Source: an uncultured Prevotella sp. (GTDB lineage: Bacteria > Bacteroidota > Bacteroidia > Bacteroidales > Bacteroidaceae). Taken from it: a stretch of 64,000 bases of DNA. The stretch spans positions 1,297-65,296 of the forward strand of contig CAZXGQ010000002.1 in NCBI GenBank assembly GCA_964640415.1. Reading direction: 5' to 3'. The notes beneath the pieces are model-generated. The model saw only the letters and a program-made list of their open reading frames with translations. It had not been told where the DNA came from and searched no databases. Positions 1 to 64,000 of this stretch are shown here, one piece after another. Within the stretch, counting starts at the first letter, position 1, and the number at the start of each line of letters is the position of its first letter. A program made the position numbers and the translations under genes.

Positions 1-862
1 AATTGCCGTTCTTGACGCTTGTGACATAGTAACCTCTAATGGAAGAACCACTGGAGGTTGTCATACTGACCCAATTCCATATGCAGTTGTCGGAATTGAG
101 AAGTTCACTGAATTCATCGTTGGTCGGCATGCGGCAAGAGGAGCCCCAGTTGACGTAGGCGGCATCGTCTTCATTGTCGAGAGTGGTCTTGCCATCGGTG
201 GAGTTGTACTTCGTCGGATCACCTTCTGATGTCCCATACTTATAGGTTGCCCGTTCGTATGATGACTTTGTAGCTTCAGTCTCGCCCCAGGCGAAAAAGC
301 AACCGTCATCGGCAGCTATTGCTGCACCCACATTGCAGGTAGCCCACAACAGACCGCTCGGCAAACCAAGGTCAACGAACTTATGGCCATTGATAATTTT
401 ATAGGTTGGCTTATTGCCAAAAGTTGTTTCGCTCTTGACATCACCATAGTAGACTGCATCGTTTACTTTCACATATGCACGATAGTAATATGTAGTGCCG
501 GCATCAAGGCCATTAATGCTGAATGAATAATTGGTAAGCGACGAGCCTTTCTCTATCTTGCCGTCTGCTATCGTGGGTGTCTCATTAACGTCGGAGAAGC
601 AGATACCCACTTCGGGGGTCTGGTTGAACGACTTATAATCGGTAGAGTTAAAAGCAACGCTGAACGAGGCAGAGAACGACTCCTTGGTAATCTCCGTCAC
701 TTCACCGTAGGTAAAAGTGAACGGGGCGTTGTCGAACGTCACCTTACTGGCAGAATAGGCCGAGAGTTTGCCCTCCTTTGAAAGGACGTAAAGCGTTTTC
801 TGGGCTACTGCATACTGCACTGCAAGCAGCATCATGCATAAGAGAGTAAATGTCTTTTTCAT
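1..862 (-). CDS. Secreted protein with DUF1566 / Fibrobacter-succinogenes-major-paralogous-type C-terminal domain; 3-prime end lies beyond the window
   Basis: Absent from the ORF track because it runs off the window. ATG at 862-860 on the minus strand. Hand translation is open codon by codon from 862 to position 2: MKKTFTLLCMMLLAVQYAVAQKTLYVL...GLDAGTTYYYRAYVKVND...GLLWATCNVGA...CFFAWGETEATKSSY...WGSSCRMPTNDEFSELL. It has a signal peptide plus the LWATCN / FAWGET / RMPT signatures of this domain family. Confidence 0.8.
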   Translation of the reverse strand, partial: MKKTFTLLCMMLLAVQYAVAQKTLYVLSKEGKLSAYSASKVTFDNAPFTFTYGEVTEITKESFSASFSVAFNSTDYKSFNQTPEVGICFSDVNETPTIADGKIEKGSSLTNYSFSINGLDAGTTYYYRAYVKVNDAVYYGDVKSETTFGNKPTYKIINGHKFVDLGLPSGLLWATCNVGAAIAADDGCFFAWGETEATKSSYERATYKYGTSEGDPTKYNSTDGKTTLDNEDDAAYVNWGSSCRMPTNDEFSELLNSDNCIWNWVSMTTSSGSSIRGYYVTSVKNGN

Positions 863-872
863 ACGAGTCCTC

Positions 873-1370
873 CTATTTCTTCAAGAGTTTGAACCCCACA
901 CCGCTACCGGTGCTTACAACATACACGCCTGCAGGAGCATTGCTGAGGTCGATGCTGGCAAAGCCCTCGCTGTTAGCCTTGGACGCATTCACTTGACTGC
1001 CGCCGAGAGTAACTATGGCGATACGCTCGCCGGCTGCCATGCCGCTGACCGTCAACACGCCGCCAACATAATTGAACACAGGGCGCTGGGCGCTGGCTGT
1101 ACCTTCTACCTGCGCGATGCCGGTCTCGACGTTGTCTTCGAAGTAGAATTTCTCCACGTCGGAAAATTGGTAGCTTACCGTGGCTGTGCCTGACAAGGAG
1201 AGGGTAAGTCCGTCTGAAGTCACTGCAATCTCAGGTTTGGAAGCAAAAGCAAAGCTGACCGTCTGACCGCCGACTAACAAGAAGGTCACTCCAGGCGTTG
1301 CAGCCAAAGAGTCCAGGCTCATCAGAACCATGGCTATGGGCAAGGCAAGTCTTTTGAAGAGAGTTTTCAT
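873..1370 (-). CDS. Small secreted protein with T9SS (Por) C-terminal sorting domain
   Basis: 165-aa ORF with ATG start. N-terminal signal peptide MKTLFKRLALPIAMVLMSLDSLAA. The C-terminal approx 70 aa (LTVSGMAAGERIAIVTLGGSQV...APAGVYVVSTGSGVGFKLLKK) have the typical type-A T9SS CTD pattern. Confidence 0.8.
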   Translation of the reverse strand: MKTLFKRLALPIAMVLMSLDSLAATPGVTFLLVGGQTVSFAFASKPEIAVTSDGLTLSLSGTATVSYQFSDVEKFYFEDNVETGIAQVEGTASAQRPVFNYVGGVLTVSGMAAGERIAIVTLGGSQVNASKANSEGFASIDLSNAPAGVYVVSTGSGVGFKLLKK

Positions 1371-1404
1371 ATTGTTGTTTTCGTTTTAAAATGTTACAAC
1401 CATG

Positions 1405-1412
1405 CAAAATTA
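1405..1412 (-). promoter_or_regulatory. Candidate Bacteroidetes -7 promoter box TAATTTTG for the 873-1370 gene
   Basis: The minus strand reads TAATTTTG, an exact match to the TAnnTTTG consensus, 35 nt upstream of the ATG at 1370. Confidence 0.45.
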
Positions 1413-1431
1413 AACAAAGCCTTTGGCTTTA

Positions 1432-1440
1432 CCCCCCCCC
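1432..1440. repeat. Homopolymeric C9 tract (G9 on the strand of the downstream gene)
   Basis: Direct reading: a ccccccccc g at 1431-1441. Confidence 0.95.
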
Positions 1441-1559
1441 GAAGGTTAAACAAGGTTAACACAGTTCCCCTATGCCCATTTTTCTTTGTAGGGCGCTTCG
1501 TGCTGGCATAGGAGATGTTGAACTACAAGAAGCATGAAAAAGAAACCCAGCATACGTAA

Positions 1560-1610
1560 AAACTGGCAACTGAACCTGTGCGCTTTCAGCACAGGTTCAG
1601 TTGCCAGTTT
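1560..1610. terminator. Perfect 22-bp-stem hairpin, likely bidirectional terminator
   Basis: AAACTGGCAACTGAACCTGTGC, loop GCTTTCA, then GCACAGGTTCAGTTGCCAGTTT. It lies just downstream of the comM 3-prime relic on the minus strand. Confidence 0.7.
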
Positions 1611-1623
1611 CTTCGTATTTCCC

Positions 1624-1743
1624 TCAACCCCCTCTTCCTGCCCTATTGCCCCAGTCGAGCGTTCTGTAGCTTTTGGCTTCGGCCAGATATTGCGGCTGCA
1701 TATTCTCCGAACCATCGAGATAATAATCAATCAATATACTCAT
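1624..1743 (-). pseudogene. Displaced relic of a comM 3-prime end (last approx 35 codons plus stop)
   Basis: Minus-strand translation is MSILIDYYLDGSENMQPQYLAEAKSYRTLDWGNRAGRGG*. It aligns with the C-terminus of the intact comM (IADLEGSERVQTQHLAEAIGYRTLDRGDWAERGL*), about 60 percent identical by hand alignment with the same distance to the stop codon. The two share the 11-mer AGCGTTCTGTA (1658-1668 and 2434-2444). Confidence 0.6.
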
Positions 1744-1762
1744 ATTCGCTCTCTTTTAGTTC

Positions 1763-1942
1763 CTAATTAGGGTAAAGTACCGCAGAAACAACTTGGTGTA
1801 AGATATCCTCGGTCAGACATTCACCAAATTCCATACGGAGTTCTTTCTCTATTTGGCGCCGCCAACGTGGATCTATAAGTTCCGACCACCCGGCTTGTTC
1901 CAAGAACTTAAGACAATCACTAACATTCGTTTGATTTCCCAT
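1763..1942 (-). CDS. Hypothetical 59-aa protein (just below the ORF-track length cutoff)
   Basis: ATG at 1942, TAG at 1765-1763. Translation: MGNQTNVSDCLKFLEQAGWSELIDPRWRRQIEKELRMEFGECLTEDILHQVVSAVLYPN. I recognise no family, and it lies in the low-GC islet. Confidence 0.3.
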   Translation of the reverse strand: MGNQTNVSDCLKFLEQAGWSELIDPRWRRQIEKELRMEFGECLTEDILHQVVSAVLYPN

Positions 1943-2080
1943 AAAGTTAACTACTAGTTTTCTTTATTTATCAAGTTCACCACTACTTTCACCATCACGT
2001 CTTTCTCCTCTGTGCAGCTCTCGGCAATCATCAGCATGAGGGCGACGAGCGTGTTGTCAGCTATTCGTTTGTGGCCGTCT

Positions 2081-2371
2081 TCACCGTAAAGAGTGCCGTT
2101 CTTGTCCAAGAACCACATCAAGATTATACATCATAGTTTCAGATAACTGATCGCCGTCTATACCCATGTGTGCAATTTTTGCACATGTGATATCTTTGTC
2201 CAGTTATCCTTCTTTAAAACAGTTGTTTATATGGCGTGTTATTACTGTTCGGTCACATCCAAACAATTCTGCCATTTGGCTTTGTGTGAGCCAAACTGTA
2301 TCGTTCTCCAACTTCACATCAAGTTGGATGCTGCCATCAGGTGATTTGTATATTTCTATAGCGTTCTGCAC
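2081..2371 (-). pseudogene. RhuM-family (virulence protein RhuM-like) gene remnant with in-frame stop and truncation
   Basis: From GTG at 2371 the translation is VQNAIEIYKSPDGSIQLDVKLENDTVWLTQSQMAELFGCDRTVITRHINNCFKEG*LDKDITCAKIAHMG...YNLDVV. This matches the characteristic RhuM N-terminus (IxIYQxxDGxxxIxVxLExxTVWLxQxQMAxLF...NIFxEGEL...YNLDxIISVGYRV). It is interrupted by TAA at 2206-2204 and loses homology after YNLDVV. A full-length RhuM is roughly 330 aa. Confidence 0.65.
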
Positions 2372-2399
2372 AATCTTAACAATCTTATTACGATAAACT

Positions 2400-3947
2400 T
2401 CAAAGCCCTCGTTCCGCCCAGTCGCCCCTATCCAGCGTTCTGTATCCGATGGCTTCTGCCAGATGCTGCGTCTGCACACGCTCGGAACCTTCGAGGTCGG
2501 CAATTGTGCGGGCCACCTTTAGAATACGGCTATAGGCACGGGCAGAAAGGGATAGCTTGTCCATCGCCATGCGGAGCATGTCCATGCCGGTTTCGTCGGG
2601 CTCGGCAAACTCGTGGATCATTCGCTCGGTCATCTGGGCGTTGCAGTGGATGCCATGGCTGTCCTTGTAGCGCGCAGTCTGTATCTCGCGCGCCCTGATG
2701 ACGCGCTCGCGGATGCTGGCACTCGGTTCGCCGGGCGCCGCCTTCGAGATGTCCTTGAAGGGCACGGGTGAAATCTCGCACTGGATGTCGATGCGGTCCA
2801 TCAACGGTCCGGAAATCTTGTTCAGATAGCGCTGTATCTGCCCCGGCGTGCAGACGCAATGGTGGGTCGGGTCTCCATAATAGCCGCAAGGACATGGGTT
2901 CATGGAGGCGACGAACATAAACGAAGCGGGATAAGTGACAGAGTATTTGGCACGGCTTATGGTGATGTGCCGGTCCTCAAGCGGCTGACGCAGCACTTCC
3001 AACGTGTGCTTGTTGAACTCGGGCAGCTCATCACAAAACAACACGCCATTGTGGGAAAGGCTTATCTCGCCCGGCATGGGGTTAATGCCTCCGCCAACAA
3101 GGGCGACTTCGGAAATGGTGTGGTGCGGGGCACGGAAAGGGCGTTGGGAAATAAGTGAGGAGCCTTGTTTCAGCGTGCCAGCAACAGAGTGGATTTGGGT
3201 GGTTTCGAGACTCTCGCTCAGGGAGAGAGGCGGAAGGATGGACGGAAGACGTTTCGCCATCATGCTCTTGCCCGAACCCGGAGGGCCTATCATTATGACA
3301 TTGTGGCCGCCCGCCGCAGCCACTTCCAAGGCACGCTTGACCGACTCCTGGCCACGCACATCAGAAAAGTCGAGGTCGAAATCGTATTGCTGCTTGAAAA
3401 ACTCCTTGCGCGTGTCCATGACGCAAGGCTCAAAGATACGTTGGTGCGACAGCAAGGCTATGACATCTGCCAGCGACTCTATGCCATAAACATCGATGTT
3501 GTTTACAATGGCCGCCTCACGCTCGTTGTGCTTGGGCACTATCAAGCCCTTGAAATGCTCGGCGCGCGCCTTGATGGCTATTGGCAAGACACCCTTTGCG
3601 GGCTGCAGCTTGCCGTCGAGCCCAAGCTCGCCTATCATCATATACTCGCCAAGCGAGTCGGCAGGAATCTGTCCGTCGGCAGCAAGAATGGCTATGGCAA
3701 GAGGCAGGTCGAAGCCGCTGCCTTCTTTCTTGAGGTCAGCAGGAGCCATGTTGACGGTGATGTCGGCCTTGGGAAACTTCATGCCATTGTATTGCATCGC
3801 CGCAGCAATGCGGTCGCGGCCCTCCCTGACGGCAACATCGCCAAGGCCAGTGAGATGATACATGACGCCCCTCACCAAACTGACCTCTATGGTCACGGTT
3901 GTAACCTGAAGGCCATTGACTGCGGCGGAATAGGTTTTTACAAGCAT
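2400..3947 (-). CDS. comM: YifB/ComM family Mg-chelatase-like ATPase
   Basis: 515 aa. N-terminal Lon-protease-like ChlI domain (MLVKTYSAAVNGL..), Walker A GPPGSGKS, FCDELPEF, and a C-terminal Mg-chelatase subunit ChlI C-terminal region. Confidence 0.95.
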   Translation of the reverse strand: MLVKTYSAAVNGLQVTTVTIEVSLVRGVMYHLTGLGDVAVREGRDRIAAAMQYNGMKFPKADITVNMAPADLKKEGSGFDLPLAIAILAADGQIPADSLGEYMMIGELGLDGKLQPAKGVLPIAIKARAEHFKGLIVPKHNEREAAIVNNIDVYGIESLADVIALLSHQRIFEPCVMDTRKEFFKQQYDFDLDFSDVRGQESVKRALEVAAAGGHNVIMIGPPGSGKSMMAKRLPSILPPLSLSESLETTQIHSVAGTLKQGSSLISQRPFRAPHHTISEVALVGGGINPMPGEISLSHNGVLFCDELPEFNKHTLEVLRQPLEDRHITISRAKYSVTYPASFMFVASMNPCPCGYYGDPTHHCVCTPGQIQRYLNKISGPLMDRIDIQCEISPVPFKDISKAAPGEPSASIRERVIRAREIQTARYKDSHGIHCNAQMTERMIHEFAEPDETGMDMLRMAMDKLSLSARAYSRILKVARTIADLEGSERVQTQHLAEAIGYRTLDRGDWAERGL

Positions 3948-3978
3948 AGGCAGATATTTAAGGGCTAAACAAACGGAA

Positions 3979-4962
3979 CTATTTTCCCAACTCCTTGTCC
4001 AAATCGGAGGAGGAGAGGTTTACACCTCTTATTATTCCGTTTTTAACGAGCAGAACGTCACATACCGACTGGAGCCCAAGCTGCTTGAGCACCGGTGTTT
4101 CAAACATGTCGCCCGTGCAGACAATAGAGAAAGGCGAGTCCTGGGCCGCCGTAGAGTTGCGGCAGTCGTGTTTGCTCGGATCCACGCTTATGGCAAGGAC
4201 CTTGAACTTCTTGTCCTCACTGAGGCTCTGCAAATGCCGCATCATGTCGCTGCTGTCGTAGCTCCAGGTCGCCCACACAAGGATGACGGCCGTGCCAGAA
4301 GACAAATCGGAAGAGGAGACCGGTCTGCCGTTGATGTCGTATGTGGTAAACGACGGCAGCCTGTTTCCCACACTGATTGCCTTGAGCTTCTCCACGTTCT
4401 GAGCCATCAGTTTAAGGCTGGCATTGTCGGGCTGGGCCTTAACCAAGGTCTTCAGCAACATGACGGCAGCATCATAGTCGGGAGCGGAGTTGGCGACAAA
4501 ATATTTTCTCAACAACCATACAGCCACCGGAGACTCTGGATGGTTGTTGATGAACGACTCTGCAAAGCGTTTAATGTCAGGAGGCGAGGCGGAGGCTATC
4601 TGCTCGCGGAAGGATGACATCAACTCATTGTCCTTCGTGCCTTTTATCTTCAGCATCTTCAGGTGAGAGGCGTCACCGTCCAGCTTGGCCGTTTCGCCAG
4701 GCTCTGCAAACACCGGTGTCTCCGAGAAATTGGGGAAAACAATGGTGAGCGTGGATGGCGATGAGCACGGTATTTCATACGAGAACCGTCCTCCCTGAAC
4801 CTTTATGGTGTCTATGCCGTTAATGCATTGGTCGTTGCTATAGACATAAAACTCGCCCTGGTTCATCTGCAAAAGCCGCCCTTCAATCTTGAAGTGCTTG
4901 CTGTCCTCACCACACGAGACGAGAAGGAGAAGCGCGAAAAGGAGAAATAAGTTGCGTAGCAT
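3979..4962 (-). CDS. TlpA/thioredoxin-fold lipoprotein with DUF4369-like N-terminal domain; CxxC motif absent
   Basis: Start moved to the internal ATG at 4962, giving the lipoprotein signal MLRNLFLLFALLLLVSC. The thioredoxin-fold region reads AVILVWATWSYDSSDM where WCxxC is expected. Confidence 0.75.
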   Translation of the reverse strand: MLRNLFLLFALLLLVSCGEDSKHFKIEGRLLQMNQGEFYVYSNDQCINGIDTIKVQGGRFSYEIPCSSPSTLTIVFPNFSETPVFAEPGETAKLDGDASHLKMLKIKGTKDNELMSSFREQIASASPPDIKRFAESFINNHPESPVAVWLLRKYFVANSAPDYDAAVMLLKTLVKAQPDNASLKLMAQNVEKLKAISVGNRLPSFTTYDINGRPVSSSDLSSGTAVILVWATWSYDSSDMMRHLQSLSEDKKFKVLAISVDPSKHDCRNSTAAQDSPFSIVCTGDMFETPVLKQLGLQSVCDVLLVKNGIIRGVNLSSSDLDKELGK

Positions 4963-5040
4963 AAATATAAAAAAGAAAAGCCATAGAGCCAAATCTGGCT
5001 CCATGGCTCCTTATTAAAACCTAATGTGTTTATTCTCGAA

Positions 5041-6714
5041 TTACTTCAGGTTGGCAAGCTCAAGATCCTTTGAAGCGTAAGCTGCAAGGCTGCTGTCGAG
5101 CTTCTTTGCCTTGTTGAGGGCTGTCTTGGCTGCAGAGGTGTTGCCCATGCGGTTGTTGACGATAGCCTTCAGATACTCTGTCATGCCGTCAGCGTTCTTC
5201 ACGTTGTTGAGGGTAGAGAGAGCTGTTGAATAGTCCTTTGTGAGCAGCTGTGCGAGAGCTGCGCTGTTGGTAGCAGAGCTGCCGAAGTTCTTCACTGCCT
5301 GTGCGTAGTTGCCCTTTGCAATGTTCAGGTTGCCGAGCACCTCGCTCAAGCCGTTGGCATCGCTGGCCTTTGAGATGTAGCTCTCAGCCTCGCTTGTGTT
5401 GCCGTTCTTCAAGGCGATGAGTGCAAGGTTAGCATAAGCCTCAGGAGCGTTGCCCTTGGTCTGAGCCTCAGCGATATACTGCTTTGCAGCACTCATGTCG
5501 CCACGGTTGAAAGCAAGAGCAGCAAGGTTGTTGAGTGAACGGTAGTCGTTGTTGTTCAGCTCAGAAGCCTTCTGGTAGATCTCAGCCTTCTTCGAAGCGT
5601 CGTTTGTCAGGCTTGCTGCATAGAGAAGCTCTTCCTCGCTCAGCTGTGAAGGATCAGCGGCATACTGCTCGTTGATCTCATCGTCACTGCGGCCTACAGT
5701 CTGGTAGTTGATGATGAGGCGGCTGCGGCGAAGTTCTGGCAGGATGCCAGTAGCGAGCTCACGGAAGCCCTGGCTCATATTCTTGATCTGGTTCTCGCGC
5801 TCGGCTGGGTCTTTGTACATCTCAAGCACGCGAAGGATAACGTCCTTATCCTGCAGGTTGCTTGCAGAAACGAGCTCCTTGAAGCCCTCCCAGTCTTGTG
5901 CTGTGTAGTGAGCGTCCACATTTGCATCAGACAGCTTGGCTGCCTTGAGCTGCTTGTTGACGTAGTCGGTAGAAACCTTCTCACGGTTCTTAGACAGCTT
6001 GTCGTTGAAATCGTAGCCGCCATCAGGAGATGCATAAGCTGCAACCTCAACATTCTTCATATTCAAGCCCTTGCGGTCGGCATTGATGTTCTTGAGCATC
6101 TTGACGAACTCCTGTACAGAGTTGTTCTTCAACTCGCTCTTGCGGAGATTGGCCTGGTTGATAAGGAACTTGACGTTGGCCTGTACCTTCTGGTCTCTTA
6201 CGCGCTGGAAGCTGTCAGTAGCCAGGCAAGCGCCTGCATTGTCCATGGTCTTCTTGTAAAGCTCGGATGTAGCGATGACGCCAGTTGCGACCTTCACTGC
6301 AGGTACATCGTACACCTTATTGCCCTTGCGAGCGTCGAAAGTGAGATACATCTCACTCTGCTCCATCTCCGGAGTGTAGGTGAACGAAGTCTTCATGGTA
6401 TATTTGCCGCCCATCTGATAAGAGATGGTCTGGTTGTTGCCCTGCACCTTCTCGCCCTGGAAAGTGGCTCCTGTGCCCTTGGCCACGAGACCGTTGCCAT
6501 AGCGAAGCTCTGGAGTGACAGTCACAACAGCCTTCTTCTTCATGTATTTAACAGGGAAAGTACCGTCGATTGTAGCAGGCACCTTGCCGCCAATTGCCTC
6601 AAGAGGATTAGGATCAACCGAGAAGTTGTCGGCAGAAAGAGACCCCATCTTAGAGCATGAGGCCAACAAAAGCATAGAACATGCTGACAAAGAAAGAATC
6701 AGATGGTTACGCAT
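5041..6714 (-). CDS. TPR-repeat lipoprotein
   Basis: Start taken at ATG 6714 (MRNHLILSLSACSMLLLASC lipobox). The longer track ORF would overlap tRNA-Leu. The C-terminal third has repeated A/N/L-rich TPR-like units (YRSLNNLAALAFNRGDMSAAKQYIAEA...). Confidence 0.75.
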   Translation of the reverse strand: MRNHLILSLSACSMLLLASCSKMGSLSADNFSVDPNPLEAIGGKVPATIDGTFPVKYMKKKAVVTVTPELRYGNGLVAKGTGATFQGEKVQGNNQTISYQMGGKYTMKTSFTYTPEMEQSEMYLTFDARKGNKVYDVPAVKVATGVIATSELYKKTMDNAGACLATDSFQRVRDQKVQANVKFLINQANLRKSELKNNSVQEFVKMLKNINADRKGLNMKNVEVAAYASPDGGYDFNDKLSKNREKVSTDYVNKQLKAAKLSDANVDAHYTAQDWEGFKELVSASNLQDKDVILRVLEMYKDPAERENQIKNMSQGFRELATGILPELRRSRLIINYQTVGRSDDEINEQYAADPSQLSEEELLYAASLTNDASKKAEIYQKASELNNNDYRSLNNLAALAFNRGDMSAAKQYIAEAQTKGNAPEAYANLALIALKNGNTSEAESYISKASDANGLSEVLGNLNIAKGNYAQAVKNFGSSATNSAALAQLLTKDYSTALSTLNNVKNADGMTEYLKAIVNNRMGNTSAAKTALNKAKKLDSSLAAYASKDLELANLK

Positions 6715-6744
6715 AACAAATTTTTTATTATAAAAAAGGTTTTG

Positions 6745-6829
6745 TGCCGCGAGCGGGACTCGAACCCGCACAGCCATTACTGGCCAAGGGATTTTAAGTC
6801 CCTCGTGTCTACCATTCCACCATCACGGC
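6745..6829 (-). tRNA. tRNA-Leu (anticodon UAA)
   Basis: Minus strand reads GCCGTGATGGTGGAATGGTAGACACGAGGGACTTAAAATCCCTTGGCCAGTAATGGCTGTGCGGGTTCGAGTCCCGCTCGCGGCA. It has a 7-bp acceptor stem, anticodon loop CTTAAAA, a long variable arm and a TTCGAGT T-loop. Confidence 0.9.
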
Positions 6830-7224
6830 AGGCAATATAGCCCATATTTTTATGCAAAGGTAGCCTTTTTATATAAATGAGCAAACCTTTTCTATAATAT
6901 TTTGCACAATTTAAGATTATATTCTATGCAGTCCGGCAAAAAACATTGCAAACGACATGTTACACGGAGACGACATCACGAGCGTGCGCCAAAAAAACAA
7001 TGTCCCCCAAAAGCCAGATAGCCATTAGTCCCTATGCCCCCAGAGGCTTTCTGTGCCATTAAAGTCTTGTATAATTTAATGTAATTTTTAACCCGAGCGT
7101 CTACATTAGATTCGCGACGCCCTATAATTATCATCGGCATAAGGTAGCCTTTGAGGTTACCACGTTGATTGTATTGGCGGTAAAGGCAATCTGTTTGAAA
7201 GATAATGCTTAACTTTGCAGATGT

Positions 7225-9165
7225 ATGAACAACTCAGCAATTCTGTCATTACAACAGCAACGCTTGCTGCTCCAGATGGAGTATCAAACGGAGAAAGAGG
7301 CTTTCAGAAAGCAGACGGAAGCCATTGGTTTGGAGCGCAAGGTGAAACGGGGCGACGCCTGGTATCCCGTGAACGTAGGGCCGACCCGCTACAACTCGCT
7401 CAACCAGCTGACCATAGAGATAACACGGACGCAAGACGTGGACATAGAGCACAACTTCGAGTATGGCAAGACCGTGATGTTTTTCTCCTTCTCGGAGTCG
7501 AAAGCCAACGGAGCAAGCAAAAACAAGGCGGGAGTATCCATACACTACTTCTCCTTCACCGGCACAGTGTCGTATGCGGAGGGGAGCCGCATGGTTATCG
7601 TCATTCCCGAAGGCCATGCGCTCGACCTTCAAGGCACCGACAAGCCTGTCGGCGTTCAGCTCTCGTTCGACGAGACCAGCTACCGCGTGATGTTCGACGC
7701 CTTGGACCGCGTAACCAACGCCAAGAGCAACCGGCTGGCCCACCTGCGCGACCTCTTCTATTCAAAGGCTCCAGTGACGAGGTTCTCGTTCGCCCCGATG
7801 TCGTTCCCTTGGCTTAACAAGGCACAGGAACACGCCGTCAACGAGGTGCTGTGGGCCAAGGACGTAGCCATTGTCCATGGTCCTCCGGGGACGGGCAAGA
7901 CGACGACACTCGTCGAGGCAATCAACGAGACCCTGATGCGCGAAAGTCAGGTGCTTGTCTGTGCACAGAGCAACATGGCGGTAGACTGGATTTGCGAGAA
8001 ACTCGTTGACCGCGGGATAAACGTGCTGCGCATCGGCAACCCCACACGCGTCAACGACAAGATGCTCAGCTTCACTTATGAACGGCGGTTTGAGGCACAC
8101 CCCGACTACCCGCAACTGTGGGCTATACGCAAAGCGATAAGGGAACTGAGGAGGAAGAAGAAAGGGCGCGACGACAACTTCCATCAAAAGCTGGAACGGC
8201 TGAAGTCGCGCGCCACAGAACTGGAGATTCGCATAAACGCCAACCTCTTCGGCGAGGCCCGCGTTATAGCCTCTACGCTGGTAGGCTCGGCCAACCGCCT
8301 GCTCGACGGAATGAAATTCGGCACGCTTTTCATCGACGAGGCCGCACAGGCCCTTGAAGCCGCATGCTGGATACCCATGCGAAGAGTCAGCCGGATTGTG
8401 CTCGCCGGCGACCACTGCCAGTTGCCGCCGACGGTGAAAAGCATTGCTGCACTGAAAGGAGGCTTGGGAAAGACGCTCATGGAACGGATAGTGGAGAACA
8501 AACCGGAATGTGTCACACTGCTCAACGTGCAGTATCGCATGAACAACGAGATAATGAGGTTCTCGTCCGACTGGTTTTATGGCGGCAAGGTGACCACTGC
8601 TCCCGAGATAATGCAGCGCAAGAGCATCCTCAACCTCGACCGGCCCATCTGCTGGCTCGACACCGGCAAGATAGCCCTTGGCGAAGACGAACCCGGAAGC
8701 AAAGAGCAGTTTGTAGGCGAGAGCTTCGGGCGTGTGAACAAAGGCGAAGCCATGCTCACTCTCGACAGTCTGCAAGCCTACTTTACGAAAATAGGCAAGC
8801 AGCGCATCCTTGACGAGCAAATCGACGTGGGCGTAATATCGCCCTATCGGGCGCAGGTGCAATACTTGAGGCGACTGATAATGAAACGTGAGTTTTTCAA
8901 GCCCTATCGCCGACTGATAACCGTGAACACAGTCGACGGCTTCCAAGGGCAGGAACGTGACATAATACTCATATCGATGGTTCGCGCCAACGAGAACGGC
9001 GAGATAGGTTTCTTGAGAGACCTAAGACGAATGAACGTCGCCATAACGCGGGCAAGGATGAAACTCATCATCCTTGGCGATGTGGCGACGTTGACTCGAC
9101 ATTCGTTTTATAAAAAGCTGTGGGAATATGTAGAGGAGCTCAACAGCTCTCCCGCTGAGCCTTGA
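7225..9165 (+). CDS. Superfamily-1 (Upf1/IGHMBP2-like) AAA DNA/RNA helicase
   Basis: 646 aa with motifs GPPGTGKT, LVCAQSNMAVD, FIDEAAQ, VDGFQGQERD and NVAITRAR. Confidence 0.85.
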   Translation: MNNSAILSLQQQRLLLQMEYQTEKEAFRKQTEAIGLERKVKRGDAWYPVNVGPTRYNSLNQLTIEITRTQDVDIEHNFEYGKTVMFFSFSESKANGASKNKAGVSIHYFSFTGTVSYAEGSRMVIVIPEGHALDLQGTDKPVGVQLSFDETSYRVMFDALDRVTNAKSNRLAHLRDLFYSKAPVTRFSFAPMSFPWLNKAQEHAVNEVLWAKDVAIVHGPPGTGKTTTLVEAINETLMRESQVLVCAQSNMAVDWICEKLVDRGINVLRIGNPTRVNDKMLSFTYERRFEAHPDYPQLWAIRKAIRELRRKKKGRDDNFHQKLERLKSRATELEIRINANLFGEARVIASTLVGSANRLLDGMKFGTLFIDEAAQALEAACWIPMRRVSRIVLAGDHCQLPPTVKSIAALKGGLGKTLMERIVENKPECVTLLNVQYRMNNEIMRFSSDWFYGGKVTTAPEIMQRKSILNLDRPICWLDTGKIALGEDEPGSKEQFVGESFGRVNKGEAMLTLDSLQAYFTKIGKQRILDEQIDVGVISPYRAQVQYLRRLIMKREFFKPYRRLITVNTVDGFQGQERDIILISMVRANENGEIGFLRDLRRMNVAITRARMKLIILGDVATLTRHSFYKKLWEYVEELNSSPAEP

Positions 9166-9970
9166 AAGCGTCCACGGCCTTCTTCACCGACCCATACTTC
9201 AAGAGCAGCCCGTTGGCCTCTTCATAAGGCAACTTGGTATAGTCCATCACCATTCGTGTGCCACGGTCAACGAGCTTCTTGTTGGTGAGCTGCATGTTGA
9301 CCATGCGGTTGCCTTTGACACGGCCCAACTGTATCATGACGGAGGTGGATATCATATTGAGAATCATCTTCTGGCCTGTGCCCGACTTCATTCGCGAAGA
9401 GCCCGTGACGAACTCCGGGCCCACAATCATCTCGATGGGATATTCGCAAGCCTCAGCCATGGGTGTGCCTGGGTTTGAAGTGATGCAACCTGTGAGGCAA
9501 CCATGTTCGCGCGCATCTTTCAGTGCCCCGACAACATAGGGAGTGGTGCCCGAGGCTGCGATGCCGATGACAGTGTCGTCTGGCCCTATGTCATGCCCCT
9601 CAAGTTCCTGCCATCCGCGCTTAGGGTCGTCCTCTGCCCTCTCCACGGCATTGCGCAAGGCTGTGTCGCCGCCGGCAATAAGTCCGTAGACCATCGTAGG
9701 AGGCACACCAAACGTCGGAGGCAACTCTGAAGCGTCGAGCACGCCAAGGCGACCGCTCGTGCCCGCACCCATGTAGAAGACTCTACCGCCACGCTTCATG
9801 CGAATCACTATTTGCTCGACCAAAGCCTCTATCTGCGGAATAGCTTTTTCAACGGCAAGGGCCACCTTTTGGTCCTCGCGGTTGATATCAGTCAACAGTT
9901 CGTGAACGCTTTTCTTCTCAAGACTGTCGTACAGTGACGGCTGCTCGGTAATCTTTGTGAATGTTTCCAT
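9140..9970 (-). CDS. murQ: N-acetylmuramic acid 6-phosphate etherase
   Basis: 276 aa with a SIS domain and GAGTSGRLGVLDASELPPTFG, typical of MurQ. It is the last gene of a murT-murK-murQ-like string. Confidence 0.9.
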   Translation of the reverse strand: METFTKITEQPSLYDSLEKKSVHELLTDINREDQKVALAVEKAIPQIEALVEQIVIRMKRGGRVFYMGAGTSGRLGVLDASELPPTFGVPPTMVYGLIAGGDTALRNAVERAEDDPKRGWQELEGHDIGPDDTVIGIAASGTTPYVVGALKDAREHGCLTGCITSNPGTPMAEACEYPIEMIVGPEFVTGSSRMKSGTGQKMILNMISTSVMIQLGRVKGNRMVNMQLTNKKLVDRGTRMVMDYTKLPYEEANGLLLKYGSVKKAVDAFKAQRESC

Positions 9971-9979
9971 TACGTATCT

Positions 9980-10822
9980 TTATTTCACTATATGATATTC
10001 CACCATGGCCTCCATTGGAGCCTGGATAATTCTGCCAAGGTGCATGCCCTCTTCCTCAAGAACCTCCAGAAGGGGTTTCTTGTATATCTCGGCAATGCTG
10101 CCGTTGAAGCCTATAGGCAATGTCTGCCAACCCTCATACTGCATGACGTTGCGGCGGAGGAATGAGCGGAAGCTCTCTTTCAGCAAGTTGTATATGCGCG
10201 GCTCGTCGATGTTCTCCTCAAGGAAGGGGACAAACGAGGCGAGGAAGGTGTTGGGCTTCGGCTGGCGGTAGACACGGTCTATGATCTCGGCAGGAGTGAG
10301 ATTATACTTCTCAAAGAAGCGCTTGGTGATGGTTTCCGGCATCTGGTTTTTCAGCACATCGCCCACCAGGAGTTTGCCGAGCACTGCCCCACTGCCCTCA
10401 TCACCAAGGATGAATCCCAGTGGCGACACGTTCTTCACCAGATACTTGCCGTCGTAGGCACAAGAGTTGCTTCCCGTGCCTAGGATACAGGCTATGCCCG
10501 GCTTGTGGCCGCAGATGCCGCGTGCGGCGCCAAGCATGTCGCTTGCCACCTCACACTCGCCATTGATGGTGAGGTTTGCGCGGAGTGCACGCTCCACTAT
10601 AGGCTGTTTTTCCTTGGTACAGCCCGCACCATAGAAATGAACCTCGTCGAGCACGGTGCTTGGGAGCTCGGGCACGAGATGGAGCTTTATTTCCTCAGTG
10701 ATTGCCTCTTCCGACATTTGGAAGGGATTCATGCCACTGGTGCGGAGACGTTTCACGAGCTTATTGTTTTCCACTAAGCCCCAATCGGTCTTGGTGGAGC
10801 CACTGTCTGCTAAAAGTATCAT
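9980..10822 (-). CDS. murK: BadF/BadG/BcrA/BcrD-type sugar kinase, probable MurNAc/GlcNAc kinase
   Basis: 280 aa starting MILLADSGSTKTDW, with an ASKHA-fold ATPase and GTGSNS motif. Its position between the membrane protein and murQ mirrors the Tannerella forsythia murTKQ order. Confidence 0.75.
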   Translation of the reverse strand: MILLADSGSTKTDWGLVENNKLVKRLRTSGMNPFQMSEEAITEEIKLHLVPELPSTVLDEVHFYGAGCTKEKQPIVERALRANLTINGECEVASDMLGAARGICGHKPGIACILGTGSNSCAYDGKYLVKNVSPLGFILGDEGSGAVLGKLLVGDVLKNQMPETITKRFFEKYNLTPAEIIDRVYRQPKPNTFLASFVPFLEENIDEPRIYNLLKESFRSFLRRNVMQYEGWQTLPIGFNGSIAEIYKKPLLEVLEEEGMHLGRIIQAPMEAMVEYHIVK

Positions 10823-10836
10823 GACTGATATGTTTT

Positions 10837-11988
10837 TTATAGTTTAATGTAAATCTTCTTCTTGTAAAGCCACAAGCCTACTATCCAGCAACACATCACA
10901 TAGAAGCATGCCCAAGCAAGCGAGGCTAAGGGTAACGGAAGAAAAGACGCGAGCACATCTTCATAGCAGAATGTCTGCACCGTCTTGTCTCCTACGATTG
11001 GCAACATGCCGAAAGGAATGAGCAGAATATCGGACAACACATACAGGGCCAACGGATTCACGCCAAAGACGTGGAAGAGCTCAGTAATGCGGCCTTGCTT
11101 GTGTTTCTTGTCGACGAGCCATGTCATGAGCGCGAGCAATGTGCTGGCAATGCCACACGTGGTCATGGCAAATGTAGGGGTCCACAATTTCTTGCTTATC
11201 GGGCAGACGTATGAAAGGAGAACGCCGGCAAGGACAAGCAGCGAGCCTATGACGAAAAGACGTTCTATCTTGTCGTTCAAGTCGTTGAGATTCATTATCA
11301 ACTTACCCACGCAGAAGCCTATGAGCACATGCCCGAGAGACGGCAACGTGGACAGCAAGCCTTCCGGGTCGGGCGTATCCCAGGCATACACATGGTCAGC
11401 ACCAAGCACTATAGTGTCGACAACGGCAAGGATGTTGCTACCGTCGTGTGCATATCCATTCCCGAGCCGAAGCAGGACGTAGTAGCCCGCAAAGAGGAAG
11501 GCAATGATCCACGGAATGAACTTATGTCTCACGCTGATGGCAACAATGGCAGCCAAACCATAGCAGATGCCCAATCGCGGCAACACGCCAAGAATACGGA
11601 GATGGGCGAACATATAGCCAAAGCCGTTCCAGTTTTCAGGATTCACCGCTCCACGAACCATGGACAGCAGCAACGCTATGGCAAGGCCGATGCCCCAAAG
11701 CAGGAAGGTGCGCTTGGCTATCTTGAAAGCGCATTCACGGGACCATGAGAAATTGAACTTGCGGAGCGAGAGATAGGTGGTGATGCCCATTATGAGCATG
11801 AACGTGGGAAACACGAGATCGGTGGGAGTCAGGCCTATCCACTCGGCATGGGTGAGCGGCGTGAAGCAGTCAGCCTCGGAACCGCCCGGGTTGTTGACAA
11901 GGATCATGCCTGCAATAGTAATGCCACGGAGGATATCAACCGAGAGGATTCGCTGCTTTGTCGCTTGGATTGTGTTGTCTGTATTCAT
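10837..11988 (-). CDS. Polytopic membrane protein of the DUF5009/DUF1624 (HGSNAT-like) family; candidate MurT-type MurNAc transporter
   Basis: 383 aa with multiple hydrophobic segments and the N-terminal signature RILSVDILRGITIAGMILVNNPG. The functional call rests only on synteny with murK and murQ. Confidence 0.6.
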   Translation of the reverse strand: MNTDNTIQATKQRILSVDILRGITIAGMILVNNPGGSEADCFTPLTHAEWIGLTPTDLVFPTFMLIMGITTYLSLRKFNFSWSRECAFKIAKRTFLLWGIGLAIALLLSMVRGAVNPENWNGFGYMFAHLRILGVLPRLGICYGLAAIVAISVRHKFIPWIIAFLFAGYYVLLRLGNGYAHDGSNILAVVDTIVLGADHVYAWDTPDPEGLLSTLPSLGHVLIGFCVGKLIMNLNDLNDKIERLFVIGSLLVLAGVLLSYVCPISKKLWTPTFAMTTCGIASTLLALMTWLVDKKHKQGRITELFHVFGVNPLALYVLSDILLIPFGMLPIVGDKTVQTFCYEDVLASFLPLPLASLAWACFYVMCCWIVGLWLYKKKIYIKL

Positions 11989-13208
11989 TTATAGAGGTAA
12001 TATTTCTTGGCGGTATTGCGGAAGCTGTCCGCATCCTTGTCCCAATATTCTTTTGCGTCTTGCCATTGGTGACGACGCAGGAAAAGCTTGCGAATCTGCT
12101 TTGATCCGCACACCTTGTTTATCATGTCGGCACGTTTCGTGTCCTCGCCCATGGGGTCATGGTCGGGATAGAGCCTGTAAAGTTCCTGCAGGGCATACCA
12201 CTGCACATCGCAGAGACGGGCCTTTGCATAGTCGGTGATGTAGACCTGTACGCCTTGGAGTTCCTTGCCTTTGCCCGCACCATAATAGGGAGTATAGAAT
12301 ATCGGGCGGAATGTATAGCCAGGCAGACATAAGGCGTTCATGGCGTCGGCAAACTCTTGCGCCTTGACCCATTCGGCTCCAATAAGCTTGAACGGAAGTG
12401 TATAGCCAACACCAATAGAAATGGTAGATAGCTCTCCCACGATGCCTGTGACGCTATAGAACGGCGCGGTGGACATTTCCGGGATGTGGGGAGAGGAAAG
12501 CACCCATTCCAGACCTGTCTCAGCGTAGGTCATGCAGCGTTTCCACCCCTTCATCTTTACCACTTGCAACTTGCATTTGCCGCCAATCATGTTCTCTCCA
12601 TTCAGCAGCAGCGCAACCTCGCCAGGGGTTAGACCGTAGACGTAGGGGATCTTGATCTGAGAGACAAAGCTCACACAGTCGTCCTCTACAATATTGCCCT
12701 CTATCTTCTCGCCGCCCAACGGATTGGGGCGGTCGAGCACCACGACTTCAATGCCGCGCTTTGCTGCCGCCTTCATCACATTGTAGAGCGTTGATATATA
12801 TGTAAACGAACGGCAGCCTATGTCCTGAATGTCGTACACGAGCACGTCGATACCTTTCAGCATCTCATCAGTAGGGATGCGCGTCTTGCCGTAAAGGGAG
12901 TAGACCGGCAATCCTGTGCGCGGGTCGCTGTTGCCCGTCACTTTCTCGCCGGCATGCGCACTGCCCCTGACTCCGTGCTCGGGGCCAAATAGAGCCACAA
13001 GCTTCACGTTGGAAGCGTTGTGCAGTATGTCGATGTCCGACACAAGACTGTTGTCTACGCCCGTGGGGTTGGTGACAAGGCCCACCCGCTTGCCTTCAAG
13101 AATCTTGAAGTTGGTGGCCTTCAACACCTCAATGCCAGTCTTCACTTTCTGCGCACTGACAAGGGAAACAAGGCAGAGACAACTGATTAAGACTGCTATC
13201 CGTTTCAT
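11985..13208 (-). CDS. namZ: DUF1343 (YbbC) family exo-beta-N-acetylmuramidase
   Basis: 407 aa with a signal peptide, then GLVTNPTGVD...LFGPEHG, typical of DUF1343. There is a 4-nt overlap with the downstream gene. Confidence 0.8.
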   Translation of the reverse strand: MKRIAVLISCLCLVSLVSAQKVKTGIEVLKATNFKILEGKRVGLVTNPTGVDNSLVSDIDILHNASNVKLVALFGPEHGVRGSAHAGEKVTGNSDPRTGLPVYSLYGKTRIPTDEMLKGIDVLVYDIQDIGCRSFTYISTLYNVMKAAAKRGIEVVVLDRPNPLGGEKIEGNIVEDDCVSFVSQIKIPYVYGLTPGEVALLLNGENMIGGKCKLQVVKMKGWKRCMTYAETGLEWVLSSPHIPEMSTAPFYSVTGIVGELSTISIGVGYTLPFKLIGAEWVKAQEFADAMNALCLPGYTFRPIFYTPYYGAGKGKELQGVQVYITDYAKARLCDVQWYALQELYRLYPDHDPMGEDTKRADMINKVCGSKQIRKLFLRRHQWQDAKEYWDKDADSFRNTAKKYYLYK

Positions 13209-13220
13209 GACAGATACCCT

Positions 13221-14543
13221 TTACTTGCAACCATAATGTTCGTCTATCTGCTTTCTCACCACGAAGGTGACGCCGACCGTAACGAGACAGCAAAGCATGA
13301 CCATCCAGAAGAAGTTGACATAGCCTATCGCTTCTTGTATATAACCCGCCACAAAGCCGGGGAGCATCATGCTGAGTGCCATGAAAGCCGTACAGATGGC
13401 ATAGTGGGATGTCTTGAACTCTCCCTCTGAGAAGTACATCATGTAAAGCATATAGGCGGTGAAGCCGAATCCGTAGCCGAACTGTTCTATGCACAAGGCG
13501 ACGGTGATAACCACGATGTTTGACGGCTGCGCCATGGCCAGATACACGTAGATGAGGTCAGGCAGGGTTAGGGCCGCGGCCATGATCCACAACGAGCGTT
13601 TCAGTCCCAGCCTCGACGCCACGATGCCGCCAAGGATGCCACCGCCAAGAAGTGCTATGACACCAAATGTACCATAGACAAGGCCCACCATGTCGGTACT
13701 GAGACCAAGTCCGCCAACTTCAGTGCCATGCACGAGGAATGGCTGGCACATCTTGACAAGGAAGCCCTCGGGCAAACGGAAGAGGAGCATGAACGCTATC
13801 GCCCACCCCACATTCGGCTTCTTGATGAATGTGGCGAACGAGCCCGTCAGCTCACTCCACTTGCCATTGCCTGCCGGATCTTTGGATGTGTCGACACGCG
13901 GACGGTCGGCATCGGCATGTGGCAGGCAGAACGTGTGGTAAAGGGTTACGACGAAGAATATGGCGGCACTCAACCCAAGGGTCACCTTCCAGGAATAAGG
14001 GATATCTCCAGTATTGCTCTCTACCGTGCCCGCGATGAAGACCAGCACGCCTTGTCCGAAGACAGAGGCAACGCGATAGAAGGTGCTGCGTATGCCAATG
14101 AACGCCGCCTGACTGCTCGGGCTGTGGGCCAACATATAGTAGCCGTCGGCAGCTATGTCGTGGGTGGCAGAGGCGAAGGCGGCAATGATGAACAACACCA
14201 GCGTCAGCGTGAAGAGGCTGATAGGTGTCTGGCCGCCCGCTATCATCTGCGCCGACGGAAACGGCAATGTGAACGTGAGGGCCACCAGCAAGACGGTAAG
14301 CAACGCCTGCATGGTGACAATCCACCAGCGCTTGGTCTTCACCACATCGACCAGCGGGCTCCAGATGCCTTTGAGGAACCAGGGGAAATAAAGCAATGTG
14401 GTAAAGAATGCCATGTCGCCATTGGGCACGCCCATCTTTGTGAACATCATCACGGAGATGTTGTTCACTATGAAATAAGGCACGCCCTCAGCAAAATAGA
14501 GTGTGGGGACCCACGCCCACGGAGTGATGTTCTTACTGTTCAT
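13221..14543 (-). CDS. ampG: AmpG-family MFS muropeptide permease
   Basis: 440 aa with about 12 hydrophobic segments. The N-terminus [33 protein letters not shown] is typical of AmpG. Confidence 0.8.
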
Positions 14544-15972
14544 TCCTGCGGTTCATTGCTATGCGCGCCTTGAGTTCCCAAGTGCGTATACGGTCCTTGT
14601 ATGTGTTGTTGCGGTTCTCTTTCTCGATGCTCAGGTCGCCGTCGGAGTTGTCGTCCCAACGGCGGCAGCAATACACCGGGTCGTAGATGCGGCCGATGAG
14701 GTAGTGGCGGCTGAGGGCAAGCATGAAGGCGTAATCCTCGCCATAGTTGACGTTAGGCATTGTGAGGTTGCGCAACACCGGCGAATACATGCCGCGCGGC
14801 GCTCCCAGGCCATTGATGCGCAGGGCATTGTTGCGGCCGTTTTCCGGAGTCCACTCCGCATGGTCGATCTTTCCCGGAGGAAGAATGTTCTTGTTGATGT
14901 CGGTGAGGACGTATGAGCCTATTATCGCAGCTGTCTTTTGCTCCATGAAGGCATCATAGTAGGTCTGCAGCGTGTTCTCGTCGAGATACACGTCGTCGGA
15001 GTCGAGCTGCACGATGAAACGTCCGCAACGGGGATCGTGGGCGCAAAGGTTCCAGCTGCCGCCCACACCGAGGTCGCGGCGTGGAGTGACGATATGGACT
15101 ATACGGTCGTCGGCCTTTGCCATCTCGGCCACGGCCTCAGTTGTGCCGTCAGTGGAATGGCACTCAGGTCCGTTCTCAATGACAAAGACATTGTATTTGA
15201 AGTTGGTCTTCTGTATCAATGCACTTTCCACGGCATCACGGATGGTGCGTATGCGGTTGCGCACGGGAATCATGACGCTTATCTCTACAGGAAAGTCGCC
15301 TGCCATGATGTCGACGGGTGCGAACTCCGGCTTGAGGTATCCGCCTATCTCCTTGAGATACTCGGTCACGGCCTTCTCCATCTCTATCTGTGAAGCACGG
15401 TTGCGCGGATCCACGTAGTCGAAGAGCTTCTCGCCCGTCTTGCGTGTGTCAAGCTCCACCTCGGAGTAAAGATATTCGTTGACGTGGCTGATCTCGTATT
15501 TCTCGGCGAGCTTAAGGCGCAAGTCGTAGAATCCTGCAGCCTGGTAGTCGGCATTCATTCTCGAAGCTGACTCTTTCAAGGCGTCGGTACGGAAAAGAAG
15601 CACTGAACCAAAGTTGAAGTCATCGCGGAGAGCACCCATCTGATAGTCGATAGTGGGGGCGTCGGCACGTTTGCCGTCAGCGGAGATATTGTAGTGGTCG
15701 GCGTAGGTCATACCTGCCTCGGTGATGCCTGCGACCTGCACCATACGCTCAAGGGCGAGATAGCCCAACTGCATGAACTGTCCCTTCAGATAGAGCAGCG
15801 TATACTGTGCCTCTGCTTTCCCGGCTATATCCTTCAAGACCGACGAAGCCTTGACGTTACCGTCAACAACAGTAACGTTGCCAACCATTTCTTCGGCTTT
15901 GAGTGCCTCTAAGTTTCTCTTGGTCTCCTCTTCGTTTCCACGTGGGATGAAGCAATCTACCAGTTTCTTCAT
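14533..15972 (-). CDS. Family-2 glycosyltransferase with N-terminal extension
   Basis: 479 aa. The GT-A core ([22 protein letters not shown]...QLDSDDVY) begins about 220 aa into the protein. It overlaps ampG by 11 nt. Confidence 0.75.
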
Positions 15973-16051
15973 TTTCTTAAGCTTATTATTTGTTTTTCTT
16001 TGTTTTGTTACTTGTTTGTACCGCAGGTTGAACGTCTTTCAACCTACGACC

Positions 16052-17914
16052 TCACCGTTTGACCTCTATCTCACCAACCTTTCCGGCCTCATTGGTGAAC
16101 ACCAGTTTGTTTGCGCCCAATGGCACAACGGTATTGATAAGCGTATTGCCGAATTTGTGTTTCCACAGCAAGCGCCCTGTTTTCCCGTCAAGCGCCATTA
16201 TGAGACCATCCTTGTTTGTAGAGAACACCACACCGTCTTTCTCGACCAACATAACCCTGGCGTGTTCGTAACCGAAGCCGCAGTTGGTTGCCCAAAGCTC
16301 CCGCGGCGTGTCGCTTGTCGTGGAATAGCATACTATGCTGTCGTTCATCGTCTTCAGATAGATTCGCTTGCCGTCTTCCGACAATCCTATGCTCTCGCGC
16401 ACCTTGCTCTGGTATGTCCGCCATATCTGCCGGCCCGTATTCAGGTCGATAGCTGTGGAAGCGCGGTCCGGGTCACAGATGAACACGCGTCCCTGAGCCT
16501 CCACCGGCCAGACACCGGCCGGGGAATAGTGCATGTCCGTCTTCTTCGGATGCCACGTCCACAGGCGCGCACCGCTTTTGGCGTCAAGACAATAGAGGGT
16601 GGTAGCCCAATCGCCGAATATCACCTTCCCGCGGGTCACGAGGGGCTTGGTCTCGACATAGCCCTTAATGTCGGGGCTCAGCCACTCTACCTTTCCGCTC
16701 TTCACGTCTATTGCCCTGAAGAAGTGGTCTCCACCACCAATATAGGCGGTATTGCCCACTATGGTGACTGCGCTGACGCACGGCGCACCTGTTTCCACTT
16801 GCCACAGCCGCTTGCCGCTCTTGGCATCAAAGCCATAGACAAAGCCGTCGGCAGAGCCTGCCACAAGCACCCCTTTGCCAATGGCAGGCGTGCCTATGAT
16901 GCGAGCCCCGGTCTGGTAGCGCCACAGTTCGTGTCCAAGAGCGTCGTAGCATACCACACGGCCAACATTGTCGGCTGCGTATACGTTGCCCCGCCATACC
17001 ACTGGAGAGGAATATATGCCTGCATGCTGGCTCACGACCCAGTTCTCCTTCACTTGCGGGAACGTATCGTTGACGGCATAAGAAGGACGCGGTGACCAGT
17101 GTGCCCGGTCGTCGTCATGCTTGGTGGTGAAAGGTATTGACATCCAGCGACAGCGTGGCTTTCCCACAGGGTGAGTATATACCACAACCGAATCGGCCTG
17201 CACATCAAGTTCGTTGTACTGCCCGGCCATGTTGCTTTCCTGCCTGAGGTTTGTGATGTTGACTATTCCCGGCATGCCATCATAGCTGAAGTGCAGGTTG
17301 CGATGGTAATGGCCGCTGACAAAGGTCACAATAGGGTATGGGCGGATGGCGTCGGTAAGCTCATACCAGTTGTCAACATCGTCGGGCTGCATTGGCATGT
17401 GTGTAATCATGAACACGGGCTTGCCGTCGGTGCCGTTCTTCTCCAGCACATCCTTGGCAAAGGCTATGTCCTCCGGGGCCACGTGGCCGAGGGCCATACG
17501 CATCATGGGACCGGTGGGAAAGCCCAAGAAGAGTATGCCTTTGTGCTCAAACTGGAAACGCTCGTAACCGAAAATCTTCACGAAGTCCATGCATCCGCTC
17601 TCGCTCCAGTTCTGGTCGTGGTTGCCTTCGAGTATGTACCAAGGCTTGTTGAGCTTGTCAAGCTCCCGTTTGGCTATGCGCAACGACGCTCCGTCGCCTG
17701 CGTCGGCAATGTCGCCGGTGACGAGCACAAAGTCGATGGCGGTATCGCTGTTTATCTGTGCCACCGACTGCCTCAAGTCTTCTGTCGGATTGGGCGAGCC
17801 TGCTGAAATGTGAATATCCGTGACCACGGCAAAGCGGAAAGGCTCGAAGGCAAACGCTGACGCAAACGCAACCAGACAGCACGCCACGACAATCACGAAC
17901 CGCTTTATGTTCAT
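16052..17914 (-). CDS. Secreted calcineurin-like metallophosphoesterase fused to a PQQ-like beta-propeller repeat domain
   Basis: Start taken at ATG 17914 (MNIKRFVIVVACCLVAFASAFA signal). The N-terminal half has DIH...GDIAD..GNHD..H motifs. The C-terminal half has repeated GxxLWxxxxG propeller-like units. Confidence 0.7.
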   Translation of the reverse strand: MNIKRFVIVVACCLVAFASAFAFEPFRFAVVTDIHISAGSPNPTEDLRQSVAQINSDTAIDFVLVTGDIADAGDGASLRIAKRELDKLNKPWYILEGNHDQNWSESGCMDFVKIFGYERFQFEHKGILFLGFPTGPMMRMALGHVAPEDIAFAKDVLEKNGTDGKPVFMITHMPMQPDDVDNWYELTDAIRPYPIVTFVSGHYHRNLHFSYDGMPGIVNITNLRQESNMAGQYNELDVQADSVVVYTHPVGKPRCRWMSIPFTTKHDDDRAHWSPRPSYAVNDTFPQVKENWVVSQHAGIYSSPVVWRGNVYAADNVGRVVCYDALGHELWRYQTGARIIGTPAIGKGVLVAGSADGFVYGFDAKSGKRLWQVETGAPCVSAVTIVGNTAYIGGGDHFFRAIDVKSGKVEWLSPDIKGYVETKPLVTRGKVIFGDWATTLYCLDAKSGARLWTWHPKKTDMHYSPAGVWPVEAQGRVFICDPDRASTAIDLNTGRQIWRTYQSKVRESIGLSEDGKRIYLKTMNDSIVCYSTTSDTPRELWATNCGFGYEHARVMLVEKDGVVFSTNKDGLIMALDGKTGRLLWKHKFGNTLINTVVPLGANKLVFTNEAGKVGEIEVKR

Positions 17915-17964
17915 GCCTTGCACCATTGCTTCATGTATCATTCCCCGTACCAATCCCATTGGTT

Positions 17965-20900
17965 CTATTCTTTCTTGGTGAGATACTGCATGACGGTCTT
18001 CATAAGGCCATCACGTACAGATTCACTCCTCACCGACTCGAACGGGAACGCGAGCACGCACGTGCGCCAGTTGTCGGTGCCGTTGCCTCCGAACACTATG
18101 CCTGCCGACATGCCGTTCTCCGGGTAACGGAAAGCAGTATAGGCACACGGATCGGCCGGATCAATGGCATCGGGCGACTCCACCACATAGGAGGTGCTGT
18201 TCGGCTTATTATAGTATGTGAACGAGGTCGTGTCGGAAACGAGCGGTGACACTATATAGGCCACTTGTCCGTCGGTGCAGGCACGGTCTTCTCGCCACTG
18301 GTATTTAAGTATCTTCCCGGCAAAGTCACGGTCGGTCTTTTGGCTTTTCGCCCGTGGGTCCGACGTGGCAAGCGGATTCTGCCACAAGTCTGTGCCTACA
18401 TAGGCGCCAGAGACGAACACGGGGCCGCCAGCCTTGCAGAAGGCTGTGAGCAACTGCTGCATGGGCTCGTCGAAGGTCTTGAATGCCAGCGGATGCAGTC
18501 CGGGACGACCAAACTTGGTCTGCTTCTCCTTGCCGAGAATGAGGTCTATGGCTGAATAGGCATCGGTTAGTTGCTTGCCGTCGAATGCATCGCCGCTGCC
18601 GTCGGTCTCAGACAAACCTATTGCCGCACGGCTCTTCGAGACGAAACTGTAGCCGGCTTTCAAAAGGCTTTTGCCGTGGAGAGCCGGATAATCGAATGTA
18701 TTTCCGGCAATGGTTATGCGCTCCTCGTTGCCATAGCTGTCGCCGAAGCCTGACGCATCGTCGTGAGTCCACGGGATGTCGCGCCGGAACTCCTTCATCG
18801 CCCCTACATAGGATATCAGCTCACGGTCGGGCACACCGTTGTCGTTGGCTGCAAGGAATCCGGCAAAATTGTCGTCGCTGCTGACGAAATCGTCGGGGGC
18901 GCTGACGCGGTCGAAACCATTGATGACCAGCACCGGCTTTGCCGTCGTCTTGCCAGACAGGCCCAAAGACATGACTTCCGAGGGCAAGCTCTCGCCTCCG
19001 TCGTTCAATGCTGTAACCTTGAAGCTCACCACTTCGTCCATAGGTATGCTGGTGACGTAAACATTTTTCTTCACCACAGTGCCATTGTCGAAATCGCCGT
19101 CACCTACCCGCTTGTACACCACGAATTGCTTTGCCAGGGCTGTAGGCTCAAGACTGTCGGCCACGGCTTCCCACGTAACGACAGCCTGGTTCTTGTCGTT
19201 CAGAGTGGCGTTGACCGCTTTGACCGGCAGTGGCTGGACAATGTAAGGATAGCCGTATTCGGTGCTGAGGAAGCGGAGAATGCCTTTGTATATAGCGCGG
19301 CCTACAAGGAAACGGAAACGGGGGTCAAGGCCATAGCGCATGTCGGCGAAGTTCTCGTGCGACATGAGCTCAAGCAACATTGCCGGAACGCGCGGCACCC
19401 AAGCCTCAAAATAGCGTTGGTTCCACATTCCGCGGCGCGTCCACTTAGGATCGGCTTGAAGCCTAAGGTCCCGGGTTATCTGTGTTTGCACAAGGTCGCA
19501 CAGGTCGCGGTTGGCATCTCGCGAAGTGCCATCGGCAAACACGCCGCCATATTGCGACGTCTGGTAAATGCCAAGATTGCCGATGATGGAGTCGCCCCTC
19601 ACGGTGCCGGCATCGCTGTGGAAAGCGAACGACAGGGCGACGGGTATGTTCAGTCCTTTGGTGTCGGGACAGGCGCGCGTGCCGCCTGCGAGATAGTTGA
19701 CCCAAATGCCGCGGTCGCGATAGTCGTCGGTATAGTCGTTTGTTCCGTGCGAGGGAGAATATACGCTGTCTGGTATGCCCGCCCATTGCAGATAATAGCG
19801 CGAGCCTTCGAGATAGCGCGGGTAACCGCTCACCTGCGGCACATAGTCGAGCTTCGGCTGATAGGCGTTGCGGTCGCTCTGGTTGTCGCTGCTATGGCCT
19901 TTGGTGTAGGTCGTGATCTTGTCGCCGTCGGCTGTGCGCGCCACGTTGCCCATGCCTCCTCCGAACTTCACAGCATCGGCAGTAAGCACCCTGCCGGCGG
20001 TCTTGCTATAGTTGGTAAGTTCCACAAAGCCGCCGTCGCCCTTGGCGAAACTGAACGTGCCAAGGTATATCCACGTGCCGCCGCCCATGGTCTGGTTGAC
20101 AGAGAAGCGGGTGGTTCCGTCCTTATGGTGAACGGTATAGCGGGCGTCTTCCGTGCTGTTGGGCAACGTCTTGTAGGCCACATAGACGGCATAGCGGCCG
20201 TCTACGGGTATCTTCGGCGTCCACCGTGCCGAGGCATGGACGCTTTCTTTTTTGCTGTTGGTTGTAATCACTTGCCTGAAAGAGCCTTCCGTGAACGGGT
20301 TCTGGAAGCCTGTATACTGCTTGCGGGCATAAGCGAAGCCCGTGCCGTCACCCTGACTCCACGCCTGGGAGCCATTCTGTTCGGAATATGGCGACACGGC
20401 CAGCTTGCCGTCGTTGTCGACCACCACCTCGGCAGGGTTTGTGTCACGCTCGCGGGGCATCATGACATAAGCCCCGGCACTCTCGAGCATCGGGACGAGG
20501 TAAGGCAAGACAAAGCTCTGGGTAAACTTGTCCTCAACGCTCTCGAAGAGGCGCGAGCGCTGCCATTCCCAACGGTTCAACCCCTGCTCGAAATACTTGC
20601 CGTGGCTCTGCCACAAGGCTATATGCTTGTCCTGCAAGCCGTTCTTCACGGAGTAGGGACGGTCGAGATTGGTGACGATGGGCGTAAAAGGCGTATAGCT
20701 GCTCTTGCCCGTATATTCTGCCGGAACATTGTAGAATGCCTTTCTGCGGTCGGCCTTGGCTTTAAAATAGTTGGGTATGAGCGACTGTATGTCGTGCCCG
20801 TTGATATAAAGCGCCAGATGCCTTTGGCGCAACTCGTCGGGCAGACATCCGCTGACAGTCTTCAAAATCTCACCTACGTTGTCGGGGCGCATAGGCACAT

Positions 20901-21114
20901 CCTGCAAGGCTGTGTTGAGGAAAACCTTCACGCTGTCGGCTGACACCGCTGAAGAATCGACCGCTATCTTCCCTACCCTAATGCCTTGCGTGTACTGTCG
21001 CAAAGAGCTGGAAATGGCAGCTGTGGCAACAGGGTTGAGCTTCTCAGCTTGTAAAGGTTGCGCAAACAACATGGTCGCACAACATACAGAAAGAACTTTA
21101 AAGAATGTTCGCAT
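17965..21114 (-). CDS. Large secreted N-acetylmuramoyl-L-alanine amidase family protein with inserted golvesin/Xly-C-like domain
   Basis: 1049 aa with a signal peptide. Amidase_3-like motifs are HIALWQSHG, FHSDAG and LLELMSHEN. The central GGGTWIYLGTFSFAKG segment resembles the golvesin C-terminal-like domain. The domain calls come from motif memory, not a search. Confidence 0.65.
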   Translation of the reverse strand: MRTFFKVLSVCCATMLFAQPLQAEKLNPVATAAISSSLRQYTQGIRVGKIAVDSSAVSADSVKVFLNTALQDVPMRPDNVGEILKTVSGCLPDELRQRHLALYINGHDIQSLIPNYFKAKADRRKAFYNVPAEYTGKSSYTPFTPIVTNLDRPYSVKNGLQDKHIALWQSHGKYFEQGLNRWEWQRSRLFESVEDKFTQSFVLPYLVPMLESAGAYVMMPRERDTNPAEVVVDNDGKLAVSPYSEQNGSQAWSQGDGTGFAYARKQYTGFQNPFTEGSFRQVITTNSKKESVHASARWTPKIPVDGRYAVYVAYKTLPNSTEDARYTVHHKDGTTRFSVNQTMGGGTWIYLGTFSFAKGDGGFVELTNYSKTAGRVLTADAVKFGGGMGNVARTADGDKITTYTKGHSSDNQSDRNAYQPKLDYVPQVSGYPRYLEGSRYYLQWAGIPDSVYSPSHGTNDYTDDYRDRGIWVNYLAGGTRACPDTKGLNIPVALSFAFHSDAGTVRGDSIIGNLGIYQTSQYGGVFADGTSRDANRDLCDLVQTQITRDLRLQADPKWTRRGMWNQRYFEAWVPRVPAMLLELMSHENFADMRYGLDPRFRFLVGRAIYKGILRFLSTEYGYPYIVQPLPVKAVNATLNDKNQAVVTWEAVADSLEPTALAKQFVVYKRVGDGDFDNGTVVKKNVYVTSIPMDEVVSFKVTALNDGGESLPSEVMSLGLSGKTTAKPVLVINGFDRVSAPDDFVSSDDNFAGFLAANDNGVPDRELISYVGAMKEFRRDIPWTHDDASGFGDSYGNEERITIAGNTFDYPALHGKSLLKAGYSFVSKSRAAIGLSETDGSGDAFDGKQLTDAYSAIDLILGKEKQTKFGRPGLHPLAFKTFDEPMQQLLTAFCKAGGPVFVSGAYVGTDLWQNPLATSDPRAKSQKTDRDFAGKILKYQWREDRACTDGQVAYIVSPLVSDTTSFTYYNKPNSTSYVVESPDAIDPADPCAYTAFRYPENGMSAGIVFGGNGTDNWRTCVLAFPFESVRSESVRDGLMKTVMQYLTKKE

Positions 21115-21216
21115 AATAAGGTTATTATTAATGCAAAAGTACAGAAATAGCAGCCGATAGTATCACTTCGACCGCTATTTAACAATTATTTAATTATATT
21201 GTCTATTCCTTTTGCT

Positions 21217-22953
21217 TCAATGCCAATTGGGATTCTGCTTGATTTGCCTATTGAGCAGAATGTCGTTCGACGGTACGGGATAGTGGTAATACTTAGGGCT
21301 GAACGAGCGTGATGCCGCCGTGCCTTTCAAGTATCCGTTGGCATTCTTGTCGGCGTCTGCCACGTTGGAGACATTGGCACCGAGGTTGGCGTTTGGGTTT
21401 AAATTAGTATCCATCTTGTCCATCTGATGCCAGCGCACGAGGTCCCAATAGCGGTAATCGCTGTCGCACATGAGTTCGCAACGGCGGCAACGGCGTATCT
21501 CCCATATCAGGTTGCTCACGCCCATGTTGTTGGCAGGGTCTGCCTCAGGGTTTACGGTCATACCAGGCAGGCCTGCGCGGTGCTGCAGCAAGTTGACACT
21601 CTTGTCGAGGTCGCTCTGACTGACGGTACCAAGTTCGGCCTTTGCCTCGGCATAGTTAAGCAGGACCACAGAATACCAATAGAGAGGAATGTCGGTATAA
21701 CACCCCATCGGGCTTGTGCGGTATTTAATGTCCATCTGCGGGTTGTCGTACTTGTAGATGGTGTAACCTGTAGAGGATGTCATCCGCATCGGCAAGGCGG
21801 CGTCTGGCGACGGCTCGTTGCGTATACATCCATGGCCCTTGAAAGCAAGCACCGAATCGACGAGAAGTTCAAGACGGCGGTCCTTGTTTCTCAGGAAATG
21901 GGAAATGCTGTAGTCGCCGTTGGCGTTCTTCACGGCCTTGTCGTCGGTAGGGAGCGATGTGGTAGCCTTGGGCTTGCCGTCGCGGAAGAGGAACGCGTCG
22001 ACGGCATCCTTGGATATTCCGCTTTGTATCGTCGAGCCGCAGGTATAGTCGCACAATCCATGTGTGAGGATATCCTTTTCGTAATGCTTGTAGAATATCA
22101 CCTCGCTGTTGCCACTAAGGTTGAGCGAGTTGTAAACGGTATAAAGCTTGCTCGGATTGGCGGCGTTCTCGTAGGTGCCGGCCACATCCCAACTGTTGAG
22201 GGCGAACTTGCCTGAGTTGACGAGCTGCTCCGATGCACTGACGCTCTCCCGCAGGAATTTCTGCGCGAGGGTCCGGTCGGCTGCCTTGCCGTTGTCGGCG
22301 AGGGTTCTGTACTTGCAGTAGGTGCCCCAATAGAGGCAGACTTCGCCCTTCATGGCCAAAGCCATTTCCTGGCTCCACAGAGTCTTGTCGGATGGGTTGG
22401 AAGCGAGATTGGCTATGGCGAAGTTCAGGTCATTGAGCACCGAGTCCATGACAACATCCTGGTCGGTACGCGGACCTTTTGTCATGATGCTGTCCTGAGA
22501 GTCGAGATTGCCGTTGATTTCCCACTGCACGTCGCCATACATCTTGGCCAGCTCCGCATAGACATAGGCACGGTTCATCCTGCCAATGGCCTCAAACTTT
22601 TTCTTAGTGGCCTCCGGCAGCGTTGATGTCTTCAGTCCGTTGAGCAGGTTGTTGATGCGGCGTATGTTGGCAAAACGGCCCGACCACGCTGATGCCGTGT
22701 TAGGCACATTGGTGAATGTCCATTTGGAGAACTGCGGATTCACCTGATCGTCGTTGAGGAAATTGAAATAGAAATTGGTGGCTCCGCCATAGTAGGCGTA
22801 GAAGCGGTTGCAGTAGCTCTCAACCAGATTGCCGTTGCTCCAGAAGGCTTCGTTGTTGACAAACATGTCACGGGGATTCTTCTCAAGAATATCGTCGCAA
22901 CTGGTCAACAGCATGGCAAAGCCTGCTATGATATATAATATTATTTTCCTCAC
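21217..22953 (-). CDS. SusD/RagB-family nutrient-binding lipoprotein (no adjacent SusC)
   Basis: 578 aa with a GTG start. The lipoprotein signal is MRKIILYIIAGFAMLLTSC, and the composition is the W/Y/N-rich SusD type. Confidence 0.85.
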   Translation of the reverse strand: MRKIILYIIAGFAMLLTSCDDILEKNPRDMFVNNEAFWSNGNLVESYCNRFYAYYGGATNFYFNFLNDDQVNPQFSKWTFTNVPNTASAWSGRFANIRRINNLLNGLKTSTLPEATKKKFEAIGRMNRAYVYAELAKMYGDVQWEINGNLDSQDSIMTKGPRTDQDVVMDSVLNDLNFAIANLASNPSDKTLWSQEMALAMKGEVCLYWGTYCKYRTLADNGKAADRTLAQKFLRESVSASEQLVNSGKFALNSWDVAGTYENAANPSKLYTVYNSLNLSGNSEVIFYKHYEKDILTHGLCDYTCGSTIQSGISKDAVDAFLFRDGKPKATTSLPTDDKAVKNANGDYSISHFLRNKDRRLELLVDSVLAFKGHGCIRNEPSPDAALPMRMTSSTGYTIYKYDNPQMDIKYRTSPMGCYTDIPLYWYSVVLLNYAEAKAELGTVSQSDLDKSVNLLQHRAGLPGMTVNPEADPANNMGVSNLIWEIRRCRRCELMCDSDYRYWDLVRWHQMDKMDTNLNPNANLGANVSNVADADKNANGYLKGTAASRSFSPKYYHYPVPSNDILLNRQIKQNPNWH

Positions 22954-23190
22954 GCTGGCACTGGTTTTAAATTATTGCCAAAGGGGCCGGAGCAGCCAGA
23001 ATGGTGTCAGAACCAATCCAACAGGTCAGCAACAATGCTACTAAAAGGACAAAAGGTCTTATCATAAGCGTTCAGTCAAAGTAGTATGAATATGGCAAAA
23101 TTAAACAAAAAACTCATTCGGGCTATACTTTTACGGTTATAAAATGTTAAGAGGCTCGTCCGTTTCAAAAAAACGAAATATCATGTGGGT

Positions 23191-23610
23191 TTGTAAAGAA
23201 TTATAGCAAGATTTTAACACTTGAGGGGCACACCATCCAGGACGACCGAAGAGACCCTGAAGTGTTAAAAAGGGAGCCTCCAAGCCGATTTTAGGCCCCA
23301 AAAGCATAAAATCGGGTCGCGATAGTAGCACTATCGCATCGCGATTCTAACGTAAAGGCGTTGCGATTCTAACGTAAAGGCGGCGCGATTCTAACGTAAA
23401 GCCGATTTCGGGAACCATAATTCAGGTCTTATTTTAGGCTGTAAAAATATAACCACCTAACTATTAAGGCGTTATAAAAATCACTCATAAATCGCTCAAA
23501 TGCGCACGAGAGGAAATGTTTTTCAAAAAAATCGATTTTTAGAGAGCCTTTTGTTGAGATTTTTTCACCTCTTACTTGCCTCCCGCTCCACGTGGTCTGT
23601 CGGACGCGCC
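23191..23610 (-). repeat. Copy A of an unclassified structured intergenic repeat family (reverse orientation relative to copies B and C)
   Basis: Hand alignment of its reverse complement with 47206-47729 and 63685-64000. It contains 3 x 22-bp tandem units at 23335-23400, hairpins at 23319-23337 and 23285-23315, and the palindrome AAAAATCGATTTTT at 23526-23539. Confidence 0.85.
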
Positions 23611-23685
23611 AGTACAAAACGCCAGCTACTTGTTAATAGTTGCTAATTATTACCCAGATTCTTTGGTCAGTCGGGATAAATTGTG

Positions 23686-23693
23686 TAATTTTG
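23686..23693 (+). promoter_or_regulatory. Candidate -7 box TAATTTTG upstream of tRNA-Val
   Basis: Exact TAnnTTTG match 44 nt upstream of the tRNA 5-prime end. Confidence 0.4.
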
Positions 23694-23736
23694 CAACCGC
23701 TTTCCAAAAGCAACCGTTTTTAAAACGATTTTTACT

Positions 23737-23810
23737 GTCGGCATAGCTCAGTTGGTTAGAGTATCACCTTGACATGGTGGGGGTCCTTGGTTCGAATCCA
23801 AGTGTCGACA
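23737..23810 (+). tRNA. tRNA-Val (anticodon GAC)
   Basis: GTCGGCATAGCTCAGTTGGTTAGAGTATCACCTTGACATGGTGGGGGTCCTTGGTTCGAATCCAAGTGTCGACA. It has an acceptor stem with one G-T pair, anticodon loop TTGACAT and T-loop TTCGAAT. Confidence 0.9.
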
Positions 23811-23827
23811 CATCTTTCTTAAGGTAA

Positions 23828-23876
23828 CAATAAATTAAGGCGGCGCTCAAGTTATGAGTGCCGCCTTAATTTATTG
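23828..23876. terminator. 17-bp-stem hairpin between tRNA-Val and the convergent Rpn gene
   Basis: CAATAAATTAAGGCGGC ... GCCGCCTTAATTTATTG. The right arm overlaps the last codons of the 23871-24830 ORF. Confidence 0.7.
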
Positions 23877-24830
23877 TTGTTTCACGAATTGTTTGATTTC
23901 GTCAATGCCTAATCCCGTGGCCTGAGAAATCACTTCTACAGGTATATTTTGGGCCAAGAGGTTAAGAGCAATGTTCTTTTTCTCTTCAGCCTTTCCTTCG
24001 GCTCTACCTTCGACCCTACCTTCGGCCTTTCCTTCTGCTCTACCTTGGGTTCTGCCCTCTTCAATGCCCTGCGCCCGTCCTTCGGCCAATCCTTCCAACT
24101 TGGCATTGCCAAGCACGTCGTTTTGTATCATGATGGCATTGAGGTGCTCGTCGTAGGCATGGCGCTCCGCGTCTGACATCTCATAATATTTCAACTTCTC
24201 GCGTGCCTCCTGCAGCCCCGGCGTCTTGGTATCAGGAGAGATTTCTCCATTCTTAAGATAATTTACCCATTCCTCCAATGGCGACACAGCAACCTTGTTA
24301 AACTCGTTGACACGCACAAGAATATACGTGGGGAATATCTCTGACGGCGATTTCCTCACAATGTTGTTCTTTTCCTTCGCGCTTATCACGAGCCGGTCTT
24401 TGGTGTGAAGCCCTACAAAGTTGTTCTGGCCAATGTAGATATAGTCGGAACCCTTGCCAAGGTCGAAATAAAGTATACTTATGGAGTATACCTTCTTTAC
24501 CTCTTTATAACTGTTTCCAAGGTTGATGTGCTCGGTTATAGCCTTTGCAACACCGTAGAGCACACGCTCAAGGTAGTATAGCTCGCTCGTGTTTTGTATC
24601 TCCACGATGATTATCTCGCCTTTGCTGTTCTTTGCCTTGATGTCGACGCGGTTGAACTTGTCGTCTTCCCTTTGCTGGTTTCCTTCACTTTCAAGTATCT
24701 CCATTATCTTCACCTCTTCGTTCAAGAAGACGGTGAGGAATCCTTCCAGCACGCCAAAGTTGGCCTTCTGGCGGAGCAACCGCTTTATTGCCCAGTCGAA
24801 GCGTATGTATCTGTCTCTAAGTTCTGTCAT
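23871..24830 (-). CDS. Rpn/YhgA-like PD-(D/E)XK recombination-promoting nuclease (putative transposase family TIGR01784)
   Basis: 319 aa. The N-terminal FDWAIKRLLRQKANFGVLEGFL and D...EIQ nuclease core are typical of the family. The C-terminus has the family's repetitive EGRAQGIEEGRTQGRAEGKAEGRVEGRAEGKAEE tract. Confidence 0.85.
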   Translation of the reverse strand: MTELRDRYIRFDWAIKRLLRQKANFGVLEGFLTVFLNEEVKIMEILESEGNQQREDDKFNRVDIKAKNSKGEIIIVEIQNTSELYYLERVLYGVAKAITEHINLGNSYKEVKKVYSISILYFDLGKGSDYIYIGQNNFVGLHTKDRLVISAKEKNNIVRKSPSEIFPTYILVRVNEFNKVAVSPLEEWVNYLKNGEISPDTKTPGLQEAREKLKYYEMSDAERHAYDEHLNAIMIQNDVLGNAKLEGLAEGRAQGIEEGRTQGRAEGKAEGRVEGRAEGKAEEKKNIALNLLAQNIPVEVISQATGLGIDEIKQFVKQQ

Positions 24831-24946
24831 GGCGAAAACCTCCTTCTATATCGTTTATGCTTTATCGTTTGCAAATATACTGCTTTTTCGCTATACTCTA
24901 AACATTTAACGTAAAAAACAAAACTGGCAGAGAACGCAAAAACATA

Positions 24947-24979
24947 AAAAGCGGCTCCCGCATGATGAGAGCCGCCTTT
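24947..24979 (-). terminator. Rho-independent terminator after the GH53 gene
   Basis: GCGGCTC ... GAGCCGC stem. On the minus strand it is followed by TTTTTATGTTTTT. Confidence 0.65.
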
Positions 24980-24989
24980 AATGTTGGCA

Positions 24990-26093
24990 TTATTCATTAA
25001 GGAACTTCTTCATTTCCCCGAATGACGGCAAGGCTTTTCCAGTTGCATTGTCGAACAAGCCTCGGTTGAGCCAACTCTTGATTTGGGTGTTTCCCGACTC
25101 GTTCTCCTCGGGGAACCACCAGAACAAGCCCGTGACCTGAGGATGCTTGTTGAGTTCCTCCACAAGGTCTCTGGTAAAGGATGTCTGACCTTCAACGCTG
25201 ATGGGATAAAACTCTGAGAACTCGTCCGCACTCTTCGCCCACTTGTCGTTCTTATGGGAATAGTAGGCGGCTGCTTCCACTATCATGATTTGCTTGGCAG
25301 GATAACGCCGGGCAAGATTGTCGAGTGTGTTGTGGAGCACGGGAATGCGGTCGTGCCACATGGGATAATAGCTCAACCCGATGATGTCGTAGTCGAGGTT
25401 GACTGTTGCCAAGCGGTCATAGAACGCCTTGGTGTTGTCCCATTTTCCGGCCTGCTCCGTATGGATGATTATCTTTGCCTTGGGACAAATTTCCCGACAA
25501 GCCTTGCAACCTTGTTTCAGCATGGCAATGAACTCCTGCCAGTTGGCGTCTTCTGTCGGTGTGGTCTTCGCCGTCGGCCAAAGCATGCCGAAACTGATTT
25601 CATTGCCCACCTGTATGAGGTCAGGTTCTGCTCCTGCATGCTTCATGGCGAGGAGGCTCCGCTTGGTGTATTCGTAGACACTGTCGGCGAGAGCTTCAGC
25701 CGATGCACCTTTCCACGCTGCCGGCGTGAATTGTTTTCCGGGGTCTGCCCACGTGTCACTATAATGGAAATCGAGCATCAGCTGGAACCCAGCTTTCTTG
25801 ATGCGTTTGCCCAACTGCCTGACATAGTTGATGTCCTGACAAACGCCCTCCGCCTTGTGCTCGTCGGGAGCCTGGTCCGGGTCAACGAAGAGGCGCAGGC
25901 GCATCGCGTTCCATCCCTCTTTCTTGAACAGTTTGAGCGCGTTCATCTTCTTGCCGTTGGCATCACGGTAGGCCGTTCCGGCCTGCTCGTACTTCGTGAG
26001 CATGGAGATGTCGCCGCCAAGGAGGCGTTGCTGGGCAAACGAGCCTAACGACCCCATGACGGCAAGCGCCAATGATATGATTGTCTTTTTCAT
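24990..26093 (-). CDS. GH53 arabinogalactan endo-beta-1,4-galactanase
   Basis: 367 aa with a signal peptide. GGDISMLTKYEQ, VQVGNEI-like IQVGNEISFG and the FWWFPE catalytic-region motifs are characteristic of GH53. Confidence 0.85.
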   Translation of the reverse strand: MKKTIISLALAVMGSLGSFAQQRLLGGDISMLTKYEQAGTAYRDANGKKMNALKLFKKEGWNAMRLRLFVDPDQAPDEHKAEGVCQDINYVRQLGKRIKKAGFQLMLDFHYSDTWADPGKQFTPAAWKGASAEALADSVYEYTKRSLLAMKHAGAEPDLIQVGNEISFGMLWPTAKTTPTEDANWQEFIAMLKQGCKACREICPKAKIIIHTEQAGKWDNTKAFYDRLATVNLDYDIIGLSYYPMWHDRIPVLHNTLDNLARRYPAKQIMIVEAAAYYSHKNDKWAKSADEFSEFYPISVEGQTSFTRDLVEELNKHPQVTGLFWWFPEENESGNTQIKSWLNRGLFDNATGKALPSFGEMKKFLNE

Positions 26094-26105
26094 GTGTTGT
26101 CATCT

Positions 26106-26143
26106 AAAAATGATGGCGACTCTTCTCGCGAAAAGCCGCCATC
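26106..26143 (-). terminator. Candidate terminator between the SusF-like gene and the GH53 gene
   Basis: GATGGCG ... CGCCATC stem with an 18-nt loop. On the minus strand it is followed by ATTTTTAG. Confidence 0.45.
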
Positions 26144-26181
26144 GAAATGGATGTTATTTATTATTGATGAAGCAAAAGCAC

Positions 26182-27591
26182 TTATTTCACCTCAGCGGCA
26201 CCGGTCGTGAAGTTCAGGTATGCCTTCTGACCAGCGCTCACGTTCAAGCGAGCTTGGTCGCCGCCCTTGCCACGGTAATCGATCTTGCCGTTGGCAATGA
26301 TGAACTCTGTCTTCCACCAGCCGTCTGGGTCAATGCTGACACACATGCGGAGCTCTGCATCCTTGGCAAAAGCAGGAGACACGAATTGGCCATCCTTCGT
26401 TGTCGGCACGGTGAACTTGTGGCTTGCGTCGACGTTCCACTCGCCGGCAGCATCGCCAATCAAGTAAACGTTTGGCTCAAGGACCTCGAATATACGCTCT
26501 GTGCCATTGGTGACATGGAGAAGGTACCAGCCTGCCTTGCCTGCAACGAGGTTGCCGTCGGCACTGCTTGTGATGCCTGCACCTGCCACGTCCTTGACAG
26601 TGGTGTCGGTATAACCGAAGTCGTTGCCCCAGCCTGCCTGAGGAGCGAACTTGAACTGCTCGCCTTCTGCCAGATACACTACTGTCCAGAACTGGTCGTC
26701 GGTACCGTAGATTGGAATCAACTGCCTCCAGTCGCTCCAGCTGTATTCGCTGCCGGTCATGTACAGTTCTGTAGGCGCAGCCTCAATAGAGTAGGTGTAG
26801 TCCATCATGTTGATGGTCAAGATATACTTGCCAGCCTTGGCAATCTTGCCTGCACCGCAACCTTCGTTGACCAATGAACCGCTCATGGAGTCGTCGCCGT
26901 CTACGGAAGGACCCACAACACCCGGGTTAGCCCAGAATTCGCCATCCACGTTCTCCTGTGGGATGATCTTCCAGTACTGGTTGTCGGCAGTGGTCTCGAA
27001 CGAAACCTTGAACACAGGGTCGTCGTACACATTGTCGTCGCTGTGGGTGAACTTAACCATGCTACTGGCATCCCAGCCCAACATGTCGCCTACGAGATAG
27101 TAAGCTGAAGAGATGTTAGGCTTAACCAATGTGACCAATGTCTGAACTTCGTTAGACTTGGCATAGAAGGCCTGGCCGTTCTGCTTCAGCGATGCGACCA
27201 CTACGGTTTGCAATGTGCGCTGCTCAGGTGCCTTGCCATAGAGAGATTCAACCACACTTACCAAGTCGGCCTTTGCCACCTTACCGGTGGTGCTGGCATT
27301 GATTTCCTGTTTGCTGACTATGTTGCCGCTCTCGTCTGCCTTTCCCAGCTCCACCTTATAGCTAACCACGCTCATTGGGTCTTGACTTTCAATGGAAGCC
27401 GTGAACAAGCTGATGGAGTCGGCGTCTACCGTGGCCATGTCGATGGCTGAGGCAGGAGTTACCGTAAGGGCAACATTCTTGGCCTCATCCTGTGGGTATC
27501 CCTGCGGGTCTGCCCAGTCGTCGTAGTCGCCCTTGCAACTGCTGAAGAGTGCAGTTGCGAGGACCATACCATATATTAATGACTTTTTCAT
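26182..27591 (-). CDS. SusF/SusE-family outer-membrane starch-binding lipoprotein
   Basis: 469 aa with lipobox ALFSSC and repeated W/Y-rich beta-sandwich modules. It sits after the SusE-like gene in a susCDEF-type order. Confidence 0.75.
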   Translation of the reverse strand: MKKSLIYGMVLATALFSSCKGDYDDWADPQGYPQDEAKNVALTVTPASAIDMATVDADSISLFTASIESQDPMSVVSYKVELGKADESGNIVSKQEINASTTGKVAKADLVSVVESLYGKAPEQRTLQTVVVASLKQNGQAFYAKSNEVQTLVTLVKPNISSAYYLVGDMLGWDASSMVKFTHSDDNVYDDPVFKVSFETTADNQYWKIIPQENVDGEFWANPGVVGPSVDGDDSMSGSLVNEGCGAGKIAKAGKYILTINMMDYTYSIEAAPTELYMTGSEYSWSDWRQLIPIYGTDDQFWTVVYLAEGEQFKFAPQAGWGNDFGYTDTTVKDVAGAGITSSADGNLVAGKAGWYLLHVTNGTERIFEVLEPNVYLIGDAAGEWNVDASHKFTVPTTKDGQFVSPAFAKDAELRMCVSIDPDGWWKTEFIIANGKIDYRGKGGDQARLNVSAGQKAYLNFTTGAAEVK

Positions 27592-27615
27592 TATTCAAAT
27601 GCTTTTAGAGTGTTA

Positions 27616-28806
27616 TTACTTGCTGTAGAAGTGGTAGTAACCGGTGATGTCGTTGAAGATGACGGTGTAAGAACCTGCCTTGACAGGAATGTTGGCACCG
27701 TTGTTGGCACCCCATCCGTATGGGAAGCCGGAGCCACCCCAGTTAGGATTCCATGAGCTGTCTACGAGGAACTTCACTTCTGTGTCGGTATCTGTTGTCA
27801 GGTCATATTTCCAGACGTGTGGCTTGGCGCCTGCCCAAGTGTCAACAGGAGTCATCTGCGTGTCTGTGCCCCAACTGTTGAATCCGCCGGAGATGCACAT
27901 TGTGGCATACTCTGCAGGCTCATTGTCGGCAGCCACGATAGAGAGGCTGTTGGTCTTGGTGTTCAGCGTGATGGTGTAGTAACCCGGTGAAGGAACCTTG
28001 AAGTCGCCGCCTTCGCCGCTGTCGTCCTTCTTCTTAGGCTGAGTGATGTCGCCGTCGGTGCCGCCCCACTGGTCTGCCCATTCGCCTGGAGTCTTCACAA
28101 TCTTGAAGCCACCGAGGTCTGAGGTGAAGTAGCCGGTGTAGGTGAGCACGCCCTGACCTGTAGTCTCGTCGTAGGTCTCGCCCTCAACAGGGCACATTGG
28201 GAACACGGCTGTACCAATCTCCGAGCCCCAGCTACCATCACCGACGCAAGCACCGATAAGGTACCAAAGCTCCGGGTCGGCAGCAGTCAAAGCCTGGTAG
28301 AACGGCTTGACGTTCAGCTTGACAACGTTGGAAAAGCACTCATAACCAGAAGAGAGAGTGGCCCTCATCCTTACATATACATCGACGTTGGAAGGCAATT
28401 CTGCTTCGGAAGAATATCCGCCCATCTTCATCACAGCCTTGTTGATGGCAGCAGCGCTGGCATTGGTCTTGGCCTTGTTTGAGTAGCCGTCCAATTCCAT
28501 GTAGTTGGGTGTTTCAGCGGCATTGCCGTCGGCATCCACGGCTTCGGTCCAGTTGTCTGTCAGCGACACCTGTGTATAGTATGACACGGCAGCGGTGAAG
28601 CCGTAAGCCGGCTGGCTGTATGTCAACTCCAGCGAGTCGCTGTTCGCCAGGTCGTATACGTTGCCTGCATAAGCCGGTGTGTTGAGCACGAAGCTCTCAG
28701 GCTGGCTGATTGTCGGGTTTGAATCATTGTCGTCTGCGCAAGACGTGAAGCTGAATGCTGCGACACAGGCGAACAATGACGCTAAAATATATTTTTTCAT
28801 GTTCAT
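27616..28806 (-). CDS. SusE-like outer-membrane lipoprotein
   Basis: 396 aa with lipobox FSFTSC. The N-terminal SusE-type segment (FVLNTPAYAGNVYDLANSDSLELTYSQPAYGF) lies directly downstream of susD. Confidence 0.8.
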   Translation of the reverse strand: MNMKKYILASLFACVAAFSFTSCADDNDSNPTISQPESFVLNTPAYAGNVYDLANSDSLELTYSQPAYGFTAAVSYYTQVSLTDNWTEAVDADGNAAETPNYMELDGYSNKAKTNASAAAINKAVMKMGGYSSEAELPSNVDVYVRMRATLSSGYECFSNVVKLNVKPFYQALTAADPELWYLIGACVGDGSWGSEIGTAVFPMCPVEGETYDETTGQGVLTYTGYFTSDLGGFKIVKTPGEWADQWGGTDGDITQPKKKDDSGEGGDFKVPSPGYYTITLNTKTNSLSIVAADNEPAEYATMCISGGFNSWGTDTQMTPVDTWAGAKPHVWKYDLTTDTDTEVKFLVDSSWNPNWGGSGFPYGWGANNGANIPVKAGSYTVIFNDITGYYHFYSK

Positions 28807-28821
28807 TTATTCTTTAAATGA

Positions 28822-30447
28822 TTAATAACCAGTGTTCTGCTTCAGGTTCGGGTTGTTGGACAACTCGTTGACTGGCAATGGGAAGATGTTCATGTAGCTT
28901 GGGAACTGGTTGCCCTCGTAGGTGCCACCCATCCATTCCCACTTGTACTTCGACTGTCCGGCAAACTTTCCGAAGCGGATCAGGTCCATGCGGCGACGGC
29001 CTTCAAGCCAGAACTCACGGCTCCACTCGTCGCAAACCTCGTCGAGCGTGTAAGTGTTCTTCAGTGTGGCGTTGGCACGTTCACGGAGCTTGTTGATTTT
29101 GGCTGCTGCGTCGGTGTTGCCTGCAGCTCCGTTCTTGCGGATGGAGGCCTCGGCATAGGTGAGGTATGCCTCTGCGATACGCATCACAGGAAGGTCGGTG
29201 TTCACGAATTCAATCACGTCGTTGCTGCTGCCGTCGGAGTTCACATTGCGGAACTTCACACTTGAGTAGCCGAGGTTTTCGTCGGTACCTTCGTCGGTCA
29301 CCGATTCGCTGATGCCCTGGTTGAAGAACAATGCGCGGTCGTCGTTGGCGGCTGTGGTCATATCCTTCAGTGTGGCTGCCTCGGCTGGTGTGCCGGTAAA
29401 GAACTTGTCTACCAGCTGCTTGCGCAAGCGGATACACTTGCCCCAGCTGTTGTTGGCACCGGAAGGAGCGTAGCTGTCAGTAGAAACCTTGTTTGAGTAT
29501 GCGGCCTGAACGAGGAAGTTGGTACCGCCGTAGCTCTTGGTCTTGACACCGTCGAAGAGACCCACAACGAGGTTCTCATACTGTGCACCGTTCTTGTTGT
29601 TGTCTGCCAAGAACAGCATCTGGTATGGAGAGTAAACCTCGCCGGTAGTCGGGTTGACCGAGCCGGTTTTGTTCAGGTGGTAGTAGCCGTCGTTGATTAC
29701 CTTCTCGGCATATGTCATGGCATCGTCCCAGCGGGCTGTACCAGTATAGACCTCTGCATTCAGGTAAAGGCGGGCAAGCAGGTTCCATGCGGCCACACGG
29801 TCGGCACGGCCGTAGGTTGTGGCGCCCGGCTCTGCCATCTTCTCAGCACAAGCTTTCAGCTCGCTCTCCACATAGTCGAACATCTGCTGGCGGTTGTAGT
29901 AGGCGGCCTTCTCTGAAGACACGGTCTCGGTGAATGCACCACCACCGTAGAGGTCCATGACGTCATAATAGTTCAAGGCACGGATGAAGCGAACCTCAGC
30001 GTTGCGCTGCTCGGCATCAGATGCCTTAACGTCCTGCTGCAGATAGAAGTTGCAGAGGGTGATGGTGAAATAGAGGCGGCTGTAGAGGGCTGCTGAGAAT
30101 ACGCAGCTCTCACCCCATGCGTTGTGCAGCAACTCGGGGATACCGGCGTCGGTAGCCCATACCCAGTGAGCCTCGTCAGAGGTAAACTCGTTCAGATACC
30201 ACTTGCTGCGGAAGTAGTCGGAACGGCCCTCATCCACATCCTCGATATCGCCGTTGCCTGAAGGGCCCGACTGGCCTGTAAGGCTGAAACTTGCATAGAT
30301 CTTGTTGAACAAGGCATCTCCGTCAAGCTCCATCGTCTGCTGCGGGTTGATAGGATCCACATCCAGGTCACCCACACAAGAGGTCATGCCCAGAGTGAGT
30401 GTCAATGCTGCAGCAGGTATGATTTTTTTCAATATATTCATTTTCAT
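28822..30447 (-). CDS. susD: SusD-family starch-binding lipoprotein
   Basis: 541 aa with lipobox LGMTSC and a SusD/RagB fold composition. It is immediately downstream of susC. Confidence 0.9.
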   Translation of the reverse strand: MKMNILKKIIPAAALTLTLGMTSCVGDLDVDPINPQQTMELDGDALFNKIYASFSLTGQSGPSGNGDIEDVDEGRSDYFRSKWYLNEFTSDEAHWVWATDAGIPELLHNAWGESCVFSAALYSRLYFTITLCNFYLQQDVKASDAEQRNAEVRFIRALNYYDVMDLYGGGAFTETVSSEKAAYYNRQQMFDYVESELKACAEKMAEPGATTYGRADRVAAWNLLARLYLNAEVYTGTARWDDAMTYAEKVINDGYYHLNKTGSVNPTTGEVYSPYQMLFLADNNKNGAQYENLVVGLFDGVKTKSYGGTNFLVQAAYSNKVSTDSYAPSGANNSWGKCIRLRKQLVDKFFTGTPAEAATLKDMTTAANDDRALFFNQGISESVTDEGTDENLGYSSVKFRNVNSDGSSNDVIEFVNTDLPVMRIAEAYLTYAEASIRKNGAAGNTDAAAKINKLRERANATLKNTYTLDEVCDEWSREFWLEGRRRMDLIRFGKFAGQSKYKWEWMGGTYEGNQFPSYMNIFPLPVNELSNNPNLKQNTGY

Positions 30448-30470
30448 AAAGCTTCTACATTATTATATAA

Positions 30471-33400
30471 TTAGAAATTCAAGTTGAGGCCGAAGACGCC
30501 CGTGAATGGGCGCGGATAGATGTTTCCGTCGTAGCCGCCGTTGATTTCCGGGTCGATGCCCTTATACTTTGTGATGGTAAACACGTTCTGTGCTGTGGCA
30601 TATACACGGCCACTGACTGGAAGACCAAACAGCTTTTCGAAGCTATAGCCCAACGTGATGTTGTCACACTTCAAGAAAGATGCGTTCTGGATGAAATAAT
30701 CAGACAGTGCGTCTTCCGTTGACACATACTGCCAGTTCTTCGGCATGGTCATGTCGGTCACGTTGTGCCATGTGTTGCCGTTGTAGAGGCGTTCCACCGA
30801 GATGTTCGAACGGCCAGCCTCCACTGCATTGTATGCGTAGTTGCCGAGGCTTGCACGGAGCGAGAAGCCGAAGTCCCAGTTTTTGTACATCAGCTTTGAG
30901 CTGAAGCCCATCACCACGTCTGCGTCTGCCTTCTTGTAGAAGTAGCGGTCGGCAGAGTTGATGACACCGTCGCCATTGCGGTCAACAAACTCGCCCTCGA
31001 CAGGCTGTCCGTCCTTGTCGTAGACCTGCTGGTAGGTGTAGTAGGCCGATACAGGGTGGCCCACTGCCCAAGCCTGGATACCGTCAGAACCAGAGTCGCC
31101 TACGGCAAGACCGCCGTGGAGAATCTTGTAGCTGGCATCGTCGCTGGCCACGAGCTTGTCGATGTTGTTGAGGTTGTATGTGAGATTGTAGTTCACCTCC
31201 CATCTCCAATCCTTGGTCTGGACAGGACGGATAGTTGTAGAGAACTCGAAACCTTGGTTGTGAAGCTCACCGATGTTGCTTGTCACCTTGTTCTTGAAGT
31301 TGCTGCCGGCAGAAACGTATACAGTATTGATCAAGTCGGTGGTCTTGCGATAATAGTAATCGAAGCTGGCGGTGATGCGGTCTCTCAGGAAGCTAAGGTC
31401 GAGACCTGCGTTCCATGTTGTGGTCTTCTCCCATGTGAGGGCATCGTTGTATGCATCCGGACGGTAAGTTGTGCCGTCGCCCACGATTGGATAGTAACCT
31501 CCGAGACCGTTTGTGGTATATGAGGCGAAGTAGGTGTAGTCGCCGATGCCTTCCTGCTGGCCGGTCTTACCCCAACCGAGACGGAGCTTCATGTCGGACA
31601 CGGCATCCACATTGCGGAGGAACGACTCTTCCTTGATTTTCCAGGCTGCTGCCACTGATGGGAACAAGCCCCAGCGGTTGTTCTTGTGGAAACGTGAAGA
31701 ACCGTCGTCACGCAGGGTGAATGTCAGCAAGTAGCGATCTGCCAATGAGTAGTTCATGCGGCCGAAGAAGGATACGAGATAGTTCTCGGTCTTGTAGAGA
31801 GTGTTCTCAGACGGGTCCTTGATTTCACCGGCGTGCTCCTTGTTGGTGCTGGGATATGTGCCGTAGTAATAGTAGTCGGTCTTCTTGTGGAAGTGCTGGT
31901 ACTCGTAGCCTGCCATCACGTCGAAGTGGTGGATCTTGGCAAAGTCCTTCAGATACTGGGCATACATGTTGAGCGACAGGTTGTAGGTGTCCTGCGTGTT
32001 CCAGCCCTGGCTGCCATAATAATAGTTGTCGTAGTTGTAGCGGCTGTAGTACTTGTTGCTCTTACCGCTCTTCAAGTCCATACCGCCGTTCACGTGGAGG
32101 TGCAAGTCCTCGAAACCGTGGATCTTATAGTCGAGCTCCAGGTTGCCGCTCAACTCCTTGCCCTTACCCTTGTCGTCGGATGTGTTGAGATAAGCCACCG
32201 GATTGCGGGTTGAGAGTGAGTTGATGGAGTATTTCCAGGAGTCGTCGTTGCGGTCTACCGGACTGCTGTACTGGAAGTATCCGCCGAAATTCTGGTTGTA
32301 GAACTCGCTGTCGATGGTCACGGGCTTTGTCGGGTCCATCTCGCCGGCTGCGCCGATGGCGCTGGTGTTGGCATATGATGTCTTAGAGTACATGCCCTTG
32401 GCGTTGAAGTTCACGGTCAGGTGATCATTGAAGAACGTTGGGTTCAAGTTCACGCTGGCAGTGTAACGCTCGAAGTCGGATGTCTTCAAGATACCCTGCT
32501 GGTTGGTATAACCGAAAGACACACGGTATGGCAGGTTCTTCACTGCACCTGTCAACGTGATGTTGTGGTCGGTGGAAACGGCAGTGCGGTAGATCTCATC
32601 CTGCCAGTCGGTATTGGCGAAGAGATGCTGTGCGCCGCTGGCCGGAGTGCCGTCCGAATTGTATGCGCTCCAGTAGCCCAGGCTCTTGTAGTAGTCGCTG
32701 TTCTCCCATTCCTCTCCGTCGAGTCCGCTTCTTTGCTTTACGAAGTTGATGAATTCGTCTGCGCTCAGCACGTCGAGCTTGTTCTTGACTGTGCTCACGG
32801 AGACATTGCCGTTATAAGAAATGGTTGGCTTCATGTTCTTGCGGCCCTTCTTGGTGGTGATGATGATCACACCATTTGATGCACGGCTACCGTAGATGGC
32901 GGTGGCGGATGCGTCCTTCAAGACTGTGAAGCTCTCGATGTCGTTAGGGTTGACGAGGTTCAAGGGGTTAGACATACCCTGCATGCCATAGTTGTCCATG
33001 GCAAGACCGTCGATTACGATCAACGGGTCGTTGGAGGCGTTCAATGAAGAACCGCCACGGATGCGGATAGATGCGCTGCCGCCAGGCTCACCGCCGCTGT
33101 TCATGACGTTCACACCGGCAATCTTACCCGTGATCATGTCCTGTGCACTCACTTGGAGTCCCTTGTTCTTGTCGTCCGGCTTGATGGCCGTGACAGAACC
33201 CGTCAGGTCGTTCTTCCTGGCAACACCGTAACCGATGACCACGACCTCGTTCAAGGCCTTGGAGTCGTCGGTGAGGGTGATGACTGCGCCGTCAGATGCT
33301 GACAACTTCTGCGGTGTCATGCCGACATAGGAGATGGTAATCTCGGTGCCCGGCGCCACGTTAATGGAGTAGTTACCGTCGAAGTCGGTCACGCCCACGG

Positions 33401-33566
33401 CCTTGCCGTTGGCAGTGATAGTAGCGCCAATGACTGGTTCACCGGTAGAGTCTTTCACATGTCCCTTGACCGCATTAGTCTGCGCCCAAGAGCTTACAGC
33501 CAACAGCAGCCCGCCGGTAAGGACGAGGACCCTGCGAGGCATCTTGAATTTTACCTGCTTCATCAT
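30471..33566 (-). CDS. susC: SusC-family TonB-dependent outer-membrane transporter
   Basis: 1031 aa. It has a carboxypeptidase-regulatory-like N-domain (VKGHVKDSTGEPVIGATI), a plug (TonB box / NEVVVIGYG) and a C-terminal ...GLNLNF ending in an aromatic residue. Confidence 0.9.
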   Translation of the reverse strand: MMKQVKFKMPRRVLVLTGGLLLAVSSWAQTNAVKGHVKDSTGEPVIGATITANGKAVGVTDFDGNYSINVAPGTEITISYVGMTPQKLSASDGAVITLTDDSKALNEVVVIGYGVARKNDLTGSVTAIKPDDKNKGLQVSAQDMITGKIAGVNVMNSGGEPGGSASIRIRGGSSLNASNDPLIVIDGLAMDNYGMQGMSNPLNLVNPNDIESFTVLKDASATAIYGSRASNGVIIITTKKGRKNMKPTISYNGNVSVSTVKNKLDVLSADEFINFVKQRSGLDGEEWENSDYYKSLGYWSAYNSDGTPASGAQHLFANTDWQDEIYRTAVSTDHNITLTGAVKNLPYRVSFGYTNQQGILKTSDFERYTASVNLNPTFFNDHLTVNFNAKGMYSKTSYANTSAIGAAGEMDPTKPVTIDSEFYNQNFGGYFQYSSPVDRNDDSWKYSINSLSTRNPVAYLNTSDDKGKGKELSGNLELDYKIHGFEDLHLHVNGGMDLKSGKSNKYYSRYNYDNYYYGSQGWNTQDTYNLSLNMYAQYLKDFAKIHHFDVMAGYEYQHFHKKTDYYYYGTYPSTNKEHAGEIKDPSENTLYKTENYLVSFFGRMNYSLADRYLLTFTLRDDGSSRFHKNNRWGLFPSVAAAWKIKEESFLRNVDAVSDMKLRLGWGKTGQQEGIGDYTYFASYTTNGLGGYYPIVGDGTTYRPDAYNDALTWEKTTTWNAGLDLSFLRDRITASFDYYYRKTTDLINTVYVSAGSNFKNKVTSNIGELHNQGFEFSTTIRPVQTKDWRWEVNYNLTYNLNNIDKLVASDDASYKILHGGLAVGDSGSDGIQAWAVGHPVSAYYTYQQVYDKDGQPVEGEFVDRNGDGVINSADRYFYKKADADVVMGFSSKLMYKNWDFGFSLRASLGNYAYNAVEAGRSNISVERLYNGNTWHNVTDMTMPKNWQYVSTEDALSDYFIQNASFLKCDNITLGYSFEKLFGLPVSGRVYATAQNVFTITKYKGIDPEINGGYDGNIYPRPFTGVFGLNLNF

Positions 33567-33686
33567 TTGCTTTTAATTAAGTTTGAATTTATGTTTTAGT
33601 TTTTCATTTTCAGCTTTGCGTTTGCAAAGTTATAGCGAATATATTGACGTGGGTCAATTTTTAACACAAAAGCGCAATTATGCAAA

Positions 33687-33700
33687 TGCAATCGTTTGCA
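33687..33700. promoter_or_regulatory. Candidate LacI-family operator TGCAATCGTTTGCA
   Basis: Near-perfect 14-bp palindrome matching the generic LacI/CcpA-type pattern TGnAAnCGnTTnCA. It lies in the susC / amylase divergent region. Confidence 0.4.
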
Positions 33701-33817
33701 TACAACGGTTTCAAGGAAACGGAATCTGGCTTAAAGCCGTTTTTCGCGCACGTGCATATTATATAAAAGCATTACAGGAAAGCATTTCCACGGACAAAGG
33801 TGCAAGACGCACATCGA

Positions 33818-33833
33818 GCGCAAACGTTTGCGC
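33818..33833. promoter_or_regulatory. Candidate LacI-family operator GCGCAAACGTTTGCGC
   Basis: Perfect 16-bp palindrome with a CAAACGTTTG core. It lies about 50 bp upstream of the candidate amylase -7 box. Confidence 0.45.
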
Positions 33834-33879
33834 ACTTTTTTGCCAACTTGATTTAGGTCATGCAGAAGCCGCACAATTA

Positions 33880-33887
33880 TATTTTTG
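33880..33887 (+). promoter_or_regulatory. Candidate -7 box TATTTTTG for the amylase gene
   Basis: TAnnTTTG match 47 nt upstream of ATG 33934. Confidence 0.4.
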
Positions 33888-33933
33888 TAATTTCGTGGCA
33901 TAAACGAACTTATAACAACTTATATCTCTTAAT

Positions 33934-35787
33934 ATGAAACACTTATTTACCCTCATTCTGACTTTAATGGGGTTGCCACTCGGCATTATGGCACAAGGGT
34001 GGCCTGCCAACTACAGCGGCGTGATGCTGCAAGGATTCTACTGGGACAGTTACAATGACACCCAATGGACCAACTTCACCTCGCAGGCCGACACATTGTC
34101 GAAATACTTCAAACTGATATGGGTGCCGCAAAGCGGATGGTGCAAGAGCACTACCAACATGGGCTACTACCCCATTTATTGGTTCAACCAAAAGAGCGCA
34201 TTCGGCAGCGAGCAGGAACTGAGAACCATGATCAGCACACTGAAGGCCAAAGGCACTGGCGTCATTGCCGACGTGGTGGTAAACCACAAGAACGGCGTGA
34301 GCAAATGGTGCGACCTCGCAAACGAGACCGTCACCGGCACGAACACGGGCAAGACATACTCTGTGTCGTGGGACAACAGCAGCTACGCGCAAATTTGCAA
34401 AGACGACGAAGGCAACACTAACTCGAGCTCGGAAGCGAAGGGAAAGGTCACGGGTGCGGCCGACACAGGACTTGGCGACGGAGGTTGTCGCGACCTCGAC
34501 CACACCAACTCCACGACGCAGCAGAACATAAAGACCTATGAGGATTTCCTCATCAACGAGATGGGCTATGCGGGCTTCCGTTACGACTTCGTGAAGGGTT
34601 ACGACCCTAAGTATATCCAGATGTACAACGAGTATGCCAAGCCGCAATTCTCTGTGGGCGAATACTGGCAAGGCTCCGTGACCGACACAAAAAGCGGCGA
34701 CCATCCATTCGGTGGCGTGAAAGACTGGGTGGAGGCAACCGGCAAGACTAGCGCGGCCTTCGACTTCCCGATGAAGTACCTTATAAAGGAAGCCTTTGGC
34801 GGCAACTGGAATGCACTTGCCAACTATACCACAAAGACACTCGTGGCGAAAGAGCCGCAATACGCCGTGACTTTCATCGACAACCACGACACCGGGGAGC
34901 CGCACGACAATCCCGACCCTCAGCGCGCCAACATCGAGGCTGCCAACGCCTATATACTCGCCATGCCCGGCACGCCTTGCATTTGGCTCAGCCACTGGCA
35001 GTCGTACAAATACACCATCAAGAGGTGCATCCTCGCCCGACAGATAGCCGGCGTGACCAACACGAGCTCTATTGCCAAGTCGGAAGGACAGACCAACGGC
35101 TACGTGCTCATCGTTAACGGCGACAAGGGCAACGTGCTGCTGCTCCTCGGCTCGCCAACCTACGACACAACCGGATACCAGCTCGCTTGCGAGGGCGAGA
35201 ACTTCAAATATTATGTTTCAAGCGGCCTCGACATCAGTGAGGTGAACAAGATTAAGCAAGAAAGCACAGGCAACGTAATACCGTCGTTCTGCACGGTCAG
35301 CGACGGGGAGGTCTGCGCATTCTTCGAGCAACCGGCAACCAGCAGTTGGAAAGGAGACAACATCACATGTTGGGCATGGGACAACAACGGCAACTTCACA
35401 AACAAGACGTGGCCGGGCAGCGATTGCGTGAAGGTCGGCACTACTTCTGACGGCAAGACCGTATGGAAATGGACTTGGGACGGGAAATACTACAAAAACA
35501 ATGTCGCAACAACAACCACAAGCATACCTACCAATATCATTTTCACCAACAAGAAAAACAACAGCTCGGGCGTACAGACCAACGACATGCAGTTCAAGAA
35601 CGGCAACTATTATGGCGTGAACATTGTATATGGCAATGTCATTGACAACGCAACCGGCATAAGCAACGTCAAGGTCAACACACAAGACAACGATTCCTGG
35701 TACACCATTTCCGGCTCGCGTATGGCAAGCAAGCCGACGCAAAAGGGCGTGTACATCCACCAAGGCAAGAAAGTCGTAATAAAATAA
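33934..35787 (+). CDS. GH13 alpha-amylase with C-terminal T9SS sorting domain
   Basis: 617 aa with an SPI-type signal peptide. GH13 regions are VIADVVVNH, GFRYDFVKG, EYW and FIDNHD. The last approx 45 aa (WYTISGSRMASKPTQKGVYIHQGKKVVIK) have the type-A T9SS CTD pattern. Confidence 0.9.
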   Translation: MKHLFTLILTLMGLPLGIMAQGWPANYSGVMLQGFYWDSYNDTQWTNFTSQADTLSKYFKLIWVPQSGWCKSTTNMGYYPIYWFNQKSAFGSEQELRTMISTLKAKGTGVIADVVVNHKNGVSKWCDLANETVTGTNTGKTYSVSWDNSSYAQICKDDEGNTNSSSEAKGKVTGAADTGLGDGGCRDLDHTNSTTQQNIKTYEDFLINEMGYAGFRYDFVKGYDPKYIQMYNEYAKPQFSVGEYWQGSVTDTKSGDHPFGGVKDWVEATGKTSAAFDFPMKYLIKEAFGGNWNALANYTTKTLVAKEPQYAVTFIDNHDTGEPHDNPDPQRANIEAANAYILAMPGTPCIWLSHWQSYKYTIKRCILARQIAGVTNTSSIAKSEGQTNGYVLIVNGDKGNVLLLLGSPTYDTTGYQLACEGENFKYYVSSGLDISEVNKIKQESTGNVIPSFCTVSDGEVCAFFEQPATSSWKGDNITCWAWDNNGNFTNKTWPGSDCVKVGTTSDGKTVWKWTWDGKYYKNNVATTTTSIPTNIIFTNKKNNSSGVQTNDMQFKNGNYYGVNIVYGNVIDNATGISNVKVNTQDNDSWYTISGSRMASKPTQKGVYIHQGKKVVIK

Positions 35788-35790
35788 CCA

Positions 35791-35827
35791 CTTTGCAGGG
35801 GCGGACCCTGTGCCCGTCCCTGCAAAG
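35791..35827 (+). terminator. Hairpin downstream of the amylase gene
   Basis: CTTTGCAGGG ... CCCTGCAAAG, a 10-bp stem starting 4 nt after the stop codon. There is no clear T-run. Confidence 0.5.
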
Positions 35828-35929
35828 CATACCACAAATCCGCAGAGAAGCGTGCCTTCGTCCATAGGGGCATAAAAAAAATCCGGCATAGACCGAAGTC
35901 AATAACCGGATTAGAATGAAAGGAGGAAG

Positions 35930-36002
35930 TGGTACCTCTTGGAGTTGAACCAAGGACACATGGATTTTCAGTCCATTGCTCTACCACCTGAGCTAAGGTA
36001 CC
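35930..36002 (-). tRNA. tRNA-Phe (anticodon GAA)
   Basis: Minus strand reads GGTACCTTAGCTCAGGTGGTAGAGCAATGGACTGAAAATCCATGTGTCCTTGGTTCAACTCCAAGAGGTACCA. All four stems pair perfectly. Confidence 0.92.
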
Positions 36003-36165
36003 ATTTGGTTTGCAAATCAGAGAAGTTGTTGTTTCTGTTTTGCGAGTGCAAAGGTACTGCTTTTTTTGAAACCCCACAAACTTTTCGGCGTTTTTTTTCA
36101 AAAAACTTTTTTTTGCCGATTTATTTCTTCTTTATGAAAAAAAATCATACCTTTGCAACCACTTT

Positions 36166-36238
36166 CGGGATGTAGCGCAGTTGGTAGCGCACTACGTTCG
36201 GGACGTAGGGGTCGCCAGTTCGAGTCCGGTCATCCCGA
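36166..36238 (+). tRNA. tRNA-Pro (anticodon CGG)
   Basis: CGGGATGTAGCGCAGTTGGTAGCGCACTACGTTCGGGACGTAGGGGTCGCCAGTTCGAGTCCGGTCATCCCGA. The anticodon loop is TTCGGGA. There is one A-C mismatch in the T stem. Confidence 0.85.
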
Positions 36239-36242
36239 CAGA

Positions 36243-36279
36243 AAAAGAGAAGCGGTCGAATTTCGACCGCTTCTCTTTT
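36243..36279. terminator. Strong bidirectional terminator between tRNA-Pro and the DUF4252 gene
   Basis: AAAAGAGAAGCGGTCGAA T TTCGACCGCTTCTCTTTT, with A-run and T-run flanks on both strands. Confidence 0.8.
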
Positions 36280-36318
36280 TTGTTTTATACCTTTATGCTC
36301 AGTTTAATCTCCACAGTC

Positions 36319-36789
36319 TTAGTCGTTTACAAGGCCAATAAGCGCGGCTATGTCTTCCGAGTTGATTTCTCCTCCAAGCAGTATGGCCACACACGAGTTG
36401 TTTCCCGATGACAAGGCTACTACCTCCTTTATGATGTCGCCTTGCTGCTTTACCATAATAGTCATACCCTCGCTCTTGCCTTTCTTCATGCCGGTGAACT
36501 CGCTGTAACCATTGTCGTCGAGATCTTTGATCTTCTTCACGAACTTTTTCTTCACACTGCTTGAGCAGTCGGTGAGCTTCAGAATCTTTACCTCATCCAC
36601 TTCCTTGAGCAAGGCGTTGATGTTGCCATCCTTCATTTTGGCGGCAGCAATGGTAAGCATGAGCTTGGGCACACTGACGCACTCAGCGTTTTTCTTGTCC
36701 TTGAATTCACTGAACAGACTGCTGGCCTGCTGGCAGAAAGCCATTTGGCAAGTCAGCATCAATAATAATGTAAACAGAAGTTTTTTCAT
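36319..36789 (-). CDS. DUF4252 domain secreted protein
   Basis: 156 aa with a signal peptide. Its size and pattern (FxxFKDKKNAExVxVPKxMLxxAA...VKILKLTDCS) are typical of DUF4252. Confidence 0.7.
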   Translation of the reverse strand: MKKLLFTLLLMLTCQMAFCQQASSLFSEFKDKKNAECVSVPKLMLTIAAAKMKDGNINALLKEVDEVKILKLTDCSSSVKKKFVKKIKDLDDNGYSEFTGMKKGKSEGMTIMVKQQGDIIKEVVALSSGNNSCVAILLGGEINSEDIAALIGLVND

Positions 36790-36807
36790 GGTGTTATCGT
36801 TTTATCA

Positions 36808-37731
36808 CTAATATTCTATATAAGGTCTTAGACGCTCGAAATCGTCGGGCGTAAAATCCTTCATCAACTTTAACTGTTCTATATCGTGTATCTCGCCATA
36901 CAATCGCCTGTAGTCTACAATGGCTTTAGCCTGAAAATGATTGAGGTAAGGATGTCGCTTGAGCTGATTCACCGACAGTTTGTTGACGTTGAGCCTGTGC
37001 ACCGCTCCAGGGTCAACCTCAAAATAGTCCAACGCTTCCACGGGCATGTCTTGTATCTCAAGTAGCTGGCGGCTCGAGTAGAAACCGCCCAACATCTTCC
37101 TGAGTTTCACTATCTGCCCGGCGAAATATACACCTATGCCCGGCACTTTCTTGAGCATCGTAGTATCGGCCTCGTTCAGATCTATGTGCTCGCCCGGCTT
37201 CAGTTTCGCGGGATAGCGTTTGCCGGGCACACTGTCTGGAATACTTCCGTAAGTAGCGTTTTGGAATCCGCGTTCCGCATAAGGCTGGTAATCGGCGCCT
37301 ATGCGTACCAATGGCATAAGCTCACGATACTGCTTGTTGGTAAGTCCGTAGACGCGCGCAAAGTCCTCCTTCTTCCTGAACACGCCGCCTTTGGCCCGGT
37401 ATTTATAGATGCTCCGCACCTGCCAAGGCTCCAGGCCGAGGGCAAGCAGCTCCGTGGAGTCGGCAGTATTGGGGTCGAACGGGAAACGGCTCACGGCACG
37501 TCCCGGCACCGCATAATACTTGTTGCCTCTTCCGCGTCGGTATTCTTGATATCCATGGCGTCCTCCTGCCCTATCCACCACAGTCGAGTCGCTATCGCTA
37601 TTGCTGGTATACATTATTTCCTTGCCATGGAAGACCAGCAGGGCGAGGCTGACCGCTATCAGGAGCATCAGCAGAAAGCAAATGGCGCGACGGTCGGAGC
37701 GGCGAATGTAATGGAAATCGCGGAGGTGCAT
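36808..37731 (-). CDS. ComEA-like helix-hairpin-helix DNA-binding protein with N-terminal membrane anchor
   Basis: 307 aa with one N-terminal TM segment and three HhH-type units (FDPNTADSTELLALG, DLNEADTTMLKKVPGIGVYFAGQIV, NVNKLSVNQLKRHPYLNHFQAKAIV). Confidence 0.75.
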   Translation of the reverse strand: MHLRDFHYIRRSDRRAICFLLMLLIAVSLALLVFHGKEIMYTSNSDSDSTVVDRAGGRHGYQEYRRGRGNKYYAVPGRAVSRFPFDPNTADSTELLALGLEPWQVRSIYKYRAKGGVFRKKEDFARVYGLTNKQYRELMPLVRIGADYQPYAERGFQNATYGSIPDSVPGKRYPAKLKPGEHIDLNEADTTMLKKVPGIGVYFAGQIVKLRKMLGGFYSSRQLLEIQDMPVEALDYFEVDPGAVHRLNVNKLSVNQLKRHPYLNHFQAKAIVDYRRLYGEIHDIEQLKLMKDFTPDDFERLRPYIEY

Positions 37732-37735
37732 AAGG

Positions 37736-39079
37736 TCAGAACAATCCTAACTGGTGCAAGAACACGATGGCGATGCACAACGGCGAGACAAAACGCACGA
37801 GGAACAGCCAAATCTTGAAAGCTGCCACCGAGACCGTACCACAATTGGTAAACTCGTCTCTGACCAGCTTCTTGGGAGCGACCCAGCCAACGAGTATGCA
37901 GGTGGTAAACGAGCCAAGCGGAAGGAGAACGTTGGAGGTAAGGAAGTCGCAGAAGTTGAGGAAGGTTTTACCAAACACCGTGATGTCTACTGCGCCGCAC
38001 GACAGCGAGCAGGCAATGCCGATGACTATGGCTATAACGGTTTCCAGTGCGGCACCTTTCTTGCGTGACACGTGCAGCTCCTCAAAGAAGAGCGACGTGC
38101 CTATTTCATGCATGGAGATGGTCGACGTGAGTGCGGCCAGGGCAAGCAAAGCGTAGAACAACACACCGACCACATATCCAAGCACCGGCGTGAAAGCCTG
38201 CTGGAACACGTTGGGCAACGTGATGAATATAAGAGAAGGGCCGCTGTCGGGGTTGACGCCAACAGAGAATGCCGCAGGGAAGATCATCAGACCGGCAAGC
38301 ACTGCCACCAGAGTATCGACTATTGCCACCTTCACAGACGACTGCAACAAGTTGGTTTGGCGTGTGAAATAAGAAGAATAGGTGCAGAGGCACGCCGTGC
38401 CAAGCGACAAGGAGAAGAAAGCTTGCCCCAAACCGTCGAAGAAGACCTGGTGGTCAACCTTTGAAAAGTCGGGGTGGAAAAGGAACGTTATGCCTTTCCA
38501 CGAACCAGGCAACGTGCACGATGCCACCACAATGATGAGCAGCAAGACGAACAGTGTGGGCATGAGCACATTGCTCACCTTCTCTATGCCTCGTCTCACG
38601 CCACGCACCACTACAAGGTGTGTGAGCACGACAAAGGCAATGGTCCATACTACCGGCTCGACAGGCGATGACGTGAACTTGTTGAAGTATTCCTGCACAT
38701 AAGCTGCATCACCGTTGATGTTTCCCATGATGGAGGCAAAGAGATACTGCAGGCACCAACCGGCAATGACGGAATAGAAGCCCAGGATAATCAGCGAGGT
38801 TAGGGCACCTATGAAGCCAACGGCACCCCACGCCTTGCCGCCACCGGCACGGGCATACGAGCGGACGGCATTGGCGGAACCGTGACGGCCCACAACAAAC
38901 TCCGCTATCATGCCGGGCACACCGAGCAGAACTATGCACAAAAGATAAATGACGATGAACGCAGCGCCGCCGTTCTGACCTGTCATGTAGGGGAAGCGCC
39001 AAATGTTGCCCAGCCCGACAGCTGAGCCCGCGGTGGCCAGCACCACGCCTATCTTTGTTCCGAAGTTGCCTCTTTCCAT
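37736..39079 (-). CDS. Sodium-dependent transporter, neurotransmitter:sodium symporter (SNF) family, copy 2
   Basis: 447 aa with GSAVGLGNIWRFPYMTGQNGGAAF, the NSS family signature. Confidence 0.9.
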   Translation of the reverse strand: MERGNFGTKIGVVLATAGSAVGLGNIWRFPYMTGQNGGAAFIVIYLLCIVLLGVPGMIAEFVVGRHGSANAVRSYARAGGGKAWGAVGFIGALTSLIILGFYSVIAGWCLQYLFASIMGNINGDAAYVQEYFNKFTSSPVEPVVWTIAFVVLTHLVVVRGVRRGIEKVSNVLMPTLFVLLLIIVVASCTLPGSWKGITFLFHPDFSKVDHQVFFDGLGQAFFSLSLGTACLCTYSSYFTRQTNLLQSSVKVAIVDTLVAVLAGLMIFPAAFSVGVNPDSGPSLIFITLPNVFQQAFTPVLGYVVGVLFYALLALAALTSTISMHEIGTSLFFEELHVSRKKGAALETVIAIVIGIACSLSCGAVDITVFGKTFLNFCDFLTSNVLLPLGSFTTCILVGWVAPKKLVRDEFTNCGTVSVAAFKIWLFLVRFVSPLCIAIVFLHQLGLF

Positions 39080-39092
39080 AACTTGTGGGGTT

Positions 39093-40451
39093 TTAGATTA
39101 TGCCAAACTGGTGCAGGAATATCGCGATGATGAACAACGGCGCAACATAGCGCACGAGGAAGAGGTAACCCCCAAAGATGCCGCGCGACACCGTGCCCCA
39201 ATTGGTAAATTCGTCCTTGACCAGCTTCTTCGGCACGAACCAGCCAATGAACAGGCACGTGAGGAAACCACCGATTGGCAAGAATATTTGTCCGGTAACA
39301 AAATCGAAAACATCGAGCAACGACTTTCCGCCTATCTCCAACCCACTCCAATCGCCCAGCGACAATGAGCAGAATACACCGATAACGGTGCATGCCACGG
39401 TGACGATGACGGCACCTTTCTTGCGGGAGATGTGCAGCTCCTCGTAGAAGAACGCAGTAGACACCTCGTGCAGGGAAATCAACGACGTGAGGGCTGCCAA
39501 GGACAGCAAGAGATAGAACAGCAACGACACGACCCATCCCAGCAACGGCAAGCCCGCAAAGGCTTCGTTGAAGACATTGGGCAGCGTGATGAAAATCAAG
39601 GACGGACCGCTGTCGGGGCTTACGCCAACCGAAAATGCGGCAGGGAAAATCATAAGGCCGGCAAGAATCGCCACCATGGTGTCGATGGCACAAATCTGCA
39701 CTGCCGACTTCACGAGGTTGGTCTGACGCGTGAAATAAGAGGCGTAAGTGGAGATACAGCCCATGGCAATGCTCAACGAGAAGAAGCTCTGGCCCAATGC
39801 ACCGAGGAACACGCCGCCGTCTACCTTTGAGAAATCGGGCTTGAAAAGGAACTGCACACCCTTGCCCGCATCAGGCAAAAGACAGGCTGCGACAACGATG
39901 ACCAGCAGCAATATAAACAATGTCGGCATCATCATCTTTGAGGCTTTCTCTATTCCGCCCCTGACACCGTGGATGATGACAAAATGGGTTATAAGCATTA
40001 TGAGCACGAGCCAGAACAATGGCTGCACCGGACTGGAAGAGAAATCCACGAAGTATTGCTTCACGTAATTGGCGTCGCCGCTCAACTGTCCCATTATTGA
40101 GGCATAGACATATTGCAGGCACCAGCCGGAAATGACAGCATAGTAGCCCGTAATCAAGAAGCCCGTGAGCACGCCAAGCAATCCCACGAACTTCCACGCC
40201 GTGCCGTGCGCCATGCACGAATAGGCGCGGTAGGTGTTGGCTGCTCCATGCCTGCCGATGATGAACTCAGACACCATGCAGGGGATGCCGAACAGCAACA
40301 CGCAACCGATATAAATCAATATGAATACGGCGCCACCATTCTGACCCGTCATATACGGGAAACGCCAAATGTTACCCAGTCCCACGGCACCGCCTGCCGT
40401 GGCAAGTATCATTCCAATCTTACTGCCGAAACTGGCTCTTTCTTCTGACAT
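39093..40451 (-). CDS. Sodium-dependent transporter, SNF family, copy 1 (tandem paralog)
   Basis: 452 aa with GGAVGLGNIWRFPYMTGQNGGAVF. It aligns along its whole length with the downstream paralog. Confidence 0.9.
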   Translation of the reverse strand: MSEERASFGSKIGMILATAGGAVGLGNIWRFPYMTGQNGGAVFILIYIGCVLLFGIPCMVSEFIIGRHGAANTYRAYSCMAHGTAWKFVGLLGVLTGFLITGYYAVISGWCLQYVYASIMGQLSGDANYVKQYFVDFSSSPVQPLFWLVLIMLITHFVIIHGVRGGIEKASKMMMPTLFILLLVIVVAACLLPDAGKGVQFLFKPDFSKVDGGVFLGALGQSFFSLSIAMGCISTYASYFTRQTNLVKSAVQICAIDTMVAILAGLMIFPAAFSVGVSPDSGPSLIFITLPNVFNEAFAGLPLLGWVVSLLFYLLLSLAALTSLISLHEVSTAFFYEELHISRKKGAVIVTVACTVIGVFCSLSLGDWSGLEIGGKSLLDVFDFVTGQIFLPIGGFLTCLFIGWFVPKKLVKDEFTNWGTVSRGIFGGYLFLVRYVAPLFIIAIFLHQFGII

Positions 40452-40576
40452 ATAATTTTGCTCTCTCTATTTTTCGTGCAAAATTATAAAATATTATCCT
40501 TCCATTCAAACAAATTGAAAGTTTTTAGCGGACAATACTGAAGATTGCATCGCAGCAGGCTACCAACCTGCTATAT

Positions 40577-41077
40577 TTACCTGTATTCTTCAGGAACCAG
40601 TTGCCGCCAGGCTGAATAGGGATTGGCAAGCATGTAAGAGTTGTAGAAATGCCTGTCACCCGTAACCTCCGGGCCGATGAAACCGGGCTTATCGAAGGCT
40701 TCGTCCTCACTTCCAAGCTCCACCTCCGCCATCACGAGACCATCGTTGGCACCATGAAACTCGTCAACCTCAAAGGTGTGGCTGCCCGAGCCCACAAGGT
40801 AACGGTGCTTGTCTATCACGCCCCCCTTGCACAGCTTCATGAGCTGCGACGCCTCGTCGAGCGTTATCTCCTTCTCAAACTCGTAGCGTGTCATGCCGCG
40901 GTCGCGGCTCTTGCCCTTAATGGTCAGATATGCCTTGTCGTCGCGCACCCGCACCCTCACCGTGGCACCGTCGGCAGGGATATAGCCTTGCTGGATATGG
41001 CTCACCGAAGAAGCCTCACGCTTAAAGGCACCGCCATGCTTCACCAAAAACTTGCGTTCTATCTCCAATCCGCTCAT
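40577..41077 (-). CDS. CYTH-domain protein (triphosphate tunnel metalloenzyme / CyaB-like)
   Basis: 166 aa starting MSGLEIERKFLV (ExExK signature), with the later EVEF / EVEL acidic motifs. Confidence 0.85.
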   Translation of the reverse strand: MSGLEIERKFLVKHGGAFKREASSVSHIQQGYIPADGATVRVRVRDDKAYLTIKGKSRDRGMTRYEFEKEITLDEASQLMKLCKGGVIDKHRYLVGSGSHTFEVDEFHGANDGLVMAEVELGSEDEAFDKPGFIGPEVTGDRHFYNSYMLANPYSAWRQLVPEEYR

Positions 41078-41121
41078 TGCTTGTCTTTTTAAAATCTGCT
41101 TTATAATGAATCAAACACAAA

Positions 41122-41148
41122 AAAGGCGGCCCAAAGTGAGCCGCCTTT
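41122..41148 (-). terminator. Rho-independent terminator after the 64-aa gene
   Basis: AAAGGCGGC ... GCCGCCTTT. On the minus strand it is followed by TTTTTGTGTTTG. Confidence 0.7.
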
Positions 41149-41156
41149 CATTATTG

Positions 41157-41351
41157 TTACTGAACGATGAACACTGTCCAAATCATATAGATGATGGCAA
41201 GGGCGACGAGGACTCCGAAAATCCATTTCACCACGTTCTCGCCCTGGCTCTTCTGTTTGTCCTGGTGATCCACGCGCTTCTTTACGGGGGCTGCAGTGTT
41301 GACCTCCCTCACAGGCACGTGCTTCTTCTGTTCTTTCTTATTGTTTCCCAT
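41157..41351 (-). CDS. Hypothetical small tail-anchored membrane protein
   Basis: 64 aa with an ATG start. A lysine-rich N-terminal half is followed by one C-terminal TM segment (WIFGVLVALAIIYMIWTVFIV). It has its own terminator. Confidence 0.55.
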   Translation of the reverse strand: MGNNKKEQKKHVPVREVNTAAPVKKRVDHQDKQKSQGENVVKWIFGVLVALAIIYMIWTVFIVQ

Positions 41352-41611
41352 AGTGTATGTGTTTTAGTTTCCTGTATCGAAATGCACACCGCTTATAAAT
41401 AAGCCTTTTGTGTGAGCGTGCTGCAAATATGCCGCGGATATGGGGACAAGCAACGATAAGCAAACACGCACTCTACGAGTGCAAAGTTAATGGTTTACAA
41501 AGAAAATGCCAAATGAAATACAGCAAATAAAGATAAAAATCCATAAGAGCTGATTACATCTTTTGGCAATACTTTGATTTTAGATTAACTTTGTGGGAAA
41601 ATGCAAGGACA

Positions 41612-42739
41612 ATGGACAAGATAAGTGCTCAATACAATAAAGCCGTACAACTAATCAAGTCGGCCATACTTCAAAACCAGTTGGAAGCTGCCAAAGCTGT
41701 CAACCGTCAGATGCTCGCCCTATATTATGGAGTGGGGAAGTATGTCTCTGACAATACACGTAAAGGTGTTTGGGGTACGGGAGCTATTGAGACGATTAGT
41801 GAGCAACTTAGGAGAGAGCTACCCGGGTTGCGGGGATTTGGCGTGTCGAACATAAAAAATATGCGACAGTTTTATGAGTCTTGGAGTTTGATTATAAATC
41901 GCCAGCCAACGGCTGACGATTTACAGTCGTCTGACGACAAGGATGTTTTGCCATCAAATGCACTACTACAAGTAAATCGCCGGCCATTGGCTGGCGATTT
42001 GGATTGGCATGATTTCTTTGCCTTGAGTTTTACACACCATTGCGAGATATTATCCAAGACCAAGACACTTGAAGAACGTGTGTTCTATATCCATCAGGCT
42101 GCGACATTGCATTGGGACAAGTATACGCTTCGTGACAATCTGAAGGCCGACTTGTTCCATCATCAGTCACAGATGCCAAGCAACTTTGCCAAGACCATGC
42201 CAACGACACGTCATGCTCTGAAAGCCATATCAATGTTCAAGGATGATTACCTGCTTGACTTCATCAATGTTGAGGAACTTGACGAACGGAATCCGCAGGA
42301 CATTGACGAGCGGATTATTGAAAATTCAATCGTGGCTAATGTCAAGAACTTCATCCTAACATTCGGCAAGGACTTTACGTTTATGGGCAATCAGGTACAT
42401 ATCGACAAGTTCGGACATGACCATTGGGTTGATTTGCTGTTCTTTAACCGAGAGTTGCAATGCCTTGTCGTGTTTGAGTTGAAGAAAGGTGCTTTCAAGC
42501 CAGCCTATCTTGGTCAACTTTCGGCCTATATCCGTATGCTCAACGATAACGAGCGCAAGCCCCATGAAAACCCGACAATAGGAATAGTGCTTTGCCGTGA
42601 TGCCGACAAGACATACGTCGAGTATCTTCTTCAAGACTACACCCAGCCAATGGGCGTGGCAACTTATAAGGTGATGCCGGAGGAACTAAAGAAGATTCTT
42701 CCTCCTGAGGAAGAGTTCAAGAAGATACTTGAAGGTTGA
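41612..42739 (+). CDS. YhcG/DUF1016 family PDDEXK nuclease
   Basis: Start taken at ATG 41612. It has the N-terminal DUF1016 pattern (YYGVGKYVSDN...WGTGAIETISEQLRRELPGLRGFGVSNIKNMRQFYESW) and a C-terminal D..E.K nuclease core (VDLLFFNRELQCLVVFELKKG). Confidence 0.85.
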   Translation: MDKISAQYNKAVQLIKSAILQNQLEAAKAVNRQMLALYYGVGKYVSDNTRKGVWGTGAIETISEQLRRELPGLRGFGVSNIKNMRQFYESWSLIINRQPTADDLQSSDDKDVLPSNALLQVNRRPLAGDLDWHDFFALSFTHHCEILSKTKTLEERVFYIHQAATLHWDKYTLRDNLKADLFHHQSQMPSNFAKTMPTTRHALKAISMFKDDYLLDFINVEELDERNPQDIDERIIENSIVANVKNFILTFGKDFTFMGNQVHIDKFGHDHWVDLLFFNRELQCLVVFELKKGAFKPAYLGQLSAYIRMLNDNERKPHENPTIGIVLCRDADKTYVEYLLQDYTQPMGVATYKVMPEELKKILPPEEEFKKILEG

Positions 42740-42937
42740 GTTACAAAAAAAATCGACCTATAGGTCAAGAAATAGCCGACAATATTGCCAACTTGCGCCA
42801 GCAAGCAAAAGAACTGCAAGCAGAAGGCAAGCAAATATTAGAAAATGCCAAGAAAGAAGTTGAACATATGATAATAGGGCAATACAGCTAATGGACATAC
42901 ATAACATTCACGCAAGCCAATAGCCCTATACAACGCA

Positions 42938-42971
42938 AAAAGCGTGCAACTCACCAGAGCTGCACGCTTTT
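42938..42971 (+). terminator. Hairpin plus T-run downstream of the YhcG islet
   Basis: AAAAGCGTGCA ... TGCACGCTTTT followed by ATTTATTGTTTATTTT. Confidence 0.6.
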
Positions 42972-43052
42972 ATTTATTGTTTATTTTGTGTTTTCTTTTA
43001 GGCACTTATGTCATTTCTTCTAACCAAGCGAGCTTTGCTTTGCCTTGCCTCG

Positions 43053-44183
43053 TCAGTCTTCCTTCTGGGCATCGCTCTCGGCAAACTCCATGAGGTAAGC
43101 CTTGATGAATCCGTCTATCTTGCCGTCCATCACGCCGTCCACGTCAGAGGTCTGATATCCTGTGCGATGGTCTTTCACGCGACGGTCGTCGAACACGTAG
43201 CTTCGGATCTGGCTTCCCCACTCTATCTTTTTCTTTCCGGCCTCAATTTTGGCCTTGGCAGCCTGCTGCTTCTTCAGAGCCCGGTCGTAGAGCTGGCTCT
43301 TCAAGAGCTTCATTGCCTTCTCGCGGTTCTTCGGCTGGTCGCGCGTCTCGGTGTTCTCAATGAGGATTTCCTCTTTCTCGCCCGTGTCGGGGTCTTCGTA
43401 TTGGTAGCGCAGACGCACGCCCGACTCCACCTTGTTCACGTTCTGTCCGCCTGCACCACTTGAGCGGAACGTGTCCCAGCTCACCTTGGCAGGATCAACA
43501 TACACCTCGATAGTGTCGTCGACCAAAGGCGTCACGAAAACCGACGCGAAGCTCGTCATGCGCTTGCCCTGGGCGTTGTAGGGCGATACGCGCACCAGAC
43601 GGTGGACGCCGTTCTCGCTCTTCAGGTAGCCATAGGCATACTCACCGCCCTCGATGGTCATCGTCATGCTCTTCACGCCCACTTCCTCGCCCGGCTGCAA
43701 GTCGGTAATGGTGGTCTTGTATCCGTTGGCCTCGCACCAGCGCATATACATGCGCATGAGCATCGACGCCCAATCCTGTGCCTCCGTGCCGCCGGCGCCG
43801 GAATTGATTTTCAGCACAGCGTCCATGGAGTCCTCTTCCTGGCGGAGCATGTTCATAAGCTCAAGGTCCTCTATGCACTTCATGGCCTTGGCATAATCGG
43901 CATCAACCTCCTCCTCGGTAACGAGTTCCTCTTTATAGTAGTCAAAGGCGAGCTGCAACTCTTCGGCATTCTGCTTGCATTGCTTGTAGCCGTCAAGCCA
44001 TTTCTCTATGCCTTTCACTTTCTTCATCTGCGCCTCAGCACTTTTGGGGTCATCCCAGAAGTCAGGAGCCTGTGTGCGCAGCTGCTCCTCCTCGAATTCT
44101 ACTTTCTTCTGGTCAATATTGAGATAGTGGTGAAGCTTTTCGGTGCGCTCCAACACGTCTTTCAGTTGATCTGATGTTATCAT
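43053..44183 (-). CDS. prfB: Peptide chain release factor 2, encoded in a single uninterrupted frame
   Basis: 376 aa with GGQ (SGAGGQNVNKVESGVR) and an RF2-type recognition loop RVSPYNAQGKRMTSF. It aligns with E. coli RF2 from memory. Confidence 0.95.
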   Translation of the reverse strand: MITSDQLKDVLERTEKLHHYLNIDQKKVEFEEEQLRTQAPDFWDDPKSAEAQMKKVKGIEKWLDGYKQCKQNAEELQLAFDYYKEELVTEEEVDADYAKAMKCIEDLELMNMLRQEEDSMDAVLKINSGAGGTEAQDWASMLMRMYMRWCEANGYKTTITDLQPGEEVGVKSMTMTIEGGEYAYGYLKSENGVHRLVRVSPYNAQGKRMTSFASVFVTPLVDDTIEVYVDPAKVSWDTFRSSGAGGQNVNKVESGVRLRYQYEDPDTGEKEEILIENTETRDQPKNREKAMKLLKSQLYDRALKKQQAAKAKIEAGKKKIEWGSQIRSYVFDDRRVKDHRTGYQTSDVDGVMDGKIDGFIKAYLMEFAESDAQKED

Positions 44184-44188
44184 TTCGT

Positions 44189-46024
44189 TTATTTCGTTAT
44201 TACTCCGTCTGATGGCGTATTGGCGTACATGCCATCTATGATATCCTTATAATGCTCGTTGACCACACCGCGGCGCAGCTTCAGGGTGTTGGTCATCTCA
44301 CCCTTCTCCATGGAGAAATGATGGGGCAGCAAGGTGAACCGCTTTATCTGCTCATAGTGTGCGAGGCTCTGCTGAAGGATGCCGATGCGTTCCATCATCA
44401 TCGCATTCACCTCCTTGTTCTTGCACAGCTCAACCCTGTCGGCAAACTTTATGCCACGTTCCCTCGCCCATTCCTCAACAATGCCGTACTCCGGCACCAC
44501 AAGGGCGGAAACGAACTTGCGCTGGTCGGCTATGACGGCTACCTGATCAACAAATTTGTCAACAAGCAAGAGTGCCTCTATCATCTGAGGGGCTACATAC
44601 TTGCCGTTGCTGGTCTTGAACAGGTCTTTGATGCGCTCGGTGAGGAAGAGCTCGCCGTTCTTGACGTAACCGGCGTCGCCGGTATGGAAGAATCCGTCTT
44701 CGTCGAAGGCTGCCTTGTTCTGTTCGGGGCGCTTGTAATAGCCCTTGGTGATAGTCGGGCCTTTCAGCAATATCTCGCTGTTCTCGCCTATCTTTATTTC
44801 TATGCCATTGATTGGCTGGCCTACAGAGCCTATGGTGTAGCCCTCGTCCAAATGGTTGCACGACACCGTGGCAAGGCTCTCGGTCAATCCGTAGCCCACG
44901 ACCATTCCTATGCCAATGCTGTGAACAAACTCCTGCACGTCGGGTGAGACGTAGGCTCCTGCCGTGGGGAAGATGTTTGGATGCTCCAGACCCAGCTGGC
45001 CTCTTACAAGGCTCAACACGGTCTTGTTGGCGACAGCATATTCAAGGCGGAGCGCCAATGGCGGACGCTTGCCCTTGGCGAGATAGTCGATGTTGTATTT
45101 CTTGCCTATGCTCCATGCCCGGTTGAACATCTTCTGCTGGACAACGCCCGAGCGGTCGATCTTTGCCTTGACAGCCTGATACACTTTCTCCCAGAAGCGG
45201 GGAACGCTCGACATGCACGTCGGATGGGTCTCGCGCATCGACTGCTGAATCTTGTGGGGATCGTTGTTGACAATGAGCGTACAGCCTTCGCTGATGGCCA
45301 GGTAAGCCCATCCGCGCTCAAAGATATGAGTGAACGGCAGGAAGTTGATCACCCGGTCGTTCTCGCCTATTGGCACACACTCGTCGTTGGCTTTAAGCGC
45401 TGCACGGTATTGCCCGTAGGTAAGCATCACGCCCTTCGAATCACCTGTCGTACCGCTGGTATAAAGGATGTTGCACAGGTCGTCGTCGTTGGCTTCCTTC
45501 CACAATGCCTCAACCTCATCCTCGTGGGCCAAATCCTCGCCAAGCTTTATGAAGTCGTCAAAATACATGGCCCCGGGGTCGTGCTGGCTCAGGTGCACAC
45601 GGCGGTCGAACACAATGATGCGTTCCAGCGAAGAACAAACCGAATGGATGTTATGGGCCTTGTCGTATTGCTCCTGCTCGCCAACAAAGAGAAGGCGAAC
45701 ACCGGCATCGTTGACCATATACTGGACTTGCTGGCCTGACGTGGTGGCATAGAAAGGAATGGATGCCACACGAATGCCATAGGCTCCGAAGTCGGTGTAA
45801 AGATACTCGGCGCAGTTTTGTGAGAAAACGCCTATCTTGTCTTGGGGCTTTAGGCCAAGGGCAAGAAGTGCATTGCTTACTTTCTTGACATTTTCCGAAA
45901 ACTGGTTCCATGACACGTCAGTCCACTGAGAACCACCGAAGTCTTGACGGATCAAAGCTGTACGCTTGCCATATTTTTTTGCCTGAGAGTGAATAAGCAC
46001 AGACAGGTGAGACCTGTTTTGCAT
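44189..46024 (-). CDS. AMP-dependent long-chain fatty acid-CoA ligase
   Basis: 611 aa with AMP-binding motifs YTSGTTGDSKGV, GYGLTES and TGDAGYV. Confidence 0.85.
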   Translation of the reverse strand: MQNRSHLSVLIHSQAKKYGKRTALIRQDFGGSQWTDVSWNQFSENVKKVSNALLALGLKPQDKIGVFSQNCAEYLYTDFGAYGIRVASIPFYATTSGQQVQYMVNDAGVRLLFVGEQEQYDKAHNIHSVCSSLERIIVFDRRVHLSQHDPGAMYFDDFIKLGEDLAHEDEVEALWKEANDDDLCNILYTSGTTGDSKGVMLTYGQYRAALKANDECVPIGENDRVINFLPFTHIFERGWAYLAISEGCTLIVNNDPHKIQQSMRETHPTCMSSVPRFWEKVYQAVKAKIDRSGVVQQKMFNRAWSIGKKYNIDYLAKGKRPPLALRLEYAVANKTVLSLVRGQLGLEHPNIFPTAGAYVSPDVQEFVHSIGIGMVVGYGLTESLATVSCNHLDEGYTIGSVGQPINGIEIKIGENSEILLKGPTITKGYYKRPEQNKAAFDEDGFFHTGDAGYVKNGELFLTERIKDLFKTSNGKYVAPQMIEALLLVDKFVDQVAVIADQRKFVSALVVPEYGIVEEWARERGIKFADRVELCKNKEVNAMMMERIGILQQSLAHYEQIKRFTLLPHHFSMEKGEMTNTLKLRRGVVNEHYKDIIDGMYANTPSDGVITK

Positions 46025-46147
46025 AAGCTAAAGTGTTATTTTATGCAAAGATAAAATATAAATGTGATATATTCAAGTATTATTAAATGTTTTTTTTAAT
46101 TTTGCCGCAAAGCAACACTATAAAGTTGATATAATAGCAGATAAGGA

Positions 46148-47200
46148 ATGAGACAAGAAGATTACGTCAACGACGCCATAGAACTGTTACGCCAGCTCAT
46201 AGCCACCCCATCGGTAAGCCGCGACGAGAAAGCCGCCGCCGACATCATGCAGAAACAAATGACCGCCTACGGACTCGCACCACGGCGTGAGGGCAACAAC
46301 GTCTGGGCTTTGTCACCCGACTGGGACGACAACAAGCCTACCGTGCTGCTCAACGCGCACATCGACACGGTGAAGCCTGTGGCCAGCTGGACGCGCGACC
46401 CTTTCGAGCCGACCATTGAGGGTGACCGACTGTATGGATTGGGGAGCAACGACTGCGGCGGCGGACTGACGACGCTGCTGCAAGTATTCAGGTGGCTCTC
46501 GCTCAGAACGCAACCTTACAACTACGTGTATCTCGCTTCTGCGGAGGAAGAGGTGTCGGGCAAAGACGGATTTTCGCGTGCCCTGCCGCTGCTTCCGAAG
46601 ATCGACGTGGCTATAGTGGGCGAGCCTACGGGAATGCAGCCTGCCATAGCCGAAAAGGGATTGATGGTGCTCGACATCATTGCTCACGGCAAGAGCGGGC
46701 ACGCCGCAAGAAACGAGGGCGTGAACGCCATATACGAAGCCTTGGACGACATGGTTTGGATAAGGGACTATAAGTTCCAGAAAACGAGCGACCTCCTCGG
46801 TCCCACGAAGATGACGCTCACTGTTGTCAATGCCGGCACCCAGCACAATGTCGTGCCCGACTGCTGCAAGATGCTCGTCGACGTGCGCACCAACGAGCAT
46901 TACACCAACGAGGAAGTCTACGACATCATCAAGGCCAACGTAAAGAGCGAGGTCCAAGCCCACTCCTTCCGCCTGCACTCCTCGCACATTTCTCCCGACC
47001 ACCCTCTGGTAAAACGCTGCCTGGCCTTAGGCTTGAAGCCCTACGGATCGCCCACGCTGAGCGACCAAGCACTGATGCCCTGGCAGTCGTTCAAACTCGG
47101 TCCGGGCGAATCGTCACGCTCTCATTCTGCCGACGAGTTCATCTGCCTCAGCGAAATGCGCAATGCGTTCAGCACCTACCAGGAACTGCTGAAGCCATAA
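46148..47200 (+). CDS. M20 family metallohydrolase (ArgE/DapE-like deacylase)
   Basis: 350 aa with LLNAHIDTV, GLGSNDCGGG and SAEEE metal-binding motifs. Confidence 0.85.
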   Translation: MRQEDYVNDAIELLRQLIATPSVSRDEKAAADIMQKQMTAYGLAPRREGNNVWALSPDWDDNKPTVLLNAHIDTVKPVASWTRDPFEPTIEGDRLYGLGSNDCGGGLTTLLQVFRWLSLRTQPYNYVYLASAEEEVSGKDGFSRALPLLPKIDVAIVGEPTGMQPAIAEKGLMVLDIIAHGKSGHAARNEGVNAIYEALDDMVWIRDYKFQKTSDLLGPTKMTLTVVNAGTQHNVVPDCCKMLVDVRTNEHYTNEEVYDIIKANVKSEVQAHSFRLHSSHISPDHPLVKRCLALGLKPYGSPTLSDQALMPWQSFKLGPGESSRSHSADEFICLSEMRNAFSTYQELLKP

Positions 47201-47205
47201 AGTCA

Positions 47206-47729
47206 GCGCATCCGACAAATAGCATGGAGCGGGACTCGCTGGGCTTAGCCCCATAATGACACGAATGTGCAAACGGTCTAATGTGCAGGGGCATCCCTGC
47301 CATTGGCAACCGTAAACCGGATGGCATAACCACGCAGCCTTCTTTAATAGCAGTAAAAGTTTTCAACAAAGTGCTCTCTAAAAATCGATTTTTTTGAAAA
47401 ACTTTTCCTCTCGTTCGATTTGAGGCCAATTTTACGCAAATTTTACAACATCCTAATAACCAGACGGTTATACTTTTTGCAGTCTTGAACATGGCTGATT
47501 TTTTAGCCTCTGAGTCGGCTTTACGTTAGAATCGCATCGCGTTTACGTTAGAATCGCGGTGCGTTTACGTTAGAATCGCGACGCGATATGGCTACTATCG
47601 CGACCCGATTTCATGACTTTTAAGCCTGAAATCGGCTTGGAGGCGCCCTTTTAAACACTTCGGAGCCTCTGTTGTCGTTCTAGAAGGTGTGCCCCTCAAG
47701 TGTTAAAATCTTGCTATAAATATTTACAA
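47206..47729 (+). repeat. Copy B of the unclassified structured intergenic repeat family
   Basis: Begins 6 nt after the M20 stop codon. It has 3 x 22-bp units at 47520-47585, a hairpin at 47605-47635, and an extra approx 105-nt segment at 47236-47340 that copy A lacks. Confidence 0.85.
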
Positions 47730-47765
47730 TAATGCTGTCCGGATTACCGTCGGGCATAAAAAACG

Positions 47766-47801
47766 CCCCTGCTTGTGTGTTGAGTACCACACAAGCAGGG
47801 G
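47766..47801. terminator. 14-bp-stem bidirectional terminator
   Basis: CCCCTGCTTGTGTG ... CACACAAGCAGGGG. On the minus strand it is followed by CGTTTTTTATG, downstream of the chrA pair. On the plus strand it is followed by TGTCTTTTG. Confidence 0.75.
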
Positions 47802-47891
47802 TGTCTTTTGTCCGACATTAGGAATGACGTGCCGTTTGGCAACCGTTTGGGGCAGCCCCCCATGCACCACGCTCCACAGGAGCTCCAAAGC

Positions 47892-48467
47892 TCAGTATAG
47901 CAGCACCAAACCGGCTATGGCGGCATAACCGATCATCTTGATTGGATTTATCTTCACGTACATGGTGCCATAGAAGGTTGCGGCAAAGAGAAGCACACTG
48001 ATGATGAACTGCCACGTCGATTCCACAGGACTGCCGAAATTTTCCTTGTCGATAAGCATGATTGTTGCGGCTGCAAGAAGACCGACTACGGCAGGGCGCA
48101 AGCCTGCGAAGATGCTTTGCACGGTGCGGGTCTTCATATAGCGCATGAAAAGCTTGCTGATGAGGATCATAAGGACAAACGACGGCAAGACCAACGAAAA
48201 CGTCGCCACAGCGGAGCCGAGCACCGACAGCACATTGCCCATGCCGGCATTGTGAATGGCGGCATAGCCGCAATATGTGGCTGAGTTGATGCCGATAGGC
48301 CCTGGGGTCATCTGGCTTATTGCCACTATATTGGTAAACTCTGCGCTCGTAAGCCAATGGTGGCTGCGAACCGTCTCAAGCTGAATCAGCGACAGCATGC
48401 TATAGCCACCACCGAAACCGAAAAGACCAATATTGAAAAAAGTCCAGGCGAGTTGTAGAAATATCAT
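47892..48467 (-). CDS. chrA: Chromate transporter (CHR family) half-size subunit
   Basis: 191 aa with the FGFGGGYSMLSLIQ signature. There is an ATGA overlap with the upstream half. Confidence 0.85.
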   Translation of the reverse strand: MIFLQLAWTFFNIGLFGFGGGYSMLSLIQLETVRSHHWLTSAEFTNIVAISQMTPGPIGINSATYCGYAAIHNAGMGNVLSVLGSAVATFSLVLPSFVLMILISKLFMRYMKTRTVQSIFAGLRPAVVGLLAAATIMLIDKENFGSPVESTWQFIISVLLFAATFYGTMYVKINPIKMIGYAAIAGLVLLY

Positions 48468-49018
48468 TTCTTTATGAATTTACCGTAAATATAACCACCT
48501 GCTCCCGACGCTACGATAATCCATATCGGGTTGACGTCAAGTGCACTTATAAGCAACGCTCCGGCAATGGGTATCCAGCAGTTGCCCAAATGTATCTTCG
48601 CGCTTTTGGCGAGTTTGAAGGTTGGCACCGCTATGAGGGCAACCACGGCAGGACGGATGCCGTTGAACATGGCGGCTATCCAGTGAATCTGCATGAACTG
48701 GCGGAAGACTATGGCTATAAGCAGGATGATGAAAAACGAAGGCAATATGGCACCAAGGGTAGTGCAAAGTGCGCCTTTCTCACCTTTTATCTTATAGCCT
48801 ATAAACGTGGCGATGTTAGCGGCAAACACGCCGGGGCAGCTCTGCGCTATCGCCACCAAATCCAAGAAATCTTCCTTCTTTATCCAACCGTTCTTATCCA
48901 CCACTTCTGTCTCTATGACGGGAATCATGGCATATCCGCCGCCAAGGGTAAATGCGCCAATCTTGAAGAATGTGTTAAACAGCTTGGTATAAAGACTCGT
49001 TGCTGATTGTTTGACCAT
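48464..49018 (-). CDS. chrA: Chromate transporter (CHR family) half-size subunit
   Basis: Start moved to ATG 49018 (MVKQSATS..), because the track ORF starts at a TTG inside the purL terminator. It has the FTLGGGYAMIPVIE signature. Confidence 0.85.
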   Translation of the reverse strand: MVKQSATSLYTKLFNTFFKIGAFTLGGGYAMIPVIETEVVDKNGWIKKEDFLDLVAIAQSCPGVFAANIATFIGYKIKGEKGALCTTLGAILPSFFIILLIAIVFRQFMQIHWIAAMFNGIRPAVVALIAVPTFKLAKSAKIHLGNCWIPIAGALLISALDVNPIWIIVASGAGGYIYGKFIKK

Positions 49019-49034
49019 CGTTGAAAAAAAATAA

Positions 49035-49067
49035 GCCAACCCCTTCCTTCTGAGGGAAGAGGTTGGC
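49035..49067 (-). terminator. Rho-independent terminator after purL
   Basis: GCCAACC ... GGTTGGC with an inner imperfect stem. On the minus strand it is followed by TTATTTTTTTT. Confidence 0.6.
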
Positions 49068-49088
49068 CGTAGGGATATTAAATTGCTT

Positions 49089-52000
49089 TTACTTGTGTTC
49101 CTCTATCCACTTTCTCGCATTGACGAAAGCCTCTATCCACGGCGTGACGTCGTCGTTGCGACGGTCGGCTGGGTAGTAAGCGTTCTGCCAAGGGAAGATG
49201 GCGCGCTCCGGGTGCGGCATCATGGCGAGGTGACGGCCGTCGGCCGAGCAGATGCCCGCCACGTTGTAGTCGGAACCGTTAGGATTGCCGGGATATTCGG
49301 CATAGTTGTATTTTGCCACCACATTGTAGTGGTCCTCCGGCTCTGGCAGATAGAAACGGCCCTCTCCGTGGGCCACCCAGATGCCGAGCTTGTCGCCGCT
49401 CAACGAACCGAGCATCACGCTCTTGTTCTGAGGGATAGAGAGACCGAGGAATGCGCTCTCAAACTTCTGAGACACGTTGTGCGTGAGGTGTGAACGGTGC
49501 TTGTGCTCCGGGTTGATGAGGTTGAGCTCAACCATGAGCTGACAACCGTTGCAGATACCGAGCGAGAGAGTGTCTTCACGGGCATAGAACTTGTCGAGGG
49601 CTTCCTTTGCCTTGGGGTTGAACAGGAAGGCACCTGCCCAGCCTTTGGCAGAACCGAGCACGTCGGAGTTGGAGAAGCCGCCGCAGAAGACAATCATGTT
49701 GACTTCTTCGAGCGTCTCGCGTCCACTGATTAGGTCGGTCATCATCACGTCCTTCACGTCGAAGCCGGCGAGCCACAGCGTGTAAGCCATTTCGCGGTCA
49801 CCGTTGGTTCCCTTCTCGCGGATGATGGCAGCCTTGGCGCGCGGAGCGTTGTCGGTGTCCTTCCAACGGTCAGGATTGATGCCGAGAGAGGCAAACGATC
49901 CCTTGAAGTTGCCAAGGTTGATCTCAAGCGGCTGCTTCTTATAGTTGAGGAAACGCTTGCGGGCCATATCGTTCATGCTCTGGCGACGGTCGAGGAGATA
50001 AGATGTCTTATACCACGTGTCGCGCAGGCTGTCGATGTCGAACTCGTGCTTCCACTCGTCCTTCACCACCACAATCTTTCTCTCGGCAGGTGTCGGGTAA
50101 GCAATCTTGGCGAAAGCGATGCCTGCATCTTCCAAGTATTCCTTCAGTTCCTTCTTGCGGGTGTCTGACACCTGGATTACGACGCCCGGATTCTCGGCAA
50201 AGAGCATCTTCACCACGTCGTCGTTGTCCTGCATGATGTCGTGGAGATTGACATGCAAGCCGCCTTCGACGTTTGCGAATGTCATCTCAAGGAGCGTGGT
50301 GATAAGACCGCCTGCAGAAATGTCGTGACCTGCCATTACCCAACCCTTCTGTATCAGGTCCTGAATGGCGTTGAAGCAGTCGGCAAAGTACTCGCTGTTC
50401 TTCACGGTAGGCACGTCTGAGCCAATCTTGCCAAGGGTCTGTGCAAAGGCAGAACCGCCAAGACGCTGCTCGTCGAACGAGAAGTCTATATAATATAATG
50501 AGGAGTTCTTGTCGTTGACCAGCACTGGGCTTACGGTCTTGCGCACGTCGCTCACCTCAGCTCCCGATGTCACGATGACTGTGCCGGGGGCGATAATCTT
50601 TGAGCCGTCGGGATACTGCTGGCTCAGCGAGAGCGAGTCTTTACCCGTAGGCACGTTGAGGTGGAGCGAGCAGCAGAAGTCTGACAGGGCCTGCACAGCC
50701 TCGTAGAGGCGTGCGTCCTCACCCTTCTGTGAGCGGCACGGCCACATCCAGTTGGCAGAGAGGTTGAGGTTCTCTATCGGGAACGGATGGTCCTTGTCGG
50801 TTGCTATTGGCGCCCACACGATGTTGGTAAGGCTCTCAGCCACCGACAGCACGCTGCCAGCAGCAGGGTTTGCCATGCCGGCCTGAGGAGCATGTCCAAG
50901 GGCTGTAGCGATGCCGGCATTGCCACGATAGTCGAGGGCTACGACACCACAGTCAGAGAGCGGGAGCTGCACCTGGCCTTGTGTTTGCTGGCGGGCTATC
51001 TTACCCGTAACGGAGCGGTCAACCTTGTTGGTGAGCCAGTCCTTACAAGCCACGGCCTCAAGCTGAAGCACGCTGCCGAGATACTCGTCTATCTTGTCCA
51101 CGCTGTAAGTGGCGTCCTCGTAGTGATGCTCCACGGTGACATCTTTCATGATGGTCTTCGGAGAGTGGCCGAACATCTGCGGCACGTCGAGGTCGAAAGG
51201 CTTCACGCCATCGCCCTGCTTGAATGAGAAGTGGGCGTCGCCTGTTGTCTGGCCGACAACGTAGAACGGTGCACGCTCGCGCTCGGCAATCTTGCGCACA
51301 CGCTCCACATGCTCGTCCTCGATGAGCAGGCCCATGCGCTCCTGGCTCTCGTTGGCGATGATTTCCTTTGCCGACAATGTCTTGTCGCCGATTGGCAACT
51401 TTGTCATGTCTATCTCGCCTCCACACTCTTCCACAAGCTCGGAGAGGCAGTTGAGGTGACCAGCCGAACCATGGTCGTGGATTGATGTCACGGGGTTGTT
51501 GTCGGCTTCCACAAGAGCGCGCACGAGGTTGTAGGCACGCTTCTGCATCTCCGGGTTGGCACGCTGCACGGCGTTGAGCTCAACGGCAGTGCCATAGCGG
51601 CCAGTGTCTACCGACGACACGGAGCCGCCGCCAAGACCGATGCGGTAGTTGTCACCACCTACCACAACGACGTCCTCGCCCTTCTTGGGCTCTTTCTTCA
51701 GGCAATCGCGCTTCTTGCCGTAGCCCACGCCACCGGCAAGCATTATCACCTTGTCGTAGCCGTAGACCTCGTTGGCGGCCTGTACGTCTTCCTTTGTTGT
51801 CTCCACCACGGCTGTGTCGCCCGCGCTGGTCTCATATTCGAAGGTGAGCACGGAACCCGTGATAAGCGGCTGGCCGAACTTGTTGCCGAAGTCTGAAGCA
51901 CCGTTTGAGGCCTTGATAAGGATCTCCTCCGGTGTCTGGTAAAGCCATTTGCGGGGCTCAATCTTCTGCTCGTAGTCGCGTGCGGCCTGGCCGTCGTCGT

Positions 52001-52889
52001 TCTTCAAACGTGGATAAGACGCCATATACACTGCCGTACCGGCGATAGGCCATGAGCCCGTTCCACCGCCCATACGGTCGCGGATCTCACCACCTGTACC
52101 CGTAGCAGCACCGTTGAACGGCTCAACTGTCGTGGGGAAGTTGTGGGTCTCTGCCTTCAGCGAGATGACGCTCTCGATAGGCTTCACCTTGAAATAGTCG
52201 CTTGTGGTCTGGTCCTCCGGTGCAAACTGCTCTACCATTGGGCCCTGTGCGAACGCCACGTTGTCGCTGTAGGCCGAAATGATCTTGCCCGGATGCTCCT
52301 TCGTGGTCTTCTTGATGAGCGAGAAGAGGCTCGACTCACGCTCCTCACCGTCGATGATGAACGTTCCGCCGAAGATCTTGTGGCGGCAGTGCTCTGAGTT
52401 GATCTGAGCGAAGCCGAAAATCTCTGAGTCGGTAAGCGGACGGCCGTTCTCCTTCTCTATCTTGTGAAGATACTCTATCTCTTCAGGGCTCAAGGCGAGG
52501 CCTTCCTCCTCGTTGTATTTCTCGATGTCCTCGACATGCTTGATGGGCTCAGGCTCATGGTTGACGGTGAAGACCGTCTGGTCCAAACCGTTGTACATGC
52601 GCTGCAGCATACGGTCGTGGGCGGCATCCTCACCCTTTACGGGGAAGTACTCCTCAATACGCGAAATGCCGATGAGACTCATGTTTTGCGTGATCTCAAC
52701 GGCATTGGTGCTCCAGGGGGTTATCATTTCGCGACGCGGTCCTACAAAGAAACCGTCGAGCTTCTCTGTTTCCAGCAGTGTAGCGTCACCGTAAAGCCAG
52801 CAAAGGGCCTGCTTCTCCTTGTCACTGGGCTGATGGTCTATCTCAGTGGCAATGACATTCTCCTTGGGAGTCTTGAAGAAAAGAATCAT
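49089..52889 (-). CDS. purL: Phosphoribosylformylglycinamidine synthase, large single-chain form
   Basis: 1266 aa. It has an N-terminal PurS-like region, FGAM synthetase AIR-synthase-like domains and a C-terminal class-I glutamine amidotransferase (GICNGCQ, HGEG). Confidence 0.95.
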   Translation of the reverse strand: MILFFKTPKENVIATEIDHQPSDKEKQALCWLYGDATLLETEKLDGFFVGPRREMITPWSTNAVEITQNMSLIGISRIEEYFPVKGEDAAHDRMLQRMYNGLDQTVFTVNHEPEPIKHVEDIEKYNEEEGLALSPEEIEYLHKIEKENGRPLTDSEIFGFAQINSEHCRHKIFGGTFIIDGEERESSLFSLIKKTTKEHPGKIISAYSDNVAFAQGPMVEQFAPEDQTTSDYFKVKPIESVISLKAETHNFPTTVEPFNGAATGTGGEIRDRMGGGTGSWPIAGTAVYMASYPRLKNDDGQAARDYEQKIEPRKWLYQTPEEILIKASNGASDFGNKFGQPLITGSVLTFEYETSAGDTAVVETTKEDVQAANEVYGYDKVIMLAGGVGYGKKRDCLKKEPKKGEDVVVVGGDNYRIGLGGGSVSSVDTGRYGTAVELNAVQRANPEMQKRAYNLVRALVEADNNPVTSIHDHGSAGHLNCLSELVEECGGEIDMTKLPIGDKTLSAKEIIANESQERMGLLIEDEHVERVRKIAERERAPFYVVGQTTGDAHFSFKQGDGVKPFDLDVPQMFGHSPKTIMKDVTVEHHYEDATYSVDKIDEYLGSVLQLEAVACKDWLTNKVDRSVTGKIARQQTQGQVQLPLSDCGVVALDYRGNAGIATALGHAPQAGMANPAAGSVLSVAESLTNIVWAPIATDKDHPFPIENLNLSANWMWPCRSQKGEDARLYEAVQALSDFCCSLHLNVPTGKDSLSLSQQYPDGSKIIAPGTVIVTSGAEVSDVRKTVSPVLVNDKNSSLYYIDFSFDEQRLGGSAFAQTLGKIGSDVPTVKNSEYFADCFNAIQDLIQKGWVMAGHDISAGGLITTLLEMTFANVEGGLHVNLHDIMQDNDDVVKMLFAENPGVVIQVSDTRKKELKEYLEDAGIAFAKIAYPTPAERKIVVVKDEWKHEFDIDSLRDTWYKTSYLLDRRQSMNDMARKRFLNYKKQPLEINLGNFKGSFASLGINPDRWKDTDNAPRAKAAIIREKGTNGDREMAYTLWLAGFDVKDVMMTDLISGRETLEEVNMIVFCGGFSNSDVLGSAKGWAGAFLFNPKAKEALDKFYAREDTLSLGICNGCQLMVELNLINPEHKHRSHLTHNVSQKFESAFLGLSIPQNKSVMLGSLSGDKLGIWVAHGEGRFYLPEPEDHYNVVAKYNYAEYPGNPNGSDYNVAGICSADGRHLAMMPHPERAIFPWQNAYYPADRRNDDVTPWIEAFVNARKWIEEHK

Positions 52890-53040
52890 AATCTTTAGAG
52901 ATTTATAAATGTAATATTACTGTCTGCAAAATTAATAATATTTTCGCTAATAACACGAACCCCAAACCAATATTTATTGTCATTGGTGCCGGATAAAATC
53001 ATGACAACACATAAGTGCGGGCGCACCATGCAGTGCTTTG

Positions 53041-53160
53041 CCCGATTGAGTCGCCACTGGAATCACAGTGCGATTACGCTGGAATCACAGTGCAGATACA
53101 AAGCAATCGCAATTGGATACAAATGCCACTGCTGAACGTAGCGATTTTCCCGGCGCAATG
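53041..53160 (+). repeat. Degenerate relative of the 22-bp-unit array of the repeat family
   Basis: TTGAGTCGCC followed by 22-bp-phased units. CTGGAATCACAGTGC recurs at 53057-53071 and 53079-53093. TTACGCTGGAATCACAGTGC matches the copy-B unit TTACGTTAGAATCGCGGTGC at 16 of 20 positions. Confidence 0.5.
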
Positions 53161-53245
53161 TGGTTAAAAACCACTTAGAAGTCAGGCACTTGGTTAAAGA
53201 TACCTAATTATCCGCAACTTTTTTGCCCGTGTGGAGTCTATTAAT

Positions 53246-53253
53246 TAAATTTG
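53246..53253 (+). promoter_or_regulatory. Candidate -7 box TAAATTTG for the OmpA-like gene
   Basis: TAnnTTTG match 59 nt upstream of ATG 53312. Confidence 0.4.
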
Positions 53254-53311
53254 AATGCTGAACATGGAATAATTGGATTACAACCTTTGAACAACATAAA
53301 ACTTTAATAAT

Positions 53312-54166
53312 ATGAGAAAAACTGTTTTATTCGCAATGGTTGCCGGCACGCTGCTCGTTACAAGTTGTGCCAGCAAGAAGGACTTGGTCAATTGCCAAAA
53401 TGAGAACCGCGAGCTGACCAACAACTACCAGGACACCAAGGAGAAGCTCGCTGCAGCCAATGCCCGCGTGGCAAGTCTGGAGGAGCAGCTCGCACAGCAG
53501 AAGGAGACCAACGCATCGCTGCAGAAGAACCTCAGCCAGAGCTTGTCGAACGCTAGTTCCAACAACACCAACATCTCCAAACTCGTCGACCAGATCAATG
53601 AGTCGAACCAGTACATTCGCCACCTTGTGGAGGTGAAGAGCAAGAGCGACTCACTCAACGTGGTGCTCACCAACAACCTGACCCGCTCTCTGTCGAAAGA
53701 GGAGATGAAGGAGGTTGACGTGCAAGTGCTCAAGGGTGTTGTTTACATCTCATTGGCCGACAACATGCTCTACAAGAGCGGCTCTTATGAGATCAACGAC
53801 CGTGCCGAGGAGACTCTGTCGAAGATTGCAAAGATCATCACCGACTACAGCGACTATGACGTGCTCATCGAGGGCAACACCGACAACGTGCCCGTCAACA
53901 CAGCGGCTGCAAGCATGAAGAACATCCGCAACAACTGGGACCTCTCCGCACTCCGTGCAAGCTCAGTGGTGCAGTATCTCATCGACCATTTCAATGTGGC
54001 CCCGAAGCGTCTCACTGCCGGCGGACGTGGCGAGTTCAACCCTCTCGTGAGCAACGACACGGCTACTGGCAGGCAGCGCAACCGCCGCACACAAATCATT
54101 ATCACACCGAAGCTTGACCAGTTCATGGACTTGATCGACAAGGCACCGGAGGAGAGCAGCAAGTAA
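53312..54166 (+). CDS. OmpA/MotB-domain lipoprotein with coiled-coil N-terminal half
   Basis: 284 aa with lipobox LLVTSC and a heptad-rich segment. The C-terminal OmpA-like domain has GNTDNVP...NWDLSALRA...NRRTQI. Confidence 0.85.
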   Translation: MRKTVLFAMVAGTLLVTSCASKKDLVNCQNENRELTNNYQDTKEKLAAANARVASLEEQLAQQKETNASLQKNLSQSLSNASSNNTNISKLVDQINESNQYIRHLVEVKSKSDSLNVVLTNNLTRSLSKEEMKEVDVQVLKGVVYISLADNMLYKSGSYEINDRAEETLSKIAKIITDYSDYDVLIEGNTDNVPVNTAAASMKNIRNNWDLSALRASSVVQYLIDHFNVAPKRLTAGGRGEFNPLVSNDTATGRQRNRRTQIIITPKLDQFMDLIDKAPEESSK

Positions 54167-54168
54167 GC

Positions 54169-54210
54169 AATTGTAAATTGTAAATTGCAAATTATAAACT
54201 ATAAATTATA
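54169..54210. repeat. Six tandem heptanucleotide units AATTGTA-type
   Basis: AATTGTA AATTGTA AATTGCA AATTATA AACTATA AATTATA, read directly. It starts 3 nt after the OmpA-like stop codon. Confidence 0.9.
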
Positions 54211-54213
54211 AAG

Positions 54214-54256
54214 CAATCGCCACCGCGAAAGAACATGTTCTTTGCGGTGGCGATTG
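54214..54256. terminator. Very long (about 20 bp, one bulge) hairpin between convergent genes
   Basis: CAATCGCCACCGCGAAAGAAC AT GTTCTTTGCGGTGGCGATTG. Confidence 0.75.
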
Positions 54257-54288
54257 TCGTTTATCCTAATAATCGGTGAAATGATTTT

Positions 54289-55215
54289 TTACAGTTGGCC
54301 CAAGGCTTCAGGACTCAGCATATGCGAGTTTTTCTTCTTCGCCGGTTTCACCTTGAACTTGTCGAAGCCTTCGCCATACACACCGATGACATTGGTTTCC
54401 GTAACAAACGCCTTGGGGTCTATCTCATTGATAATGCGGAAGATGACGCTGCTCTCCTTGCGCTTGGCCATGATGAAGAGCATCTTCACGTCGCGTCCCG
54501 TATAGAAGCCGTGAGCCTCTATCACCGTGGCGCCACGATGCGGGTAGACGGCTATGCGCGAGGCTATCTCCTTGTACTTGTCGGAAATGATGAAAAACTG
54601 CACACTGCTGTGCCTGATGTTCACCACCTGGTCAATGCAATATGCCGACACAAGCAACACTACATAGCCATAGATTACCTGCTCGAAGTTGTGGAACACC
54701 AGATAAGACGATGAAATGATGACGATGTCGCATATCATTATGACTCTGCCAAGCGAGATGTCACGATATTTGTGCACTATCGACGCCACGATGTCGGTTC
54801 CGCCCGTGGAGCCGTTGAACGCAAGTCCCATGCCTACACCGCTTCCGCAGAAGATGGCTCCTATAAGACTTGCCATAAACGGCTGGTCGGCAAGCAAGTG
54901 AAGAGAGCCCGTGCTACTCCGGGCAAAGGTTGTCAGTGCCGTAAGTACAAACACGGCATAAACGGTCTTGGCACAGAACTTCCAGCCAAGGACCTTCAAC
55001 GCCACAAGCAGCAAGATGGCGTTCATAACGAAATAGGATGTCTGCACGGGAATGCCAATTGCCCAGAAAATGAGGGAGGAAATTCCCGGCACTCCACTCG
55101 CTGTGATGTTGTTGGGCAGGAGAAACATTGTCCAACCTATGCAGTATGCTACCATCGCTACAAATATCATGACGTAGTCCCGCAATTCCGAAATTACTTT
55201 TGCACTGATTTTCAT
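54289..55215 (-). CDS. YitT family membrane protein with C-terminal DUF2179 domain
   Basis: 308 aa with about 5 TM segments and the GGTDI motif. The C-terminal soluble domain has ATVIEAHGFYTG. Confidence 0.85.
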   Translation of the reverse strand: MKISAKVISELRDYVMIFVAMVAYCIGWTMFLLPNNITASGVPGISSLIFWAIGIPVQTSYFVMNAILLLVALKVLGWKFCAKTVYAVFVLTALTTFARSSTGSLHLLADQPFMASLIGAIFCGSGVGMGLAFNGSTGGTDIVASIVHKYRDISLGRVIMICDIVIISSSYLVFHNFEQVIYGYVVLLVSAYCIDQVVNIRHSSVQFFIISDKYKEIASRIAVYPHRGATVIEAHGFYTGRDVKMLFIMAKRKESSVIFRIINEIDPKAFVTETNVIGVYGEGFDKFKVKPAKKKNSHMLSPEALGQL

Positions 55216-55342
55216 TAATTCCTTCTTATAGGTTATTTGTTGGCAAAATTAGTGAAATTTAATCTTATATTAATGTGTTTCCTGGAAATTTATTTTCATT
55301 GAACACGCCTTAGCGTTGTATGTCATCGTCAATGCAAACCGC

Positions 55343-56125
55343 TCAACGGCCGATGACTCCGAAGTGCTTCAAGGCGTTGCTCACGCCGTCATCATCAACA
55401 CTTGTGGTCACATAGTCGGCTACGGCTTTCACCTCCTCGACGGCATTGCCCATAGCCACACCGATGCCTGCCTGCTTGATGATTGGGATGTCGTTGCCGC
55501 CGTCGCCAAACACCATGGTCTCGTCGAGCCTCATGCCCTCGTGCTCCACCATGGCAAGCAGAGCCTTGCCCTTGTCGGCTGAGATGTCGGTGATGTCGGT
55601 GAACGACGGATGCCAACGCGAACACACACAATCGGTTATGCCTTCCATGACCGCCTTCTCCTCTTCGGCATTGAAAAACACGCTTATCTGAAGGATAGGC
55701 TCCTGCATGACCACCTCCATCGGGTCGAAGTCGAAATCGAGGTTCAGCCCCTTCTTGAACTGCAAGGTCAACTCCTCAGAATTGTTCAGCACACCGATGT
55801 GGTCGGTACCTACAACGATGCAAGCCTTATTGAACCTATTGGCGCCATCGATGATTTTCTTCACCGATTCGCTTGATATGCTGTGGCAGTTGAAAGAGGT
55901 CTGCCCCACGATGCACAATGCTCCCGTGGTGGTGATGTAACCGTCGATGAGATGCTCTATCTGACTCAAATTGTTGATAAACAACAAGGGACGGCCTGTT
56001 GATATATATACCTTCACACCGTTGGCCTTGGCCTGTATCAGAGCGTCGACGGTAGACTGCGGTATCCTGTGTGTCTTGAAGCTGACGAGCGTGCCGTCAA
56101 TGTCGAAAAACAAATACTTGACCAT
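55343..56125 (-). CDS. Cof-type HAD-IIB family hydrolase
   Basis: 260 aa with FFDIDGTL, STGR and FGDGGNDIPI motifs. Confidence 0.85.
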   Translation of the reverse strand: MVKYLFFDIDGTLVSFKTHRIPQSTVDALIQAKANGVKVYISTGRPLLFINNLSQIEHLIDGYITTTGALCIVGQTSFNCHSISSESVKKIIDGANRFNKACIVVGTDHIGVLNNSEELTLQFKKGLNLDFDFDPMEVVMQEPILQISVFFNAEEEKAVMEGITDCVCSRWHPSFTDITDISADKGKALLAMVEHEGMRLDETMVFGDGGNDIPIIKQAGIGVAMGNAVEEVKAVADYVTTSVDDDGVSNALKHFGVIGR

Positions 56126-56130
56126 AAAAA

Positions 56131-57300
56131 CTATCTTGTTATAACTACATCCTTGATTGTTCCTTCCTGCGTGCGCACCCGCATCTTGTGGGTCATGCCC
56201 TTTGTCATCGGGAACTGCTGGAACGCCGTGAAAGTCGCAATGGCCTTGCCATCTATAGAGAGAATCACGTCTCCTTGTCTGAGACCTGCCTTGTAGTCAT
56301 CGCTTCCGGGCATGACCACGCCCACCGAGGCTTTGCCGTCGTCAGTTGGTACATAGGCTGTGGTGAAAGGCTTGTTGCTCACCTTCACACTGTCGCCTTC
56401 GTCGTAAGGCTGGAAACGGATATAATGGCGGAAGCCGTTGACTATCACAGAGCCGTAGTTCAACATGGAGGCGCCTATCCTGCTTGAGCCTTGTGTCGTC
56501 ACTGCGCTGACATCAAGAAACGAGAATTCGCTCCACTTCAGACGGTCGAGTTTCAGGAACGCCACTTCTCCGTCACGTTCCGCACCGATGTTGCCAATGG
56601 TGAGTGTGCCTTTCACGCGCGCCTCCACCTGGCCGTTCACGTTCTTGCTCTTGTAAGCGTGCTCGTCAAAGCTCTGCTTGTTCATGGTGTAGAGAATCTT
56701 TGAGCCTGTATCGAAAAGCGCCTCGTCGTAATGGCGCTTGAACGGGCTCACCGTGACGTAAGGCACAAACCATTTCAACTTGTAGTGAAGTGCGAAACCC
56801 GCCTCACCGTCGAAGAAGTCGCGCCTGTCGGCAATGATCATGCGCTTGTTCTTTGTGTCTATCTTGCAGCAAAGTCCCTTGTTGATCAGGTCAAACCCAA
56901 TGATGCCGTCATAGTTTCGCACCATGGAAGACGGGAATACCGACGCCACATAGCCTGTTATGGTCAGCTTGCCAAGCGTTATAGGCGGCAATTGCACCAC
57001 GCCCACGGTGTCTCTTCGTCCGGCTGCATCGCGGCTCACCACGCTTCCCAACGCCTTCAGGCCCACGATGGGAGAATTGGCGTACACGGTGCCCTGACTT
57101 GAACCTGTATCGAGACAGAAGCGGTAGGTGCGGCCGCCTGCTGTAGCCCTGACGAATACCTGGTTGTCTACAACTTCTATTGGGATAGTGTCGGCAAAGT
57201 TGCGCTGCGAGAACGTGAAGTTCGTGCTGTAACCTTGCGTCTGCGCACAGGCCACAACGAACATCAGCAAGGCAACCAAACAAGCTACCGTCTTCTTCAT
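56131..57300 (-). CDS. Secreted retropepsin-like aspartyl protease with C-terminal PDZ domain
   Basis: Start taken at ATG 57300 (MKKTVACLVALLMFVVACA). It has two D-T-G-S motifs (FCLDTGSSQG, LFDTGSKIL) and a PDZ-like tail (GLRQGDVILSIDGK). Confidence 0.7.
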   Translation of the reverse strand: MKKTVACLVALLMFVVACAQTQGYSTNFTFSQRNFADTIPIEVVDNQVFVRATAGGRTYRFCLDTGSSQGTVYANSPIVGLKALGSVVSRDAAGRRDTVGVVQLPPITLGKLTITGYVASVFPSSMVRNYDGIIGFDLINKGLCCKIDTKNKRMIIADRRDFFDGEAGFALHYKLKWFVPYVTVSPFKRHYDEALFDTGSKILYTMNKQSFDEHAYKSKNVNGQVEARVKGTLTIGNIGAERDGEVAFLKLDRLKWSEFSFLDVSAVTTQGSSRIGASMLNYGSVIVNGFRHYIRFQPYDEGDSVKVSNKPFTTAYVPTDDGKASVGVVMPGSDDYKAGLRQGDVILSIDGKAIATFTAFQQFPMTKGMTHKMRVRTQEGTIKDVVITR

Positions 57301-57362
57301 CACCTTCCACCTGTTTATGAGTTTATATGCCATTGAGTGCAGAGCCCGTCAGCTCCGGGGCG

Positions 57363-59093
57363 TCAACGTCCCAACCATGCTTCAGGATTGAGCTTGGCCC
57401 GTTCCTTACGTAGCTGGAACTGCAATATGTGGTCGGGGCCGACGGTGCCGAGAACCTGTCGGGTAGACACTTTCTGGCCTCTGCTCACGCTCGCCGAGCT
57501 CAGATTGGAATATACAGATATGTATGCACCGTGACGAAGCATTACCACCACCGTGCCGGCATAGCTGAGCACAGCGCTCACCTCACCGTCGTAGATGGCA
57601 CACGCCTTGCAGCCATTGCCACCCATGATGTTTATGCCTTTGTTGTCGAGCGTCACGCCCTTCAGTCCGGCTACATTATATTGTCCGAAATGGCTTACTA
57701 CGCGGTATCCGCCCGTTATCGGCATTGGCAGACGTCCCTTGTTGGCCTCAAAGCCGTTGTTCATCATCCTGTCGTAAGACGAGAACCGCTGTTCCTCTTC
57801 CTGGTCTTGCTTGGCCTCGGCTATATCCTTCTTAGCCCTTTCTGCGTCAGCTGCCTGCTTTCTTTCGGCTGCCTCACGCGCAGCCTCAGCCTCACGTGCA
57901 GCCTGTTCCGCAGCGGCTTTCCTTGCCGTTGCCGCAGCTTCCAGCTCTTGGGCCTTGCGCTTTTCTGCGGCCGCAGCAGCTTCACGTGCCTTCCGTGCGT
58001 TCTCCTCAGCCTCGCGGGCTTTCTGTGCCGCTTGTGCCGCGGCAAGCTCGCGCTGCTTGGCCTCGGCTATGCGCCGGGCATTCTCACGTGCCGCAGCTTC
58101 TGCCGCAGCCTTCTTTCTGGCTATCTCAGCCTCGCGACGGGCCTTGGCGGCTGCCATAGCCGCAGCCTGACGGCGGGCCTCAGCCTCAGCACGGGCACGC
58201 ACGCGCGCCACCTCGATCTCAACCTGGCGGTCAATCTCCGCGTTAAGCGCGGCGTCTTTCTTGCGTTGGTCGGCAATGATGCCTTGAATGGTGCTCTGCT
58301 GCTTCTGGAGCCCGTTCACTATCTCCTGCTGCTGGCTCTTGTTTGCCTCAAGCTTGGCATGTTCCTGTTGGCCTTGGTACAGGAGGTTGTTCTTCTGGCC
58401 CTTGACATTCTGCAGCTGGGTATGCTTGGTGGCCACCTGACGCTGCTTGGCCTTCACGGCTTCGCCCTGGGCCCGCTGGTAGTTGGCATACTCGCGCACG
58501 AAACGCAGACGGCGATACATCTGGTAGAGGTTCTTGGCCGAGAAGACGAACATCAGCTTGTCTTGCATGGTGCGGTGCCGCGCCATGTAGCGCATCGACT
58601 TTATGTATTTGCTCTGCCGGTCTTTCAGCTGCGCCTTAAGCGTGTTGAGCTGAGAATTGAGAATGCCTATGTTGGTGTTGATACTGTTGATATCCTTCTC
58701 TATACCTTCGATGTTGTGCTGGCTCTTGTCTATCTCGCCGTTGATCATCATCAGCTCGTTGAGCTTCTTGCTGACATTCTCGCGGTTCTCCTTCAAGGCC
58801 TTTTCCTGTTCCTTGATTTTCTTGCGGATGTCCGCCCTCTGGCTCTGCAACTTCTTTATCGACGCATTGGAATACGTCACCGTAGCGTCTTTCTTCGACT
58901 TCCCGTCAGCGGCTTGCGATTTCTTCGACTTCGCCGTGCCGGCCTTGGCTTTCTTCTTCACGCTCTTGGCCTGTGCCGTGCGGTTGGTCTTCCTTGTCTG
59001 CGTCTGCTTCTTTGTCTGGGCAAAGGCTTGCGACGTTGCCACGACAAAGGCAAGCAATATATAAACTATGTGCCTAAAACAATTGTGCTTCAT
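57363..59093 (-). CDS. EnvC-like murein hydrolase activator: long coiled coil plus degenerate LytM (M23) domain
   Basis: 576 aa with a signal peptide, about 400 aa of coiled coil and a C-terminal LytM fold. The usual HxxxD and HLHFE metal ligands are not present; the sequence reads GINIMGG and HILQFQLRKE. Confidence 0.8.
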   Translation of the reverse strand: MKHNCFRHIVYILLAFVVATSQAFAQTKKQTQTRKTNRTAQAKSVKKKAKAGTAKSKKSQAADGKSKKDATVTYSNASIKKLQSQRADIRKKIKEQEKALKENRENVSKKLNELMMINGEIDKSQHNIEGIEKDINSINTNIGILNSQLNTLKAQLKDRQSKYIKSMRYMARHRTMQDKLMFVFSAKNLYQMYRRLRFVREYANYQRAQGEAVKAKQRQVATKHTQLQNVKGQKNNLLYQGQQEHAKLEANKSQQQEIVNGLQKQQSTIQGIIADQRKKDAALNAEIDRQVEIEVARVRARAEAEARRQAAAMAAAKARREAEIARKKAAAEAAARENARRIAEAKQRELAAAQAAQKAREAEENARKAREAAAAAEKRKAQELEAAATARKAAAEQAAREAEAAREAAERKQAADAERAKKDIAEAKQDQEEEQRFSSYDRMMNNGFEANKGRLPMPITGGYRVVSHFGQYNVAGLKGVTLDNKGINIMGGNGCKACAIYDGEVSAVLSYAGTVVVMLRHGAYISVYSNLSSASVSRGQKVSTRQVLGTVGPDHILQFQLRKERAKLNPEAWLGR

Positions 59094-59996
59094 TTACATG
59101 CTGAATAGTTTGGAGAAAATGTCGGTTGCCTCTATCTTTTTGTACTTCGACGAGAGTGTCGTTTCCGTGCTCCATTTCGACGATGTGGATATATCGTCCA
59201 TGTCAAGGGTCATGGTAACCTTCTGCAGCTTTTTCGCAGCCGAGGTCTGGAACGACAGTTCCTCGAACGACGGAAACATCTTTGCCCCTACCGTCTTGAA
59301 CTTGTCGTATTTCATCGTCAGCACCGACGTGCCGTGCTGTGCCGAGGTGTATGTGGCTTTCACGTCGTTGATGAGTTGTGTCTGCCGTGAGACGTTCCAC
59401 ACAAGGCTAAGGTTCCCGGTTTTCACGCTGACGGGTATTGTTGCCGCCGAACCGCTGAGATCTGCCTTAAACTTGGATATGCTCTCCTCCCCAACGCTTT
59501 TCGTACCTGGCAGGTACAGCTGGTTCCAGAACAAGGCTTGCAGGGCATTGAAATCGAGGCCGTTCACCTTGAGGAAGTCTATTTTCGTGTAGTCTTCCTT
59601 GACATACTGCTTGTGCAGTCGGTCTACCACGAGTACATATTCGGGCGTGAACTCCAACCGTCCCACCTCTGTATGCAGAATTGGCATGAAGAGCTGCAGC
59701 CTTATCATTTGGTCTTTGCGCATGTGCAGGCTTCCCGGCACCGACACGTCCTTGCCTCCCATCGTGGCTGTGAAGTCCAGGTCTGCCACGATGTCTTGCA
59801 CGTCAACTTTCTTGTCGTTAACCTTTTCCACAAAGGCAAAGGTTGATTTCGCCGTGGCATTTTCTGTTTCCTGCACCTTTTGCAAGTTGGACGTTGCGCT
59901 GCCATTATCCTTCACCGCAGCCTTCTTCGCGCCGCACGACGCAAGGAGCAACATGGCAGAGGCAGCTACTATTCCGAGTCTAAATTTCTTCATCAC
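59094..59996 (-). CDS. DUF4292-like lipoprotein
   Basis: 300 aa with lipobox LLLASC. The family assignment comes from its size and the conserved Bacteroidetes dut / TPR / DUF4292 / M23 gene order. It abuts the next gene with no gap. Confidence 0.6.
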   Translation of the reverse strand: MMKKFRLGIVAASAMLLLASCGAKKAAVKDNGSATSNLQKVQETENATAKSTFAFVEKVNDKKVDVQDIVADLDFTATMGGKDVSVPGSLHMRKDQMIRLQLFMPILHTEVGRLEFTPEYVLVVDRLHKQYVKEDYTKIDFLKVNGLDFNALQALFWNQLYLPGTKSVGEESISKFKADLSGSAATIPVSVKTGNLSLVWNVSRQTQLINDVKATYTSAQHGTSVLTMKYDKFKTVGAKMFPSFEELSFQTSAAKKLQKVTMTLDMDDISTSSKWSTETTLSSKYKKIEATDIFSKLFSM

Positions 59997-61765
59997 TTCG
60001 ATTTCTTTCTGTAAAGCCTGATTTTCTTTTCCAACGCCTTGGCGTCACCGCCCAGTTTCACGGCTTTCTCGCAGAATGAGGCGGCACCGTCGTAATCGCC
60101 CAAGGCGGCATAGATGTCGGCCGCATGCTCGTAGAGCGTGTTCGACGCGGTGCTGTCGGAAGAGAATTTCAGCGTTTGGTCAATGTATATCTTGGCGTCG
60201 GCATATCTGCCAAGCTTATATAAAATCCAGGCATAAGTGTCAAGATAGGTGGCATTCTTCGGCTCTGCGGCAATGACCTTGGCACTCATCTTCTCGGCCT
60301 TGTCGAGTTCGACGCCGTCGACGCTAAGGAAATAGGCGTAGTTGTTGAGCGTTCCCAGATTGTTGGGATCGTATTGCAGGCAATTGTCGTAAGCGGCATA
60401 AGCCTCTTTCTTCATGCCTTTGGCAGAGTAGATTTCGCCCATGACGGAGTATATCTCCGACACTATCGCCGTGTTGCTCTGGTCGTTGATAAACGCCGTG
60501 CCTTTCTGCAGGGCATCGAGTGCGCCGTTGTCGTCTTTGAGATAAAAGCGCGACAGGCCAGTGAAGAAATAGAACGGCAGGAATTCGGGATTGTAGAGCA
60601 TTCCCGGCTCACTGAGCGCGGCTATCGCATTCCAGTCCTGCGACGACCACTTGTCCTGTATGAGCTGCAACCGTGCCCCGGCATTGTCGGGCTGCAGGTT
60701 AATCAGCTGCACAAGGGCATTGTCGACAGAGTCCTTTGGGAAATTCTTCATGCTGTAATATGCGGCCTTGAGCTGGGCCACGGTAGTGTCGCGCGGCACC
60801 ACGGCCTGCACCTTTCTGAAGAGCTCGACCACATTGGTGGAGTCGCCGCCGGTCTTATCGTTGTCCTGTATGGCGTTGCGCAGAAACTGCACACGTGTCT
60901 CCTGCGGTGTCTCCTTGCCAAAGAGCAGGCGGCTCATCATGTCCTTGGCCAGCGAGTCCTGTCCCGTGCCGTTGTAATAGTCGTAGAGACAGCTCTGTGC
61001 CATGGCGTTGTCGGGTTCGCTCTTCAGCACTCCTGTATATATGCCGTAGGCTTCCTGCTGCCGGTTGTGCTGCATGAGCCAGTTGCCGAGCATGAGCTTG
61101 AAGTTGGGGTCGTTGGGATGTGAGTCTGCCAACGTCTTCAAGGTATTGTAAGCTCCCTTGTCGTCACCCTTCATCTCGTAGGCGTTCATGCGCATCATTG
61201 AGAGCTGGTCGCTCTCTCCGTCCAACTCCTCAAGGCGCTTGATGGCATCCAGCATCTTGTCGTATTGTTTCTGCCGGCTATACAGCTGCACCAATACGGC
61301 CACCACGTCGTCGCGGTCGCGATGCTCCTGATACAGTTTCTCGTAGGTTTCTATCGCTTTGTCGAAATAGCCCATGCCGAGACACATCTGGGCGAGCCGT
61401 TCCTGATAGGTGTCGTTGTTTGGCTCCAGTGCCGCCGCAGCCTGCAGGTCGCGCAGTGCGAGCCGGGCACTGTCCTTGTCGGCGTTGAAGTCAGCACGCA
61501 AGAAACGGGCAGCCGCCGAGCGCGGGTTTATCTGCAGGCAAGAGTCGAGAAGCATCATCGAGGAGTCGGCGTTGCCTTTCTCCCGCTGCCGCAGTGCCGA
61601 GAGGAAACGCTCCCCGAAGAGGCTGTCCTGCTCATAGGTCAGCGTGTCGGGACCGCCTGCCGCCTTCGGGCTCTTGTTCCCGTGCACCGACGACACCGCT
61701 GCCACATGGCAGAGTGCCGCCGCCACAACGGCGACGAGGATGTGTAAGCCGCGTTTTCTCATCAT
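59993..61765 (-). CDS. Tetratricopeptide repeat protein
   Basis: 590 aa with a signal peptide and many TPR-like A/L/Y-rich 34-aa units. It has 4-nt overlaps with both neighbours. Confidence 0.8.
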
Positions 61766-62199
61766 TTCACTCCTGTATGACCGTAACCGCCTTCGCCTCG
61801 CTCAGTCTCGTCGAGCACTTCCACTTCTTCCCAAGCAACCGTCTCATGCCGCGCTATAATCATCTGCGCCACACGCTCGCCGGCGTTGACCACGAAGTCT
61901 TGGTTTGAGAGATTGACGAGCAGCACCTTCAACTCGCCGCGGTAGTCGGAGTCGATAGTGCCGGGGCTATTGAGCACGGTGATGCCGTGCTTCAGCGCGA
62001 GCCCGCTGCGGGGACGCACCTGGGCTTCGTAGCCCTGGGGCAGCTCAATGCGCAAACCTGTGGGCACAAGGCAACGCTCCATGGGACGGAGCGTGATGGG
62101 CGACTCTATGTTGGCACGGAGATCCATTCCCGCGCTCTGACTTGTGGCATAAGCCGGAAGAGGCTGACAGCCAGTGTTTACAACTTTCACTTTCACCAT
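61762..62199 (-). CDS. dut: dUTP diphosphatase
   Basis: 145 aa with [29 protein letters not shown] and [10 protein letters not shown] motifs. Confidence 0.95.
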
Positions 62200-62326
62200 A
62201 ATAATGCAAAATTACGCAATTCCGCACATATAATTTAATTTTATTTATTAAAAAGACGAAAACCCACAAAATAAGCGTAACTTTGCCGGAAAGCATAAGG
62301 AGCAAAAAAGTATGGGAGCAACTTCA

Positions 62327-63664
62327 ATGAACTGGCAACAACTCATAAGCAACAAGCGTTTCGGACAGGAGGAGCGGCATCAGCTCCGCCACGACGACCG
62401 CTCTGAATTCAAGCGCGACGGCGATCGCCTCATCTATTCGGCACCTTTCCGCCGCCTGCAAAACAAGACGCAGGTGTTCCCGCTGCCCGGAAGCATCTTC
62501 GTGCACAACCGCCTCACCCACTCCATCGAGGTGTCGTCGCTCGGCAAGAGCCTTGGCGACGACGTGGCGCGACGGCTTACCGACAAGCATCCGGAACTGA
62601 GGAACACGCTGTTCGAGGAGATCGGCACCATAGTGCAGACTGCAGGACTTGCCCACGACCTGGGCAACCCGCCTTTCGGCCACTCTGGCGAGAAGGCTAT
62701 CCAGACGTTCTTCACCGAGGACAGCGGCAAGGCGCTGGAAAGCCTGGTGTCGGCTTCGTTCTGGAACGACATAACCCATTTCGAGGGCAACGCCAACGCC
62801 TTCAGGCTGCTCACCCATCAGTTTCTGGGCAGAAGGCGTGGCGGATTTGTCATGACCTACTCCACGCTGGCCTCTGTGGTAAAGTATCCGCGTGCAAGCT
62901 GCCTCGCCGGAGGGCACGGCAAGTTCGGCTTCTTCACCTCCGAGATTTCCTCTTACGAGAAGATAGCCAACGAGCTGGGCATCAAACGGTTGTCGGCACC
63001 GGGCGAGCCACTGCTGTATGCCCGTCACCCGCTGGTCTACCTCATGGAGGCGGCCGATGACATCTGCTACGAGATAATGGACATTGAGGATTCTCACAAG
63101 CTCCGCATCCTCTCTTTCGAGGAGACACGCGACCTGCTCCTCGGTTTCTTCGACGAGGAGAACAGAAAAGGCATTATGCAAAGGCTTGCCGACGACGGCG
63201 TGACCGACGAGAACGAGCAAGTGGTGTATTTCAGGGCTTGCGCAGTGGGCAAGTTGGAACATGAGTGTGTGGAGGCATTTGTAGCCAACGAGGACAAGAT
63301 CCTGGACGGCACGTTCACGGGAAGCCTCATCGACCACGTGGCCGAGCCGCAACGCGAGGCTTACCAACGGTGCGTGAAGACGTCGTTCAAGAAGATCTAC
63401 CACTCCAAGCCCGTACTCGACATCGAGCTTAGCGGTTACAAGATAATGGACACGCTCATGCGCACATTCATCGATGCGGCGGCGCATCCCGAGAGGTTCC
63501 ATTCGCAGCAGCTCATCAACCGCTTCTCTTCACAATATGACATCCACAGCGACAACCTCGAGACACGCATCATGGCGGTACTCGACTACATTAGCGGCAT
63601 GACCGATGTCTATGCACTCGATATCTATCAGAAGATAAGCGGCATAGCTCTGCCGATAGTGTAA
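62327..63664 (+). CDS. dgt: dGTPase-like deoxynucleoside triphosphate triphosphohydrolase (HD domain)
   Basis: Start taken at ATG 62327 (MNWQQLIS..). It has FRRLQNKTQVF, RLTHSIEV and AHDLGNPPFGH motifs. Confidence 0.9.
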   Translation: MNWQQLISNKRFGQEERHQLRHDDRSEFKRDGDRLIYSAPFRRLQNKTQVFPLPGSIFVHNRLTHSIEVSSLGKSLGDDVARRLTDKHPELRNTLFEEIGTIVQTAGLAHDLGNPPFGHSGEKAIQTFFTEDSGKALESLVSASFWNDITHFEGNANAFRLLTHQFLGRRRGGFVMTYSTLASVVKYPRASCLAGGHGKFGFFTSEISSYEKIANELGIKRLSAPGEPLLYARHPLVYLMEAADDICYEIMDIEDSHKLRILSFEETRDLLLGFFDEENRKGIMQRLADDGVTDENEQVVYFRACAVGKLEHECVEAFVANEDKILDGTFTGSLIDHVAEPQREAYQRCVKTSFKKIYHSKPVLDIELSGYKIMDTLMRTFIDAAAHPERFHSQQLINRFSSQYDIHSDNLETRIMAVLDYISGMTDVYALDIYQKISGIALPIV

Positions 63665-63684
63665 CACAAAATGCCAACAAACAG

Positions 63685-64000
63685 TGTGGACGCAGAACAC
63701 CCACATCAGCACAGGGCGTCTTTGAGAGAGTATTGAAAAAATTCAACAAAAGGCTCTCTGAAAATCGATTTTTCTGAAAAACATTTCCTCTCGTGCGCAT
63801 TTGAGCGATTTATGCACAGATTTCATAACATCTTAACATACAGGCAGTTATGTTTTTCACGGTCTAAAACATGGCATAAAATTGGGCTCTTGAATCGGCT
63901 TTACGTTAGAATCGCGTCGCCTTTACGTTAGAATCGCGTCGCCTTTACGTTAGAATCGCAACGCGATTGTGCTACTATCGCAACCCGATTTCATGGTTTT
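63685..64000 (+). repeat. Copy C of the unclassified structured intergenic repeat family (cut by the window end)
   Basis: Begins about 20-25 nt after the dgt stop codon; the left boundary is fuzzy. It has 3 x 22-bp units at 63900-63965 and a hairpin at 63824-63852. The sequence ends inside the CCGATTTCA hairpin arm. Confidence 0.8.

Follow-up and report, generated by a model that had tools for sequence, protein, structure and literature searches.

A structured, non-coding intergenic repeat family with three 22-nt units per copy in an uncultured Prevotella

BOX elements of Streptococcus pneumoniae are modular repeats composed of boxA, a tandemly repeated middle module, boxB(n), and boxC. They are intergenic, often lying just after genes, are predicted to form stable hairpins and are co-transcribed with their neighbours; we know of no transposase of their own. 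REP and ERIC repeats are essentially single palindromes. In Porphyromonas gingivalis, the minisatellite-bearing MITE BrickBuilt is present in 19 copies and consists of a leader of up to 285 nt, head-to-tail units of ~22-23 nt and a tail of up to 318 nt (Klein et al. 2015, PMC4596501). Secondary structure has been predicted for it, many of its copies are transcribed by read-through from a neighbouring gene, and BrickBuilt segments show promoter activity (PMC4596501). In Segatella copri, 63 ncRNAs of 75-477 nt have been described (bioRxiv 10.1101/2024.04.05.588293).

Here we analysed a repeat family in a 64-kb stretch of DNA (the window) from a Prevotella host whose dGTPase has 78% identity to that of named Prevotella species. 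Three copies were confirmed in the window: A (23191-23609, minus strand), B (47206-47812, plus strand) and C (plus strand, from 63743 to past the window end). Alignment, Tandem Repeats Finder and counts of a 16-mer bore out the homology, orientations and single block order that a preliminary description had assigned to them. A fourth copy, D, with an identical block order, was located at L060/L061:18109-18502, ~4.2-4.6 kb to the left of window position 1, giving four copies in 81 kb of contiguous sequence or about one per 20 kb. Pairwise identity between copies ranges from 78% (B-C) to 84% (values for A in Table 1). The family was seen in these four lineages, A, B, C and D, represented by nine sequences, and the element ends are approximate. 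The 16-mer TTTACGTTAGAATCGC has nine exact occurrences in the window, three per copy at 22-nt spacing, the chance expectation being 0.38 matches even at up to three mismatches. Likewise, a 29-mer of block 2 occurs three times and a 34-mer of the tail twice, versus none expected in either case. Tandem Repeats Finder reported a period of 22 with 2.8-3.0 copies at the unit array of each of the three copies (Table 1), and a search of the whole window revealed no second large repeat family. The G+C content of the element is 41%, compared with 52% for the window. Furthermore, three independent short-read contigs (L011, L050 and L055) each stop exactly at the last base of the common 29-mer, which is the assembly signature of a multi-copy repeat.

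The blocks occur in a single order in all copies. An A-rich head is followed by 55 nt of conserved sequence that includes a small hairpin, then by a variable spacer of ~100 nt, three 22-nt units, two hairpins, a long hairpin and a 44-nt tail ending in TTTACAA (Table 1). The common core, from TCAACAAAAGG to TTTACAA, is 367 nt long, and in the alignment the ~20 nt of A-rich sequence upstream of it shows weak homology between copies. The preliminary description had placed a further motif (GCGCRTCCGACA-N7-TGGAGCGGGA, block 1) at the head, clear in A and B and weak in C; it is indeed present in A and B, although its distance from the core is 23 nt in the former and ~130 nt in the latter, but it is missing from C and D. 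Block 2, described as ~70 nt and nearly invariant, is conserved, although 55 nt (mean identity 0.90) are common to the four lineages and the full 72 nt are shared only by A and C. Similarly, the hairpin GCGATAGT/ACTATCGC is kept in all copies but has its full length only in A; B and D keep 6 bp of it, and C, which has an internal U-U mismatch, forms 7 of the 8 pairs. B and C have ~85 nt more in common beyond TTTACAA. This extension, which is absent from A and D, ends in a homologous strong terminator (CCCCTGCTTGTGTG..CACRCAAGCAGGGG) consisting of a GC-rich hairpin with T-runs on both sides, and is predicted from these features to be one that can act in both directions. The element thus measures about 400 nt, and its terminator-bearing form about 480 nt.

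Table 1. Positions of the element's features in the window (copy C also on a near-identical contig).
Feature	Position	Strand	Remarks
Copy A core, TCAACAAAAGG to TTTACAA, 367 nt	23191..23557	-	84% identity to C and D, 80% to B
Copy A head, A-rich (..AAGAGGTGAAAAAATC), weakly homologous, 5' boundary approximate	23558..23580	-	alignment columns 23-48
Copy A block 1, small hairpin motif GCGCGTCCGACA-N7-TGGAGCGGGA, common only to B; membership of the element uncertain	23581..23609	-	
Copy A block 2, hairpin UC-U-AAAAA-UCGAU-UUUUU-U-GA and palindrome AAAAATCGATTTTT	23486..23557	-	
Copy A, three head-to-tail 22-nt units, invariant 16-nt core TTTACGTTAGAATCGC and variable 6-nt linker	23340..23401	-	
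Copy A hairpin GCGATAGT-GCT-ACTATCGC, in the same register as the units and resembling a degenerate fourth one	23319..23337	-	
Copy A hairpin CCGATTTTA-N13-TAAAATCGG	23285..23315	-	
Copy A long imperfect hairpin TTTTAACACTT...AAGTGTTAAAA, outer stem 97% paired	23212..23270	-	
Copy A conserved tail GGTGTGCCCCTCAAGTGTTAAAATCTTGCTATAA.T.TTTACAA, mean identity 0.93	23191..23234	-	
Copy B block 1, starting 6 nt past the M20 peptidase stop codon	47206..47234	+	
B-specific stretch from block 1 to head, no counterpart in A, C or D	47235..47340	+	
Copy B core	47363..47729	+	
Copy B, three 22-nt units	47520..47585	+	Tandem Repeats Finder
B/C 3' extension ending in predicted two-way terminator (stem 47763-47804)	47730..47812	+	
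Copy C core, cut by the window end	63743..64000	+	
Copy C, three 22-nt units	63895..63959	+	Tandem Repeats Finder
Full copy C with extension and terminator, near-identical contig	L012:11417-11865 (core L012:11417-11783)		

In architecture, the Prevotella element resembles BrickBuilt in many respects. Both have a Bacteroidales host, are species-restricted, strictly intergenic, non-coding and multi-copy, and both consist of a non-repetitive leader, abutting units (22 nt here, with conserved and variable positions) and a non-repetitive tail, with an end module missing from some copies. In contrast, BrickBuilt carries 12-nt terminal inverted repeats of IS5 type (GAGACCTTTGCA) and sometimes target duplications, and the Prevotella element has neither. 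BrickBuilt also has between 1 and 22.8 units per copy, whereas the Prevotella element always has three, with an invariant 16-nt core, and has its own terminator in the B/C form. A comparison of the terminal repeat found no sequence homology to BrickBuilt. BOX is a looser analogue, being of another phylum and sequence, shorter and variable in its number of boxB modules. The element is also similar in size range, intergenic position and lineage restriction to families of paralogous sRNAs in Bacteroidota, and two of its copies end at an intrinsic terminator; it differs in lacking a canonical -7 box and, in two copies, a terminator. We therefore file the family as a mosaic interspersed intergenic repeat, neither as a MITE nor as a member of BrickBuilt. 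Three points go beyond the preliminary description, namely that B and C extend to a common terminator, that the orthologous sites of relatives are empty (see below) and that an element of like architecture has been published (BrickBuilt, PMC4596501). The assignment made there, to an unclassified, structured, non-coding intergenic repeat family, held point by point when tested.

The explanation we consider best, at an about even chance, is that this is a lineage-specific, non-autonomous dispersed element made up of leader, minisatellite and tail. It would be mobilised in trans, have protein-recognition sites in its invariant blocks and be transcribed passively. The distribution of constraint bears on this directly. 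Across the four lineages, mean pairwise identity is highest in the 44-nt tail (0.93), the unit array (0.92) and block 2 (0.90), and is lower in the two short hairpins (0.81), in the 5' arm and loop of the long hairpin (0.74) and in the ~100-nt spacer (0.64), within which an island, GGTTAT.TTTTT, is conserved. The exact 16-mer was found in all 27 units of the nine sequences, each of which has exactly three units, while the 6-nt linkers (NNYGCS) differ. Since the linkers differ, homogenisation of the units cannot explain the identity of the 16-mer, and we infer that it reflects selection on the sequence. The unit cores and the tail, the most conserved parts, are conserved as sequence and not as pairs. 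Under the dispersed-element explanation, the invariant blocks would be putative recognition sites of a trans-acting protein. This protein would most likely be the enzyme responsible for moving the element, such as a recombinase or transposase whose gene lies elsewhere in the genome, and it would bind the three units, spaced at 22 bp or two helical turns, on one face of the DNA.

Structure is conserved as well. Four local hairpins are kept in all copies, namely those of block 2, GCGAT../..ATCGC, CCGATTTYA/TRAAATCGG and the long TTTTAACACTT/AAGTGTTAAAA, and 92.9% of the hairpin cells are paired, compared with 32-52% when the partners were slid. According to the copy, one pair of the block 2 hairpin is A-U, G-U or G-C, and one pair of the CCGATTTYA/TRAAATCGG hairpin is U-A, U-G or C-G. 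Between A and C, the sole two differences in the 55 nt of block 2 fall on opposite sides of one base pair. Double-sided changes were seen at three pairs, two of them with such intermediates, but 43 of 500 shuffles also reached three, so that the covariation is statistically weak. Of 369 cells, 344 pair when the forward strand is read and 334 when the reverse strand is read, a marginal preference. The hairpins appear to be under selection, and the evidence does not distinguish RNA from single-stranded DNA, or one strand from the other, as the selected form.

These hairpins, with their three compensatory pairs, several G-U intermediates, paired differences in block 2 and slight forward preference, are what the main rival explanation draws on, namely that the copies are paralogous sRNA genes. 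Each would produce a structured RNA of ~330-400 nt comprising the units and hairpins, ending at the common terminator in B and C, and its three invariant 16-nt sites would bind a protein or a target RNA repeatedly, acting as a sponge or scaffold. The homologous strong terminator of B and C fits this proposal, as does the precedent of the S. copri ncRNAs. The spacer island GGTTAT.TTTTT also resembles the TAnnTTT of a -7 box. Promoters in the host genome use TAnnTTTG: 23 of the 51 intergenic TAnnTTTN sites in the window end in G, upstream of genes and tRNAs, in agreement with the -7 box described for S. copri (bioRxiv 10.1101/2024.04.05.588293). However, no TAnnTTTG box is present on either strand in any copy, the island reading TAnnTTT followed by T or A instead of G, and inspection by eye together with a consensus scan gave no convincing match to σ54, ECF or σ70-type promoters in block 2 and the tail. 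The absence of a terminator from A and D, the weakness of the covariation and strand preference, and the conservation of unit cores and tail as sequence further weigh against sRNA genes. There is also no Rfam match: only four tRNAs in the window reach the gathering score, in keeping with the preliminary description, which had recognised no named RNA motif, and permissive scans of A, B and C returned only sub-threshold generic hairpin matches, on the terminator. We thus assign the sRNA genes a minor, if still appreciable, likelihood. They would be compatible with a gene that also disperses as a cassette, and the sRNA-gene and mobile-element readings are not mutually exclusive. A small chance goes to a composite of this kind, a self-spreading cassette without terminal repeats or duplication, whose three invariant sites at 22-bp spacing and end hairpins would be recognised by a site-specific recombinase or other enzyme encoded elsewhere in the host genome, and/or a structured RNA of ~350 nt delivered to the 3' ends of genes, which would use three identical 16-nt sites to scaffold an RNA-binding protein or sponge it up.

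As the preliminary description had maintained, there is no conserved ORF, and the copies differ in their open frames. Exact look-up of eight spurious ORFs of the element in a collection of 15 billion proteins found none of them. A phmmer search of 1.84 billion representative proteins with the 62-aa ORF in the head region of copy A gave one chance match, to a real repeat protein, and a concatenated six-frame translation used as protein query yielded nothing useful. One frame, starting at the ATG of CGATTTYATG in the tail, is open in most copies and could encode a protein of ~40-56 aa (MxFxPxIGLxAPFLTLQ..CAPQVLKSCY..). It is open and free of indels over at least 38 codons in A, C, D and one strain of B, and its pN/pS is 0.43-0.77 in five of six comparisons (0.43-1.02 overall). 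Even so, such a protein is very improbable. Two B sequences, that of the window and L010, have an in-frame stop at codon 14. The C-termini are of unequal length and extend into flank without homology, and gene callers never predicted these ORFs in the 15-billion-protein collection. Moreover, the ten most conserved codons contain no synonymous change and the changes in D are non-synonymous, which points to constraint at the nucleotide level; purifying selection on an ORF conserved in all copies was not found.

All four copies are co-directional with the gene upstream. B is preceded on the same strand by the M20 peptidase gene, with its core ~160 nt past the stop codon, and is followed by a convergent chromate-transporter gene. 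C follows the dGTPase gene on the same strand, the inserted DNA beginning directly after the stop and the core 78 nt past it, and faces a convergent acetyltransferase gene. The A-rich head of D lies ~10-16 nt past the stop of a gene for a 366-aa protein on the same strand, with a PLP-decarboxylase gene, also on the same strand, 215 nt further on. Thus, three of the four copies (B, C and D) begin 10-140 nt past a same-strand stop codon with no intervening terminator, which makes read-through transcription from the upstream gene likely. The exception is A, which is separated from the upstream PDDEXK_2 gene by that gene's terminator and an antisense tRNA-Val and is followed by a SusD-like gene on the same strand. 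In the dispersed-element explanation, the element would probably be transcribed by read-through as a structured 3' UTR, for which the B/C form would supply a terminator that could also serve the convergent gene.

The same contexts, together with the unit array, were considered in terms of a regulatory or architectural module acting at the DNA level, in which a host DNA-binding protein, such as a transcription factor or nucleoid protein, would bind the 22-bp sites and the AT-rich palindrome and would control or insulate the neighbouring genes. Its targets would be the SusD-like gene that follows A, the PLP-decarboxylase gene that follows D and, in L059, the mraZ side. Exact 16-mers at 22-bp spacing are typical of operator and iteron arrays, A and D lie upstream of co-oriented genes, and BrickBuilt segments offer an example of promoter activity (PMC4596501). 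Nevertheless, B and C are situated between convergent genes with nothing downstream to regulate, the distance between the units and the tail end is 130-195 nt, and outside the element the downstream genes possess TAATTTTG boxes of their own. The element is also missing at the same sites in close relatives, which argues against conserved regulation. The chance of such a module is slim.

Comparison with relatives supports dispersal. In L059, whose dGTPase is 93% identical, the stops of the dGTPase and acetyltransferase genes are 15 nt apart, compared with 635 nt in the host, where the interval includes copy C; L057 (dGTPase 87% identical) has an unrelated spacer at this site. At the site of B, only 2 nt separate the M20 and M23 peptidase genes in L013, and in L016 unrelated DNA lies between them. 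L059 nonetheless has a block 2 elsewhere: a version with ~78% identity lies beside the acyltransferase gene, on its mraZ side, where the contig ends. Orthologous sites that are empty, together with a diverged head elsewhere in a relative, indicate that the family disperses. An exact filled-versus-empty junction could not be defined from the L059 and L057 spacers, which are too diverged, and this counts against the mobile-element reading. Scans for exact patterns in 185,579 species-representative genomes and in JGI metagenomes were negative, a result that may partly reflect assemblies breaking at the repeat, and scans of viral contigs gave no match. A blastn comparison with plasmid (72,556 records) and phage records detected no similarity. 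The results together show that the family is young, multi-copy and restricted to one lineage, and that the sites it occupies differ between close relatives.

The positions of the copies could also be read as passive remnants of recent segmental duplication or as recombination scars, with no function or mobility of their own. B is at the edge of a ~10-kb block, between the M20 and M23 peptidase genes, that is lacking in relatives, D adjoins a strain-variable region, and copies lie near synteny breaks. Yet internal blocks are invariant in copies that have diverged by 16-22%, the flanks share no homology, and a copy is present at another locus in a related genome, so that this reading is hardly probable at all. 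The narrower possibility left by the preliminary description, a local duplication only, fails because D keeps the block order and a diverged copy lies at another locus in a relative.

The dispersed-element explanation has to accommodate the lack of the usual marks of transposition. Self-comparison of the extended copies on both strands disclosed no terminal inverted repeats of at least 10 nt, and the copies have no direct repeat in common in their flanks, as the preliminary description had stated for both features. The only duplication candidate is the 11-nt TTGGCAACCGT, which occurs in B at 47303 and again at 47836, positions 30-50 nt beyond the conserved ends. Matches of the window to the IS5-type repeat GAGACCTTTGCA are at chance level and nowhere near a copy, consistent with the earlier view that this is not a known IS end or MITE. 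MITE traits are present in that the element is small, non-coding, multi-copy, intergenic and missing from some orthologous sites. Among the 20 of 43 large window ORFs that were scanned against Pfam, there was no transposase or integrase, and the only candidates were the PDDEXK_2 gene and a YhcG nuclease gene. That no mobility machinery or mechanism was found, and no inverted repeats or duplication, counts against the mobile-element reading; so does the unit number fixed at three, where BrickBuilt has 1 to 22.8.

Similarity to the IS200/IS605-type PATEs and REPINs is of another kind. These also have no terminal inverted repeats or target duplication, and the Prevotella element, like them, has a hairpin close to either end, ~15-20 nt inwards (H2 on the head side, the long hairpin on the tail side). 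However, one TnpA dimer recognises similar left and right hairpins, whereas the subterminal hairpins here are unrelated, and no target tetranucleotide is definable. No TnpA or RAYT gene was seen in the window among the 20 of 43 large ORFs scanned. Derivation from IS200/IS605 is not supported, given the unrelated sequences of the end hairpins and the absence of a Y1 transposase gene from the same 20 ORFs.

Several other identities were considered and rejected. The units abut, with only six variable bases between cores where a CRISPR array has unique spacers of at least 25 nt, and no cas domains occur in the 20 of 43 large ORFs scanned against Pfam. As an integron attC site, the long hairpin TTTTAAC...GTTAAAA fails the first and last positions of RYYYAAC...GTTRRRY, and the Pfam scan of those 20 ORFs gave no integrase; both the dif/Xer-like and the attC-like readings of the tail hairpin rest on partial resemblance. 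An iteron replication origin was dismissed, there being no blastn match in the 72,556 plasmid records and no adjacent rep gene. The location of B and C between convergent genes excludes an rRNA-operon leader or a promoter cassette for a downstream gene. A Tn7-like transposon, in which A and B would be the inverted ends and the units TnsB-type sites, was rejected because the 24.5 kb between A and B contain core genes whose order is conserved in relatives; a 5-bp duplication is also lacking. The outer ends of A and B read TGT..ACA. A repeat in the Bacteroidales MAG SIG155, which has a 23-mer in common with block 2, proved to be the 5' region of a multi-copy PDDEXK_2 gene, and this AT-rich 23-mer was judged a coincidence since the pattern also matches coding regions of unrelated phyla. 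Finally, a broad class of TACGTWAGA 22-bp arrays was not upheld: a degenerate three-unit scan gave 29 mixed period-22 and period-11 minisatellites, roughly the yield of any collection, and only L020 among them has a longer common core, CTTTACGTTAGAA.

Although Prevotella and Segatella rank with the most abundant bacteria of the gut, their non-coding and mobile DNA is almost undescribed. If the density of about one copy per 20 kb holds genome-wide, the host would carry on the order of a hundred copies, by extrapolation. The element breaks short-read assemblies and marks differences in gene order between close relatives, and it thus affects the quality of MAGs and probably genome rearrangement. 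Its invariant 16-mer, three per copy, could serve as bait for a DNA- or RNA-binding protein in a host with few genetic tools. What is new relative to the BrickBuilt kind is the lack of inverted repeats and duplications, the fixed number of three units, the invariant 16-mer and the terminator in two copies. Even if it is merely a decaying selfish repeat, the family would still be a marker for strain typing and assembly diagnosis, and a dispersed element that has neither inverted repeats nor duplication may point to a mobilisation route new for Bacteroidota.

The M20 and M23 peptidase genes are separated by ~10 kb in the window, whereas three related species have them directly convergent; copy B is located at the left edge of the intervening block. 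An 11-nt direct repeat, TTGGCAACCGT, flanks copy B and its terminator, sitting ~50 nt and ~30 nt beyond the conserved ends of the copy, and the 7-nt sequence TCCGACA is likewise found twice, at 47212 and 47809. No counterpart of these direct repeats was seen at copies A, C or D. Relatives with an M20 peptidase of 84% identity have a different 22-nt minisatellite in the spacer 3' of the M20 gene, which corresponds to the copy B site; its unit, CGCCGTACGTAAGATGCACACA, is present four times in two of these contigs (L017 and L019) and three times in the other (L018). This minisatellite has the core TACGTWAGA in common with the 22-nt units of the element, and it terminates in a hairpin built of unit sequence.

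Repeats of the same period were also observed at other places. On contig L020, a 22-nt unit, AAACCTTTACGTTAGAAGGGGT, is repeated in tandem approximately 12 times in the interval that separates a GNAT gene from its neighbour, and it has a 13-nt core, CTTTACGTTAGAA, in common with the units of the element. The spacer between purL and ompA holds an imperfect tandem repeat of period 22, AATCACAGTGCGATTACAAAGC (2.2 copies), that is unrelated to the element in sequence. Long runs of 22-nt units are likewise present in an unrelated multi-copy family from other metagenomes (L023-L048; ERZ7729xx, ERZ7730xx and ODVX01 contigs), in which each unit is a short palindrome, for example TTTTCTTACGTAAGAAAA or TTTCCGTGCGCACGGAAA.

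Positions of the features around the copies and in the compared loci
Feature	Position	Content
M20-M23 block	window 47730-57360	two chromate-transporter genes, purL, ompA-like, yitT, hydrolase gene, PDZ protease gene
TTGGCAACCGT direct repeat	window 47303-47313, 47836-47846	
Minisatellite at copy B site in relatives	L017:5066-5271, L018:5066-5249, L019:3515-3720	
L020 tandem units	L020:150-560 (minus)	
purL-ompA spacer repeat	window 53061-53108	
SIG155 PDDEXK_2 gene copies	L005:1-650, L006, L008:4020-5403	
YhcG/DUF1016 nuclease gene	window 41591-42739	
Strain-variable region beyond copy D	19650-21548 (locus positions)	L060 vs L061
Galactan-type PUL and the region through to the Golvesin_C gene	window 17965-33566	PUL: SusC 30471-33566, SusD 28822-30447, SusE/F-like genes, GH53 24990-26093
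PDDEXK_2 'transposase-like' gene	window 23871-24830	
tRNA-Val	window 23737-23811	
TTTCGTTTTTTTGAAACGG	window 23162-23180 (minus)	
Orphan SusD-like gene	window 21217-22953	

The 23-mer AAAAATCGATTTTTTTGAAAAAC of block 2, the conserved hairpin block near the head, also occurs in the Bacteroidales MAG SIG155, inside the ~390-nt conserved 5' region of a multi-copy PDDEXK_2 (Rpn-like) gene whose copies are located at contig ends. A YhcG/DUF1016 PDDEXK nuclease gene lies in the window between a CYTH gene and prfB, where relatives have just a 64-aa gene.

L060 and L061, which represent two strains of one species, differ in gene content approximately 1.1 kb past copy D: one carries a 422-aa gene plus one with a WYL domain, the other a SASA-domain gene. 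Beyond the galactan-type PUL, the order is the PDDEXK_2 'transposase-like' gene, tRNA-Val, on the opposite strand, and then copy A itself. After copy A comes an orphan SusD-like gene without a SusC partner, and then a gene whose 1049-aa product contains a Golvesin_C domain. About 12 nt past the tail of copy A, TTTCGTTTTTTTGAAACGG repeats the block 2 core TCG.TTTTTTTGAAA and may represent a degenerate second head.

What the first reader, a model, noticed from the sequence alone, without database searches (positions are those of the whole stretch)
47520..47585. Exactly phased 3 x 22-bp tandem array with an invariant 16-mer in all nine units
Every copy has three units with no spacer: A at 23335-23400, B at 47520-47585, C at 63900-63965. 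The first 16 nt, TTTACGTTAGAATCGC, are identical in 9 of 9 units. The last 6 nt vary (ATCGCG, GGTGCG, GACGCG, GTCGCC, AACGCG, GCCGCC, AACGCC, GATGCG). Surrounding element sequence has diverged to roughly 60-85 percent identity.

A 22-bp period is about two helical turns, which places all sites on one DNA face. That arrangement is seen in plasmid iterons, partition centromeres and arrays for cooperative regulators. If the element is transcribed, three identical 16-mers would suit a protein- or RNA-titrating sponge. The last unit also forms ATCGC-NNN-GCGAT. That can pair alternatively with the downstream ACTATCGC, giving mutually exclusive stems.
Basis: seen in the sequence. Interest (0 to 1): 0.65.

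Follow-up and report, generated by a model that had tools for sequence, protein, structure and literature searches.

The report
Phased 22-bp array inside dispersed repeat
A Prevotella-like gut bacterium carries many copies of a roughly 380-460-base intergenic repeat whose core is three (sometimes four) head-to-tail 22-base units with a 16-base stretch that never varies, most likely a phased docking site for an unidentified DNA-binding protein; it is a new variant of the known dispersed bacterial repeats, not a new kind of system.

Summary
TTTACGTTAGAATCGC occurs 9 times in the window, in three 3 x 22-bp arrays, against 0.01 expected. Copy A is on the minus strand.

The arrays are the core of a modular intergenic repeat of about 377 bp, or about 460 bp with its own terminator hairpin. 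I found four paralogs in about 80 kb of this species. Metagenome depth suggests tens to hundreds of copies. The host is an uncultured Prevotellaceae.

Among the four paralogs no 16-mer column varies (0 of 48), against 40% of columns elsewhere in the element. Metagenome contigs show the same pattern. So this is not a neutral minisatellite.

Unit number is not fixed. Two same-species contigs carry four units at locus C, still in exact 22-bp phase.

Related 22-bp arrays stand alone, without the element's leader or tail. They occur upstream of mraZ in sister species, in another Bacteroidales-like contig, and in degenerate form at window 53051-53116.

Best reading (0.4): a phased DNA docking array for an unidentified protein, spread by a BrickBuilt/BOX/BIME-like element. 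Rivals are an RNA-level function and a site needed in cis for mobilisation. Plasmid iterons and partition centromeres are not supported. No RNA data were available, so transcription is untested.

The parts
47520..47585 (+). Array of copy B: three 22-bp units, each TTTACGTTAGAATCGC plus a tail R-N-Y-G-C-S
47586..47607 (+). Fourth, degenerate in-phase unit (ATATGGCTACTATCGCGACCCG). With the end of unit 3 it forms the small hairpin GCGATA..TATCGC.
47353..47729 (+). Core of repeat element B: conserved 5' module, length-conserved variable leader, array, tail with hairpins, and a conserved end ...CAAGTGTTAAAATCTTGCTATAAATATTTACAA
47730..47810 (+). 3' extension shared by copies B and C only: about 35 nt of linker, a 17-bp GC-rich hairpin and CTTTTG, which looks like an intrinsic terminator
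47364..47420 (+). Conserved 5' module (CAACAAAGTGCTCTCTAAAAATCGATTTTTTTGAAAAAC...). It contains TTTG-N18-TCGATTTG, which resembles a Bacteroidetes -33/-7 promoter.
   Evidence: consensus from PMC7366714
47421..47510 (+). Variable leader: 56-70% identical between paralogs but the same length in every copy compared
23191..23567 (-). Repeat element A (short form, no terminator). It lies 135 nt upstream of a co-oriented SusD-like gene.
23335..23400 (-). Array of copy A, three units, on the minus strand
63734..64000 (+). Repeat element C, cut off by the window end. The full copy, with its terminator extension, is seen in the same-species contigs L037-L042.
63900..63965 (+). Array of copy C, three units here and four in L037 and L042
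53051..53116 (+). Degenerate stand-alone array of three related 22-bp units (e.g. ATTACGCTGGAATCACAGTGCA) between the divergent purL and ompA-like genes. It has no leader or tail.

Best explanation
The three arrays are the core of a lineage-specific repeat that is dispersed between genes of an uncultured Prevotellaceae bacterium. The element has five or six parts: a conserved 5' module, a variable leader of fixed length, three or four 22-bp units, a tail with hairpins, a conserved end, and in some copies its own terminator.

The element has spread to many intergenic sites. How it spreads is unknown.

I infer that the 22-bp unit is a binding site on double-stranded DNA for one sequence-specific protein that has not been identified. 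One protein subunit would bind per unit, contacting the TTAC(G) and AATCGC blocks. These blocks lie about one helical turn apart.

The exact head-to-tail 22-bp spacing is about two turns. It puts three or four subunits on one face of the helix, so they could bind cooperatively.

The element would therefore act as a portable cassette carrying three optimal sites. Depending on where it lands, it would couple neighbouring transcription to that protein or soak the protein up.

**Shown:** the repeat family, its modules, its high copy number, its absence from sister species, the selective constraint on the 16-mer, the kept phase, and related stand-alone arrays elsewhere.

**Inferred:** that the constraint acts on DNA rather than RNA, that a protein binds, and what the effect on transcription is.
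For: **A repeat family**
- There are 9 of 9 exact 16-mers in three arrays.
- The arrays lie in homologous elements of about 377 bp.
- A fourth paralog, D, lies 7 kb left of the window in same-species contigs.
- Element depth in metagenome contigs is 460-780, against 2-40 for flanking genes.
- Short-read contigs break inside the element (L017, L030).

**Lineage-specific**
- The orthologous intergenic sites in species with 87-88% amino-acid identity lack it.
- Genome and metagenome scans find no other such element.

**Constraint on the 16-mer**
- Variable columns among four paralogs: 0 of 48 in the 16-mers, 40% outside them (P about 2e-11). The three 16-mers are the three longest invariant runs in the element.
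- In metagenome contigs, variants above 5% fall only at unit positions 17, 18, 19 and 22.
- Strains with identical flanks differ in the unit tails but never in the 16-mers.

**Phase**
- The 4-unit allele is an exact 22-nt insertion.

**DNA rather than RNA**
- The array is no more structured than shuffled sequence, as RNA or as DNA (z -0.08 and -0.35).
- Related units occur as stand-alone arrays without leader or tail. These lie upstream of mraZ in two groups of sister species, in phase with a second unit type. They also occur in a divergent promoter region of the window and in L011 in mixed orientation.
- Across those diverged units, ATCGC and TT remain the most conserved positions.

**Known parallel**
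- The LytTR regulators PlnC and PlnD bind 9-bp direct repeats, TACGTTAAT, separated by 12 bp. This places them on one DNA face for cooperative binding (PMC2714321). The unit here contains TACGTTAGA repeated after 13 bp.
Against: - No binding protein was identified, and no regulator or transposase gene lies in the window.
- Copies B and C carry their own strong terminator hairpin. The 5' module looks like a promoter. All four paralogs point the same way as the upstream protein-coding gene. Together these features fit a transcription unit, so the array could work as RNA.
- The tail hairpin H2 shows one compensatory change and G-U variants, although other copies break that pair.
- The array lies about 130 nt from the promoter-like element end. 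That is too far for a classical LytTR or AraC activation site.
- The registers used to compare diverged units were chosen by eye.
- Only four independent paralogs could be read in full.
Confidence: 0.4

Rival explanations
1. The element is a multicopy small-RNA gene. A promoter in the leader drives an RNA of 300-390 nt that ends at the element's own terminator. The three or four identical 16-mers are single-stranded binding sites for an RNA-binding protein or a complementary RNA, so the RNA acts as a sponge or scaffold.
For: - The conserved 5' module has a Bacteroidetes-like TTTG-N18/19-..ATTTG motif, and a conserved TATRTTTT lies 51 nt before the array (consensus from PMC7366714).
- Copies B and C share a strong terminator-like hairpin at -33 and -46 kcal/mol (z -7 and -10), found nowhere else in about 590 kb of fetched DNA.
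- The whole B transcript folds better than shuffles (z -3.8).
- H2 shows C-G, U-A and U-G variants at one pair.
- All four paralogs are co-oriented with the upstream gene.
- The array itself is unstructured, as a single-stranded binding platform would be.
Against: - No RNA run holds the element or the organism.
- There is no Rfam match.
- A and D lack the terminator.
- Copy A folds no better than shuffles (z -1.8).
- The H2 pair is broken in copy C, and the inner H3 pair shows no covariation.
- Stand-alone arrays in sister species and in L011 have no leader or terminator, and they occur in both orientations.
- An exact 22-nt period kept across unlike unit types has no obvious meaning for an RNA.
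Confidence: 0.25
2. The array is a cis-acting site of a selfish mobile element. It would be a stack of binding sites for the transposase or recombinase that moves the element in trans, comparable to the 22-bp subterminal sites of Mu or Tn7. It stays conserved because only copies with intact sites spread or are repaired from intact copies.
For: - The family is high-copy, lineage-specific and absent from orthologous sites of sister species.
- Orthologous copies differ in a patchy way that suggests gene conversion between paralogs.
- L011 has one forward and three reverse units forming a 36-nt inverted repeat, which resembles a minimal two-ended element.
- The Mu and Tn7 comparison rests on my own knowledge of those systems.
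Against: - The array lies in the middle of the element, not at its ends, and in one orientation only.
- There are no terminal inverted repeats and no clear target duplication.
- No transposase lies in the window or in any fetched same-species DNA.
- Paralogs of the Rpn-family gene next to copy A lack the element.
- Copies old enough to differ by 30-40% elsewhere still have perfect 16-mers. Selection for spread alone does not explain that.
- Diverged arrays persist at the same mraZ-upstream site in different species.
Confidence: 0.2
3. [quoted passage not shown] It has no function of its own.
For: - Unit number is polymorphic (3 against 4) between strains at one locus.
- BrickBuilt shows that leader - tandem units - tail elements exist in Bacteroidales (PMC4596501).
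Against: - Variable columns: 0 of 48 in the 16-mers against 40% elsewhere.
- Homogenisation within an array would also equalise the tails, yet the tails differ within every array.
- Metagenome contigs confirm the pattern.
- Unit number is 3 in all four paralogs and in at least 8 array-spanning metagenome contigs. BrickBuilt ranges from 1 to 22.8.
Confidence: 0.03
4. The array is a plasmid-type iteron set or a partition centromere, left by an integrated plasmid or similar replicon.
For: Direct repeats of about 22 bp without spacers are typical of iterons and of some centromeres.
Against: - There are four or more dispersed chromosomal copies between housekeeping genes.
- No rep, par or mobile-element genes lie nearby.
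- There is no match in 72,556 plasmids or 50,697 phages, nor in viral contigs.
Confidence: 0.02

Closest known systems
BrickBuilt element of Porphyromonas gingivalis (Klein et al. 2015, PMC4596501)
   Same: - Found in Bacteroidales and strictly intergenic.
- About 19 copies, limited to one species group.
- Built as leader - spacer-free tandem units (23 nt) - tail.
- Within the units, conserved positions are followed by variable ones.
- Promoter activity was reported.
   Different: - BrickBuilt has 1 to 22.8 imperfect units; this element has 3 (rarely 4) units with an invariant 16-mer.
- BrickBuilt has IS5-like terminal inverted repeats; none were found here.
- Some copies here carry their own terminator.
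BOX elements of Streptococcus pneumoniae (boxA - boxB(n) - boxC); comparison from my own knowledge
   Same: - A modular dispersed intergenic repeat with a middle module repeated in tandem.
- More than 100 copies.
- Affects neighbouring gene expression.
   Different: - boxB is 45 nt and varies from 0 to 8 copies.
- BOX elements are thought to act through RNA structure.
- Different phylum and unrelated sequence.
BIME / RIB-RIP elements of E. coli, which carry IHF and gyrase sites; comparison from my own knowledge
   Same: Dispersed mosaic intergenic repeats that carry binding sites for a host DNA-binding protein to many loci. This is the mode of action proposed here.
   Different: - BIMEs are built from palindromic REP units in alternating orientation, with a single IHF site.
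- Here three or four direct, phased sites sit in a non-palindromic element.
LytTR-type operators (PlnC/PlnD, AgrA, ComE); PMC2714321
   Same: - 9-bp direct repeats with a 12-13-bp spacer, giving a period of 21-22 bp on one DNA face with cooperative binding.
- The PlnC/D consensus is TACGTTAAT; the unit here contains TACGTTAGA.
   Different: - Known operators have two repeats directly upstream of a promoter.
- Here 3-4 units with a 16-nt conserved stretch lie about 130 nt from the nearest promoter-like end.
- No LytTR protein is linked to them.
- This is a resemblance only.
Plasmid iterons (e.g. the 22-bp iterons of R6K); comparison from my own knowledge
   Same: Spacer-free direct repeats of about 22 bp bound by one protein per unit.
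   Different: - No replicon context.
- Many chromosomal copies.
- No match in the plasmid collection.

Membership tests
MITE / BrickBuilt-like non-autonomous element | Many dispersed, intergenic, non-coding copies | tested here: met
   - Four paralogs in about 80 kb of this species, all intergenic.
- Depth excess of 10-100 fold in metagenome contigs.
- All six reading frames are closed across the array, read directly from the sequence.
MITE / BrickBuilt-like non-autonomous element | Terminal inverted repeats matching a transposase-encoding partner element | tested here: not met
   - The ends TGAAAAAAT.TCAACAAAAGG and ...TTGCTATAA.T.TTTACAA are not inverted copies of each other.
- No transposase was seen.
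MITE / BrickBuilt-like non-autonomous element | Target-site duplication flanking the element | tested here: inconclusive
   - No shared or duplicated flank is visible at A, B, C or D.
- No exact empty site was available, because sister-species sites are too diverged.
MITE / BrickBuilt-like non-autonomous element | Presence/absence polymorphism at orthologous sites | tested here: met
   - The element is absent after the DapE-like and dGTPase genes in species at 87-88% identity.
- It is present in same-species strains.
BrickBuilt | Leader - spacer-free tandem units - tail architecture | tested here: met
   compared with PMC4596501
BrickBuilt | Freely variable number of imperfect units (1 to 22.8) | tested here: not met
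   - Three units in four paralogs and in at least 8 metagenome contigs; four units in one allele.
- The 16-mers are perfect.
Plasmid iterons / partition centromere | Adjacent rep or par gene, or replicon context | tested here: not met
   - The neighbours are housekeeping genes and polysaccharide-utilisation genes.
- No plasmid or phage match.
LytTR-type operator | 9-bp direct repeats resembling the family consensus, with a 12-13-bp spacer | tested here: met
   TACGTTAGA recurs every 22 bp, against TACGTTAAT plus 12 bp for PlnC/D. A match of sequence pattern only.
LytTR-type operator | Position directly upstream of a regulated promoter, and binding by a LytTR protein | not testable with these tools
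   - There are no transcription start data.
- Promoter motifs are only weak matches.
- The rest of the genome is not available.
Described RNA families (Rfam 15) | Match to a covariance model | tested here: not met
   - Only tRNAs reach the gathering score.
- At the element, only chance microRNA-type hits fall on the terminator hairpin.
Rho-independent terminator (3' extension of B and C) | GC-rich hairpin followed by a T run | tested here: met
   - A 17-22-bp stem at -33 and -46 kcal/mol, followed by CTTTTG or TTTGTG.
- Function was not tested.

The most novel reading that the evidence does not exclude
Prevotellaceae may possess an undescribed DNA-binding protein that assembles cooperatively on 22-bp-phased sites. 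Such arrays are seen upstream of the cell-division (mraZ) cluster in sister species. In this lineage a mobile cassette would have copied three optimal sites to perhaps a hundred or more intergenic positions. That would create a genome-wide regulon, a titration sink or a set of chromosome-organising sites, with a built-in terminator where the cassette faces a convergent gene.
Probability: 0.25. Interest if true: 0.7.

Novelty: new variant of a known kind. Interest (0 to 1): 0.5.

Why it matters
Dispersed repeats in gut Bacteroidales are poorly described, partly because short-read assemblies break at them, as they do here. This family shows an unusually clean signature of selection on a short phased motif inside an otherwise fast-diverging element.

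If a protein binds it, the element would be a natural example of a regulator's binding sites being spread through a genome by a mobile cassette. It would also give a handle on an unknown regulator that may act at the cell-division gene cluster in Prevotella relatives.

There is a practical side as well. The element explains contig breaks in metagenome-assembled genomes of this lineage, and its unit tails and unit number could serve as strain markers.

Tried and rejected
1. **Exact-pattern scans** for the unit in 185,579 species genomes and in JGI metagenomes gave only single chance-level matches. The exception was L011, which holds a real related array.
2. **Viral contigs, plasmids and phages** gave only 10 isolated single 16-mer matches in viral contigs (chance level) and nothing else.
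3. **A protein search with the spurious reading frame** that runs out of the 5' module, meant to fish more copies from gene calls, found nothing.
4. **RNA evidence.** No RNA run holds the element or the neighbouring polysaccharide-utilisation genes.
5. **Link to the adjacent Rpn-family nuclease / putative transposase gene.** Its closest paralog loci lack the element.
6. **Variable leader as an antisense guide.** No complementarity beyond chance was found within the window.
7. **Hypermutation of the leader, as in diversity-generating retroelements.** The differences between orthologs are not biased to one base, and they fall only at positions that vary between paralogs. One gene-conversion tract explains them.
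8. **Structured RNA in the array.** It folds no better than shuffles.
9. **Array as tandem Bacteroidetes promoters.** TACGTTAG matches TAnnTTTG at 5 of 6 positions, with TTTA 20 nt upstream. The mismatch falls in TTTG, which by my own knowledge is the most conserved part of that motif, so I kept this only as a remark.
10. **Pig-gut metagenomes that share purL words** hold neither the species nor the element.
11. **A last look-up for orthologs of copy A** found no exact protein.

Full report
**1. The observation**

The 16-mer TTTACGTTAGAATCGC occurs nine times in the window. There is no further match even at two mismatches. Dinucleotide-preserving shuffles give 0.01 matches on average.

Tandem Repeats Finder reports three arrays of period 22 and about three copies.

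Three corrections apply:
- Copy A is on the minus strand.
- The invariant part extends to TTTACGTTAGAATCGC-R-N-Y-G-C-S.
- A fourth, degenerate unit follows in phase (47586-47607) and is itself conserved between copies.

**2. What the arrays sit in**

Alignment and BLAST show that each array is the centre of a homologous element. Its parts, in order, are:
- a conserved 5' module, 47353-47420 in copy B;
- a leader that is only 56-70% identical between copies but exactly the same length, 135 nt from the module core to the array in all copies checked;
- the array;
- a tail with small hairpins;
- a 93%-conserved end, ...CAAGTGTTAAAATCTTGCTATAA.T.TTTACAA.

Copies B and C share a further 80 nt. This holds a linker and a 17-22-bp GC-rich hairpin followed by a T run. 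The hairpin folds at -33 and -46 kcal/mol (z -7 and -10). It occurs nowhere else in the roughly 590 kb fetched. Copies A and D lack it.

There are no terminal inverted repeats, no evident target duplication and no conserved reading frame. Rfam has no match.

**3. Host and copy number**

The neighbouring genes are typical of Bacteroidota. They include SusC/D/E/F, a GH53 enzyme, NamZ and a single-chain PurL. The closest named homologues of one of them are from Prevotella, Leyella and P. copri. G+C content is about 52%.

Exact-protein look-ups recovered long same-species contigs from ENA metagenome assemblies. These gave six orthologs of copy C, one of copy B, and a new paralog D about 7 kb left of the window. 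That makes four paralogs in about 80 kb.

In three metagenome runs the element's conserved modules reach a summed depth of 460-780. Flanking genes reach 2-40. Short-read contigs end inside the element. The family therefore has tens to hundreds of copies, though the estimate is rough.

Species at 87-88% amino-acid identity keep the gene order but lack the element after the DapE-like and dGTPase genes. Scans of one genome per species and of JGI metagenomes find no other such element. Several pig-gut metagenomes hold neither the species nor the element. The family is lineage-specific.

**4. Constraint**

Among paralogs A-D, 40% of element columns outside the array vary. So do 10 of the 18 tail columns. 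None of the 48 columns of the 16-mers varies. Under a uniform rate that has P of about 2e-11. The three 16-mers are also the three longest invariant runs in the element.

Laying more than 200 contigs from independent metagenomes on copy B gives the same picture:
- Within the array, variants above 5% occur only at unit positions 17, 18, 19 and 22.
- Variants inside the 16-mers are at 1-3% in the deepest run.

Strains whose flanks are identical differ in the tails but never in the 16-mers. Homogenisation within an array cannot explain this, because the tails differ inside every array. The array is therefore not a neutral minisatellite.

The ortholog of B in another strain differs by about 30% in the variable leader, against about 3% in the flanks. 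The differences fall only at positions that vary between paralogs. A single gene-conversion tract from another copy is the simplest reading, though no donor was seen.

**5. Unit number**

All four paralogs have three units. At least eight metagenome contigs span the array without gaps, and no 22-nt joints were reported.

L037 and L042, whose flanks are identical to those of the other strains, carry four units at locus C. The difference is an exact 22-nt insertion.

So the number is usually three and can change by whole units, and the phase is kept. A few metagenome contigs join leader-like sequence to what aligns as unit 2. This could mean two-unit copies or ambiguous placement, and I could not tell which.

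**6. Related arrays elsewhere**

A profile of the element found weak matches in sister species. Between an acyltransferase gene and mraZ, these species carry an in-phase run of eight or nine 22-bp units. Four to six are of one type (CGGCACGTGGCAGCAAATCGGT). They are followed by four of a second type (ATTACGGTGAAATCGCAATGCC) that resembles the element's unit.

Two groups of species keep this run at the same place. The sequence has drifted but the period is unchanged. The window's own species lacks it there.

Two further arrays stand alone:
- The window has a degenerate three-unit array at 53051-53116, between the divergent purL and ompA-like genes.
- The contig L011 is labelled Oscillospiraceae but carries Bacteroidota-type genes. 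It has one forward and three reverse units, GTTACGTTAGTATCGCATCGCC, and nothing else of the element.

Across these diverged units, ATCGC (positions 12-16) and TT (positions 2-3) are the best-kept positions. The registers were set by eye, so this point is suggestive only.

**7. Mechanism**

Four observations favour a constraint acting on double-stranded DNA:
- the unit is conserved on its own, without leader or tail;
- it occurs in either orientation;
- the 22-bp period is kept across unlike unit types;
- the array folds no better than shuffles.

I therefore read the unit as a docking site for one subunit of a sequence-specific protein, with three or four subunits lined up on one face. A documented parallel is the LytTR regulators PlnC and PlnD, which bind TACGTTAAT direct repeats 12 bp apart (PMC2714321). 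The unit here holds TACGTTAGA repeated after 13 bp. AraC-type direct repeats of about 17 bp at a 21-bp period are another parallel, from my own knowledge. These are resemblances, not memberships.

The element would act as a portable cassette of optimal sites.

A real alternative is that the element is a transcription unit and the array works as RNA. Three features point that way:
- the 5' module looks like a Bacteroidetes promoter (consensus from PMC7366714);
- B and C bring their own terminator;
- all four paralogs are co-oriented with the upstream gene.

The two copies with a terminator face convergent genes. The two without one face co-oriented genes. That is four of four, which is too few to test.

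Covariation is equivocal. One H2 pair is C-G, U-A, U-G and C-A in different copies. No RNA data exist for this organism in the runs served.

A third possibility is a cis site for the element's own mobilisation. The central, one-way position of the array, the lack of any partner gene, and the persistence of stand-alone arrays at one site across species all weaken it.

**8.

The palindrome ATCGC-NNN-GCGAT in the last unit and the competing hairpin GCGATA..TATCGC are present in all copies. Folded on their own they are weak (-4.4 and -5.8 kcal/mol as RNA) and not clearly better than shuffles. In the 36-nt context the second, extended to CGCGATA..TATCGCG, folds at -9.3 kcal/mol.

Iterons and partition centromeres are not supported. 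There is no replicon context and no plasmid or phage match.

**9. Comparison and verdict**

The closest described thing is the BrickBuilt element of P. gingivalis: leader, spacer-free 23-nt units and tail, intergenic and species-limited (PMC4596501). This element differs in three ways:
- a nearly fixed unit number with an invariant core;
- no inverted terminal repeats;
- an optional terminator.

It also recalls the BOX elements of pneumococci and the BIME/RIB elements of E. coli, which carry host-protein sites (both from my own knowledge).

I class it as a new variant of a known kind. Interest is moderate. It would rise if a binding protein, or a discrete RNA, is found.

Noticed in passing
L018 18884-19097 (also L023, L024, L031; L021/L022 20080-20260): Sister Prevotellaceae species carry an in-phase run of eight or nine 22-bp units of two types between an acyltransferase gene and mraZ. 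The run is conserved in place and period between species, but its sequence has drifted. The window's species lacks it at that site (L038 5721-6110).
   Followed up: partly
L018 19179-19214; L038 about 5765-5800; L021 about 20315-20340: A 10-bp-period array, AAAGTGGGG x4, lies directly upstream of mraZ. It looks like MraZ operator boxes (from my own knowledge; not tested).
   Followed up: no
window 53051-53116: A degenerate stand-alone array of three 22-bp units related to the element's unit lies between the divergent purL and ompA-like genes. It is identical or nearly so in five strains.
   Followed up: partly
L011 5559-5671: A contig binned as Oscillospiraceae carries Bacteroidota-type genes (DUF5686, a GerE regulator, aminopeptidase P) and a related array of one forward and three reverse units forming a 36-nt inverted repeat. 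The contig is probably misbinned.
   Followed up: partly
L037 8219-8306 and L042 204-291: A four-unit allele of copy C is present in two same-species contigs whose flanks are identical to the three-unit strains. It could serve as a strain marker.
   Followed up: yes
L043 versus L044, 19620-21548: Right next to paralog D the two strains differ. One has a block that includes a WYL-domain gene and the other a SASA-family gene, so this is a strain-variable island.
   Followed up: no
L021 11050-11265 and 17604-18064 (same in L022): A sister species has other GC-rich palindromic repeats in the gaps where the window's species has elements B and C. They share motifs such as CCTCGAAGAGG.
   Followed up: no
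window 23871-24830 (minus strand), with a 12-bp tandem repeat at 23984-24046: An Rpn-family recombination-promoting nuclease / putative transposase gene lies next to copy A, with tRNA-Val between them. Its best database relative is only 88% identical, so the locus seems strain-variable. Its paralog loci lack the element.
   Followed up: yes
L018 19270-19345: The mraZ reading frame appears truncated to about 20 codons (MRFLGN...) in this sister species.
   Followed up: no
window 9140-14543 and 24990-33566: The first stretch holds a MurNAc-salvage-like gene set (NamZ, a SIS-domain MurQ-like protein, an MFS transporter). The second holds a GH53 polysaccharide-utilisation locus (SusC/D/E/F).
   Followed up: no
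window 18000-64000 (composition profile): GC skew is mostly positive up to about 34 kb and negative beyond. Copy A (minus strand) and copies B and C (plus strand) would then share one orientation relative to replication. The signal is weak and there are only three copies.
   Followed up: no
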